A stretch of 63,702 bases of DNA, counting the filler, from Folioceros fuciformis (taxonomy: Eukaryota): NCBI GenBank assembly GCA_049999805.1. It is 17 parts of 17 records of this genome, joined end to end, with 100 filler letters (N's around TTAATTAATTAA, not from the genome) between each part and the next. Parts side by side here need not be neighbours in the genome. Positions count along the whole stretch, not along the records: positions 1 to 5,172 come from JBNGIO010006501.1; 16 more parts are not named here. The stretch is one strand, 5' to 3'. Under the pieces are notes generated by a model. The model made no database searches, was not told the origin of the DNA, and saw nothing but the letters and a program-made list of their open reading frames with translations. A program made the translations under genes and the position numbers. Of the stretch, positions 1 to 63,702 are shown in pieces (positions within the stretch are counted from its first letter, which is position 1; the number at the start of each line of letters is the position of its first letter).

Positions 1-112
1 GTGACTCTTCGTGACTCATCTCGTAGTGACTCTTCGTGACTCATCTCTCATACGCTCTCTGAGCATTTCCTTGTACAGTTTTCAGATTCACAATCCACAG
101 GATCAATTTACA
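1..112 (+). repeat. Probable 3' end of an LTR containing a 25-bp tandem repeat (copy at 5273-5384)
   Basis: GTGACTCTTCGTGACTCATCTC occurs at 1 and 26. The pyrimidine-rich segment ends ...TTTACA, where PPR-like sequence abruptly begins. No PBS follows. Confidence 0.4.
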
Positions 113-138
113 GTCTTGCCGTTCTCAATTTGAGACAG

Positions 139-291
139 GAAATGCGCAGGTTGAGTGCGATTGCGATTCCAGATGGGTATGTGTTTGTGGCTGCCCTCCA
201 GGCTTGTGCAAGGGGAGGAGATTTGAAGTCTGGGCGGTATGTGCATGCTGATGTGTTGGCTTGCAACAAACTAAATGTTCTCATTGCATAG
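139..291 (+). pseudogene. PLS-class PPR gene fragment (L-type motif)
   Basis: Manual translation EMRRLSAIAIPDGYVFVAALQACARGGDLKSGRYVHADVLAC...* fits the PPR pattern PD..F...L.AC...GDL..G..VH. It shares VFVAALQA with the PPR near 24860. Confidence 0.8.
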
Positions 292-1398
292 CTGGGGCAG
301 ATAAGAGGAGCGTCCTGATCCGGCTCACCGACTCCCTGCACAGTCTCCTTGCTTAGCTATGGCTACAACGAGACTTCAGTAACCTCAAATCAACAAGCCG
401 CCCGCTACAACAGCTGTTGCTCCCGTCGATGCGGCTACGGTTTCTTCTATGAAAATCTTGTTTTGATGTAGTTGATTCCGCCGAGCGAAACAATTCTGCT
501 CACGCGCGTTTGTCAGCCTGGCTGCGAAGTTCCATCCCCGGAATTCGGAGATCCGACCGTCGCCCTTGGCTTGTTGCAAGGCGTCCATTCCCGTGGGGCC
601 GCGGGATGCATTCTTCCAGCCTCCACAGCCACCCGTTCCTGCCAATCTCTCGAGTCGGAATTACTGCTGTGCCACCCTCCAGCAATGTACACATTGCTCC
701 AGGACTCGATTCATGGCCAACATTGGGACTCCGTGCCTCGTCCTCATCGGACTCAGCACCTAGCTCCTGAGCGACGCCGCCTGTGGCTGGTGCAGTGGCC
801 TGCCGTGGTCCGCGGTCTTCTCCGTCATGCCTAGATGCGTGGGCCGGCCCAAGTAGCTCGAGAAGCAGGCCACTTCCTGCCTCACAGCTCCGCCCTCCAG
901 ATGTCTTGCCACAGCGGCGATGCTGAATCCAACGTGAGCCCGGGCTGTACACATCGTGTGGCCCTCCTCCAGTCGCCGCCGGGATAGCCTTCCCCGCGAC
1001 TTCAATCCCGGTGGATTGCGCTCAGTGCTTCAAGATCGGGGCAGTCCGGTGCCACATCTCCCTGAAGGAGCGATCTTCATGTCAGGGCTTGCACCCAGGA
1101 ACGATGGGTCAGAACGATGGATAGTAGAAGTAGTAGCTAACAAGCACCGGCTCCTCCTCCAGTCTGAGATCCAGGGCCTTGGTGCTGGCCGCCTGCTGGT
1201 GTAGGAAGAGCAGATGCCAAAATGGCCGTGGGGCTGTCGCTGTTACCACTGCGTCCTCCAGCGAATCGTCCTCTTAAACGATTCACAGAACAGATGTATG
1301 GGCTGTGAATGTCCATAATCTCTGGATGCCTGATCTGCCAATGCCTATGATGCTGCGCATCGCGTGCTAGCTGTTTGCTTCTCCTATTGACTTAAAAA

Positions 1399-1854
1399 AT
1401 GCCTAGAAGACGGAGAGCCGCACGGTGCGTGGCCCCTCCCATTTCGCAGCTGCCAAGGGAACAATCCCATAACAATCCTCACAGGAATTGGGCGCCTCCA
1501 CAGCGTGATCAAGGGAGGGTCACTACCCATCGAAATTGGGTACCCCATGCTAGGGAACAAGGCACGACAAGTCTCTCTGAAATTCTTAGTGAAAGGAGAC
1601 AGTTTCTGCGTTGGGAGAATCCTAACAACAAAATTGCAGCATGGGAACAACACGGCCTTACCTTGCCCAGGCAAGGAGATGTGCCTCCCTATATCAATCC
1701 CAAAGCCATGGTTCATTGCTTCAATGAGATCAGTGAAAGGATCGATGCTGTAACCTGTATGCTTGAGAGCCTGCAACAACCGAGAGAGGAAACCCTACAT
1801 GTTCGGAGGCCACAGACGCCTCCACCACCCGAAAATTGGAACGATAAAACTTGA
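1399..1854 (+). CDS. Uncharacterised 151-aa ORF ('ORF0') ending 231 nt upstream of copia gag
   Basis: ATG in AAAAA-ATG context. An internal 16-aa repeat (HRNW.P..R[DE]QG) is kept through synonymous codons. C-terminal amphipathic helix and Pro-rich tail. Confidence 0.6.
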   Translation: MPRRRRAARCVAPPISQLPREQSHNNPHRNWAPPQRDQGRVTTHRNWVPHAREQGTTSLSEILSERRQFLRWENPNNKIAAWEQHGLTLPRQGDVPPYINPKAMVHCFNEISERIDAVTCMLESLQQPREETLHVRRPQTPPPPENWNDKT

Positions 1855-2085
1855 ACTTTGCATCGTTTGGAGCCACGAGACATACCTGCCAGAGAAGGTC
1901 ACGTCTGTTGGTGATGAATTGGCTTCATGTGAAGCTTGATAACCATGCAGGTTACTAAATAACCAACCAAGTGGTGCCAAAATACCTAGAAGGTTGTTGC
2001 TGTAGCTGGCGTTGTAAGGATCATAATTCTCACAGTCCACCTACAGGCACAACAGGGCAGGTATTAACACACTTCTTCCGCTGCA

Positions 2086-5000
2086 ATGGCAACTAACACA
2101 GCTAACATATCAGGAGTCGATTACAGAGATCGATTCAATGGAACCAAGTATAACATTTGGACAATCCGGATGAAGTCTACACTTGAGTTCAAAGAGGTAT
2201 GGAAGTACGTGTATGGTTCCTCACCTTGTCCCACACTAACTGCAGCCTCAACCTCTACGGCCACAACAAGCACGGCAGCTGTCACTCAAGCTGATGTAGA
2301 CCTCTGGAACCATGGAGATAGGACTGCAAAGCATCTGATCATCAATGCTTTAGATGAAAGCATGATGGATCATGCTGCAGGATATGACACATCCAAAGAG
2401 ATTTGGGATGGTCTGGCTAATCTCTACCAAGTTCAGAATGTCATGACCCTTGTAGAAGCAAGGATGAATTTTCAGTCCTTGCATTTGAAAGAAAAGGAGA
2501 GTGTTTCGGCTTACCTAGGAAAATTTAGGTACCTCCGTTCACAACTCTCACTCCTCGGCTCTAAGATGATAGAGCTGGATGCCATTGCACAACTGCTGGC
2601 CAATCTCCCTCAAAGTTGGGAGAGTTTTGCTTCACAACAAAACGGGCCCCTACAGACAGCTTCAGCTGCTGTCGCAGCGGGTGGATCTTCAACACTCACA
2701 ATTGCAGGTCTCTCAGCTTCAATGCTGCAAGAGGAGACCAGGAGAAGACTGAGCGCAGCCTCATCTTCAACTGTGAATTCTGACAAAGTGCTCCTGGCTG
2801 AAAGGAAGCCCAAATGGAGTAAGAAGGGAGGGCAAGGCAAACCTACTAGCATTAGCTACAACAAAGGTGATAAGAAGAAGAAGAAAGGAGCATGCAATTG
2901 GTGTCTAATTGAAGGGCATTGGGAGCGTGACTGCCGTAAGAAAAGGGCAGGTGAACCATGCAAGAACAAGCCTCACAAAACACATGTTGCTGAATCGACA
3001 AGCAGGACTGTACCTTCAATTATGATAGTATGCTTCCTTTCTACTCGTACATCATCCTCTTTGTGGTACTTGGACTCCGGAGCATCTGCTCACATATGCA
3101 ACAACATGAGTTGCTTCAAAACATTTGCTGCTGATTCCTCAGGGCAAGTTGTTATAGTGGCTAACGAGAGATCAGTTGCTGTGAAGGGCAAAGGGACAGT
3201 GATTTTACACACCTCTGTAGGAACAGATTTACACCTACGGGATGTCCTCTGCGTACCCTGCATGACCAAAAACCTGGTTTCAGTGAAGGCCCTTACCTCT
3301 AGCAACAATGTCACCTTCCTATTTACAAGACACGGCTGCAGGTTATTCTAGGGTGACACAACTGATCAATGCATCGCTGAAGGAACAGCGCAGGACGACT
3401 TGTATGTATTACAACTCTTACCTGCGGGCTCTTGTACCACCCCGTCGAGTGGGAGTAGTGTTGCTTGTGTGGCAGGCTCTTTTTCTTCGAGAACACTCTT
3501 GTGGCACATGCGTTTTGGCCACATGAATCTCCCAAAACTTCTGCGTCACACACAGGCTGATTATTTTAGAATAGGTGAAGGTCTCCCCAAATTAGGGAAA
3601 CAAATTCAAGTCTGTGAGTCTTGTGTTATGGGTAAGCACAAGTAGCTCCCCTTCACCAACAGTAACCCTACAAAGAGAAACCAGCCTGTTAGAATTGTTA
3701 CACGCAGACATATGTGGACCGCTAAGTGAACCTTCACTAGGTGGAGCAGAGTATTACCTGGTCATCGTTGACGATTATAGTAGGTTCACTCACACCTATC
3801 CACTGAAGAGGAAAAGTGAAGCATTCACTATCTTCCAGGACTTCAAAACAATGGCTGAATCATAGATAGGATCCAAAGTTCGCTGCTTACGGACAGATAA
3901 TGGGGGTGAGTTCAGCTCCAATCCTTTTAAGGACTGGTGTAAAGCTCATGGAATCATGCGTCAATACACGGTACCTTATACATCCCAACAAAATGGGATA
4001 GCTAAGAAGAAGATTGGAGACATTGCCAGCGCAGCAAGGACAATGCTCTATGCCTCCAATCTCCCCAAGCCCTATTGGGTTCAGGCTGCCGTAACAGCCA
4101 CCTACGTCATGAACAGGATGCACACATCAGCCATTCCGTTAGGGACAACACCATTTGAGTTGTGGCATAAGAGAAAACCAGGAGTGGCTCACCTAAGAGT
4201 TTTCGGTTGCACTGCTTGGGCCCTTGTTCCCCTTCAGGGAAGACCTAAGTTAGCGAAAAGGGCAACCAAGCACATCTTCGTCGGTTATGGAGATCAGGTG
4301 AAAGCATACAAATTGTATTCTCCCTCCACCCTTCAACTGACATATGCCAGGAGCGTTGTCTTCAACAAAGCTCTTGTCATATAGCGTGCTGTGGGAGTTT
4401 CAACTGCAATTGGAGACTCGAGCCAGCAGCCATCACGGGAATTTATCACTACACAACCAGACTTGTTCATGGGAGGAAAAAGTTCGGATTCTCACACATA
4501 TCCTGATGACGATAATCCCGATGACGATGATGACAACCCCGATCCCAGTGCTAGTTTCCAACTACCCACTCCAAGTGTTTTCTCTGGTTTTCAACCGGCC
4601 TTCATTGATCACAATTTTGGCTTGTATCCCCTTGCCCATGGACCGGTAGAATATGCCGATGCTAAGGAGGAGTTGCAAGACAGCACGACATTGCCACATT
4701 TGTCCCTTGCACTCGTGCCTCATGAACAGGGAGGCCGTCGCGATGAAGGGCATGCCCCTGTCCTCCCCCTCGACCTAGGATCGGGACGGCATGCAGATGA
4801 ACACGCTGCTGATCCTCTCAGCACTACGCGTAAGGCAGGAGAATCTATAGCACCCGGACATGGTAGACAGGGTCCACATGACATGGGCAAACCAGATCAA
4901 AGCTGAAGAGCGTGGGTGCAACGACCTCCACATGAGCAGACGAGGCGAACTGGAAACGGGCTTGGGTCACCACCGGTTGCACTTGCCAGCCCTCGCGCTA

Positions 5001-5172
5001 GGGATTGCGCTGAGCAAACTGCACATGACCTCTTTGCGCTGGCACAAGGTGGAACATCCCACTCCGGCATGCAATAGGATGCAGGCCCGGTCCCTCAACA
5101 TCGCCCATCCACACGGGAGCGTCGGGCTCCCGTTCGTTGGTCTCCTGAGCCCCCCATATCTAGATCCCATAT
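2086..5172 (+). mobile_element. Ty1/copia gag-protease-integrase region, decayed; RT lies beyond the contig end
   Basis: Zinc knuckle CNWCLIEGHWERDC, protease WYLDSGAS, LWHMRFGH, integrase HADICGP/DDYSR/RTDNGGEF, linker motif RPSTRERRAPVRW. In-frame stops at 3349, 3643, 3863, 4382, 4904 and 5075, plus a frameshift near 3650-3670. Confidence 0.95.
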
Positions 5173-5272
5173 NNNNNNNNNNNNNNNNNNNNNNNNNNNN
5201 NNNNNNNNNNNNNNNNTTAATTAATTAANNNNNNNNNNNNNNNNNNNNNNNNNNNNNNNNNNNNNNNNNNNN
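5173..5272. other. Artificial contig-joining spacer (first of 16)
   Basis: 44 N + TTAATTAATTAA (stops in all six frames) + 44 N. Identical spacers start at 10445, 18764, 26281, 31009, 33373, 35821, 37473, 42613, 44110, 48188, 50840, 52249, 53631, 58697 and 62179. Confidence 0.99.
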
Positions 5273-5410
5273 GTGACTCTTCGTGACTCATCTCGTAGTG
5301 ACTCTTCGTGACTCATCTCTCATACGCTCTCTGAGCATTTCCTTGTACAGTTTTCAGATTCACAATCCACAGGATCAATTTACAGTCTTGCCGTTCTCAA
5401 TTTGAGACAG

Positions 5411-5563
5411 GAAATGCGCAGGTTGAGTGCGATTGCGATTCCAGATGGGTATGTGTTTGTGGCTGCCCTCCAGGCTTGTGCAAGGGGAGGAGATTTGAAG
5501 TCTGGGCGGTATGTGCATGCTGATGTGTTGGCTTGCAACAAACTAAATGTTCTCATTGCATAG
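5411..5563 (+). pseudogene. PLS-class PPR gene fragment (duplicate of 139-291)
   Basis: Same sequence at offset +5272. Confidence 0.8.
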
Positions 5564-6670
5564 CTGGGGCAGATAAGAGGAGCGTCCTGATCCGGCTCAC
5601 CGACTCCCTGCACAGTCTCCTTGCTTAGCTATGGCTACAACGAGACTTCAGTAACCTCAAATCAACAAGCCGCCCGCTACAACAGCTGTTGCTCCCGTCG
5701 ATGCGGCTACGGTTTCTTCTATGAAAATCTTGTTTTGATGTAGTTGATTCCGCCGAGCGAAACAATTCTGCTCACGCGCGTTTGTCAGCCTGGCTGCGAA
5801 GTTCCATCCCCGGAATTCGGAGATCCGACCGTCGCCCTTGGCTTGTTGCAAGGCGTCCATTCCCGTGGGGCCGCGGGATGCATTCTTCCAGCCTCCACAG
5901 CCACCCGTTCCTGCCAATCTCTCGAGTCGGAATTACTGCTGTGCCACCCTCCAGCAATGTACACATTGCTCCAGGACTCGATTCATGGCCAACATTGGGA
6001 CTCCGTGCCTCGTCCTCATCGGACTCAGCACCTAGCTCCTGAGCGACGCCGCCTGTGGCTGGTGCAGTGGCCTGCCGTGGTCCGCGGTCTTCTCCGTCAT
6101 GCCTAGATGCGTGGGCCGGCCCAAGTAGCTCGAGAAGCAGGCCACTTCCTGCCTCACAGCTCCGCCCTCCAGATGTCTTGCCACAGCGGCGATGCTGAAT
6201 CCAACGTGAGCCGGGGCTGTGCACATCGTGTGGCCCTCCTCCAGTCGCCGCCAGGATAGCCTTCCCCGCGACTTCAATCCCGGTGGATTGCGCTCAGTGC
6301 TTCAAGATCGGGGCAGTCCGGTGCCACATCTCCCTGAAGGAGCGATCTTCATGTCAGGGCTTGCACCCAGGAACGATGGGTCAGAACGATGGATAGTAGA
6401 AGTAGTAGCTAACAAGCACCGGCTCCTCCTCCAGTCTGAGATCCAGGGCCTTGGTGCTGGCCGCCTGCTGGTGTAGGAAGAGCAGATGCCAAAATGGCCG
6501 TGGGGCTGTCGCTGTTACCACTGCGTCCTCCAGCGAATCGTCCTCTTAAACGATTCACAGAACAGATGTATGGGCTGTGAATGTCCATAATCTCTGGATG
6601 CCTGATCTGCCAATGCCTATGATGCTGCGCATCGCGTGCTAGCTGTTTGCTTCTCCTATTGACTTAAAAA

Positions 6671-7126
6671 ATGCCTAGAAGACGGAGAGCCGCACGGTGC
6701 GTGGCCCCTCCCATTTCGCAGCTGCCAAGGGAACAATCCCATAACAATCCTCACAGGAATTGGGCGCCTCCACAGCGTGATCAAGGGAGGGTCACTACCC
6801 ATCGAAATTGGGTACCCCATGCTAGGGAACAAGGCACGACAAGTCTCTCTGAAATTCTTAGTGAAAGGAGACAGTTTCTGCGTTGGGAGAATCCTAACAA
6901 CAAAATTGCAGCATGGGAACAACACGGCCTTACCTTGCCCAGGCAAGGAGATGTGCCTCCCTATATCAATCCCAAAGCCATGGTTCATTGCTTCAATGAG
7001 ATCAGTGAAAGGATCGATGCTGTAACCTGTATGCTTGAGAGCCTGCAACAACCGAGAGAGGAAACCCTACATGTTCGGAGGCCACAGACGCCTCCACCAC
7101 CCGAAAATTGGAACGATAAAACTTGA
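6671..7126 (+). CDS. Uncharacterised 151-aa ORF ('ORF0'), duplicate copy
   Basis: Protein identical to 1399-1854. Confidence 0.6.
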   Translation: MPRRRRAARCVAPPISQLPREQSHNNPHRNWAPPQRDQGRVTTHRNWVPHAREQGTTSLSEILSERRQFLRWENPNNKIAAWEQHGLTLPRQGDVPPYINPKAMVHCFNEISERIDAVTCMLESLQQPREETLHVRRPQTPPPPENWNDKT

Positions 7127-7357
7127 ACTTTGCATCGTTTGGAGCCACGAGACATACCTGCCAGAGAAGGTCACGTCTGTTGGTGATGAATTGGCTTCAT
7201 GTGAAGCTTGATAACCATGCAGGTTACTAAATAACCAACCAAGTGGTGCCAAAATACCTAGAAGGTTGTTGCTGTAGCTGGCGTTGTAAGGATCATAATT
7301 CTCACAGTCCACCTACATGCACAACAGGGCAGGTATTAACACACTTCTTCCGCTGCA

Positions 7358-10300
7358 ATGGCAACTAACACAACTAACATATCAGGAGTCGATTACAGAG
7401 ATCGATTCAATGGAACCAAGTATAACATTTGGACAATCCGGATGAAGTCTACACTTGAGTTCAAAGAGGTATGGAAGTACGTGGATGGTTCCTCACCTTG
7501 TCCCACACTAACTGCAGCCTCAACCTCTACGGCCACAATAAGCACGGCAGCTGTCACTCAAGCTGATGTAGACCTCTGGAACCATGGAGATAGGACTGCA
7601 AAGCATCTGATCATCAATGCTTTAGATGAAAGCATGATGGATCATGCTGCAGGATATGACACATCCAAAGAGATTTGGGATGGTCTGGCTAATCTCTACC
7701 AAGTTCAGAATGTCATGACCCTTGTAGAAGCAAGGATGAATTTTCAGTCCTTGCATTTGAAAGAAAAGGAGAGTGTTTCGGCTTACCTAGGAAAATTTAG
7801 GTACCTCCGTTCACAACTCTCACTCCTCGGCTCTAAGATGATAGAGCTGGATGCCGTTGCACAACTGCTGGCCAGTCTCCCTCAAAGTTGGGAGAGTTTT
7901 GCTTCACAACAAAACGGGCCCCTACAGACAGCTTCAGCTGCTGTCGCAGCGGGTGGATCTTCAACACTCACAATTGCAGGTCTCTCAGCTTCAATGCTGC
8001 AAGAGGAGACCAGGAGAAGACTGAGCGCAGCCTCATCTTCAACTGTGAATTCTGACAAAGTGCTCCTGGCTGAAAGGAAGCCCAAATGGAGTAAGAAGGG
8101 AGGGCAAGGCAAACCTACTAGCATTAGCTACAACAAAGGTGATAAGAAGAAGAAGAAAGGAGCATGCAATTGGTGTCTAATTGAAGGGCATTGGGAGCGT
8201 GACTGCCGTAAGAAAAGGGCAGGTGAACCATGCAAGAACAAGCCTCACAAAACACATGTTGCTGAATCGACAAGCAGGACTGTACCTTCAATTATGATAG
8301 TATGCTTCCTTTCTACTCGTACATCATCCTCTTTGTGGTACTTGGACTCCGGAGCATCTGCTCACATATGCAACAAGATGAGTTGCTTCAAAACATTTGC
8401 TGCTGATTCCTCAGGGCAAGTTGTTATAGTGGCTAACGAGAGATCAGTTGCTGTGAAGGGCAAAGGGACAGTGATTTTACACACCTCTGTAGGAACAGAT
8501 TTACACCTACGGGATGTCCTCTGCGTACCCTGCATGACCAAAAACCTGGTTTCAGTGAAGGCCCTTACCTCTAGCAACAATGTCACCTTCCTATTTACAA
8601 GACACGGCTGCAGGTTATTCTAGGGTGACACAACTGATCAATGCATCGCTGAAGGAACAGCGCAGGACGACTTGTATGTATTACAACTCTTACCTGCGGG
8701 CTCTTGTACCACCCCGTCGAGTGGGAGTAGTGTTGCTTGTGTGGCAGGCTCTTTTTCTTCGAGAACACTCTTGTGGCACATGCGTTTTGGCCACATGAAT
8801 CTCCCAAAACTTCTGCGTCACACACAGGCTGATTATTTTAGAATAGGTGAAGGTCTCCCCAAATTAGGGAAACAAATTCAAGTCTGTGAGTCTTGTGTTA
8901 TGGGTAAGCACAAGTAGCTCCCCTTCACCAACAGTAACCCTACAAAGAGAAACCAGCCTGTTAGAATTGTTACACGCAGACATATGTGGACCGCTAAGTG
9001 AACCTTCACTAGGTGGAGCAGAGTATTACCTGGTCATCGTTGACGATTATAGTAGGTTCACTCACACCTATCCACTGAAGAGGAAAAGTGAAGCATTCAC
9101 TATCTTCCAGGACTTCAAAACAATGGCTGAATCATAGATAGGATCCAAAGTTCGCTGCTTACGGACAGATAATGGGGGTGAGTTCAGCTCCAATCCTTTT
9201 AAGGACTGGTGTAAAGCTCATGGAATCATGCGTCAATACACGGTACCTTATACATCCCAACAAAATGGGATAGCTAAGAAGAAGATTGGAGACATTGCCA
9301 GCGCAGCAAGGACAATGCTCTATGCCTCCAATCTCCCCAAGCCCTATTGGGTTCAGGCTGCCGTAACAGCCACCTACGTCATGAACAGGATGCACACATC
9401 AGCCATTCCGTTAGGGACAACACCATTTGAGTTGTGGCATAAGAGAAAACCAGGAGTGGCTCACCTAAGAGTTTTCGGTTGCACTGCTTGGGCCCTTGTT
9501 CCCCTTCAGGGAAGGCCTAAGTTAGCGAAAAGGGCAACCAAGCACATCTTCGTCGGTTATGGAGATCAGGTGAAAGCATACAAATTGTATTCTCCCTCCA
9601 CCCTTCAACTGACATATGCCAGGAGCGTTGTCTTCAACAAAGCTCTTGTCATATAGCGTGCTGTGGGAGTTTCAACTGCAATTGGAGACTCGAGCCAGCA
9701 GCCATCACGGGAATTTATCACTACACAACCAGACTTGTTCATGGGAGGAAAAAGTTCGGATTCTCACACATATCCTGATGACGATAATCCCGATGACGAT
9801 GATGACAACCCCGATCCCAGTGCTAGTTTCCAACTACCCACTCCAAGTGTTTTCTCTGGTTTTCAACCGGCCTTCATTGATCACAATTTTGGCTTGTATC
9901 CCCTTGCCCATGGACCGGTAGAATATGCCGATGCTAAGGAGGAGTTGCAAGACAGCACGACATTGCCACATTTGTCCCTTGCACTCGTGCCTCATGAACA
10001 GGGAGGCCGTCGCGATGAAGGGCATGCCCCTGTCCTCCCCCTCGACCTAGGATCGGGACGGCATGCAGATGAACACGCTGCTGATCCTCTCAGCACTACG
10101 CGTAAGGCAGGAGAATCTATAGCACCCGGACATGGTAGACAGGGTCCACATGACATGGGCAAACCAGATCAAAGCTGAAGAGCGTGGGTGCAACGACCTC
10201 CACATGAGCAGACGAGGCGAACTGGAAACGGGCTTGGGTCACCACCGGTTGCACTTGCCAGCCCTCGCGCTAGGGATTGCGCTGAGCAAACTGCACATGA

Positions 10301-10444
10301 CCTCTTTGCGCTGGCACAAGGTGGAACATCCTGCTCCGGCATGCAATAGGATGCAGGCCCGGTCCCTCAACGTCGCCCATCCACACGGGAGCCCGACGCT
10401 CCCGTTCGTTGGTCTCCTGAGCCCCCCATATCTAGATCCCATAT
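7358..10444 (+). mobile_element. Ty1/copia gag-protease-integrase region, near-identical copy of 2086-5172
   Basis: Same domains and the same inactivating lesions; about 10 substitutions plus a 5-bp inversion. Confidence 0.95.
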
Positions 10445-11290
10445 NNNNNNNNNNNNNNNNNNNNNNNNNNNNNNNNNNNNNNNNNNNNTTAATTAATTAA
10501 NNNNNNNNNNNNNNNNNNNNNNNNNNNNNNNNNNNNNNNNNNNNACCTATAGGTATAATCTCTTGAACATTTATGATGCCTTATACTCCTCCTTCTCATA
10601 ATTGTGGTCACACACTATCAAAACCTATTTCTGAGACGTTAGACAACAAATTTTTTTATAGACATTGCTTAATGTGCAATGAACTTTAAAATTTTTAGTT
10701 AATTAACAAGTTAATTTTTTCCGAAAAATTAACTTATTTTATAAATGATTCCACATTATAAAGATTAGATCTATGTTATATAGATGATTGACTCTAGGTC
10801 ATGAAGACTATATCTATGTTTTATACGTTATGACGCTAAGTCTAAGTATTAGATAAACAGAAAATAATCAATAAAATACACCTTTAGTAATTTATCTTAT
10901 CTCAAGTAAATAAGTTTTCTATTTTATTTTCTTTAATAATAAAAATTACGTATTATTATATTTTATCCTAGTCCCCTTTTTCATTCTTTCGCTCTAGTTT
11001 ATCGCTGTAGTTTAAGGTAGATGGGATCTTTTTAAAGTAGAATATACATACTCATATTATTTAATATTTTGAGCTTCTTACACGAGTTCCAAAACCCATA
11101 GAGCCCTAAACCCATTGTCATAGGATTTATTGTCAGAGTTTAGATCATATCAAACCAATCGTGCTGTTTTCAGTCCCAAGATAGAATTGGGTCCACTACG
11201 AAATTCATTTCTTCAAGTCTCTTACTGCGGATGACTTGGTCTCCATCCCAGAGTTCCTCCATTCCTTCTTCATATACTTTTTTGGCTTCA

Positions 11291-12723
11291 TCAGACGTCT
11301 CCATCCCAAAGGTCCTCGAGCGTTTTGTAGGGGCCGTCTGGGTGGACAAACATCTGTGCCTGGAACATCCTCTTCTGCTCCAAGCTCCCGATCTTCTCCA
11401 GATCCTCGTCCGACAGAGTCCAATCGAAGATACCTGCGTTTTCAATCAGCCGGTGCTTCTTGTAGGACTTGGGAATGACAGAGACCCCGTGTGTCACAAT
11501 CCACCGGAGAACCACCTGCGTCATCCACATACCAACCAGGCAGCAGATGAGCTCATCAAAGGCTGGGAGGCAGCTCACACCAGGGTCACACCATTGCAAT
11601 CGCTAACAGGTGGCTGAAATGCCACCCACCTGAGCGGGAGTCTTATTGTGCTTTTCCGCCAGCTCCTGAATTACTGGGTTGTCGAATGCACACTTGCCGT
11701 ACGACTTTCCTGGTGCACCAAGAGGGGAATAGGCAGTGAGGTGGATCCCCTTCCTGTCACAGTATTCCCTAAGCCTTCTCTGCTGCCAGTTGGTGTTGAG
11801 CTCCACCTTCATGTCAGCAGCGGAGAGAGTGTCAGCAAGTCGTTAGGAGCCTTCTGTGTAGAAGCATGTACAGAGAAATGCAAGGGGGAGGATAGCTAAT
11901 AAAGACCTGGTTCACAGCCGGTACGATGCTGACGTGGGGAAGCAGCTTGTCCAGGTCTTTCACACTGAAATTGGACACTCCAATGGATCTCACCAGCCCT
12001 TCCCGCTGAAAGCCCTCCAAGGCTCTCCAAGTCGGGAGCAGATCATTGCCTGGAACGAAGTCCTCTGCTTTCAGTGGAAACGAGGCCCCTTTTCTGAGCT
12101 TCAGTGGCCAATGCAGAAGGTAAAGGTCCACATAATCCAGCTGAAGATTTCTGCCAACCCAGTCAACAAAATGAGCAAACCACGGACGACTGGTGTCCGT
12201 CATAAACGGCGAAGTGCAAGGATGTGTGTCACAAAGCTTACGCAAGCGATCTGCTCACTGCTATCCGAAGGTCCTCTGGTTCATAATCCGTGGGGGCAGC
12301 CTTCGTGGTCACGAAAACATCCTCCCGCTTCACGAGGCCCCTCCGAAAGGCCTCAGCTAAGCCTTGACCGATTCCAGTCTCAGAACCGTATATGGCAGCA
12401 GTGTCTACGTGCCGGTACCCAAGCTTGAAGTGCAAATACCCAGCTCTCACGGTCAGAAAGAGTGCAAGCGACTCCAGCAGTCCTCCCTAGGGCTTGCAGG
12501 GTCGCAAACACAAACTGAAGATTCGGGATTTCCATCACAGGAATGTTTCGGGGTACCATGTGAGAACTGGTTGAATCCTAACCTCAATGGCGGATAAAAT
12601 CCCCTGAGCCACGACCTCCGTGTCCACCTCTTCCCCGTAGTCAGGACCCGTCCCTACTCCGATGGCTGGGATGGCGTGTCCAGAGTTGAGCTTGAAGGAC
12701 AGAGGTGCTGAAGGTGAACCCAT
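11291..12723 (-). CDS. Aldo-keto reductase (plant AKR4-like), 5 exons
   Basis: Exons 12723-12583, 12423-12242, 12150-11907, 11806-11630 and 11515-11291, with GT-AG introns in phase. Motifs [42 protein letters not shown] and C-terminal LEDLWDGDV. Confidence 0.93.
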
Positions 12724-14852
12724 CCTGTCGTTGGCTTGCACCGCTACTCAGTGTGGGATGCGGGAACGAGGGCACCTTTTCAGTGCAGGCGAAATCCTGT
12801 GGGCCATTCTCAACATAATCGACGAGGCCCGGATGGAGCGGGAGATGCGTAAAGATCCCGGACATGGTAAATAGGATAATACTATCCTGCCTCAACTGGG
12901 AGAGACGTGTATAGTTGCAACACGAATAATGTTCGCCTGCTTCGAGAAGTGGACAGTCGTAACCACAATAGTTTCATCCTGCCTCAACAAGGAGAGACGT
13001 GTTACGCCTCCTTGCCGCACAACTGCATGACTTTCAGCCTCTAGTGGGAAGGAAACTGCTCCATTGATACCAAGCAGTGACCGCCCCCTCCGGGTAGTCA
13101 AAGAATTGTTGCCCCAGATTCATTCCTACCCCTGATGCCAACCAAGAGTGATCAAACTTCCAGAATCTAGCATTTGTCGCCTTGAATACGTACTACATAC
13201 CTGGCCAAGACAGTCAAAAGCAGCAGAAAAGTAAAATACAACACATGGGCGGGCGCACACGTAGCATGAGTTTCCCTGTCCCTACGTCGGAATAGCTTGG
13301 CACACGCCCGTCAGGGTACTATCCTGCTACCATTTTCGACTCCCAGGGCGTGCTTCCTGAGAGACCGAAAACGTGCCATGGTATCGGTCAACAAACCGGT
13401 TCCATGTGACAAGTCTCTCGGGTACATCAAAGTATCCATCCATATCACTAGCCGGCGCAGTTACTGCAGGAACCTGCAGAGGATCACCGTCCAACCCCAA
13501 GATCACGAGAAGTCCTAGGCTGGGTCCCCATGAACCCGAAACCAGAGTGCCAAGCCCGGGCGCTTGCCATGAGACCCAGGAACATGGCAGCAGACTTGGC
13601 CATCACTACGGCCTCAATCCACGCTCACATACCAAATACGCCTGTTGTTCCAACGGAGCGTCCAAATCGAGTCTAGCGCATCAGGCATCTTCCCCGCGCC
13701 ACGTTAACCAACCGCGCCCTGCCGACATTGCACAAGTGCAGCCATCGTGCTTTGTCAGCCCTCAGGAGGCCAGCACTAACCAGTGCTTGCCTTGCCAACT
13801 GACATTGCGGACTGAGCATCCAGCTGCACAGTCAAATATTCGCCACACCGTCGCCACTTGCAAGCAACTTTCATCGTTCACCTCCTTTGCCTTCACATTC
13901 ACCAGACAGGCACCAACAAGCCAAGCCGGGAGGGGCATGCCGTGAACGGGAGGAACAGCTCAGTACAAGCCCCCGGCTGATCTGCCATCACTACAGAGCT
14001 CGAAACCTTACCCGACTCAAACCACACAACTCAACCTTGGAAGGCTGATTCATGAGCTGGAGAGCACTCCATGCAATGCTTGATCATTTCCAAGCAACCT
14101 AAGAAACTGCCAGCCAGTCAGAGGCCACATGCACAAACAGCGGCCATAGGCACCTCGCCATCACACCTTTGTGGCCAAGCCCTCGCTTTCAGAATCCTAC
14201 TGAAGGCCATCCCGTAGTCCACCACATTCTCCACACACGCCTCCCACACGAAGCTGTTACCCGACAATACCTTCTCCATTATTCAACAATGTGGAAGGGC
14301 AGCTCCCTGCTCGTTTCAAGGCAGGCAAACAAGACACATCGAACTCGTCATGGCCGTGTCCTTGATCTGAAAAGCCAAGCGTGCATATTCAAGGTCGTCA
14401 CATTTCACATTTCACATTGCACGATGTCCGCAGGCCAAGCTTATCTCCATCCCATGGCGGGTGGAGCAACCAACATCAAAACGAATCGTCGAGGTCACCA
14501 GGCACCAGGAGAAACCCAACCGCAACGGGCCCGCAGACGTCCATCCGCCACACGCCATTCCGACAGCACTGTGTGTCCATCGCTCTGACGCTTTTGGACC
14601 ACGGGAGCTTTCCAGGTGCTTGTCCTTACCACCCATATGTACAACATACTGTACCTCATAGGTACATATGTTCTGTAAATACTATTTTTTGTATTTGTTT
14701 TCTCTGAGTCTTATTTTAATGGCGCTTTAAGAACGTAGTAGTTATGTAACCACCTCGTGGAGATCTGAGAAGAATATCTCTAGTTCCATCCACATATCCT
14801 AGTTTGAGTGGGACTAATTTTGAGTGGGACTAGGGTTGTGAAATGTGGCTCT

Positions 14853-14984
14853 TTAGAGACAACTAGTTTCCATGGCCCTAGTTTTCTATAGACAATGAAT
14901 GTCCATGGACATGGATTTCTATTGACAATGAGGGTCCATGGACATCCAGTGCTATAGACAATGAGTGTGCATGATCCTGGCTTT
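14853..14984. repeat. Degenerate 33-bp tandem repeat (about 4 units) in probable TE remnant DNA
   Basis: Units like CTATAGACAATGA.TGTCCATGGACAT start at 14853, 14886, 14919 and 14952. Other short duplications lie nearby (about 14803/14819 and 15364-15407). Confidence 0.75.
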
Positions 14985-16537
14985 CTACAAACTTTCAGCC
15001 CAAAATTGTAAACTTTGTAACCTAGGAATTGGTTAGACAATTCATGGATGATACACTTAAAGGCATTATGTTTATAGCTAGCATTTAGGGCATGTGCGAG
15101 CAAGAGTTGGGGATGAGCATGGAGTAGATTGTGTGACTAGTTTTGATTGAACTATTTGTGGAAGGCAATTTGTTTAGGCTTGGTTATAAATGATCTTAAT
15201 GCTAAGTAGCATATGTTATGTGCTGAACAATTCAAGACATTCCTAATTTTAGGAGCCTTAGGGCTAGCTACCTTCTAACTAAATCAAAATAATGAATAGT
15301 CGTGGACGAGACCTGGACTCCTTTGTAGTTTCTTAGCTCTAGATCTTTGTTCCTCCTCTCTTCTTCTCAATTAGCTCGATCATTTCTTCTCAATTAGCTC
15401 GATCATTAGCTTTATGGTGACATGAAGAGGGCTTGCTTCTTCTCCTTTGCTATGCTGCTCCCCCTACCTCTTCTTCTTCTCAAGTAGTTGTGACCATTCA
15501 ACTAGCTCTGTCTTTACTAGATGAGACCTTGCCTCCTCTTGTTTGCCATGAAAAGAGCTTCTTAGCTTGAAATCTTTGTTCCTCCTGTTTTCTTCTCAAT
15601 AGTTATGACCAATCAACTCCAATAAACTAGCTTGTAATCTTTGACCTTTTTTGATCATTTGCCTCTAGAGTATGTACTAGGACTGAAATTGTCCTGCTTG
15701 TTATTATGCATGCATATCAGCTCTACAATCGTTGTACATACGTATCAATTCTAAAATAGAGTAAGAATTGTTGACCAAGTACATACAAGCGAAGTTGCTG
15801 AGGACGAGCCGAGAAAGGCCTTGGAGAGCCGGATCTCATGTCAATCAGGTTCCTAAGAGAGCGACTCAGCATGACTAGATCAGAGGACCCAGATGGCTCA
15901 GAGGAACCACTCGGCATGACCAGATCAGACGAACCATGCACCATGCTTGCGAGGACCTCAAGTCTAGGTAGACCAGGCTTTTGTGTTGCTGCATAGAGGT
16001 AAGTGACATGTATCTATCTCATCAGTTGCATCCAGGCTTTCGGGTTTTGAGTATCGTCATGCAATCAGTCACAATTTACTTTCAAGAAGCACCTGGACTC
16101 ATGGTATTTCCTTACAGGCAGACGAAGTGGTTATTTGTGCTACACAGGGGATGATACCGAGGTTTCCACAAGTTGCCCGATCGCAGGTCCACTCGATCTA
16201 AAAGACTCCTAACAATTTACAAGAAGCGCGTTCCCCCAAGAGTGCGCGCGACAGTCCAGCTAGATACTAAACAACGCCCCATATACAACTCCCTAGAGTG
16301 AAGAGTCGTCTCCAACTCTGCATGAGCTAGGAACAGTTTAGACACTCATTCCAGCAGCATTTGTCACCAATGGGTGGACAGGAAGTAAAACAGGTCGCCT
16401 CTTGACACTCCTACATCTCCGATCGGGTCCCAGGAGCTTGAAACAGATTACATCCATTCGGCACTTGATGGTTGAGTGTGACCCAGCATGGCCACTCTAG
16501 CAAAACTCCCGACACAGCTGCAGAGTTGATAACACGT

Positions 16538-18056
16538 TCACTGTGATTTACCAGCTTGTAGTGCCTCGCTGAGGCGCTTAAGACCATCACCTATATTGTT
16601 CAGGGCGATGATATAGCCGTTTCCAAGCTGTGCTGTCATTGCGATGAATTCTTTGTGCCTCAGGTCTTTCCTCTCTTCTGCTTCTTGCAATACGGCAATG
16701 AGCTTGCCATTATTTTTCTCCATAAGAGACGCAATTCCCTCTGGTGCTTTCGGGGTAAACTTTCTCTTTTTCCCTGTTGCTAACCCATTCTCCGCATCAT
16801 TGCCAGCTTCCAGGTCTGATTGGTCTCCAGGACTGCCCACCACATTGTGTGATCCACCTGCAGCTGCCCACACAGTTCGATCAGCTCCCTCGTTCCCGGT
16901 AACAGCCAAAAAGCATCACGAATGTAGACTCTCCTAGGAGGGTTCCTCTGACATTCTCTAGCCTTGCTCAAGACCAAACCCCTGTACGAGTCCACTTCTA
17001 ATGCTTCAGGCATGCTGCTGACAAATCACTAGAAACAAAGGCAGGAGTCTACGAGCAACGTATTCTAGAACTGACGGCAAGAATGACATTGGACGGTCGA
17101 AGAAAGGGAAAGAACTATTCAACAAAAGTCCCTTGAAGCAAAAAGAACTATGAGACGAATTGAATGACACAATACCTGTCGCCCCAGCAGGTGTCGAAGT
17201 ATCCACGAGCAAATCGCTGGGATCAACTGCTCTGCTCCGGATGAACCACTTACCCAAGGCATTGTAGACCTCCCTGTGAAAATTGGGAGGTAACCTCTTC
17301 TTCTTTCTGTCGTCGTTAGTCATATCCCAGTACGATTTCTGTCCGGAAGTGACTCCCCTTTCATAGTCCTTGACTTTTTTGAAGTCAGCACCGATGCTCT
17401 CCCACTTATCCTGGCATTGCTGTGCACTTCTTTGCACAGAGTGAGCCCAGCAATGATCTTCTATCGCTTGCCACCTCTCCTGCGCAGTCTTATGCTTTTC
17501 CTTCGGGCCGCCTTTCAGCTGCCTGTCTTCGTCTTCCTTCCTAGCTGCCTGGAGAACTAGGACCTCATTCACCTGTTACGCGCCAAAGGTTTGCAATTAG
17601 GCAGCAGCTCCACACTTGCCATTCCGTTGCACACAACATGCATGTGTGGCCTACAAATGCAAAAGCTGTCTCAACATGCATGAACAAGTCGGAAGCCAAA
17701 AGAACATACATCCAGCAGTTCGATGAGCAAAATATAGTTCAATCCACCAATCACCCCTCACAGCTAACACAGAAACCAAGATACTGGACCACGGCGTGTG
17801 GTGATACTCAGAGCTTCCACGTCAGGGTGAGCTATGACGAAAACTAGTGGCCCCTCCAGCAGGCTTTCTGGAGCTAGACAAAACAGCAAGAAATGCTGCT
17901 CACCTGCCAATTGGCTTTCTTATAGATACGACCATTCCGGGAGCCTTGGCGCTCACCCATGAGGACATGGTCCTCACCTTCATTAGCCGAATCGTTCGAC
18001 TGATGGTGTTCAGGGTCCAGCTCGGCCATCATCCGTCCTTGCGATTCCACCATCAT
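16538..18056 (-). CDS. Trihelix (Myb/SANT-like) transcription factor, ASR3/SH4-like, about 3 exons
   Basis: Exons about 18056-17904, 17572-17176 and ~16860-16538 (start codon and last acceptor uncertain). Domain NWQVNEVLVL...RWQAIEDHC...RSAQQCQDKWESIGADFKKVKDYE...SYWDM..DDRKKKRLP..F.REVY, and a helical C-terminus IALNNIGDGLKRLSEAL. Confidence 0.82.
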
Positions 18057-18863
18057 GGTTCCCGACCAGGCGGGGCCGGGGCCCCGGTGGTGGTGTAGAG
18101 ATGCCAGCAAAACCGAGCCTTGAGTGACAGAAGGGGCAAATAAAGCAGCAGCGTTCCACACGGGGCTGTCAAGGGAGGCCAGAGCCAGAGAAGCCAAAGC
18201 AGCTCTCGTTACCCTGTACTAAATTGGACACCACCATCCCGACGCTACGCAAGAGGCCAACAGACCTAACCGGACAGTGCTAGGCCCCATTCCCGCAACG
18301 GGCCCTAAACCACACGAGCAGCAATTGCTCCGCTAGTGCGGCCGGTCCATCCCAACAGCGCTACCTTACACCTTGGGCAAAGACTACTCTCCAAGAAGCT
18401 GCCTCCGGCACGAAGGCAGCAGGGTATTAGAACACCTTCCAACTCCGGCCCGGCAAGAGCATCGGACAAGAAAGAAGCGTCCCCTCCCCGAAACGAGTCC
18501 TCGGCGCAAGAGCCAACAGCGGGCCAGGACTAAGAAAATCCGTCACCAGGGGGAGCAAGAACCTGGCGCATACCACCACCCCAGCTCCGCATCCCGCAAA
18601 AACCTGCAAACCCCGCAAAGGCCCGACAAGAAGGCCTGCCCGCAGAATTGAAAGGCAAATTGGCGAAGGCAACAGGCAGGCGACGACCACCCCCGTGAGA
18701 AGGTTGGCAGGCTGCTGGCCAGCAGGCGGGAAGGAAGGCAAGGCCCGGATGGCGGGGGCGGGGNNNNNNNNNNNNNNNNNNNNNNNNNNNNNNNNNNNNN
18801 NNNNNNNTTAATTAATTAANNNNNNNNNNNNNNNNNNNNNNNNNNNNNNNNNNNNNNNNNNNN

Positions 18864-20527
18864 TGCATCGTGTTCCCCAGAATGGAGAGCCTGTTCCCGG
18901 AGCTCTCAGGCTGCACCACCAGGCACACCACCTCGCGATTGTCCTCGTTTTCGACGACAATGTTCTCCACGGGAAGGCGCATCACCGCATCCCCGGCGAA
19001 GACGAAGCTCAGCCGAGGCAGACGCGACTTCCAATCCTCGGAGCCGCTCACGTTGAAGCAGAAATCCAGCACCTGGTCCGAGGACTCCACCACCGGGAAG
19101 CGCATTTGCCGCCGGAATTCCAGCCGCAGCAGTGTCACTACGGGAAGTGGCAAGTAGGACAGAGTGGTGCCCGAGTCGACGATGGTACCGCCCTCACCAT
19201 CCGGTCCCATGTTCCATACCGACCGGGCCACCGGCAGCTGGCGGTCACCCACGCTAACTCCAACTATCTGCACGTAGTAATAGGTCGAGCTGGTCGGCAG
19301 CGACAGCAGGGGCGTCCACTGCAGGCTAGAGTCGTCCAGCCGCGGGTCGTGCCCGAACACAATGCTGCTCGTCACCATCAGCGAGCTGGATCGCGGCACC
19401 AGGCAGTAGCTGAACTTGTTTCCATACAGCGAGCCCACCTGCGATGCCCAGGAGAGCTGGCCCTGCCCCAGCCCGAGAACTCCAGCCGCGCCCCGGAACA
19501 GGCCCTCGTTGCGATGTCCGCAGCCGAAGAGCACTGGAGAAATCTGGTCCACAGTTGTGCTGCCGCTATCGCTATCTCCGTTCCCTGAGCCGTTGCTGCT
19601 CACATCGTTGAGCGTGAAGGTCTCGTAGGCCAAGACGCCGGAGGTGTTGGAATGGTCGCCGTAGGAGTAGAAGAATCTGCAGGAAGAGTTCCTACGGGCG
19701 TCGCAGTTGGACCCCGGAGGCGGGTCCACATGGTCGCACTCCGGGGCGTGGCAGGAGACCGGTTCGAAGGAGCTGGAGTTGGAAGGGTTGAAGACTGGCC
19801 CCACCTGCTCGTAGCAGACTCGGCAGGGCTCGCACTGGAGCCAGTTGAGGTCGCTGCCTGTGTCTACAATCAGGGCAGTGGGCCTACTCGGCGTGCCGAT
19901 GCTCAGCTCCACGAAGTACTCGCCGGACCCCAAGGACAGGGCCGACCCCACTTTGCCTTGGAACGACTCTGACTCGGTGAGGAGCGGAGGGGACGGGTCG
20001 TAATGGAACCTGCGGATCTGACCCGTGCCCGAGCCCGTCCTAGTCTCTGTTCGTTCCCTGTCCTCCTGAAGGAATCGGGCAGCTCGCCGTGCGAAGATAG
20101 TGCTTCCGATCTGGGACATTCTGGCCGTGTCGCGACGAATCCAGGCCTTCAGCCGGCTAAATTCCATTGCAGCGTCATGCCGCTTGAGCCGGAAGTGATT
20201 GTTGAGGAGATAGTCCCGGTGTTTGAGCCGCATTCGGAAGGTGCTCGGTAACCTGGAGCTCTTTGTGGTAGAACCATCCGATGCCGAGTTCTGCCCCAGG
20301 ACCTGCGCTTGCAACTTGGCACGCCTGAGGTTATGATCCTGGGCACGTCTTGTTGGATTTCTGCGAGCGAGGCAGGCATACGGTTCCGGTGGTGTACTGC
20401 CGTCGACTGCGATGGAGAAATTGTGGTGCTCCTGTGACGCTCCTCCCATGCTGATGAAGACTCCCAAGGGCAGGAACAGAGCTAGTGCAATTGCAGCCAT
20501 AGTGATGAAGCGGAGAGGGGCTGCCAT
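18864..20527 (-). CDS. Secreted A1 aspartic protease (nepenthesin/ASPG-like), intronless, C-terminus cut by contig end
   Basis: Hydrophobic signal peptide, GSGEYFV, catalytic DTGSDLNWLQC and IVDSGTT, FGCG, FSYCL, SILGN. Confidence 0.95.
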
Positions 20528-23500
20528 GATCCAGTTTGGATCGTGATCAACTCAAGGAACGAATCCAGAGTGCACACGACTCCGAGTGTAACCAGAGAAC
20601 CCCCCAGAGAAGATTAATGATCGTGACCGATCGGCTGGATGCCGGAAAGATGAGAGTCTTCAAGGCCAAAGCTCCCGATCAATCATGGCACAAGTCTTGT
20701 CACAGTGGCTCCAATCCGGATCGGCAACGGCTCCACTTCCGTCGCCTCCGATGCTTTCGGCCTCAAGATCTGAACCACCTGCAGCTGCCACAAGCGGACA
20801 GGAAGCCGCGGGAGCTGCCGAGAACATTTAACTGCCACACGGAACACCAAACGTCCGACGGATTTGAATCTGATTGACCTGCGGCCTCAAGCTCCGGCTC
20901 TTCTGGTCTATCCAAGAAGACGAACACCTCCAGGGTCGACTACTGGACCTCCGCTTCCATCCCGTCCTCCTCAATGTTGTCCAGGCCAGCATGTGCGGCA
21001 ATACAAATCATTTTTGCTCCATAGCCTGACGCGCACGAATCTCACTTTCTTCCGCGCTTCTACGGACAATATAAATGCGAGCAGGTCAGATTTGGCTGAC
21101 CGAAACTCATGAACTTGCTGTCCATATCTGAACCCCTCCCAAGCCCTGTTTCTACCAGAAACCTGCCACAAGGACCAAATGCAGATGTCGCGTATTCAAG
21201 AAAAGAAAAGCAAAGCGCAGCTATCAGTCAGTTCGACAGACACTGGAAACAACAAATCGATTCCAACCAGGTGCCAAGCCAAACAGACATGAAATGCGAT
21301 TCCTTGCTTCATGCATCTATGATCGACTACGGTAGGCAAACTGTCAGAAAGTAACAAGGATAGAGAGGATTCGCAGAAACGGTACTGAGTGGAAAAGAAT
21401 TGAGACAGCACGCCACGACGCTAACCTCAATGTCCCTGTGCTAGATAGCGCTCGATCAGCACCACATCGCCTCCAATGTGATGCAACCAGAGCAACAAAC
21501 GCTGCCTCAAGCTTCCTGAGCGAAGAGTTTCGCAGCGTTTTCCAAGTAGTCTCACTTAGTCCTCTGTCGCAAACCAGTCCAAGCAGGGAAGCGTCCGTGG
21601 ACGGCAGAAGGGAATGACCGGGAAGAAATTGGATCGATAACGCGACAGGTTCGGTCAGGCCACGACCGGACGGGGACAGGTGGGACTCGAGTTTACACCT
21701 ACCGTCCTTGGAAGTCTCGTCTCCTGCTCACCGCACCGCCAGGCCAGGCCTCCGTCCCAGCGCCAGGAGCTGCAACGATCGCGCCAATTCTGCTGGCGTG
21801 CCAAAGAAATGGCTGACGGTGCAGACATCGTCAAAGGGATTAAGCCGGGCATCATCCGGGGAAGGTGTCGGCTAGCCTCTAGTTTTTTTAAGGCTCCGCC
21901 AGCCTTGCATGCAATCTCGCCTGGCTCCTCGCTGTAACCGTCCTTTTTCATCTGTTCCTCCCTTCGGCGCATCAGCACATATGCCGAGAAAGCCACCCCC
22001 CGCCATCATCTCCGCACTTGGGCAAAAATCTCCCATCACGGTCACGGTTGCCGCCAACAGAATTTTTTTTAATCTCCACCTGTGGCACGAGCCCAGCGCG
22101 TTTCTGTCCTTCACTGTGCGATCGGTTTTATCTGTTCCAGGCTCTCAGCCAGACATGTGTATACATAGATAGCCTTGCCTATGTCGTCGGTGACTGGTGC
22201 TTGCCTGTCAATTGACACGGTCAGAGATGCAACCCGCCAGCCTAAAATATACATTCCCACCGGCGATCTTTCTTTCTTTTGGCAAACATGGCATGGTGGT
22301 CGATGGCCCACAGGAGAGCAGTTCTACCTCCATAAAACAAAAACCGATCTCCAACTTCCAGGTTCCGAACCTTCAGATCTGCTCCAACAGCTTCAGGTAC
22401 AATTAGTCCTTTAGTCAAGTAGAGAGACCATCCACGGGAGAGCCTCACACAATAGCAAGGATTAAGTCTACTTCAGAAGTGATGGAGATAGCAAGCCTGG
22501 TCATGCTCAGCTGGACAGGACAAAATACCTAACCCTCTTGCCCAGCCAGACTTTTTCCAGGACTCCACATGATGTGCATTACGTGGTCAGCATCGACAGG
22601 CTGCCCTCAACGGGTCTCCATAGAGAAGAGAAGGGTACCATCCGCGCATCACTCAAGACACTGGGGCCATGAAATATCAATCCTCTTACCACCACCGGAC
22701 TCGTACAGAAGATTCGTCTCCCGGAAACAGGTGGGGCCGCATTGCTGCTGAAATCAGTCCCTTGTGTGTGAGCGTGAGGGTAGCCACCTAGACAAGCAAT
22801 CGGTTGGATGCAGCCGATGATGCTACTCTGCATGCCTCCAGGATGAACGTCAAGGGTGACCTGACAGTGTCTAGAGAAAACACGGTGTGTGATACAAGGC
22901 ACCAAGAGCGGCTGTCCAGCATGCCAGGAGAGGGCCACAAGAAACCATTTAGAGTGCGTCGTCTTGTGTGGCAAGCACATGAAATAACTGACCGGAGTGC
23001 AGAATGGAGACCCCTCTAGACGTGCACGAGCTGTCAGAGCTCTCGCTTTCTTATCGTATTCTTGTAGGTGGAGTGATTGATGTGAAGAAGGTTGTTTCGC
23101 TGATGAAGCTGGCCAAGTCGTGAGGCAAGTAGCTACGGTCCTTGGCCTGTGAGTCATGTGCGCTTTCGTGGGCCCCAAGTCCTCGTCGTGAACCACATAT
23201 TCCGAAAGTACATGTGCTACGCAACAACACTGGCAGCGAAGAACGACAGGGATTGCTGATGAACAGCACGCTAGTAGAGCCTTGTCAGGATGCCGGAGCC
23301 GGGTCTCTCTGACAAGACTTTGACACTGCTATCAAATGTGTACGTATGAGCACTTGAAATGAAAAGGTGTAGAAGGACCAAACAATTTTCTTGGGTCACA
23401 TCTACAACGCAGTCAGACAGTTTAGATCAGTCCTAATGGGAAAGGATGCACAGGCCAATGTGAATCCTGCACACAAACACACAGCAGTAAGGAGCCATGT

Positions 23501-24257
23501 TCTGCTGGTGCCCAACCTGCTGCTCTTCACAGAGTCACAGAAGGTCAAGGGTCATAGCCCCACAAATGTATTTGAGCCTTGTTACTTCAGGCAGAGTTGC
23601 CATCGTTTACTTGCTACAAACAATGCCCTCATAAAAGCACACACTGTGACTGCTCAACATCAATCCAAGTGCGAGCATTTTGCAACAGTCCCATCACAGT
23701 GCTCATGTGAGAAGAAATGCATTCACGTCGTCAGTCCAGCTAGGAATCCCTGCTAATAGCAATACACAAAGGATTTTCAACAAAACCTTCAGCTCCGAAG
23801 GTCGAGGTGCTTCCACTACACATGATCCAACACATGTCCAAAAATTCTCTCAAGGCACCAAGTTCCCACTAAACATAGTCATTCCCCCACCCAGGTAAAC
23901 AAGTCGTCATTTCTCTTGGGTACCATAGCTCATGACTTGCAAAGTCGGTTTGTGTTGCATGCCTCCGGTGAGAAGTAGCAAAATTGTGTTATGGAGCATC
24001 TTAACACGGTCTATGGTACCCCGATCCATGTGCTTGGTAGTCAGGACCGAAGGGCATATACTGAGAAGGGATCCGACAGGTCCATCCTCCCCGTCAACGG
24101 ATCCCTTAGCCCTTAGTAGAGAAACCACGTGCTGGTACTCGCACATCTCCTGTGCCATGATCTATTGATTCAGAAATTGTTACCCGCATGGAAGGAAGTC
24201 TTCTGCAGCCAAAAAACAAGCGAGGCAACATCTCGCGAGGCTACAAGGGAAGGGAAG

Positions 24258-25402
24258 TGCATTCGTGCTGGCTGCCTTGAACGCAATATCCACTCTTCTT
24301 TCTCCCACCAGAAATCTATGCACCGCCTTATTTACCTCGATGGTCGCCACTGCAGGTTTCTTGTTAGCTCCTGCTGCCAGTCTCTGTGTCTCAATGCTGT
24401 CTACAACAGCCCATCTACCTGCCTACCCTTTTGTAAGGCATCCATGCTTCCTTAGGCCCTCAGAAGGCAAGCCAAAGTAACGTCACCAACCAAAATGAGG
24501 CCCTCGTGCCCCATTTGTTCATATACAACAAGTGCCTTCTGGCCGAGCCCTTGCTGAACATACCCGGCAATCAGGGCCGTCCATGTCACCAGATTCATAG
24601 TGTTCGTGCGTTCAAAAAGCTGGTGTGCTTCTTTCATCTCACCACATTTTGCATACCCAGATACGTGGGCATTCAATGTCACCACATCCTTTCTTGCGAG
24701 GCTATCAAAAACCTGGCGTGCATCTTTCAGGTCGCCACACTTTGCATACATGTCCCCCAGGCAGTTGCCAACGAACAAGTCAGCAGGAGTGCCACTCTAC
24801 AACACATCTAAATGCACTTTTCTGCCCGATTCCAAGTCTTCCGCTGGCCTGAAGGGCAGCAACAAAGACGTGACCATTCGCCTTCACTCCTGACCTCAGC
24901 ATCTCAGGGTAGAGACGAATGGCCTCCCTAAGTTTCCCGTGCTTAGCATGTGCAGAGATTATGGAAACCCATATGAAGACATTCGGTTTACCCACCCTGG
25001 TGAACACGTCCATGGCCTCCTGCAACCAACCTCTACATGCATACATGTGCAAGATATGGTTCCCCAAGCAAGCATTCGACTGGTACCCAAATTTGGTGGT
25101 GAGGTCATGTACTCGTCGCCCCGCAACCAAATCCTTCTTAGCTGTGCACACTTACAGCACAGTGCTAAACACATCCTCAAAAACAGCAGAGCCAGTTCGC
25201 GACAAGGCTCCAACAGGCTCAAAAATCTTCCCTGCTGACACAACACGCTCACGGTTTCAGCCGTCACGACGCCCTTTTCAGATCCTGCACGCCTGCCGGG
25301 TTCAAGCTTGTCCGGAAAGCCAGACTCAGAAGGAGTGGCTCCCGAACACATTTGCATATCCAATTTTTGCATGTGGTCGCTGAGGCGTGACGACTTCTGC
25401 AT
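24258..25402 (-). pseudogene. PLS-class PPR pseudogene with E2 and the start of a DYW:KP domain
   Basis: PPR motifs (DMYAKCGDLKDARQVFD, VTWTALIAGYVQQG) split by stops and frameshifts. Manual translation of about 24422-24258 gives AGRWAVVDSIETQRLAAGANKKPAVATIEVNKAVHRFLVGERRVDIAFKAASTNA, then similarity stops. Confidence 0.9.
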
Positions 25403-26188
25403 TCGTTGAACATTACAATACAACACGTTAAAATGTCCGCAGTACTGTATGTGCGTGGAGTTTCGCTTACAGCGCTGAACGGATTGTCATCATTTTTTCT
25501 ATCGTGTTCCTGCTGTTAGCTTATGTGTCCCTCTTGCCAGTTCATCAATGCGAAATAACATCCATAAATTTGAAATGGCCTAAAATAGCTACCACGTGAT
25601 GGGAACGGTAGGCCCCTTTTGCCCTCCAGCAAGAAGGTGGTACGCAACGGGGTTCAGGCACTGACGGGAAGTTGGCCTCTAGGCTCATAACACTAATACG
25701 TTCATACTGTAATTGAAAATTTAGCGTAACTAAGCCTCATTATTTCTTTCTATAAAATATATTTAAGTATAAATAATATTAGATCTATATTCATTAGCTT
25801 TTATTTTTGATAAGCAGATCCTTTGTGGACCCAACAGATGGTTGCATGTGCAAAAGTTCTACTAAGAGCACCCGCTCCATCCTCCCTTCCGAAGCATTTG
25901 ATAGCAAGTAGTCCAATAGAATCCGTGCTTTACACAAGCCCTCCATGTGTTTGCAAAATCTGCAATTATTCTTGACAAGCAAAAGAACATGATATTCAAG
26001 AGTAAGAGTAGAGCTGCAAGTGTCTAATTTAGTAGGAGGTAAATGACAAGAGAAAAGGGCGCCAAGCATACAATCTATTGAATATAAAAGAAGAGCCCTT
26101 CATTTATTGCAGGGTGTAGCTTAGCCTTCACAAACTAAAAGACATCACACCTAATAAGTAAAAATATCCAAGGTGGTCAAGACGCTAC

Positions 26189-26280
26189 TGACAGGTCCTT
26201 AGTCATCAAAAATTCAATGGTTAAGAACTTCGTTGACAGGTCCTTAGTCATCAAAAATTCAATGGTTAAGAACTTCGTTG
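26189..26280. repeat. 45-bp perfect tandem repeat running into the contig end
   Basis: TGACAGGTCCTTAGTCATCAAAAATTCAATGGTTAAGAACTTCGT at 26189 and 26234, plus 2 nt of a third unit. Confidence 0.95.
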
Positions 26281-26430
26281 NNNNNNNNNNNNNNNNNNNN
26301 NNNNNNNNNNNNNNNNNNNNNNNNTTAATTAATTAANNNNNNNNNNNNNNNNNNNNNNNNNNNNNNNNNNNNNNNNNNNNGTTCTCGTCGCTGCTCATGG
26401 AGAAATGGCGGGTATTGCCAATATGCGCAG

Positions 26431-29392
26431 GCTCCAACATCTTTCAACAGTCGAGGGATGTCGGTGCAAGCAAGTGGGGCGCACGCAGTTGAAGGAAGCT
26501 TCGGGTTGGCTGATCTTCCATCTCCAAGGATATGCAGCCGTGCCTTGACTCCCCCGTCGCGCGAGGATGATAAGGACGGGCACTTTGTGTTCCAGCTTGG
26601 GGAGAACATCACTTCTCGTTGTGAGCATCCTTGCTGTTCCTATGACTGATGCCTTGGGATGTGCGTTTTGTAAGTGTATTGGTTCATTGTGGCTCTTTGC
26701 CCAAGGTTTGAATAATTGCCAAGGTCACGTTTATAGTAGTTCGGTTTTATCGTTGCATGACAAATGTGGCCACCTTTCATGGAAATGCGGTGCGGTCCTT
26801 GTCTGCAGACAAAATTATCAGCAAATTAGGAGAAGGTATGACTCCCTCTCTGCTTTTTGCTTCCAAGCCTATCTGTAGTTTCCATTTTGTTTTTGTGCTG
26901 AAGGTTGGCAGTCGGTGGCTGAGGTCAGGTTTGATTGTTTGTCCGCTGGTACTGCATGTTTCATATGGCCCTTTGACATGGTCAAGCTTTGTTCGAGCAG
27001 GAACTTTTGGCCGCGTTTTGGAATGTTGGGATCGAGAGTGTCAAAAGTATGTTGCTGTCAAAGTTATTCGAAATGTTCAAAAGTACCGAGATGCAGCAAT
27101 GATCGAAATTGACGTGTTGCGCGTACTTGCCAAGCATGATACAAACGGCGCATGGTCGGGTGATGAAGTTTTAACTGTATTTTGCTCTGTATCATGCACA
27201 GCCTGGCTGTCCAGTTCAAAGTATCTGCAGGTTATTTTTTGGACTTCTGATCACGCGTAGGCATTGCATGGTTGTTGTCTTGTCCCACAGCCACTGTGTG
27301 CAGCTGAAAGACTGGTTTGACTTTCGGAACCATGTTTGCATTGTGAGTATCACTTTCACTACAGCTTACTTTCTGCAGGTCTCTCTTGTGTGTGTTGCAT
27401 GAGTGCAGCTCGGATTTATGATGGTAAAACCACGTCGTTTGATTTTGTCCGCGCTTGAACTTCAAGTATTAGGTATCAACCTGTCAGCGTGGCAATTCTT
27501 GTTTTGGTGTTTCTTCTTCCACACCTTGATTTGTTCCTCGTTATCATGATAGGTATGTGAGAAGCTGGGACCAAGTTTGTATGACTTTCTGCGAAAAAAC
27601 AATTATCGCTCCTTCTCCATTGATCTAGTTCGAGAGTTTGCTCGGCAACTTTTGGAGTCAGTTGCATGTATGAAGCATCTAACGTTACACTATTGGACTC
27701 TTGGCGCTTTGGCAGGCTTGTTCGACTGCTGAAGAGTGTGTATCATTACTGTCTTCAGTTATGTCCCAATGTGAACAGGCTCAGTGCCCTAATGTTTGTC
27801 GTCCGCCTGCAGATATGCATGAACTTTCTCTAATCCACACCGACCTGAAACCAGAGAACATCCTGTTGGTTTCTTCGGAATATATGAAAGTTCCAGACAA
27901 CAAGGTAGTGCATCTGACGTCTAAGATAATTTCTTGTGTTTGAAATGCCTAAACGATTTGAGCATAGTATGTTATCGAGAACAGCACTTGGCCATGTTGG
28001 TCAACAAATCCACGTTCAGATGGATATATGAACATATTTGGTAGACCAAACAGTCTGCTAGTATGAAGTGATTGGTTGGCAGCCAGTGACAGAAATAGAG
28101 CTTTTTGTTTAATGTTTTGTGCTGATGAGTAGTGGCGGTAGTTTTTCTTCTGTGGGCTTTGCAAGGTATTCATGTGTGTGTCCTGGAGATGTATTTGTCA
28201 GTCTTGAGTTTGGGACTTCTGAACAGGATCCTGTTGTTTTGTTCAGGGGCAGCAATTTTCCAAGTCTGGGAAGCAATTCAAACGAGTACCCAAGTCCACA
28301 GACATCAAACTAATTGACTTTGGGAGTGCTACCTTTGAAAGTCATTACCACTGCTCAGTTATATCCACAAGGCATTATCGGGCGCCTGAAGTCATCATGG
28401 GTGAGGCCGGCTTTCACATTTGTATCAAATGTTCATGTCTTCTGCCCTAAATTCTCTAGGCCTGTTATGTTGATTCGTAGTATTGTTTGTCAGGTCTTGG
28501 GTGGAGTTACCCTTGTGATCTCTGGAGTATAGGCTGTATCCTTGTGGAGCTCTGTTCGGTACGTTTTCAATCAGACTTAGTCACATGCCCTGCATGTAGG
28601 ACTTGTCAGTGGAATTCATTTGTTGGAGTTCAAAGCCCTGATTCCGTTTATCTTTTTCAGGGAGATGCCCTTTTCCAGACACATGAGAATCTAGAGCACC
28701 TGGCAATGATGGAACGAGTTTTGGGTGCTGTACCACCACAAATGGTGAAGAGGGCAGAGTAAGCTTTTCTTTTTGTAGAGCGGTGTAATGGGAGGGATGG
28801 GGTTACAACTTCTGGTGTAAGGTTATTGGTTAACATGATTTCGGTTATGTTGGATTGATGTTGCGGGTTCAACAAGCATTTGGTTATATGTGCTGTTGAC
28901 TCCTGTGTAGCCACGTTCCACCTGTAGGATCAGTATGTGGGTTTGAGTTGGTCTATACTCATTGCAAGGTCAGTGGTCATTTGACAATTCTCCACTTTCA
29001 GCCGCTGTGCTGAGAAGTATTTCAGGCATGGACATGAGCTAAACTGGCCAGAGGGCTCTTTCTCTCGAGAGAGTGTTCGAGCTGTGCGGAGGTTACCTCG
29101 GCTCAGGGTAGGTGCGGCTTTGTCATTGAATATTTGTGAGCTGGACTGGTTTTTGCTAAATTCCCCTTTTTGCTCCTCTTTGGTGCCCAGGAAATAGCTA
29201 ATTGAATAGATTATGTGACAGAATTTAATCATGCAGCATGTGGATCACTCGGCTGGGAGTCTCATCGACCTGCTTCAGGAGCTCTTCAAGTTTGACCCAG
29301 GTGAACGAATTTCTGCCAAGGATGCCCTTCGGCACCCCTTTTTCCGGGAGCACCTGAGAAAATACAATGCTGGAGGGAAAAAGCACGTATGA
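26431..29392 (+). CDS. LAMMER dual-specificity kinase (AFC/CLK family), at least 11 exons, 5' end probably off-contig
   Basis: Exons ~26431-26620, 26809-26835, 27001-27154, 27291-27342, 27553-27667, 27813-27904, 28247-28400, 28494-28558, 28661-28758, 29002-29107 and 29222-29392. Motifs [43 protein letters not shown]. Confidence 0.95.
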
Positions 29393-30589
29393 TACATTAC
29401 TCACATTTTGCATGGATTTGAATAGTGATTATGTTCTTTTAGTTGGTATTCTCCTGTGCGTGTTTTCAGTTGATATTCTGCCAATTGTGCTGTGCAGGGT
29501 GCACAGTGATGTTAAGTCTTTCCTTTGTTTTTAATGTCAAACTTGGCGTTGAAGCCGATGGCTTGTTGGATGTGCATAGAAACGGCTCCCAGATTATTGG
29601 AATGATGTGAAGACTGTTGACTGTGTAAGGAGTGAGCTCGAATAGTGAAAGGTGCCTCTAGAATATTTGCCGTAGGACTGCGCATTTGCCGGTATTACCC
29701 TGAGTGACATCGTTTTAAGACGAGCCATGCATGGGTGTAAGACGAGGGAGGAGAACTGTACAGAATTGGTTCAAAGAGGTCTCTGAAGACGTCTGAGATG
29801 CAGGAAGCCATGAGATGAGCGTCCAAGGTCAGAACGCGAGCGGTGCTAGGAGAGCCAATCAATGAGGATGAAGTGATTGGCAAACGAAGAGAATTGGGTC
29901 TTGTACGTAGCTCATCATTCCACTAACTCTGGTTTCTAATTGCAAATGCTGGCCTAGAAACTGAAGTTTATCAGGATAAAGGAAGATAGATGTTGTTTAC
30001 ACTTGAAAATGTCACTCTTACTTTGGATTCAGCATGTCCACGCACTTGTACAGCAAACATGCTAAACATTGTACTTGGACAGACTCAGATTGTGAGCCGA
30101 TACTGCCCACCTGAAAAAGGTACTCCCTTCAATTGCTTGGTAGCTACGGGAGTGTCTATTTGATACTCATGTTTACGTGAGATTTGAGATGTAGGGTGTA
30201 GCCTTTCAGGATATTGAGTAGACCATGTAAGTGAACCCTCATGCCTTTGCCTCTTAACGAATGCGCTACACACATGCAGTTGAAGAGTCTCTCTCATGCA
30301 CGCACGTACTCAGATCTTTTGTAAGGAAATTAAGGAAAACAAAGGCAAACCTACTTAGAGCTTTTGTACTGGAAGTGAGGAAACAGCATGCATGGCTGTC
30401 CTGCTCTCCACTAATCTAAAGGAGGCATGTAGAGGAAAAATCTCATTTTCAACCCTAATTTGTGCATCTGAAAGTAGTAAGCAAGAGAACCTCATATTGA
30501 CAAAGAGTTAGAGATTTTCATGGTCCATTGAATAGTCCAAAGTTGCTCCTTACACAACTTCATTTAGATTCATGTGAAGTGGACCTACC

Positions 30590-31008
30590 TATTTATTTAT
30601 TTATTTATCAATAGGTATATGTAGTCGTGAGGCTATTACGTCGGAACGCGAATCAAAAACATGATTGAATGGACAAAAACATGATTGAATGGACACTTTT
30701 GGGAAAGCACAAAAGAAAGAGGATTGAAGCAAACAAAATAGCAAATCTAGATAGCTATGTTAATAACCTAAGTTAAGTAATCGCCTTGAGGTAAGAGAGA
30801 AGTTTTTCCCTGAGTTCAATTGAGAACACTAAGAAGTTGGCGGATATCGTAGTAAGAGCCTTGAAACATCTGGATCCAAGTATTGCGAGTGGCCATACAC
30901 TGGCCAAGGATGTGGTGACGAGTTTCTTCTGAAGACCTGCATTTCCGACAAAAAGGATCCTCTACAATGTTGAATCTCCTAAAGTAAGCCCCAATAGCCA
31001 TATGCCCA
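30590..31008 (-). mobile_element. 3' end of a non-LTR retrotransposon (LINE) with CCHC zinc finger and (TAAA)n tail
   Basis: Minus-strand GHMAIGAYFRRF...DPFCRKC...ETRHHILGQC matches the C-terminal zinc finger of LINE ORF2. A (TAAA) tract lies at 30590-30608 and a 20-bp duplication at about 30654-30693. Confidence 0.75.
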
Positions 31009-31108
31009 NNNNNNNNNNNNNNNNNNNNNNNNNNNNNNNNNNNNNNNNNNNNTTAATTAATTAANNNNNNNNNNNNNNNNNNNNNNNNNNNNNNNNNNNN
31101 NNNNNNNN

Positions 31109-33372
31109 GGCGTGCTCAAGGTGGCAATCGCCCACCTTACAAACCAGGCTCTCCTCGCCCTGCATGGTCAGCCTCCAAGTCCAACAATGCCAAGCGAGGT
31201 CCTTGCACATGGTGCAGGATCCCAGGGCATGTGGAATCTGAATGCCGTAAGAAGCAGAATGGTGAACCCAAGCGAGAAGCTCCTCCATCTGCTCATGTAT
31301 CTTCAAAGAAAAGTACAGGGGCCATCCTCACAGTGTGTATGGTCTCTTCTTCTCAAGACAGACATGCCTGGTATCTAGATTCAGTTGCCACCACGCATGT
31401 CTGCAACACTCGCACAGCCTTTACCACTTTCAAGTCTTCTCCCAAGGGACACTTCGTTCTTTTAGGTGATGATAGTGGGCTATGCATTGAGGGCACTGGC
31501 ACAGTTGTCCTTCACCCTGCACAAGGCAAAACCATCACTCTGTTAGACGTCATCTTTGTCCCACAGATGGCCAAAAATTTGGTGTCTCTAAGACGCCTGT
31601 CTCCTCCTCTGCTTACCCTGGAGATGACAACTGATGGTCTTGCTCTGCGGGAGGCTGCTGCACCACACCAGTTATTGGTCACATGTACTCTCAAAAATGA
31701 CTTATATCAGCTCAACTTGAAGAGCAACCCCATCCAGCAGCTGAAGGCACCAGCTGCTCATGCAACAGCCATTAGCTCTCCTAGTGAGACACAACTGTGG
31801 CACTGCCGACTGGGACATGTTCACATTCAACGTCTCCGGACTCTGCCTGCTTCATCCTTGTACAAGACACCTCTTCACTTCAAGTCAGAGACTTCCATCT
31901 TTTGTGAAGCCTGCATACAAGGGAAGCATCATAAGGCTCCACATCCCAGTCAAGATGCAACGAGAGCTACTCAGTTACTTCAAACAGTGCACACTGATCT
32001 TTGTGGCCCCATGTCCACACCTTCCCTCAGTGGTGCCCTCTACTTCATGCATCTCATTGATGACTGGAGTCGCTTTACAGTCACTTACTTTCTCAAGCGC
32101 AAGAGTGAAGCTTTCTCTTGTTTTCTGCTGTACCTCTCGTATGCCCAGCGCTTTACAGGTCAGAAATTGAAATGCTTGAGAAGTGACAATGGCGGGGAGT
32201 TTACCTCAGGAGAATTCACCGACTTTTGCTCACGGGAGGGTATTCTACGGCAACTTACCGTTCCCTACGAGCATGAACAAAACCCTCTACCTGAGAACAA
32301 AAACAAGGTCACCCAAGCTGCTGCCAAATCTATGCTGCATCTTGCCAGGCTTCCCCGGTGCTTCTGGGCAGAAGCTGTTGCCACAGCCGTCTACATTCAA
32401 AACAAGCTACCCACTCGTGCCTTTGCTGACGCCACACCCTTTGAGAGATGGACTGGTGTCAAACCTCGAGTGGACCATTTGCGGATCTGGGGCTGCCCAG
32501 CATATGCCCATACACCTGATGAAGTCAGACGCAAGATGGACTTCAAGGCAACCAAACATCTGTTCATTGGTTATACAGAGGGCATCAAAGGCTACAAACT
32601 CTATGACCCCCTGAATCGTCGTTTCCTGCATGCCAGAAATGTGATCTTTGATGAGTAGTTTCTTCTGCAAGCCTCAGAAAAGAGCAGAGACGTACCTGGC
32701 CTGGAACGCCTCACAACTGATGAACAAGATGCATCTTCAACACATGATGAGCACTTGGTTACCTCTCAGCCAGCACACTCTGCCACTGAACAGCCTGCTG
32801 CTGCCTTCCCGGAAGATGAACCTGACCTCACTGCTGATGACTCTACCTCGGAGACAAGCGACCAGGACAACAAGCCTCAGCATGAGGAATATGACAATGA
32901 GACTGACAACAGTCCCCCACATTCTCCTCCATCTGAAACTGAGGAGAACCAGGAGCAGCCTCACTCCCAGGCTGCTGAAGAAGTGGTTCAAGCACCGCAG
33001 GAACCCAGGAGATCTGCAAGGACACATACAACGGATCCAAGTCAGTGGACTCACAAACCGCTAAGCTATGAACTGGATGAGGAGCATCGAAGAAAACATG
33101 CAAACCTCGCATCCAGCTCAGATGCCCCTGGAGCTCAGGACTTGCACATACCTCGTAATTATGTTGCATGCGCCCTGATGGCAGCCCAGGACCTCGGAGA
33201 ACCTGCCACACTGAAGGAAGCATTGTCCTCTCCAGAAGGTAAGCTCTGGAAGGTGGGTATAGACTCTGAATATCAGTCTCTCATCGACAACCAAACTTGG
33301 GAGCTGGTAGACCTGCCTCCAGGACGCAAACCACTCACAGGAAAGTGGGTGTTCAAGAAGAAGTTGAACCCC
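31109..33372 (+). mobile_element. Ty1/copia internal fragment (zinc knuckle to RT start), damaged copy
   Basis: CTWCRIPGHVESEC, WYLDSVA (G to V), HTDLCGP, RSDNGGEF, NQTWELVDLP. TAG at 32656 where the sister copy has CAG. Confidence 0.95.
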
Positions 33373-33472
33373 NNNNNNNNNNNNNNNNNNNNNNNNNNNN
33401 NNNNNNNNNNNNNNNNTTAATTAATTAANNNNNNNNNNNNNNNNNNNNNNNNNNNNNNNNNNNNNNNNNNNN

Positions 33473-35820
33473 AGGCCACTCATACTCGTGGTCGTGGAGC
33501 CTCCTCCAGCAATCCTGCATGAGCCATGTTCGTTTCTCGAGGACGAGGACGGCGTGCTCAAGGTGGCAATCGCCCACCTTACAAACCAGGCTCTCCTCGC
33601 CCTGCATGGTCAGCCTCCAAGTCCAACAATGCCAAGCGAGGTCCTTGCACATGGTGCAGGATCCCAGGGCATGTGGAATCTGAATGCCGTAAGAAGCAGA
33701 ATGGTGAACCCAAGCGAGAAGCTCCTCCATCTGCTCATGTATCTTCAAAGAAAAGTACAGGGGCCATCCTCACAGTGTGTATGGTCTCTTCTTCTCAAGA
33801 CAGACATGCCTGGTATCTAGATTCAGGTGCCACCACGCATGTCTGCAACACTCGCACAGCCTTTACCACTTTCAAGTCTTCTCCCAAGGGACACTTCGTT
33901 CTTTTAGGTGATGACAGTGGGCTATGCATTGAGGGCACTGGCACAGTTGTCCTTCACCCTGCACAAGGCAAAACCATCACTCTGTTAGACGTCATCTTTG
34001 TCCCACAGATGGCCAAAAATTTGGTGTCTCTAAGACGCCTGTCTCCTCCTCTGCTTACCCTGGAGATGACAACTGATGGTCTTGCTCTGCGGGAGGCTGC
34101 TGCACCACACCAGTTATTGGTCACATGTACTCTCAAAAATGACTTATATCAGCTCAACTTGAAGAGCAACCCCATCCAGCAGCTGAAGGCACCAGCTGCT
34201 CATGCAACAGCCATTAGCTCTCCTAGTGAGACACAACTGTGGCACTGCCGACTGGGACATGTTCACATTCAACGTCTCCGGACTCTGCCTGCTTCATCCT
34301 TGTACAGGACACCTCTTCACTTCAAGTCAGAGACTTCCATCTTTTGTGAAGCCTGCATACAAGGGAAGCATCATAAGGCTCCACATCCCAGTCAAGATGC
34401 AACGAGAGCTACTCAGTTACTTCAAACAGTGCACACTGATCTTTGTGGCCCCATGTCCACACCTTCCCTCAGTGGTGCCCTCTACTTCATGCATCTCATT
34501 GATGACTGGAGTCGCTTTACAGTCACTTACTTTCTCAAGCGCAAGAGTGAAGCTTTCTCTTGTTTTCTGCTGTACCTCTCGTATGCCCAGCGCTTTACAG
34601 GTCAGAAATTGAAATGCTTGAGAAGTGACAATGGCGGGGAGTTTACCTCAGGAGAATTCACCGACTTTTGCTCACGGGAGGGTATTCTACGGCAACTTAC
34701 CGTTCCCTACGAGCATGAACAAAACCCTCTGCCTGAGAACAAAAACAAGGTCACCCAAGCTGCTGCCAAATCTATGCTGCATCTTGCCAGGCTTCCCCGG
34801 TGCTTCTGGGCAGAAGCTGTTGCCACAGCCGTCTACATTCAAAACAGGCTACCCACTCGTGCCTTTGCTGACGCCACACCCTTTGAGAGATGGACTGGTG
34901 TCAAACCTCGAGTGGACCACTTGCGGATCTGGGGCTGCCCAGCATATGCCCATACACCTGATGAAGTCAGACGCAAGATGGACTTCAAGGCAACCAAACA
35001 TCTGTTCATTGGTTATACAGAGGGCATCAAAGGCTACAAACTCTATGACCCCCTGAATCGTCGTTTCCTGCATGCCAGAAATGTTATCTTTGATGAGCAG
35101 TTTCTTCTGCAAGCCTCAGAAAAGAGCAGAGACGTACCTGGCCTGGAACGCCTCACAACTGATGAACAAGATGCATCTTCAACACATGATGAGCACTTGG
35201 TTACCTCTCAGCCAGCACACTCTGCCGCTGAACAGCCTGCTGCTGCCTTCCCGGAAGATGAACCTGACCTCACTGCTGATGACTCTACCTCGGAGACAAG
35301 CGACCAGGACAACAAGCCTCAGCATGAGGAATATGACAATGAGACCGACAACAGTCCCCCACATTCTCCTCCATCTGAAACTGAGGAGAACCAGGAGCAG
35401 CCTCACTCCCAGGCTGCTGAAGAAGTGGTTCAAGCACCGCAGGAACCCAGGAGATCTGCAAGGACACATACAACGGATCCAAGTCAGTGGACTCACAAAC
35501 CGCTAAGCTATGAACTGGATGAGGAGCATCGAAGAAAACATGCAAACCTCGCATCCAGCTCAGATGCCCCTGGAGCTCAGGACTTGCACATACCTCGTAA
35601 TTATGTTGCATGCGCCCTGATGGCAGCCCAGGACCTCGGAGAACCTGCCACACTGAAGGAAGCATTGTCCTCTCCAGAAGGTAAGCTCTGGAAGGTGGGT
35701 ATAGACTCTGAATATCAGTCTCTCATCGACAACCAAACTTGGGAGCTGGTAGACCTGCCTCCAGGACGCAAAACACTCACAGGAAAGTGGGTGTTCAAGA
35801 AGAAGTTGAACCCCGATGGG
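33473..35820 (+). mobile_element. Ty1/copia internal fragment, near-identical sister of 31109-33372
   Basis: Open from 33526 to the contig end (protease DSGA, integrase, RT start KWVFKKKLNPDG). One upstream in-frame TGA in gag at 33520-33522. Confidence 0.95.
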
Positions 35821-37572
35821 NNNNNNNNNNNNNNNNNNNNNNNNNNNNNNNNNNNNNNNNNNNNTTAATTAATTAANNNNNNNNNNNNNNNNNNNNNNNN
35901 NNNNNNNNNNNNNNNNNNNNAGGGGGGGAGCAAGCGCGAATTGTTTGTGGAGGATGGGGGAAGGAACTGCATAGCCATGGAGGGAGGCAGGCATTAGGTG
36001 ACTTTGGATGTGGAACTTGGTATGTGAAGGGATGGGGGCTAGAGGTAGAGTGTTAGGAGAGCGGCAAGTGTGTCAGATTGTGTGAGAAACACTATGTGCA
36101 TAGATAAGGGCTAGAAGCCTGAACCCAAAATCTGTGTGTGCTTCCGCTTAGCAGCAGTGGGGGCAGTACAGCAGGTAGCCCGGCATTGTGGGACAACCAG
36201 CAGAAAATTGGCACTTGCAATTCGAGCATGGGAAGGTCGCGTGCGTGCCTTATGCGCCCCTTATGCCTTATCCGTTTGGGCTCACCAGGGCGGACAACAA
36301 TGTAGCCGCACTCCTGTGCACCGTCAATTGTCCAAGAAATGATATTAGTAGCGAGGCCCACGCGAGGAGGGGAGGGGTGAAGAAGCTAGTGCTCTGGAGG
36401 TGTCTAGGAAGCGAAGGAGAGCCCTTTGGATGTACTATGTGTTCCTTTTTTCTCAGTGTGAAAAAACACCTTGAACTTGTTCACAATAGATCCTGGAGGC
36501 CGCAAAGGGTGCGGATGATGAAGGACCTTGGCTTGGAGAGGGAGCACCATGACTGCCATGACCTGTGGAGACTTTGTGCCAAAGCTTCAACATGAAACAA
36601 CCATGACAACATTGATGGAATGCCTAGATGTCAGTTGGCAAATTATGAACTAGCACCACAACTTTTAATCCACTCTCAAAGTACTGCCCTATTCCATGGA
36701 CGAAAGTATGCAGAGTGCCAGTGCACAAGATCTAGTGCCAATGTATGCACGAATGCACCACAAGCAAAGTTGACACGTCACACAACAACCATTTTGACCG
36801 CTACCTCACCATCAAATTGAGAGGATCCGGACCCTGCCACAAAGTGTCCCTGCCAGTAGTTGATCCTCGCATACACACAATACCACCAAGCCCGCCTCAT
36901 CATAGCATCCTTTAGCTCACTTTCCGTGAAATGCACTCTTGTGTGAAGCTCCCGCCATCGAAGGAAATGCATGTTGCACCGACCATGACTACCGCCATCC
37001 CACCACCTGACTGACGCATATGTACAACGGGCATAGCCAGCTTGCATTGCATGTCTCTCAGGCGTAAGGCAGCTTGCTTGATCATTTGCGCCATCCTAAG
37101 CCCCACCCAAGACACATTTGTCATCGTGGTGACCTTACCAATCTTGCATACACTTGGACATGAAAAAGTTGCAGTGAGAAACCCCTAAGCCAGTAATGTG
37201 AGTTGCAACAACAACAGCCATGACCTCTGACGTGTATTGCAAAAACCCACCACAGGAACTGCAGTCGACATAAGCAAATGTGTTGCAGGTGCAAAGTCCA
37301 TTCGTGGCTTGCATCGGGAGGCCTTAGGGGCTTTCTATATGCACCACCAAAGCAGAGCCTAGCAGCCCAGAGCCAGCAAGAAACACACAAACAATAAGGC
37401 CTGGACAACATTGTTCAGCCTATATCTTTGTGACTCGTTTTTTGCGAGGCTGTCAGTGACGGAGGTGGAGGGNNNNNNNNNNNNNNNNNNNNNNNNNNNN
37501 NNNNNNNNNNNNNNNNTTAATTAATTAANNNNNNNNNNNNNNNNNNNNNNNNNNNNNNNNNNNNNNNNNNNN

Positions 37573-39606
37573 GACATCTACAAGATCGTCAAGCTTACGA
37601 TGGAGAAGAAGTTCCAGCCGGTTATTATCTTCAGCTTTGCGCGGCGGGAGTGCGAGGATTATGCTATAGCCATGTCCAAGCTGGACTTCAATACCAACGA
37701 GGAGAAGGCTAGTGTGGAGGAGATATTCGTCAAGGCTATTCAGCGGTTGAGCGAGGAGGACAGGGAGTTGCAGACCATCACGCAGATACTTCCTCTGCTG
37801 AAGAGGGGGATAGGGGTGCACCACTCTGGTCTGCTCCCCATACTGAAAGAGGTGATAGAGATTTTGTTTCAGGAAGGTTTGATCAAGGCTCTATTTGCCA
37901 CTGAGACGTTTGCCATGGGGCTCAACATGCCGGCTAAGACTGTGGTTTTCACAGCTGTGAGGAAGTGGGATGGTGACAGCCACCGGTGGATGACGTCCGG
38001 TGAGTACATTCAAATGAGCGGCAGGGCAGGCAGGCGGGGGAAAGACGACCGGGGCATCTGCATTATGATGGTAGACGAGCAGATGGATATCGGCACTTGC
38101 AAGGAGATGATATTAGGGAGGCCTGCCCCTTTGGTGAGTACGTTCAGGTTGAGCTACTACACGCTGCTCAATCTAATGAGCAGGGCGGAAGGCCAATTTG
38201 ATGCGGAGCACGTGATCAGGAATTCTTTTCACCAGTTCCAGCATGAGAGGGCTGTGCCTAATGTGGAACTTCGCATCGCTAAGCTAGAGGAGGAGGCGGC
38301 TGCCATCGGGTCTGGGGAGGATGCTTCCACGGCCGAGTACCACAGCCTCAGGCTTAACTTAGCGAATTTAGAGAAAAAGATGTTGGCGGAGATTTTGCGC
38401 CCTGAACGAGTGCTGCTTTTCCTGCAGCCCGGTAGGCTGGTCAAGGTGCGGGATGGTCAAGACGAGTGGGGTTGGGGTGTTGTGGTAAATGTGATGAAGA
38501 AGCCTTACTCGTCCCAGCAAGCTTCAGCAGTGTTGACAGCCCCCCGCACCAGCTCCTACATCGTGGATATTCTACTCCATTGTGCGCCGAATCTAGTTCA
38601 TGAGGGCTCTACTTCCAAGCCTGCACCTTGCCCACCAGGAGAGAAAGGAGAGATGCATGTGGTACCTGCCCAGATGAGTATGTTATGTGAGATCAGTTCT
38701 CTGAGAGTTGCAGTCCCTGAGGATCTGAGGTCACCAGAGATGCGGAACTGTGTGCTCCTTGCGGTGAAGGAGTTGGAGAGACGCTTCCCAGATGGCCTGG
38801 CCAAGTTGGACCCGATAGAGGATATGGGCATAGATGACGAAAACTTCAAGGAGCTGATTGACGAGATTCAGGCTGAAGAAAAGAAGCTGGTAGCTCATCC
38901 GCTATTCAAGTCTGAGAAGGATGCCGACTCGTATCTAGCTTTCCAGAAGAAGGCCAAACTCATAAGTGAAGCTGAACGCCTGAAATCGCTGATGAATGAG
39001 TCACAGCTGCACAAGTTCAGGCAGGAGTTGCGAAACCGGTCTCGGGTACTGAAGAAGCTGGGGCACATCAACGGAGATGGTGTGGTGCAACTCAAGGGCA
39101 GAGCCGCCTGCCTCATTGACACAGCCGACGAGCTTCTGGTCACAGAACTCATGTTTAATGGTCTGTTCAATGACTTGGACCACCATCAGATAGTGGCTCT
39201 GGCAAGCTGCTTCCTGCCCTTAGAGAAATCAAATGAACAAGTCCATCTGAAGAATGAGCTGACGTATCCTCTTAAGCAGCTGCATGCGAGTGCCCGCAAG
39301 CTGGCTGAGGTTCAGAAAGAGTGTGGGCTGGAGATAGATGTGGAGCAGTATGTCGAGTCATTTCGTCCAAGTCTGATGGATGTAATCTACAGCTGGTCAA
39401 AGGGTGCCAAGTTCTCTGAAATCTGTGAGATGACCGATCTATTTGAGGGCAGCATCATTCGAACAGCACGCCGGCTGGATGAGTTTCTGAACCAGCTATT
39501 GACCGCTACCAGGGCAATCGGAGTAACCGACCTGGAGCAAAAGTTCCAAGCTGGAATTGAGAGCATCCGGCGGGGCATTATTTTCGCAAATTCTTTGTAC
39601 CTATGA
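37573..39606 (+). CDS. HEN2: Ski2/MTR4-family DExH RNA helicase, HEN2-type exosome cofactor; 5' partial, no introns in this part
   Basis: FQPVIIFSF, ATETFAMGLNMPAKTVVF, KWDGDSHR, QMSGRAGRRG, RAEGQF.AEHVI, WGWGVVVN, LKGRAACLIDT, FEGSIIR and terminal RRGIIFANSLYL. Confidence 0.9.
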   Translation, partial: DIYKIVKLTMEKKFQPVIIFSFARRECEDYAIAMSKLDFNTNEEKASVEEIFVKAIQRLSEEDRELQTITQILPLLKRGIGVHHSGLLPILKEVIEILFQEGLIKALFATETFAMGLNMPAKTVVFTAVRKWDGDSHRWMTSGEYIQMSGRAGRRGKDDRGICIMMVDEQMDIGTCKEMILGRPAPLVSTFRLSYYTLLNLMSRAEGQFDAEHVIRNSFHQFQHERAVPNVELRIAKLEEEAAAIGSGEDASTAEYHSLRLNLANLEKKMLAEILRPERVLLFLQPGRLVKVRDGQDEWGWGVVVNVMKKPYSSQQASAVLTAPRTSSYIVDILLHCAPNLVHEGSTSKPAPCPPGEKGEMHVVPAQMSMLCEISSLRVAVPEDLRSPEMRNCVLLAVKELERRFPDGLAKLDPIEDMGIDDENFKELIDEIQAEEKKLVAHPLFKSEKDADSYLAFQKKAKLISEAERLKSLMNESQLHKFRQELRNRSRVLKKLGHINGDGVVQLKGRAACLIDTADELLVTELMFNGLFNDLDHHQIVALASCFLPLEKSNEQVHLKNELTYPLKQLHASARKLAEVQKECGLEIDVEQYVESFRPSLMDVIYSWSKGAKFSEICEMTDLFEGSIIRTARRLDEFLNQLLTATRAIGVTDLEQKFQAGIESIRRGIIFANSLYL

Positions 39607-40808
39607 CAACAGACTTTTCCCCAGAAGCCATCTGGTAAACGGAGGATACAGCCTAACGTGACTGCCACCACCAGCCGCCTCTCACACCTCTGTCATCGAC
39701 CTCTGTTTGCTCTCTGTCGGCGTGTGGAGAGGAGGTCCTCATTTTTATGACCTCGACTATCTCGCTCAGGTTGGAGTAAAATAGTGTTTAGACGATGGAT
39801 CACACTAGGTTGAGCGTGATGAGCAGTCATGCAAAAGGTGGTGTTGCTCTTTGTCTGTCCCGTTGCTGACATAGGCTGGCTCTTTTTCATGGGAACCCTC
39901 ACCAGGTCTTCATGGGAAATGTGCCATCCTTTGCCAAAGGCGAGAACAGATCAGGCTCACTCAGGGGCGTTCCGGCTCGAACCTCCTTTCCATTCCTTGA
40001 GTTTTGAGAGGTGATGTCGGGTAAGTTGTCCGCAGACACTGAGCACTGGCCAATGAGATCAAGTTTTCTCGTTTGTTTCTGGTGTGCAGGCAAACGAGAG
40101 CCTGCGGCGGGCACAAATACCCCTTGAGTTGAATGTCTTGGCGGTCCCAACAAAGTTTTTATCGATGAGACGAAGGAATGGCGAAGGAGTACTTCCACCG
40201 TGGGATGTCCTCGTCCTTAAAAACCATCTTACATTAGGAGTTCTGTCTGCACTGTCACTCACTTTTTTTGAGACCGATCCATTAGATGGGCTTACGCACG
40301 CCGAAGGCTTACTGCCTTCCTCCTAGGGTGTAATTTGTCGTCAGTGCTACGTCCAGGATGAATAGATGCACTGTATGCTTTACTGGAAGACGACAGCCCA
40401 AGCTGTCATATGCCAGGCCCTGAGGCCTCACTCATCCACTCTCAGGCGTGGGACTGGTCCATTCACGAGCCTGTGAAAGTTCTTCCATGATCCCTTCTGC
40501 ACCGGTTTGTATTGTCCTGAGCCGTGCGAAGCCCATGGCCAGCTAGCACAGCCGTGCCAAACCCTTGGCCTGATAGCACAGGACTCGGCCAAAGCGTCTC
40601 GTCACCTTGCCCGAGAACGAGATACACCACAATTCGAAGGTATAAGTCTCCACACACGTGCCCCATGCCCGCGACGTGCTCGCACACGTAAAATCCGATT
40701 TCACACACCGCGCAACCCTAGGAGGCAACTGTCAAACCGAGGCCACGACCCGAAGACTGTGGCTGTCTAGTCGGGTTTCTTCTTCTCCCTCGCCTCCTTC
40801 GAGACAGA

Positions 40809-40904
40809 CATTTCCATCAATTCACTTGCACCCCGAGCGAGATCTGCGCTCCGCGGGCCATTTGCATCAATTCACTTGCACCCTGAGCGCGATCTGCGCT
40901 CCGC
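40809..40904. repeat. 50-bp imperfect tandem duplication upstream of the transporter gene
   Basis: CATTT.CATCAATTCACTTGCACCC.GAGCG.GATCTGCGCTCCGC at 40809 and 40859. Confidence 0.85.
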
Positions 40905-41287
40905 CTCTGCTCCTGCGTCTTCTTCTGTTTCTTCCCCTGCTTGTTGCGGTGTCGGGAATTGCTGTGGGAAGCTTCCACTCCTCGGAGCCTGCGCGAGCGA
41001 TCTCAGCTGGAGGAAAGGCTGCATGGCGGAGCTGTTACCCGGACGACGAGGGAAAGAAAGCTCCCTGCCGATGGATGCCATGCTGTGCGCTGCTATCAGG
41101 CTTTGAAAAAGTGTTTTTTTGTTTGTTTTCCAGCTGAAAGCAGCGGTCTTCTTCTCGATGCGAACGTGCAAATGCGGCAGAATCACGTCACAATTATCTG
41201 GGGATCCTGCTTGAAATGGATCTCTAGCACGAGGTTTTGGTGAGGGAAGAGCGGCTGTCGGGCGGCCCCTTTCCGTGAACAAGCAAG

Positions 41288-42534
41288 ATGAAGCTTCTGA
41301 CAGTGGGAACGTTAGTGTTAGGATATGCCTTCAGCTCCAGCATGCTCGCTATTATCAACAAGTATGCAGTCACCGTATTCCCCTACCCGGCCGTGCTTAC
41401 TGCGCTCCAGTACCTTTCCTGCACTCTGGTCGTCATCATACTAGGCCAGCTGAAGATTGTGGAGCGGGATCCGCTGTCGTGGGGAATGGTGAAGAATTTC
41501 TTCCCTGCGGCCACCGTTTTTTATGTTGCCATTTTCACCAACACCGAGCTCTTGAAGCACGCGAATGTGGAGGTAAGTCTTTCAGATTGAGACAGAACGA
41601 CAGGAAGCATTTACCGGCGATGTGTGTAACCTACTGTTTGTGGGCTTTGATTGCAGACTTTCATCATCTTTCGGTCATCCACGCCGCTGATGGTAGCAAT
41701 TGCAGACTCCGTCTTTATGAGCCGACCGTGGCCTTCCAAATCCACATTCTTGTCCCTCATAATAATTCTGGCCGGGGCTGTTGGGTACGTGATATTCGAC
41801 ACCCAAGGCAGCATCACAGGCTACTACTGGGCCATAGCGTATCTTTGTACCATTACTTTTGAGGTTGGTAATGCGGAATTCGTGTAGTTTACTGTTTGCC
41901 GGATTGCGTGGCACTCTTCTGGATAGAAACCTACTGTGGACGGCGGGGTGTGGATGCTGACCTTGTCACATTGCAGATGGTATACATCAAACATGTCGTC
42001 ATGACGGTTGGCTTGAAGACTTGGGGGCTCGTCTTCTACAACAACCTGCTAGCCCTGGTAGGTGAAAGTGCACTTGTGGCGTACTGCTTCGGGAGCTTAA
42101 GCAGAAAGTAATGTAGAACTGAATTGTGTTTGTCTTGGCAGGTGTTCTTCCCTCCCGCACTCATCATTATGGGAGAGCAAACAGAGATCATGAGCGTGTG
42201 GAAGACAGCCAGTTTTTTTACGCCTACTGTTCTCATTCCGGTCCTTCTTTCGTGCGTCTTCGGCTTGACCATAAGCTTCTTTGGATTTGCTTGCCGCCAA
42301 GCAGTGTCAGCTACAGCCTACACTGTCATTGGTGTCACAAACAAGCTGCTCACAGTACTCATCAACTTGGCCATATGGGATAAGCATGCTTCAGCAGCGG
42401 GTACACTATCCCTCCTGGTGTGCATTGCGGGTGGAGTTGCTTATCAGCAGTCTGTCTCCAGTGCCCCTATTCTACCCCAAGCGGTATATGAATCTGATGA
42501 GGATCTGGAAGCAGTCGACGGGACCGACAAGTGA
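41288..42534 (+). CDS. Golgi nucleotide-sugar transporter, GONST3/GONST4 (GFT1) family, at least 4 exons
   Basis: Exons 41288-41572, 41657-41863, 41977-42057 and 42142-42534. Motifs IINK, LTALQY, HANVETFIIFRS, YNNLLAL, GVTNK, IWDKHA. The stop overlaps a GTGAGT donor-like site, so one more exon is possible. Confidence 0.92.
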
Positions 42535-43228
42535 GTGCCTTAGATTTGTCGATATTTTCCGGCTCAGCGTCTCGTGAAAGTCTTCCTTGGAAAACAGACA
42601 ATGCCTTATCCCNNNNNNNNNNNNNNNNNNNNNNNNNNNNNNNNNNNNNNNNNNNNTTAATTAATTAANNNNNNNNNNNNNNNNNNNNNNNNNNNNNNNN
42701 NNNNNNNNNNNNATCCTGCACCTTCCTTAGGGCCTCCACCTTCTTCAAGTCCTCCCACCCTCATCTTGTTGGCCAGAGAGACCCCCGTGGTTCGCCAAAG
42801 TTGCCCCGTCTTGTACCCCTGAGGTAGCCTCGTAAGTATTGCGAACTCGGAAGTAACATTCCACAATCCATCGTCGCCATAATTAACATTAGTCTTTCCG
42901 CCTGCGAGCAGCCGGGCGAGCTACTTGCGGATGGAAAGCCCAATGCTAATTATGTCATCTGGCTGGCCAAGACGATCCGCCATGCAACTGTAATCTGGAC
43001 ACAACCCGTCAGCGTCATATCCTTGGCCCATACCCTGTGGAGGAATGTAGCAAGTCCCCTTCGAGCTCCCCTCCCCACTCCAGCAGTCCCACAAATGCGA
43101 AGCCTTTACCACATAGCCTCACGTTTGCCTCCACGCAAGGGGTCATGTAGGTCTGTCAAGATGACATAAGCGCCCACGAGACTGTGCACGGCGCTCTCAT
43201 TTTTCCCGAGTTAGTGAGGCAATTACAT

Positions 43229-43420
43229 TGTTAAATATATGCTTCCTTCATATATACTTTACATTATACATTACATGTTTGGGTTAGTGTTAGGGTTATA
43301 TATAGTTATTAGTTGTAATCGTTTCTAGATGTTTTATGTCCTTTGACACACACACACATAATTAGTACTCAAGTTATGTAGACTCTATTGTGCATGGCCA
43401 GCGTTGTGTAAAACTCTACA
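43229..43420 (+). mobile_element. Short (about 190 bp) 5' LTR
   Basis: TGT...ACA ends, AT-rich with TATATA and (CA)n, directly followed by a PBS. The left boundary is inferred from the change in composition. Confidence 0.7.
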
Positions 43421-43432
43421 TGGTATCAGAGC
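43421..43432 (+). promoter_or_regulatory. Primer binding site (tRNA-iMet)
   Basis: TGGTATCAGAGC immediately after CA. Confidence 0.93.
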
Positions 43433-43555
43433 ACCATCGATCCTGGAGCTATGCACATATTGCTATAATAATCTGCATTAAGACTCATCTTTAAAATGAG
43501 TTCTTGGTTTTCTTGTTTGTTCAAGAAATGCATTTTGTAATTAGCATTAAGCGAG

Positions 43556-44092
43556 ATGCCTCGTAGAAATTTGTGTAGGCATCAAAGTCAGGAGTTGGAT
43601 CGGCCGATCACGCCTGGGAGGGATTTATGTTCTTCTGACACTAACAGGTTTGCTTTAGACTTTGAGAGGCTGTACTTCTTGAATCCAGTCTCTCGAATTC
43701 AGGAGGAGGAGAGAAGAAGATTCTTGTCCTCGTTCCTTCAAACCAATTTTCCAGAAGCAAGTTCTATTAGTGAACAGTCAGGTTCTCCAACCCGATCTCG
43801 CAGGAGAGAGACACCTTTTGAATACAACGTTGGCAGTTCCTCCCTCTGCTCCCCTCAGCCATCTTCAAGCAGACTTGACGAGTTGTGTGACAAGCTTCAA
43901 GAATTGAAGGTTCAAGTCTGGTTCACAAAGCATAATGTGGACAACCTGTTGACACAGCAACAACACATTTCTACACGGTGTGAGGAAGACATGTTGGCCA
44001 TCTCACAGCAAGCAACGAAGAGCGATATGCAGGCTGATGAGATTGCTAACTTGAAGAAGCAATTGGCACTGCTCAAATCCCCTCAACCCTAG
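43556..44092 (+). CDS. Uncharacterised 178-aa ORF after the PBS, not recognisably Gag; predicted coiled coil
   Basis: Starts 123 nt after the PBS. Heptad-like segments LDELCDKLQELKVQV and IANLKKQLALL. Confidence 0.6.
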   Translation: MPRRNLCRHQSQELDRPITPGRDLCSSDTNRFALDFERLYFLNPVSRIQEEERRRFLSSFLQTNFPEASSISEQSGSPTRSRRRETPFEYNVGSSSLCSPQPSSSRLDELCDKLQELKVQVWFTKHNVDNLLTQQQHISTRCEEDMLAISQQATKSDMQADEIANLKKQLALLKSPQP

Positions 44093-44209
44093 AGTGGGCA
44101 TTACAACTCNNNNNNNNNNNNNNNNNNNNNNNNNNNNNNNNNNNNNNNNNNNNTTAATTAATTAANNNNNNNNNNNNNNNNNNNNNNNNNNNNNNNNNNN
44201 NNNNNNNNN

Positions 44210-44310
44210 CTGCGGCTCTCTTTGGCTCCCCGCTGCCATCGGATGTGCTGCAGCAAACACTTGGAGTGAATGCGAAGACAGTCCAGCTGCTGGAGGCCAA
44301 ACAGAAGTAG
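44210..44310 (+). CDS. C-terminus of a germin-like (cupin) protein
   Basis: Manual translation AALFGSPLPSDVLQQTLGVNAKTVQLLEAKQK* fits the germin tail pattern LFGS..P.DVL...F.....TV..L.AK. Confidence 0.7.
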
Positions 44311-45133
44311 ATTGGGCTGTCTGTCAGAGGGCTCATCACCATAGCTTTCACTCTCAATTCACGATGTTGCAGTAGGCATGTAATGGCCATCTGAGATCGA
44401 ACACTGTACATTTCTGAACTTGCTAATGGTGACAAACAATGGACTGAAGGACTGAAAGACCGTCAAGTGGACCATGCACAACCAAAATCTTCCAAACAAT
44501 GTAGATCATCGCAGTCTAGTCTAGCTTCGCTCTCCAAAACGTGTCTTGGACGGTCGCATTTGGTTACGTTCAGCCAGACCCCGTCGCCGATCACTAATGC
44601 CGGTAGTGATGCAAGATATTCACAAGCTTCTGACATACGGCTAACAGTTGCCAATTCGCAATGCAAGGAGAGTACTGGAAGCAGAGAACGAGGGGCTGCT
44701 CCTACATTGCTTAGAGATCTACATATGCAAACGGTCTAGCAATTTCGCTAAGAAGCGAAGAAGAACATACCACATTCCGCTTGCGCACAAGGCACCCCAC
44801 CCAATCTAGTAGATTTTGCCTTCGACGGCCAGTACTGGTGTAGCAGAGTTGTTAGATCACATCCTCCTGAGGCTGGAGATTCCATTCCTCCCTCGACCTA
44901 CCAGTCTAGGCGGAGCTCCACCCGTTGCCAAAGTCTTGTGACAAATAAAGACCCTTGTTCTAATAGAGTGCCTCCAGCTTCTGCATGAGGCCACGTGGAA
45001 AATGGAATGTAGGATTTCAAGCCAGCACGCACCACTGCTACCAACTGCAGTTCTGCTGATATTTTCGAATATGCTCAAGTTTGCCTCTGATCGTTTGTCT
45101 CCTTAGCTTCGCCGTCGGGAAGCGCGATGGCAG

Positions 45134-48100
45134 TTAAGGTGGTCGGCCTCTCTTGTTACTTCTGCCTCGAGAGGGCGGAGGATTGGTTGGAAGCCGGAGA
45201 ACCTCATCCTCTGAAATTGTGATGACCTTCGAACGGGAGCTACCGGCTGGACGCTTTGGGGTCTGCACAGCTCTCGGTGACGCAGGAACTGGGTTTCGGG
45301 CAGTAGGCGCTTTGCCTCTATCACTAGCTGGGGCTGATGCACTCAGCTGAGCACCTGAACGTGCTAGGGTACCTCTGGCGCTCTGTTGCGGGGTTTGTGA
45401 GGGTGGATTGCTTGCTCCTGGCCCAGGCTCGAAACAAAACGTTTGATCCTTCTGAAGTAAAGAGTGTCCATATCCCCCATCTTCTTCATCGTTCTTTGGT
45501 TCTGTCCCAGTGGCCAGTCTCGTCTTCAAACGGCTCTTCAGCTCCTGTAGCTTCCGTTTCTGTTCCTCGAGCGAAGCTTTGAATTCACCTAGACAGTCAT
45601 CACTTTCCCGTTGGTTGTCCTCCCTGCCCGGTTTCTGCCCTGAGAATGTCAGCCGTTCGCTCACGCTCTTGGACAGTTTCTCGATCTCGGTTTGCCACTT
45701 TTTCCAAAGTTCCCGCACCTTGAGAGTTACAGCAGTCGAGAAGTTCGTCCAGAACTCATTCACGATCGTCTTCACGCTTGCACCTGCGAACTCTGCAGCC
45801 CTGTCAGCCATGGTGTTCTCGACGACTACTTTGTCCAATCGTGTTCTCAGAGCTGAAACAGACCGGAGAGCTTTGAGCTCTGTCAGGGTATGGAAGATCC
45901 CCTTGTCGCATGCTTTTACTATGGCCAGCCGCAGTTGCCTCAGCCCTTCATCGAAACATCTGACGCGGATTTGCTTCAGAACCAGCTCCCATGTCTGCTC
46001 GACTTGATGCTTCAAGGACACACAAAATAATCCTCCACCCTGTGACATGCAGTGACAATGCAGTCAGCTCAGGCCGGCACGCAATTTTCAGAAAGGCTTA
46101 ACGGGAGCAACATTCACCTCAGAGAGAGAACCGAACGAGCCCTCGAAGCGGAAGTCTGGACCACGCACGGCCTTGCAGAGATCCGTGTGGAGCTGCTCAA
46201 CATAATCTTTTGAGAGCTTTTTCGCAGGTTCCAAAAGTTCCGTAGCTAGCAGACCAACGTTTCCAGGACGGAAACCACGAAGACATATATTTTGCAGTGG
46301 AAGGAGTTGTTTAGATGCCTGAAGTGCTGAAATCTTTGCCCTGTCTGCGAGTTCCTGTCTCAACAACTTCTGATCATCCAAACTCATCTGACTACCTCTT
46401 CGACATGCGGCCAATCTGGCAGTCACCCAGTCGAGATCTAGACGAGGGGGCTGCGACAGCTTGATTTCCTCAGCACATTTCCTCAGCATGTAATTTTGCT
46501 CCCTGATCAAAAAGTCCCGAACAGACTCATCTATCTGCTAGCACAAAAACAGGAGGCTCATCAGACCATTAACATCAGAACTAATGTCATGAAATGCACT
46601 TCTAACCTGAGCGTTGTTTTCCAAGTTCGTAATGAAGCTTAACGCTGTCTCTACACCCTCCAGCAATTGAACTTCGTTGGGTGGCTGCCGAACAGAATGT
46701 ATCCTCTCCAGCAGTTGTGGTATATTGGTCATTAAGACTTTTCTTCTAACATCTCCGGGATCCATTTTAATGATACAGCTTTCTTCCGGGGCCAAACAAA
46801 ATATCTTATGCAAATCATGATTTGCAGGACTCAAGTGAACAGAAGCAGCGAGACAAGGAAGAACTGGAAGAACAGTAAAGCGATTGGAGTCGATGATACT
46901 GTTCACGATCTGTTTTGCATCTTCCCTGGACATCTCTTTTCTCTGCACCAGCTTGCTAGCTTTCTTTAAGAGTATGGACCTCATCACTCTTGGGAGCCTC
47001 TTGCCAACATCAAAGCTTGAAATCAGATCTTGACAGCTGTCAGCCCGACTGTGTCCTTTCTCTGCAATGCCAACTACGACGAGGTTGCATCTTGCATCCC
47101 CCTTATCCACAAGCATACGATCTAAAACCGGATTCTCCTCTAACATTTTCTCGGTATCCTTATCAATGACAGCCTTGTCCAGAATGAGGAGTATCAAGGA
47201 GACTCGGCCTATAGCATCCCGTGTCTCCTTCCGATGCAGTGACCTAGGATCATTACTTCCCGGCACATCCAGGAGAACCACCCCACCTTCTAAGCTGGGA
47301 ATTGGAGCCTGAATCCGGATATCTTCAACTAGTACACCGAGCCTTTCTTCGCAAAGTCGTCGGTGCATGCCGTCCCTGACCGCAATCCGATCCCACATGA
47401 ACCTGCGAAACGTTCTCATCTTAGCTACCCTCCAACCCCAGAGGCACAACGCTAGAGGAAATGAAAGATGAAAGCCTCAGCCTCAGTTTCAGCCGGGAAT
47501 GACAACACGACATGCAACCCAGTGTCCGAAACCAACCCTTTCGTTGGAGAACATCCGATAACTTCTTCCTTGCCCAGCTTAACAATCTTTCCCAAGCTCT
47601 TAATCAAAGTCTCTACCTCCGACTCCTTCTCCGGCGCAGGATTGGGCTTGCCTACTAGTTTCCAAAGCAATTCCCACAACTCCGTCAGCTCACGCTTCTT
47701 GACTTCATCTTCCTTACAGATTCCCTCACCTTCCTGGTTCGGGCCCATGAGCTGTCTCAGTTCCTTGAACTGCTTCCTAAGTTTGCTGGAGCTCACCCAC
47801 CGAATACGACCCACAAACTTGGAGCCCCATTCAATTGCCGTAACCTTGGTTGTCCCGGCATCTCCCATTCTTCCACTTGGGAGAAGGAAGGGTCTGTGGT
47901 CAATTTCACACAAATGGATGCTCAGATAGCTCTCCCTGCTGTCTGCACAACACAGTCCTAATATACTGGCCATGGAGAGCCTTTCCTTCCTTATATCTGG
48001 AGCATTCACCACACTGCTGGAAGGACCTGAACCTTCCGCATGATCCGCACTTGACTGAGACAAGTCAACCATGTCCTCACTCCCCATGGAACCTCCCTCC

Positions 48101-48187
48101 TGCTCCTCCCCATAGGCCTTCGCCATATCCCGCAGAACGCTGGGATCCCTCTTCATACCCTTCCCATACTCCTCCCCAGCCAAGCAT
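45134..48187 (-). CDS. Dynamin-superfamily GTPase, SLIP-GC/NUGGC-like; spliced, 5' partial
   Basis: FLLPSG...GTTKVTAIEW (G2-like) and LVEDIRI....PSLEGGVVLLDVPGSND (G3), then long helical regions. Predicted GT-AG introns 47536-47403, 46606-46535 and 46117-46040 join four ORFs in frame. The P-loop is not in the contig. Confidence 0.7.
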
Positions 48188-48287
48188 NNNNNNNNNNNNN
48201 NNNNNNNNNNNNNNNNNNNNNNNNNNNNNNNTTAATTAATTAANNNNNNNNNNNNNNNNNNNNNNNNNNNNNNNNNNNNNNNNNNNN

Positions 48288-50839
48288 GTATACACTAGTC
48301 AATCCCAAAAACATACGCACCTCATGCACATTATTTAGCGGCAGCCAACTTTGTATGGCTTTTACCTTATTAGGATCCTAATTCCATTAGGAGAGACAAT
48401 GAATCCAAGGAAGTCTATTTCTTCCTTAATAAAGTCACACTTTGTTATAGCCAAGAACAAAGAATTTGCTCTTAACCTTTCTCACATTTTCCTCAAGTGT
48501 TGGACATGCTCTTCTAAGGTAGAACTGAATATCAAGATATCATCCAAGTAGATCACAACACATTCATCCACTAGACCTATGAATATAGTATTCGTGAGAG
48601 TCTGAAATGTGGCTGGTGCGTTAGTGAGTCCAAATGACATGACTAGCGATTCAAAAGATCCATACCTTGTCCTCCAAGGAGTTTTTTTGCGATGCGAATC
48701 TAGTAAAAACTAGCCATCAAATCTAGCCTCGTAAATACTTAGCACCTTTCAACTTGTCAAACATATAATCCATCCTTGGCAAAGGATAGGAATTCTTGAC
48801 TGTTATCTGGTTGAGTGCTATGTAATCCAAGCATAACCTTAATCCTCTATTCTTCTTACGCGTAAATAATATTGGCGCACCAAATGGGGATTTTGAGACT
48901 CTAACATATCCCTTGGCTAAAAAGTTAGACATTTGTCTCTTTAGCCCTTGAAGCTCATCTAGCGACAATCTATGTGACACTCTTGAAGGCGGTACACTAC
49001 TTGGCTTTAGATGAATCTTGTGATCTACAACTCTCCTATGAGGTAAAGGAGGTAACTCAATAGCCATCAAAGTCTTTAAACTCATCTAAGAGGGCCTGTA
49101 TCTCCTTTGGAAACTTTGGTTGCACTTGAGACTCCATCTCAAGACCATCTTCTAGTCCTTGCAATACTAACAAATAAAGTTCCTCCCCATTCTTAATACA
49201 ACGCTTGAGCTCTTTCTTAGACATGACTTCATCAATCTTGTGTCCAAGCTGTTGCTCACGAACTGCACAACTCGCTTTGTGTTTTTCATCTCCTAAGATC
49301 TATATGGTGCGTGAGTCCTCATCTACACATACCTTATTGGCCTTTATCCACTCTAAGCCAAGATGATTTCATGATCATCTATATCTACAACTGTGAAGCT
49401 TGCTTCTCTTATCCAATTGCCTATCTACTAAGGGACTTTTTGCAGCTTTCCTTCTGCTTGTTTCATTATACATGGCTCTGAAGTACTAGCCCATGTCAAA
49501 CCAAGCTTACTTGCTTTGCCAGGAGAAATGAAATTATGTGTTGTTGCTAGATCAAGCAACATCTTCACTTCTTCATGGTTCACACATCCTTCTATATACA
49601 TAAGCACTCCACCTGCCCCGAATCTGCCCTGAGGCAATATTTTGTAGATTCCTTACTCCCTCATACTTATATGGCATGGCCAACTTCAAATTTGCTCTCA
49701 AAATTTCTTTGAAAATAGGATCTTGATTGTCTTCCACTTCCTCAGTTTGTAGAGTTGTAGGCTGTGGATCCTTCCTTGCCTTCTTCCCACATGCTATCAA
49801 ATCTTGGAGAACTTCAAATAATACTTTAGGAAGAATTTGCCCTAAAGTGACCATTTTTGTCTTCCAATCTTCAGATTTTTCTCCAGATAGTCCTGCTGAG
49901 TCAGTAGGTGGCATCTCCTCACCTTGATTCTCTTCAAGTTGTTGAAGTTGGGGATCAGGAGAAACCTCTCGTATTTGCATCCTTTGGCGCTTCGCCATCA
50001 TAGAGGAATATACCTTGCTCTGATACCAACTAAGTAATGCCGCCTTCCTTATGTAGAGTAAAAGGAAGCAACGACCTTGAATCTCATCTATTCATTCCGC
50101 AACACTCCACTTATAGATCACTCAACTCCCTCTCATACGACTCAGCACTAGGCTTCAAGTAGCCTGCTGTCCAATGACGACTCGCAAACCACCTCCTCTA
50201 GGTACTGTTCTTTATTCAAGATACTTACAAAAGAGATCACCACAAAAGAGTCGTGCGATCTACACCCCATTGGCTATTACCTTGACTCAATCTCACAAGC
50301 TTGATCTTCAAGTACTCCACAACTATCTCTAAACACTAGACTTCGCACTGTCTACCCCTCTTTATCTTCTCAAGGCCTTAGCACTGACCTATTTATACTC
50401 CAATCTTCTCAAGGCCTTAGCACTGACCTATTTATACTCCAAAGCTACGCCATTATTAAAACTGAGAATCATACACACCATTATCTCATAATACAAGTGG
50501 TCATTACAACTCCATCCTTCTTAGCAGGTTGCACTGTCTACCCCTCTCTATCTTCTCAAGGCTTAGCACTAGCCTATTTATACTCCAAAGCTAAGCCATT
50601 GCTAAAACTGAGAATCATATACACCATTAGGTCATTACAACTCTATCCTTCTTAGCAGGTTTTGCCTGTTGTTACACATCTTATTTCCAAAGGCATCGAG
50701 AATGATACTTGCTTCTTAATCAAGACAGCTCTAGATTTAGCTTTTACCTTTCTACTTTTAATTTTCATCTTATACTATTATTATATATTAATATATAATA
50801 TATACTAATTTTATTTTCCATACCTATATACTATATATC
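48288..50839 (-). mobile_element. Decayed Ty3/gypsy element (chromovirus-like RT): 5' LTR, PBS, deleted gag, protease, RT
   Basis: RT motifs [48 protein letters not shown]; protease LLDLATTHNFIS lies before RT. LTR at about 50033-50839 has internal tandem duplications (about 50345-50660). Confidence 0.9.
50017..50028 (-). promoter_or_regulatory. Primer binding site (tRNA-iMet) of the gypsy element
   Basis: GCTCTGATACCA on the plus strand equals TGGTATCAGAGC on the minus strand. Confidence 0.92.
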
Positions 50840-50939
50840 NNNNNNNNNNNNNNNNNNNNNNNNNNNNNNNNNNNNNNNNNNNNTTAATTAATTAANNNNN
50901 NNNNNNNNNNNNNNNNNNNNNNNNNNNNNNNNNNNNNNN

Positions 50940-52248
50940 TTATATAATAATACTAATATAAAATAAGTAAGTAATCTTTATTATAGATACTTTAAATCTT
51001 TTTAAGATAGATATTAATAATATTTCTACTTTTACTATTATTTAGCTAGATAGAGAACTCTAAAAAAAGCTATAAGTATCTAAACTTAAGCTTATTAAAA
51101 ACGCTAATATAGATACTAGCTAACTATATTATTTAGAATTAAAGCTCTCTTATTCTATTAACTTTTATAACTAGTAAAGTAAGAATTCTTACTTCTTTAG
51201 ATTTAATTCTAAAGTAGATATTAAATTCTTTTTTACTAAAACTAATATTCTAAAAGAGATAGTAGAGTTTAATAAAGTCTATACTATCTTTAAGTTATAT
51301 AATATATACTAGTTTTAGTATTACTTAATTCTTATTACTATTAAGATATAGATTAAAATACTTTAAGAGTATAATTTAGTTAAGCTTAATTAACTTATAT
51401 ATATCTTAAAAGTATATCTACTATCTAATAAAGCTAAGATATAGACTATTACTATAAATAACTTTCTTATATACTAGTTTATTATAAATAACTTACTACT
51501 ATCTAAATATAGTATTCTTTCTACCTTAGGCCTTAATTACGTTAATACTATAATTAAAGTAATAAATTATATACTAAGTAGAATATATAAGATAAATACT
51601 AAGTATAATTCTATTTAATATATTAAGTATAAAAACTATATTAAAGAAACTATTAAATAGTTAAAAAATTTAAAGTATACTCTATTACTATCTACTAAAG
51701 AGTAAAAGAAGGCTAAGAAACTTTATTACTAAGGCTTACTAGCTCTTTATAATAAAAAGAAGATAATTTAAAGATAAGTAAAAAAGCTTTATAAAGATAT
51801 TAAGTCTAATAATAATAAAAAGGCTAGTAATAAGAAGATAGAGTTAGTTAAGCTAGAATAGGCTACTAAAGATATTAATAAGTATATTAATAAGTTTTAA
51901 AAAAGTAAGAATACTCTTAATATTAACTCTTAAAAACTTACTACTATTACGCCTACTACTAAGTATAAGATATTAACTATAGGTAACCTAACTATAAAGA
52001 AAAGTAATATAGTAGCTATTTCTTATAAGTAGTATATACTTAACTTAGATAATTTCTAAGATTACTAGTTCTAGAATAGTAAAGTTATTAGATATAAGAC
52101 TAAAGTTATTTAAGAGCTTATAGACTTTTAAGAGACTAATTAGGTTTATAATAATAATAAAGTAAAGTTATAATTTTTATTTAGTATAGTAGATAAAAAA
52201 GCTCTAGTTTACTAGTAGTCTAAGAATTCTAATAGTATTATTAAATTT
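50940..52248. other. RIP-mutated, probably ascomycete fungal sequence
   Basis: Very AT-rich and TpA-rich. Reading by eye found no CpA or TpG dinucleotide in 1309 bp. Confidence 0.88.
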
Positions 52249-52950
52249 NNNNNNNNNNNNNNNNNNNNNNNNNNNNNNNNNNNNNNNNNNNNTTAATTAA
52301 TTAANNNNNNNNNNNNNNNNNNNNNNNNNNNNNNNNNNNNNNNNNNNNAGTAGTCATCTGTAAGAGTAAGATAGTACCAAGTATAAAATTATTGTTAATT
52401 AAAAACACCAAACAAATTCATCCTTGCTAATTCTTAATTTACATCATATTACTACTATATGTAGTGATTTTATGTAGTGACATCCTTATTAGAGTGAAAT
52501 TTCTCTCTAATGAAAGACATTGATAAGGCCCTATAAAAGGTACAAAATAATTAGAAGATATAAAAAATACCAAAAACTTCTTGGGATTTTCATTGAAACC
52601 CCTTTTAACTAGAAAAGCCTCATTTTAATAAGACATTGTTCAAAGACCTTATTTGTGCACAATCCTCGTGGTACCACCAAATCACTGACTACTCTATTCT
52701 TCTCGATATAGAACATCAATGAGCTCATTGAGAGTAAGAGTGGGTGCACGTTTAGCTTTTAGTGTAAACACAAAAGAATACAACGAAGAATTTTGACTTG
52801 AAACCAATCACTAATAAGAGGGAGGAAGACTAGATAAGAGTTGAGCCACAACATTAGTACCCTAAAGCTTGCTTGCAAGCATGGAGAGTTGAGCCTTGGC
52901 GTATGTAAATTTGCTAATGTGCACTCGTACCAGGTCTCCTGCCTTCATCC

Positions 52951-53233
52951 TGATGAAATATATCTAGTTTAGGGCACTATTCATTAGGCCTACATCACTT
53001 TAAACATTATATTATCATCTAGGGCATTAGGTAGTTACCTATTTAGTTGCTCTAGGTAGTTAGTTGTTATATGAATTACAACTACTTATGGTTACAACTA
53101 CTTATAGTTGTAACCACCTAACAACCTCAACCACCTATCCTTAACCACCTAGCCTATATAAAGGCTTGTACTTTACTCTTTAATTCATTGCATTCTATCT
53201 CTTGCATCTAAGAGTAAGGCGTGATTTTCATCA
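52951..53233 (+). mobile_element. 283-bp LTR followed by a degenerate PBS
   Basis: 8-bp terminal inverted repeats TGATGAAA...TTTCATCA, a TATA box (CCTATATAAAGG), a 12-bp hairpin at 53089-53116, and TGGTCTCAAAGC (10/12 match to the iMet PBS) at 53234-53245. Confidence 0.85.
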
Positions 53234-53249
53234 TGGTCTCAAAGCAGAG

Positions 53250-53630
53250 TGGAGCGGGCGCCAAGGTGGGCGCCAGAAATAACGCGTTCTCCCTGTGGGG
53301 GGAGCAGATCACAACCCGCAGTAGGTGCGGCTAGTACGGCGCTGAGGAGAGCGGAGTGGGGCGCTGAGGTGCGCGTCGAAAATGATGCGTTCTCCTCGTG
53401 GAGGGGAGCGGCTCACAACCCGCGGCAGGTGCGGCCGGTACGGCGTCGAGGAGAGCGGAGCGGGTGCACAACCCGCGGTAGGTGCGGCCGGTATGGCGTC
53501 GAGGAGGGCGGAACGGGCGCACAACCCGCGGCAGGTGCGGCCGGTACGGCGCCGAGGAGAGCGGAGCGAGCGCACAACCCGCGGCAGGTGCGACCGGTAC
53601 GGCGCCGAGGAGAGTGGAGCGGGCGCACAA
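53250..53630. repeat. GC-rich 53-bp minisatellite with A-B-A-B-B-B-B structure
   Basis: CACAACCCGC anchors at 53310, 53414, 53467, 53520 and 53573, with a partial unit at 53626. A second unit of about 51 bp precedes the first two. Confidence 0.92.
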
Positions 53631-53730
53631 NNNNNNNNNNNNNNNNNNNNNNNNNNNNNNNNNNNNNNNNNNNNTTAATTAATTAANNNNNNNNNNNNNN
53701 NNNNNNNNNNNNNNNNNNNNNNNNNNNNNN

Positions 53731-56700
53731 TCTCCTCTCCTACACTTGCACGTAGATTGGAGTCGATCCTATTGACATGGTATCAGAGCCCGGTGCAGGC
53801 AGTGCAAGATCGGCGTAGGAGGTGCTGCAAGAGGCAGCAAGAGTGCACACCAGAAGCTAGAGCAGCTACGAGAAGTTAGAGCAGCTTGGAGGAAGATCGG
53901 CAGCAAGCGTCCCGGCAGCTAACTCTCATATCGGTGTGTGCAGGAAGTGAGGAGAAGGGCGACAAGGCCCTGTCAGCTTACTGGACTAGCTGTTGATCCC
54001 CAGAGCTCTGTGGAAGGGCTGACAAGTGGAGGCAACAGCTGCAATAGCCTCAGCAGCTGCAAGAAAGTGTGCTAACCCTAGCTTGGCAGCAGGGAAGGAA
54101 TTGACAGGAAATCTCACGGGAGCTTTGTGGGCAGACAGTCAAGAGTCTGTAAGGACACGGAGCATGAGACAATCTGGTTCACGCAAGGCAGCGTGATTCC
54201 GCACCAGATTGCTCTTAGGAAGAAGAGACTTAAGGTCTTGTGAGTAAAACTCCAGTCAGAAGCAGTCTGGTTCTTTCAGACATTTATCAGGTGTGAGTAC
54301 TCAAGAAAGGATTGAGTGTCAACCTTGAGTGGTGGCAAGAATGGCCAGTGACAGTATTAACCAGATCGTACAGGAGAAGCTGGACAAAAACAACTTCCAT
54401 GCCTGGAAGTTTCTTTTTACAAACTTTCTTATGGGAAAGGGTTATTGGGACTACATTGAGGGGGAGCATGAAAAACCCCCTGTAGTACTTGAACGGAATG
54501 CAACAGCGGAGCAGATTAAGGCGCTGAAGGATTGGAGTCAAGGATCTCGGAAGGTCATGTATTGGCTGTCAATCAGCATTCATGACACCATGATTGGGCA
54601 CATACAGGATGCAGAGTCGCCCAAAGAAGCATGGGATGAGTTGGTAAAACTCTATGAGACTAACACGAAGGCGAGAAAACTGCAGTTGAAGAATGACTTC
54701 AACACAGTTACGAAGAAGAACTTATCAATCAATGAGTACGCGTTAAAGATCAAAGGGATAGTGGAATCCCTTGCGTCCATTGGTGTCAGTGTGGAAGATG
54801 ATGACAAGGTCGAAGTTTGCTTGCGCGGGTTAACACCTGCCTACAAGCAGTTCAAGACTTCCATACAGACTCGGGAAAACATTCCCAATTTCTCAGACCT
54901 GATTTCTATGTTGATCATAGAGGAGAAAAACCTAGGCGAGGAATCATCCTCTAAGCCTAAGGAAAACTCTGAGCAGGCCTTCTACTCTGGCAGAGGCAGA
55001 GGTAGAGCCCAAGGTGGCAGAGGGCAAAGAGGTGGTAGAGGTCGGAATCCCTACCAAAATCAACAACAGAATCAGGAGTCCCAGTACAAGAGTACACGTG
55101 GAAGAGGAGAAAATTCTCGAGGCTGGGGGAGTCAAAGAGGACGTGGAAATCAACAACAAAATGATGCAAATGCAGACAATAGTGGTTGCTGGACTTGTGG
55201 TAGGTTAGACCACTTCGAAAGAGACTGTCCAAGGAGAAATCAAGGCAACAGGAGGCAGCAGAACAATTATGCCTCTAGCAGCAGTTAGAATGACTCAGAA
55301 AACTTGTTTGTCATGCAGCATATGCTTAACTCTATGTCTGCTAATGGATCCAACAATGGTGAGATTGTGTGGTATGTGGACTCAGGAGCTTCGAACCACA
55401 AGACATGCCATGGGGAGTGGTTCAAAGAAATGCAAGTGCTTGACAAACCTGGATATGTAGAAACTGGAGATGACACAACACATGCAATTGTGCATACAGG
55501 AACTGTACCTCTGAAGATGCAGGATGGCAAAGTGAAGTGCCTGGTAGATGTTCTTCACGTACCCAACATCACAAAGAACTTGGTGTCAGTTGGGCAGATG
55601 GTTGAGCAAGGACTGCAGGTTAGATTTACACCTGCAGGACTCTTTGTTGAAGAGTGCAAGAAAGGCGGTCGCCTGATTGCTCAAGGACAGAAGGTTGGAC
55701 GGATGTTCACCTTGAACGTGGAGGTTCCTAAGCTGAAGTCAGCCATGTTTGCGAAGGGTACAAGGGTAGTGACATACCTAGAGATGTGGCACAAACGCAT
55801 TGGACATGTAAATGTGCAGAAGTTGAAGTCCATGCAGCATCAGAAGGTTGTCACAGGCATACCCAAGCTTACAGAAAATGGACTGCAAGGTATATGTGAA
55901 GCATGTCAACTTGGGAAACAGCCTAGGAATGCGTTCCCCCATGACAAACATGTCAGCAGATATGTGTTGGATGTTGTGCATTCAGATGTATGGGGTCCTA
56001 CACAGACTGCATCAATCGGAGGCTGCAAGTACTATGTGACCTTCATTGACGACCACACAAGGAAGGTGTGGGTCTATTTCATGAAAGAAAAAAGTGAGGT
56101 GATCACTCATTTTCATACTTTCAAGGCAATGGTTGAGAAGCAGACAGGTAGGCACATCAAATGCCTAAGATCTGATGGAGGGGGAGAGTACTTCTCCAGA
56201 GAGTTCAGCAAATTCTTATCAGAACAGGGCATTCAACGGCAGTACTCATGTCGTTATACGCCACAACAAAATGGAGTTGCAGAGCGCAAGAACAGGCACA
56301 TAGCAGAAGTGGCGAGAGCCTTGATGACAGAGAAGAAGATGCCTCACTACTATTGGGCTGAAGCTGTGAGCACAGCAGTGTACATCATGAACAGAACTCC
56401 CACAGCAGCGGTGCACAGTGTAACACCGGAGGAGAAGTTCACAGGGAAGAAACCTGACTTGTCACACTTGAAGGTATTTGGTTGCATTGCTTATGTCCAT
56501 ATTCCGGATGAGTTGCGGACTAAGCTTGATCCAAAAGCAGAAAAGTGTGTCTTCATTGGGTATTCTGTTACACAGAAAGGATACAGGTGTTACAATCCCA
56601 GTACACGGACTATGAGAGTAAGCAGAGACGTAGTCTTTGATGAAATGGGTAGCTGGTACTTTGAAGTACAAGGAAGTAGTGTAGCTGATGTGCTTGAAAC

Positions 56701-58696
56701 TGAGGTAACAAGCAATGCAGGTCAACAATCACAAGTGTTGAGTGGACCACAAGTGTCATCAAACTCGACAAATGTTCAGAATCCATGGAGTGGCAGGTTG
56801 CGAGGTAGTGTGAGTCCTACGAGCTCCACAGCTGTGTCTCGCAAAGGGAAGGAAAAAGTCCAGGATTCAAAGATACCAGACCTAAGTGCAGGTGCGGATG
56901 ATTCAAGCAACTTTGAGCAGAGCTTGGATGAGGAATTCGGTGTATTGAAAATCGAAACACCTGGTGCAAAAGAGGTTCAATCAGCCCCTGGAAGTGGTTC
57001 AATCCCACGGAGATCTGGAAGGCAGAAGGTTCCAATACAGCGGTTGACCTATGATAGCTATGTAGCTAGGCACCATGCCTATATGGCAAAGGTTGTACAG
57101 GATGTGGAACCAAGAAGCTTTGAAGAAGCTATTGGAGACACAAAGTGGGAACATGCTATGGATGAAGAAATGAATGCGTTAAATCAGAATGCAACATGGG
57201 ACCTAGTACAACTACCTGAAGGCAAGAAACCAATAGGTTGCAAATGGGTGTACAAGGTCAAACACAACGCAGATGGTAGTATCAACAGGTACAAGGCAAG
57301 GCTTGTGGCCAAGGGATATGCCCAGACATATGGAATAGATTTTGAGGAGACGTTCAGTCCAGTTGCCAAAATGGCAACAATTCGAACCGTGATCGCACTA
57401 GCGGCATCGAAAGGTTGGGTCCTACATCATATGGATGTGAAGAATGCGTTTTTACATGGAGAATTGCTGGAAGAAGTATACATGGACCAGCCACCAGGAT
57501 ATGAGGATTTGGATCATCCAAATCATGTGTGCAAGCTGAAAAAAACGTTGTACGGACTGAAGCAAGCCCCGAGGGCTTGGCATGAGCGTCTTGCTCAGCA
57601 TCTGATTCACATCGGATTCAACATGGCAGATGCGGATCATTCGTTGTATGTGTGCAAAAGTACAAAACGACTGGTCTTTATGACCATTTATGTGGATGAT
57701 CTAATCATTGGAGGTAATCAGTTGGATCAAGTGGAGCAGATCAAGGAACTTCTACAACAAGAGTTCAAGATGGCGGACCTAGGTGAACTGAGGTTCTTTT
57801 TGGGCATTGAAATTATACGAACCAACACAGGCATTTGGCTGTCACAGCGGAAGTATGCGTCGAATGTACTAACTAAGTATGGTATGGTTGAGTGCAAGCC
57901 AATCTCGATTCCTTTGGATCAAAATCTAAAGCTCAGTGCTCATGATGGTGAAGCACTTGAAGATCCAACAATGTACAGGAAGATTGTGGGTAGCTTGATA
58001 TATCTCACTCTATCCCGACCAGATTTGAACTATACAGTGGGATTGCAAAGTCAGTTTATGCAGGCGCCCAGAAAGCCACATTTGGATGCAGTAAGGCGAA
58101 CGTTGCGCTATGTGAAGGCAACTATGGAGCATGCTCTCTTTTATGTTGCAGATTTAGAAATAAACCTGTGTGGGTACACAGATGCAGATTGGGCAGGCAG
58201 TGTTACTGAGCGTAGATCTACAAGTGGATTCACTTTTTCACTTGGGAGTGCAGCAATTACATGGAGTAGCAAGAAGCAGCCTACAGTGGCTTTGTCTAGT
58301 ACAGAAGCTGAATACAGAGGCGCAGCAATGGCAGCGTGTGAAGTGACTTGGATTTGTAAGTTACTCGGAGATTTTGGATTGCAGGTCAACGACAAGGTTG
58401 TTATCTACTGTGACAATCTTAGCAGCATACAGTTGGCGCAAAACCCAATGTTTCATGCCAGGACAAAACACATTGAAATACATTATCATTTTCTTCGCGA
58501 AAGGATTTTATCTGGAGCTATTGATCTTGTGTATGTCAACACAGACGAGCAGATAGCCGATATATTTACTAAGCCAATGGGAGCAGAGAAGCTGAAGAAA
58601 TTCCGAGCTATGTTAGGCGTACAGATGCTATGTTGAGCTCGAGGGGGAGTGTTGAGTTATCGAGCTCTATATGAGCTAAACTCATGTGGTGTTAGT
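53731..58696 (+). mobile_element. Nearly intact Ty1/copia element: LTR end, PBS, gag, pol, PPT, LTR start
   Basis: LTR end ...ATTGACA at 53777, PBS 53778-53790, polypurine tract GAGGGGGAG 58641-58649, 3' LTR starting TGTTGAG at 58650. Confidence 0.97.
54341..58636 (+). CDS. Copia Gag-Pol polyprotein interrupted by one in-frame TAG (55286-55288)
   Basis: Zinc knuckle CWTCGRLDHFERDC, WYVDSGAS, HSDVWGP, QQNGVAERKNR, YKARLVAKGY, LYGLKQAPR, YVDD, DADWAG, RTKHIE. Gag and pol are in the same frame. Confidence 0.93.
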
Positions 58697-58796
58697 NNNN
58701 NNNNNNNNNNNNNNNNNNNNNNNNNNNNNNNNNNNNNNNNTTAATTAATTAANNNNNNNNNNNNNNNNNNNNNNNNNNNNNNNNNNNNNNNNNNNN

Positions 58797-58864
58797 ATAC
58801 CACCCTCTCTTCTCTCCTCTCCTCTCCTACACTTGCACGTAGACTGGAGTCGATCCTATTGACA
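58797..58864 (+). mobile_element. 3' end of an LTR of the 53731-58696 family, not followed by a PBS
   Basis: Matches 53731-53777 with one mismatch and ends ATTGACA. Confidence 0.93.
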
Positions 58865-59219
58865 GTACTACACTCAAGATGCGGAGTCAACCAAGGCAGT
58901 TTGGGATGCACTAACGCAATCTTTCCAGGTGGTCAATGGCACCTCCATAGTGACAGCCACCAGATCCTTCTATAACTGCAAAATGAAGCAAAATGATTCT
59001 ATTGAATCACATATAAGCAAGTTTCGAGTATTGAGATTGAAGCTTACCTCATGTGGTACACAGATCTCTGAAATGGAAGTAGCAGTTGCATTACTCCTTT
59101 CTCTTCCACAAAGTTACAGAACTTTCGTCAGCAATCAAAGTTCGACGCTAAGGCAGATGGCACAAGTCACTCCAGCAGGTCAAACCCCAGCAGTATCGCT
59201 CTCTGATCTCATTGGTGCT
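58865..59219 (+). mobile_element. Copia gag fragment, paralogous to the minus-strand gag in the same contig
   Basis: YYTQDAESTKAVWDAL...VALLLSLPQSYRTFVSNQS aligns with YHTRDAESTKAVWDSL...VALLLSLPESYRTFVSNQS at about 61400-61720. Confidence 0.9.
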
Positions 59220-62131
59220 TGTGAAACTCCAAAGTTTGGGGTAGTATTTTGTTTTGGTATATATTTTTTTGTTTTGGACTTATATGCCAAGGGAGGTTCC
59301 GCCCACTCCAAAGGTGAAGCTATACGATGGCGTGTCCCTCTACGTAGGACAGCAGGTTTAGGTTGTTCAAGAGCTACAGGTACTTCGTCCTCAATTGCAT
59401 CTAAGTCTGGCTGCACACTGCTGGTGTCCTGAAAATTCCCATCCTCACTTGCACCATGGTTGATCGCAAATTCATGTGAGGGAGGTGCTTCTACAACATC
59501 CTCATTGTGGAGATCGGGAAACACACTTGGTTCTTCATCACTCTCAGGTTCTACAGTGGTTTGTGTTTGTCCTGCCTGAGAGGTACTAGCATCAGGATGT
59601 AACACAACTGTGGAACCTTCTATATAGCTTGTGTCATCGGAAGGCAGACCTTCATACTCTTCATCAAGTAAGGTAAGACGAGGAGATGGATTTAGCAGTA
59701 ACTGTTCATTGAAAACAACACTACGTGCGTGGACAGTGGTCTGAGATGTAGGATCATACAATTTATAACCCTTTACTCCCTCGGTGTAGCCTATGAAAAC
59801 ATACTTGCGTGCTTTATAATCCATTTTAACCCTTTGTGCTTCTGAGAGATGTGCATAGGCTGGTGACCCGAAGATGCGAAGGTGATTAATGCGTGGCCTA
59901 TGACCAGTCCATCTCTGGAAAGGGGTAGCACCCTCAAAAGCTTTGGTAGGAACTCTATTCTTGACGTAAACAGCAGTTGCAACAGCTTCAGCCCAATAAG
60001 TTTTAGGTAAACCTGCCAACTTGACATAGATTTGGCTTGCTCCTGCACATGCTTGTTGTGGAGTTCAGCTATGGGATTTTGCGAGGATGTATACGGCACT
60101 GTAAGCTGTCATGCTATCCCCAGCTCCTTGCAGTAATCCTTGAACTCTCTGGAGTTATATTCACCACCGCCATCAGTACGCAGAGCCTTGAGGAGTTCGC
60201 CAGTCTGGCGCTGAGCAAAGGTAACATACTCCTGAAAACAGCCAAAGGTCTGGCTCTTTTGCTTGATGAGGTAGATGATGGCATATCGACTCCAATCGTC
60301 AATGAAAGATAACATATACAAAACACCGCCAAGTGAAGGAACTGACATTGGGCCACAGAGGTCAGAATGGACCAGCTCCAGAAGTTTAGCTGCTCTTGTG
60401 GGATTCTTATCCTTGTACGGAGCTCGATGATGCTTCCCAAAGACACAAGCTTCACAAAATTGTTTCTCGGCAAACTGAAGTAAGAACTTCTCCCGGTACA
60501 ATGCATTGTTGTTCACCATTTTCTGCAATTTGTCAAAATTGATGTGTGCTAGGCGGCAATGCCATAGCATAACTTGGTCCTTGGCTTTAGAGACTTGGCT
60601 GACATGTGCATGTTCGTTTGAGGATTGATGTCCTAGCTTAGATGTGACATTGAGTTGGTAGAAATCATGACGAGGTGTGCCTTTAGCAACTATTTTGTTC
60701 TTGTGCTGTGGATCTGTGATGACACAGTGCAGGCCTGAAAAGGACACATCTAAGACGTGTTGGACAGTGAGTTTGCGGAGAGAGACTAAATTTTTAACCA
60801 TGGAAGGAACATGAAGAACATCTAAGAGATGTAGTGTGGTTCTGTCAGCTAGCTGGATAGGTACTATCCCAATGCCTTCTATGTGAAGTCCACTATCATC
60901 ACCAAGGTGTACAAACTGACCAGGTGGAAGATTCTTGTACTCTGAGAAGGCTTTCTTATCATGGCAACAGTGAGATGAGGCTCCACTATCGATGAACCAG
61001 AAACTCTTGTCTGTAGAAGTGGATACCATGCATACAGCGAGAAGTGCATTTGGTTTTCACTGTACTACATTAACCTCAGATGGAGGAGCGGTTCGCCTAG
61101 GCTCACCCGCTTTCTTTTTCCGGCACTCTGCTTCCCTGTGGCCAGGAATCAAGCACCAGTTGCATGGTCCCTTCTTCTTTCCTGTTGCAGGTGAGGAACG
61201 CTTCTTAAATGTGTTGTTGTTGTTGCCATTATTATTATTGTTCCAAGGCTGACGAGGTGGCTGTCTCCTAGGACCCCTGTTTGCATAGAGCGCCCTGTTG
61301 GAGGACTCTCCCCTGAGAGAGGTACCACTCCTGCTTGCTTTGTGTGTGGATTCTTCCTCGAGAAGACATCCAATCACCTCCGAGAGGGAAATAGCAGGGA
61401 CTTGACCTGCTGCAGTACCTTGAGCTATGTTTCGAAGTGAAGCACTTTGATTGCTTACGAAAGTTCTGTAACTTTCCGGCAGAGAGAGAAGCAGGGCCAC
61501 AGCTGCTTGCATTTCAGTTGTCTTAGTCCCGCTGGAGGATAGCCTGGATCTCAAGGTCCTGAACCTTATCACATGCTGCTCAACTAAATCAGTCTCCCTC
61601 ATCCTGCAATTATAAAAATCTCTTGTAGCACTCACCATGGAGGCGCCATTTGCAACTTGATAAATTTGGACAAGAGAATCCCATACTGCTTTTGTTGATT
61701 CCGCATCACGAGTATGATACATCATTGTTCCATCCAAGGCAGATTGTATGATACTAAGAGCTCTCAGGTCTAATTTAACCCATGCATCTATATCAGCTTG
61801 TGGGGAGCCTTGTGAAGGCTTAGGCAAAACACCCGTGACTACATCCCATAAATCATGCTCCTTTAGAATGGTTTGAACTCTCAAAGACCAAATGTCAAAT
61901 TGAGAACCCGTAAACCTATCTCTCTCCTTGAAATCAACTTTGAAATAGTGGCGTTGTGAGTCACGGTTTGAGGTTGCTGATGAGCCATGTTTGAGATCAC
62001 GGTATGTGCTAATTGCTCTAGTTGTGCAGCATGAGGGTTGGACGCAGTGGAGGTGGAGCTATCTTGTGAATCTGGAGTTTGTGGAGAGGAAGGACTTGGA
62101 TTGAGGTTAAGAGGATCTACTGACAGATGCT
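59220..62131 (-). mobile_element. Decayed Ty1/copia (leader, gag, protease, integrase), truncated before RT
   Basis: ATG at about 61988 followed by a frameshift; CNWCLIPGHREAEC, WFIDSGAS, HSDLCGP, RTDGGGEY. TGA at 61057 and 60109, and a frameshift near 60025. Confidence 0.93.
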
Positions 62132-62178
62132 TGTTGAGTTATCGAGCTCTATATGAGCTAAACTCATGTGGTGTTAGT
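62132..62178 (+). mobile_element. 5' start of an LTR of the 53731-58696 family, not preceded by a PPT
   Basis: Identical to 58650-58696. Confidence 0.95.
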
Positions 62179-63702
62179 NNNNNNNNNNNNNNNNNNNNNN
62201 NNNNNNNNNNNNNNNNNNNNNNTTAATTAATTAANNNNNNNNNNNNNNNNNNNNNNNNNNNNNNNNNNNNNNNNNNNNAGGAGGAATGTGAGAGATTGGA
62301 GTGTAGATATGTGGGGGTTGTCTGTTGCGACTGGAGGCATTCGACCGGGTGAGCGGCAGCGGCTGCCCCGGCCACGGCCACGGCGCGCTCTGCTCTCTGC
62401 TCTCCTCCAGCCAACGTTGCCTGGCCCACGCCTGGGGACGGGGGAAGGAGCTGAGTGACTGTGTGCCGGGGGGGGCGGGGTGGGGGTGAAGGGAGTGAGT
62501 GAGTGATGACAGGCCCCACAGATCCGCGCACCATGCCCACGACCTTGGCCATGTCGTGCGCCGCATAGCCTGCCCGCCTTTTTTAACCCGCCGCACCATC
62601 GTCTTCACTCGCAAGGCATGAGGCTTTCGGAGGTGCCCGTCTCCTCCGTTCTCCAGTTCGCTCAACTTCCCGCTGTCCGAGAGGAGAGGAGAGGTGAGGT
62701 GAAGTCAGGAGAGGAAGACCTGTGTATAGGTAGGAGGGGGGAGACGGCCCGGGTAGAACAGCCAGGGCGGACCAGGGAGCTCGCCGTTACTCCCCAGGGT
62801 GCCTGTCGTCTAGATCTGGGATTCGCGGCTCCTTGGATTGCCAAGATTCGTGCGCGCCGCTGCCGTCCTCCCCTCCTCTCCCGCATCGGTCACTCCAAGA
62901 ATGCCGCGGCCGTCTGCACCTTCCTCCGCCTGCATGCCAAGAATGCAATTGCCCCGTAATGCATGACGGGTTTTAGATTGCGGGAATTGCGGCACCTCCC
63001 GCAATCATCGCCGGCGCTTGAGGTATACATAGCAAGGGGCTGCTGCCATCCTCCTCTGAGTTTCTGCTTCTTCCTTCGCTCCGCTTCCCTTCCTTTCCCT
63101 TCCCTTCCTCAGCCTCACTTCCCAGTCGGTTTTCTGTTCTGAGGCTCTATCGATGGCACCTCCCCCTTTCCCTTCTCTCCGCCTCACGAGAGGGGATCCT
63201 GAAATGTAGGATCTCAGGGGCGCACCTGGTCATGCGGGGATCTACCTTATTTCGTAGATCTGGCTCCTTCTCTTGTTGTGGTTGTGGGAGTTTCGATCTG
63301 CGTCCGCCGTTCCCGGCCGGCTTGTGCTCTCATTGTTCGCTTATAAGATCTGTGTCTCGGATCCGGAATTGCGCAGCGCACTTGTGCTTGCTGCCTTCCC
63401 TCCTCTCGTGCTTTTGGTCCCCGATGGTTCTTCGTGACTGTGTTGTGTGGTGCTGGTCCTGGTGCAGGCTCGTGGGCGGCGCGTCGGCGAGACCGACGGC
63501 GACACCTGTCAAGGGGGCTCACCGTCGCGTCGTTGCTTGTGCAACACGATGGAGGTGTGAAGGAAGAGCAAGCGACCGAGGAACCAAGAAAGAAAAGAAG
63601 GAATACCGAGGGATATGAAAGGTTGGTTGCCGCACGCACTCCTTGCAGTGGGTGACAACGAGAGAGAGCACGCTCGAAGACACTTATGAACGTGCATGAG
63701 TG

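Follow-up and report, generated by a model that had tools for sequence, protein, structure and literature searches.

A candidate lineage-specific 5' extra open reading frame upstream of gag in a low-copy Ty1/copia family of the hornwort Folioceros fuciformis

Organization of the locus and its host element

The DNA analysed here (the window) is a stretch of 63,702 nucleotides, filler included, from Folioceros fuciformis (assembly GCA_049999805.1). It comprises 17 separate records, most of which carry retrotransposon fragments, joined by linkers of the form N44-TTAATTAATTAA-N44 (for example, at 5173-5272). The first record carries on its plus strand an open reading frame, here called ORF0, followed by the gag gene and part of the pol gene of a retrotransposon (Table 1). 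A preliminary description of this DNA had reported an intact 151-residue ORF that ends 231 nt upstream of the gag ATG, and this arrangement was confirmed, with ORF0 at 1399-1854 on the plus strand and the gag ATG at 2086. The assignment of the downstream element to Ty1/copia was also borne out by its domains, which follow the copia order: the ORF at 2086-3348 matched Retrotran_gag_2 (PF14223) with E = 1.5e-25, and Pol_BBD, gag_pre-integrs, rve, and SH3_retrovirus come after gag, with the record ending at 5172 before RT and RNase H. ORF0 and gag have a reading frame in common, but six stops intervene, and we rejected the possibility that ORF0 is an N-terminal extension of gag. The spacer between the two holds three further ATGs.

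Table 1. Features of the ORF0 locus, with positions counted along the window
Feature	Position	Strand	Remarks
Single-copy sequence upstream of the element	396-1290	.	Depth 75 (run X1) and 46.8 (run X2), versus 270-1000 for the element
Leader, start of the internal region	1291-1398	+	LTR end and iMet PBS directly before 1291 in other copies
ORF0	1399-1854	+	151 codons plus TGA (1852-1854); ATG at 1399
Protein-level tandem repeat in ORF0	1456-1563	+	Residues 20-55; period 16 aa (48 nt); ~2.25 units
Spacer between ORF0 and gag, non-coding	1855-2085	+	6 stops in the shared frame; 3 ATGs
gag-protease ORF, copia type	2086-3351	+	421 aa; ends at an in-frame TAG
Integrase part of pol (gag_pre-integrs, rve, SH3_retrovirus)	3352-4906	+	Broken; without RT and RNase H
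ORF0 of record 2	6671-7126	+	Sequence identical to ORF0 of record 1

The preliminary description had counted ORF0 as intact in two copies, a claim that did not survive comparison of the first two records. Record 1 (1-5172) and record 2 (5273-10444) are equal in length, agree in their terminal bases and in their upstream flank, and differ at 19 positions. They represent one locus that was entered two times (whether as alleles, as strains, or as duplicate assemblies), and record 2 therefore lends ORF0 no separate support. ORF0 contains none of the 19 differences; about one would be expected there, and their absence is thus uninformative. The six differences within gag are all non-synonymous, which indicates that the locus is not under purifying selection. 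A second near-duplicate pair of records occurs in the window at 31109-33372 and 33551-35814 (99.5% identical).

The copy in the window is dead: its pol contains three TAG codons in frame (at 3349, 3863, and 4382) as well as a frameshift near 3596-3645, and every allelic difference in its gag changes an amino acid. Any function of ORF0 belongs to the active past of the family. Reassignment of stop codons was considered as the source of the pol TAGs and was rejected, because the in-frame stops over all records (12 TGA and 10 TAG) look like ordinary decay. Other copies of the element were viewed by way of contigs from publicly available DNA sequencing runs (X1 and X2) on this organism. In the commonest genomic form, at ~3.5 times single copy, a single base replaces the 571 bases of 2253-2823, a net in-frame loss of 570 nt that removes gag residues 56-246. 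Over 2824-4598, the identity of this form to the window is 99.4%, and the window alone has the full-length gag. The element family is small (low-copy) and looks either non-autonomous or decayed. The closest gag elsewhere in the window (61938-60724, minus strand) has 33% identity; the record reaches only 240 nt upstream of it, a stretch without a PBS and uninformative on ORF0. A protein search with gag yielded two distant matches at longer lengths (27% and 23% identity), no relatives at near lengths, and none in metagenome or viral contigs.

Neither an LTR nor a PBS had been found in the preliminary description, which had cautioned that ORF0 might not lie inside the element. That caution is largely lifted by the other copies and still applies to record 1 itself, in which a search for an iMet PBS found none and which offers no 3' LTR. 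The contig on 1291-1477, with a depth of ~316 in X1 and 305 in X2 (~6.5 times single copy), carries an LTR-like end and then TGGTATCAGAGC in front of the shared sequence, and the ORF0 ATG lies 108 nt past the point where this PBS-bearing contig joins the window sequence. The ORF0 region proper was covered by a contig on 1502-1949 at depths of 382 and 296 (~5-6 times single copy); over these 448 nt, it differs from the window by 12 substitutions and is free of gaps. In other copies, ORF0 sits within the internal region of the element, upstream of gag and in the sense orientation. At position 1477, eight contigs of run X1 with a summed depth of ~22 times single copy all carry T instead of the C found in the window. 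The genomic copy number of the N-terminal part of ORF0, which includes the repeat, may be higher than that of the remainder of the element.

The single-copy sequence at 396-1290 is not the LTR of the element family and matched no Pfam family. The junction at 1291 was supported by none among the contigs listed; a single-copy contig on 396-1291 runs on for 108 letters that are unmatched to the window. The copy in the window is either 5'-truncated at 1291, absent from that sample, or mis-joined. The coding sequence at 40-291, which flanks the element, is presumably PPR-like, and a Pfam search with this 82-residue flank gave no match. Positions 169-260 match many contigs, a run guessed to be RNA among their sources. 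In run X5, which was guessed to be RNA, no contig was found on 1385-5172, a result that is uninformative on expression.

Elsewhere in the window, a nearly intact copia element at 53731-58696 has an iMet PBS at 53778, gag at 54341-55288, and a pol ORF of 1107 residues. Its gag and pol are in the same frame and are split by a single in-frame TAG at 55286, which is either a single decay mutation or a site of gag-pol stop-codon readthrough. The 550-nt leader of this element is without a plus-strand ORF of at least 60 residues. At 53243-53630 lies a DNA tandem repeat with units that are 79-90% identical; long frames are open through it on both strands, and their peptide repeats are 92-93% identical.

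Reading frame, internal repeat, and predicted protein of ORF0

The length of ORF0 exceeds chance. When the 794-nt leader (1292-2085) was shuffled with its dinucleotides preserved, a plus-strand ORF of at least 151 residues starting with ATG appeared in 4 of 2000 shuffles, and an ORF of that length on either strand in 27 of 2000. Two further frames are open across the same stretch, one of 120 residues on the plus strand (1391-1753) and, in codon-aligned antisense, one of 136 residues (1384-1794). Codon usage was compared by a log-odds score, for which the 17 long ORFs of the window served as the training set. At 0.036 per codon, the ORF0 frame scored best of the six, with the two other open frames at -0.026 and -0.037; this value is greater than that of 98.8% of off-frame windows, yet it stands only at the eighth percentile among true in-frame windows. 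An excess of A over T of the kind typical of the gag sense strand begins at ~1400. The start codon of ORF0 has an A at -3, and the stretch from 1291 to this start contains seven upstream ATGs, which open uORFs of 4-14 codons.

The N-terminal part of ORF0 contains a protein-level tandem repeat with the pattern R-E/D-Q-S/G-x4-H-R-N-W-x-P-x2. A 48-nt repeat (1480 versus 1528) had been described previously, and HRNW indeed begins at both positions; the codon pairs that had been listed for it (cac/cat, agg/cga, cct/ccc, cgt/agg, ggg/ggc, and gat/gaa) are all correct. The repeat is somewhat longer than had been stated, with residues 20-39 (REQSHNNPHRNWAPPQRDQG) aligning to residues 36-55 (RDQGRVTTHRNWVPHAREQG) at an offset of 16 residues. 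The two units are identical at 10 of 20 residues and at 31 of 60 nucleotides, their differences are distributed 8, 7, and 14 over codon positions 1, 2, and 3, and three Arg-Arg pairs are encoded by AGG in one unit and by CGT or CGA in the other. The BLOSUM62 score of this alignment (60) was reached by none of 5000 shuffles of the whole protein, for which the maximum was 56, and by none of 10,000 local shuffles in each of three N-terminal segments of ORF0. The remaining five frames of the same DNA gave scores of 18-29, and Tandem Repeats Finder found no DNA-level repeat at ORF0. In simulations of neutral decay, in which 29 random sites were mutated in one unit, 10 identical residues were kept in 1 of 20,000 cases, a figure that is somewhat favourable because the alignment had been picked by its protein score.

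As a control, the same score was examined in all 167 windows from open frames of at least 100 residues in the other records, and a value of at least 60 was found in nine of them, ORF0 counted. Five of the others are DNA repeats with 70-93% nucleotide identity, and only three besides ORF0 have low nucleotide identity (56% or less). One of the three consists of true PPR gene repeats (56% nucleotide identity) with an excess of third-position differences, the same signature as that of ORF0. Another is an RG-rich, low-complexity gag tail, and the third is an uncharacterised open frame rich in serine and leucine, located in the record at 48288 (53% nucleotide identity), in which the differences by codon position are 17, 16, and 19. 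A repeat protein with YAKCG... units in the record at 18864-26280 (minus strand) is one that we take to be clearly of the PPR type. On the basis of the shuffles and the neutral-decay simulations, the ORF0 repeat is statistically real, in agreement with the preliminary suggestion that its pattern points to selection on the protein. The retention of amino acids while the repeat DNA diverged indicates that the ORF0 frame was translated into protein for a long period. The length and the repeat both favour a coding history for ORF0, which was probably once a real small accessory gene.

Variants of ORF0 in other copies were also inspected. Among those listed, three are synonymous (A7, Q68, and L70) and four are non-synonymous (V11M, S16L, P27S, and K102R); all seven are transitions, and none creates a stop. 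No purifying selection is visible in these counts, which, with 139 further differences besides those listed, are too few to tell dN/dS from 1.

The protein encoded by ORF0 has a mass of 17.7 kDa, a pI of 10.0, contents of 12.6% Pro and 12.6% Arg, and the N terminus MPRRRRAAR. AlphaFold2 without an alignment gave a pLDDT of 51, with residues 1-57 below 50, and predicted helices at residues 59-70, 77-84, and 101-126. According to its composition and this model, the product is probably small, basic, Pro/Arg-rich, and mostly disordered, with a C-terminal helix at residues 101-126. GW or WG dipeptides define the Argonaute-hook proteins, which are related to silencing; ORF0 has neither dipeptide, its five Trp residues occurring in N-W-A, N-W-V, R-W-E, A-W-E, and N-W-N, and its identification as such a protein was rejected.

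Searches for homologues of ORF0 gave no Pfam family at E ≤ 1, no relative among 5.8e9 proteins at near lengths, no match among PDB sequences, and no relative in metagenome or viral contigs. In the Atlas, no entry reached 0.9 (best, 0.88, with a low recognition of 1690), and a search of 1-5172 with Rfam gave no match. An exhaustive HMMER search of 1.84e9 representatives returned six proteins, the best with E = 5e-12. The four that were fetched are bacterial repeat proteins, which we take to be FG-GAP/VCBS-like, and these matches were rejected because one stretch was matched repeatedly and the score thereby inflated. When ORF0 was compared with one of the bacterial proteins by BLASTP, a single 22-residue stretch (WENPNNKIAAWEQHGLTLPRQG) with nine identities was aligned to each repeat unit in turn. 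The lack of ORF0 relatives is weak evidence, since the libraries are also without close kin of gag (best, 27% identity). Within the window, a similar layout was noted at 43421-44092, where an iMet PBS is followed after ~125 nt by a 178-residue ORF starting with MPRR, in a record that ends at 44109. This ORF matched no Pfam family and has a predicted coiled-coil-like stretch at its end. Kinship between ORF0 and this ORF, which starts at 43556, was rejected (E = 1.1, with no meaningful alignment of the leaders).

Explanations for ORF0

The best explanation for the kind of feature seen here is a 5' aORF, or eORF-5'F, of plant LTR retrotransposons. Our preferred reading, held tentatively and with slightly less than even confidence, is that ORF0 is a lineage-specific 5' extra ORF of a low-copy Ty1/copia family, situated between the tRNA-iMet PBS and gag. 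By analogy with the Tekay 5' aORF proteins, its product might act in trans on the RNA or cDNA of the element, with nuclear import or nucleic-acid binding as conceivable roles; a targeting, anti-silencing, or particle factor had been offered in the preliminary description as examples of what it might be. ORF0 would then be translated from the genomic RNA via leaky scanning or reinitiation past the short uORFs, and gag could be translated by reinitiation or from a separate transcript. A more specific proposal, that ORF0 is a functional 5' accessory gene in a Ty1/copia element of a non-seed plant, encoding an Arg-rich, largely disordered protein with an HRNW-type repeat that acts on element RNA or cDNA or against host silencing, seems to us unlikely.

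It is also rather doubtful that ORF0 arose by chance in a non-coding leader kept for RNA functions in cis (packaging, dimerisation, or reverse-transcription signals), with a peptide repeat that is coincidental. A chance origin would fit the openness of three of the six frames across the same stretch, a codon score for ORF0 that is only marginally above those of the two other frames, the seven uATGs, the ratio of 3 synonymous to 4 non-synonymous changes among the variants listed, and the lack of homologues in Pfam, the 5.8e9 proteins, the 1.84e9 representatives, and the Atlas, and one has to consider that ORF0 was picked after a scan of 63.7 kb; against this, an ORF of such length arose on the plus strand in only 4 of 2000 shuffles, the repeat score in none of 5000 (and none of 10,000 in each of the three segments), the repeat is visible in the ORF0 frame only, and its differences are in excess at third positions (14 versus 8 and 7). 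A leader conserved for its RNA would account for its presence in more copies than gag-pol, as expected of a cis element in non-autonomous derivatives, and its predicted fold is slightly better than that of shuffled sequences (z = -1.95, equalled by 1 of 20 shuffles), but it belongs to no Rfam family.

The repeat could instead have been shaped in a donor gene, from which ORF0 would be a captured coding relic (a fragment of a host gene or the gag N terminus of another element, acquired by transduction or template switching) without any role for the element. We regard such a capture as improbable, although it would reconcile the past protein selection evident in the repeat with the fact that present selection is not visible. 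Gene capture by LTR retrotransposons is documented in the portion of PMC7264820 drawn on here, and the leader is a mosaic in copy number, with position 1477 at ~22 times single copy, above gag; the search of 1.84e9 representatives, however, yielded no donor gene from plants or elsewhere, and ORF0 begins with an ATG of its own (A at -3) and ends in a stop, unlike an open-ended fragment. The similar layout of the 178-aa MPRR ORF, ~125 nt past a PBS elsewhere in the window, would speak for capture, but that ORF and ORF0 are not significantly alike (E = 1.1), nor do their leaders align meaningfully. Least of all do we expect that translation of ORF0 merely throttles or times that of gag, with the peptide sequence being irrelevant, a reading to which we give very little credence. 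Long leaders with uORFs are known in retroviruses, and ORF0 and gag do share an RNA on which ORF0 comes first, with short uORFs nearby; a regulatory uORF independent of sequence would nevertheless not preserve amino acids through synonymous change, and 151 codons are long for one.

Comparison with extra ORFs of known plant retrotransposons

Extra ORFs are common and well documented in plant LTR retrotransposons, and to our knowledge a function has been proven for none of them. The better-described 5' ORFs belong to gypsy elements. One is ORF1 of Ogre (Ty3/gypsy, Tat lineage), a sense-strand ORF upstream of gag; it differs from ORF0 in belonging to the gypsy superfamily and in being much larger, and ORF0 is without a Pfam domain. 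OTA elements carry eORFs, and 57% of the Ogre eORFs have a plant mobile domain, according to the data of PMC6317226 used here.

For copia elements, the relevant part of the survey by Neumann et al. 2019 (PMC6317226) reports eORFs in 582 of 5410 elements, falling into 45 mutually dissimilar groups that are mostly without known domains, and defines eORF-5'F (5', forward) as one eORF class. The eORFs of that survey were subject, in the same part, to a threshold of 250 codons, a search cut-off and not a biological criterion, and ORF0 (151 codons) falls below it. The only lineage-typical copia eORF reported in that part is the 3' forward ORF of SIRE. The env-like ORF of Sireviruses (SIRE) resembles ORF0 in being an extra ORF of a copia element and differs in lying 3' of pol (eORF-3'F, in 74% of SIRE elements in the part of PMC6317226 cited), whereas ORF0 lies 5' of gag. 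Word searches of the open-access literature found no description of a 5' ORF in copia or hornwort elements. In the sections of their article that bear on this question, Vicient and Casacuberta (PMC7264820) set one-off transductions apart from aORFs that are present in most copies. For ORF0, the figures that bear on copy-wide presence are a depth of ~5-6 times single copy over 1502-1949 without gaps and the lack of stops among the seven variants listed, in which individual copies are not told apart.

The case for ORF0 rests on two statistical signals within one sequence, at a dead locus of a family with a handful of copies. A short 5' copia ORF constrained at the protein level would contribute an example from a plant lineage that has been poorly sampled, and it would demonstrate that genes of this kind escape surveys with a 250-codon cut-off. 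A close parallel in layout and predicted character comes from the Tekay chromoviruses (Ty3/gypsy), in which, as far as the sections of PMC11728184 considered here (citing Steinbauerova et al. 2011) describe them, 5' aORFs occur in sunflower Tekay 13-2 and in rice Retrosat-2/RIRE3, and the aORF is present in 500 of the 523 elements of its group. The encoded proteins are described there as Pro-rich and ~92% disordered; they carry an NLS and three helices, and their sequences are not similar between species. ORF0 shares with these aORFs, to the extent that they are characterized in those sections, a position in the sense orientation between the 5' LTR/PBS and gag and a lack of similarity to known domains, and their Pro-rich composition, basic NLS-like motif, and disorder with a few helices resemble the predicted character of the ORF0 product. 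The Tekay aORFs differ in belonging to gypsy elements and in encoding ~400 residues, compared with 151 in a copia element for ORF0, and the search of 1.84e9 representatives with ORF0 showed no sequence similarity to them. If it is true that ORF0 was functional, it would represent among copia elements what the 5' aORFs so far characterised represent in gypsy elements such as Tekay and Ogre.
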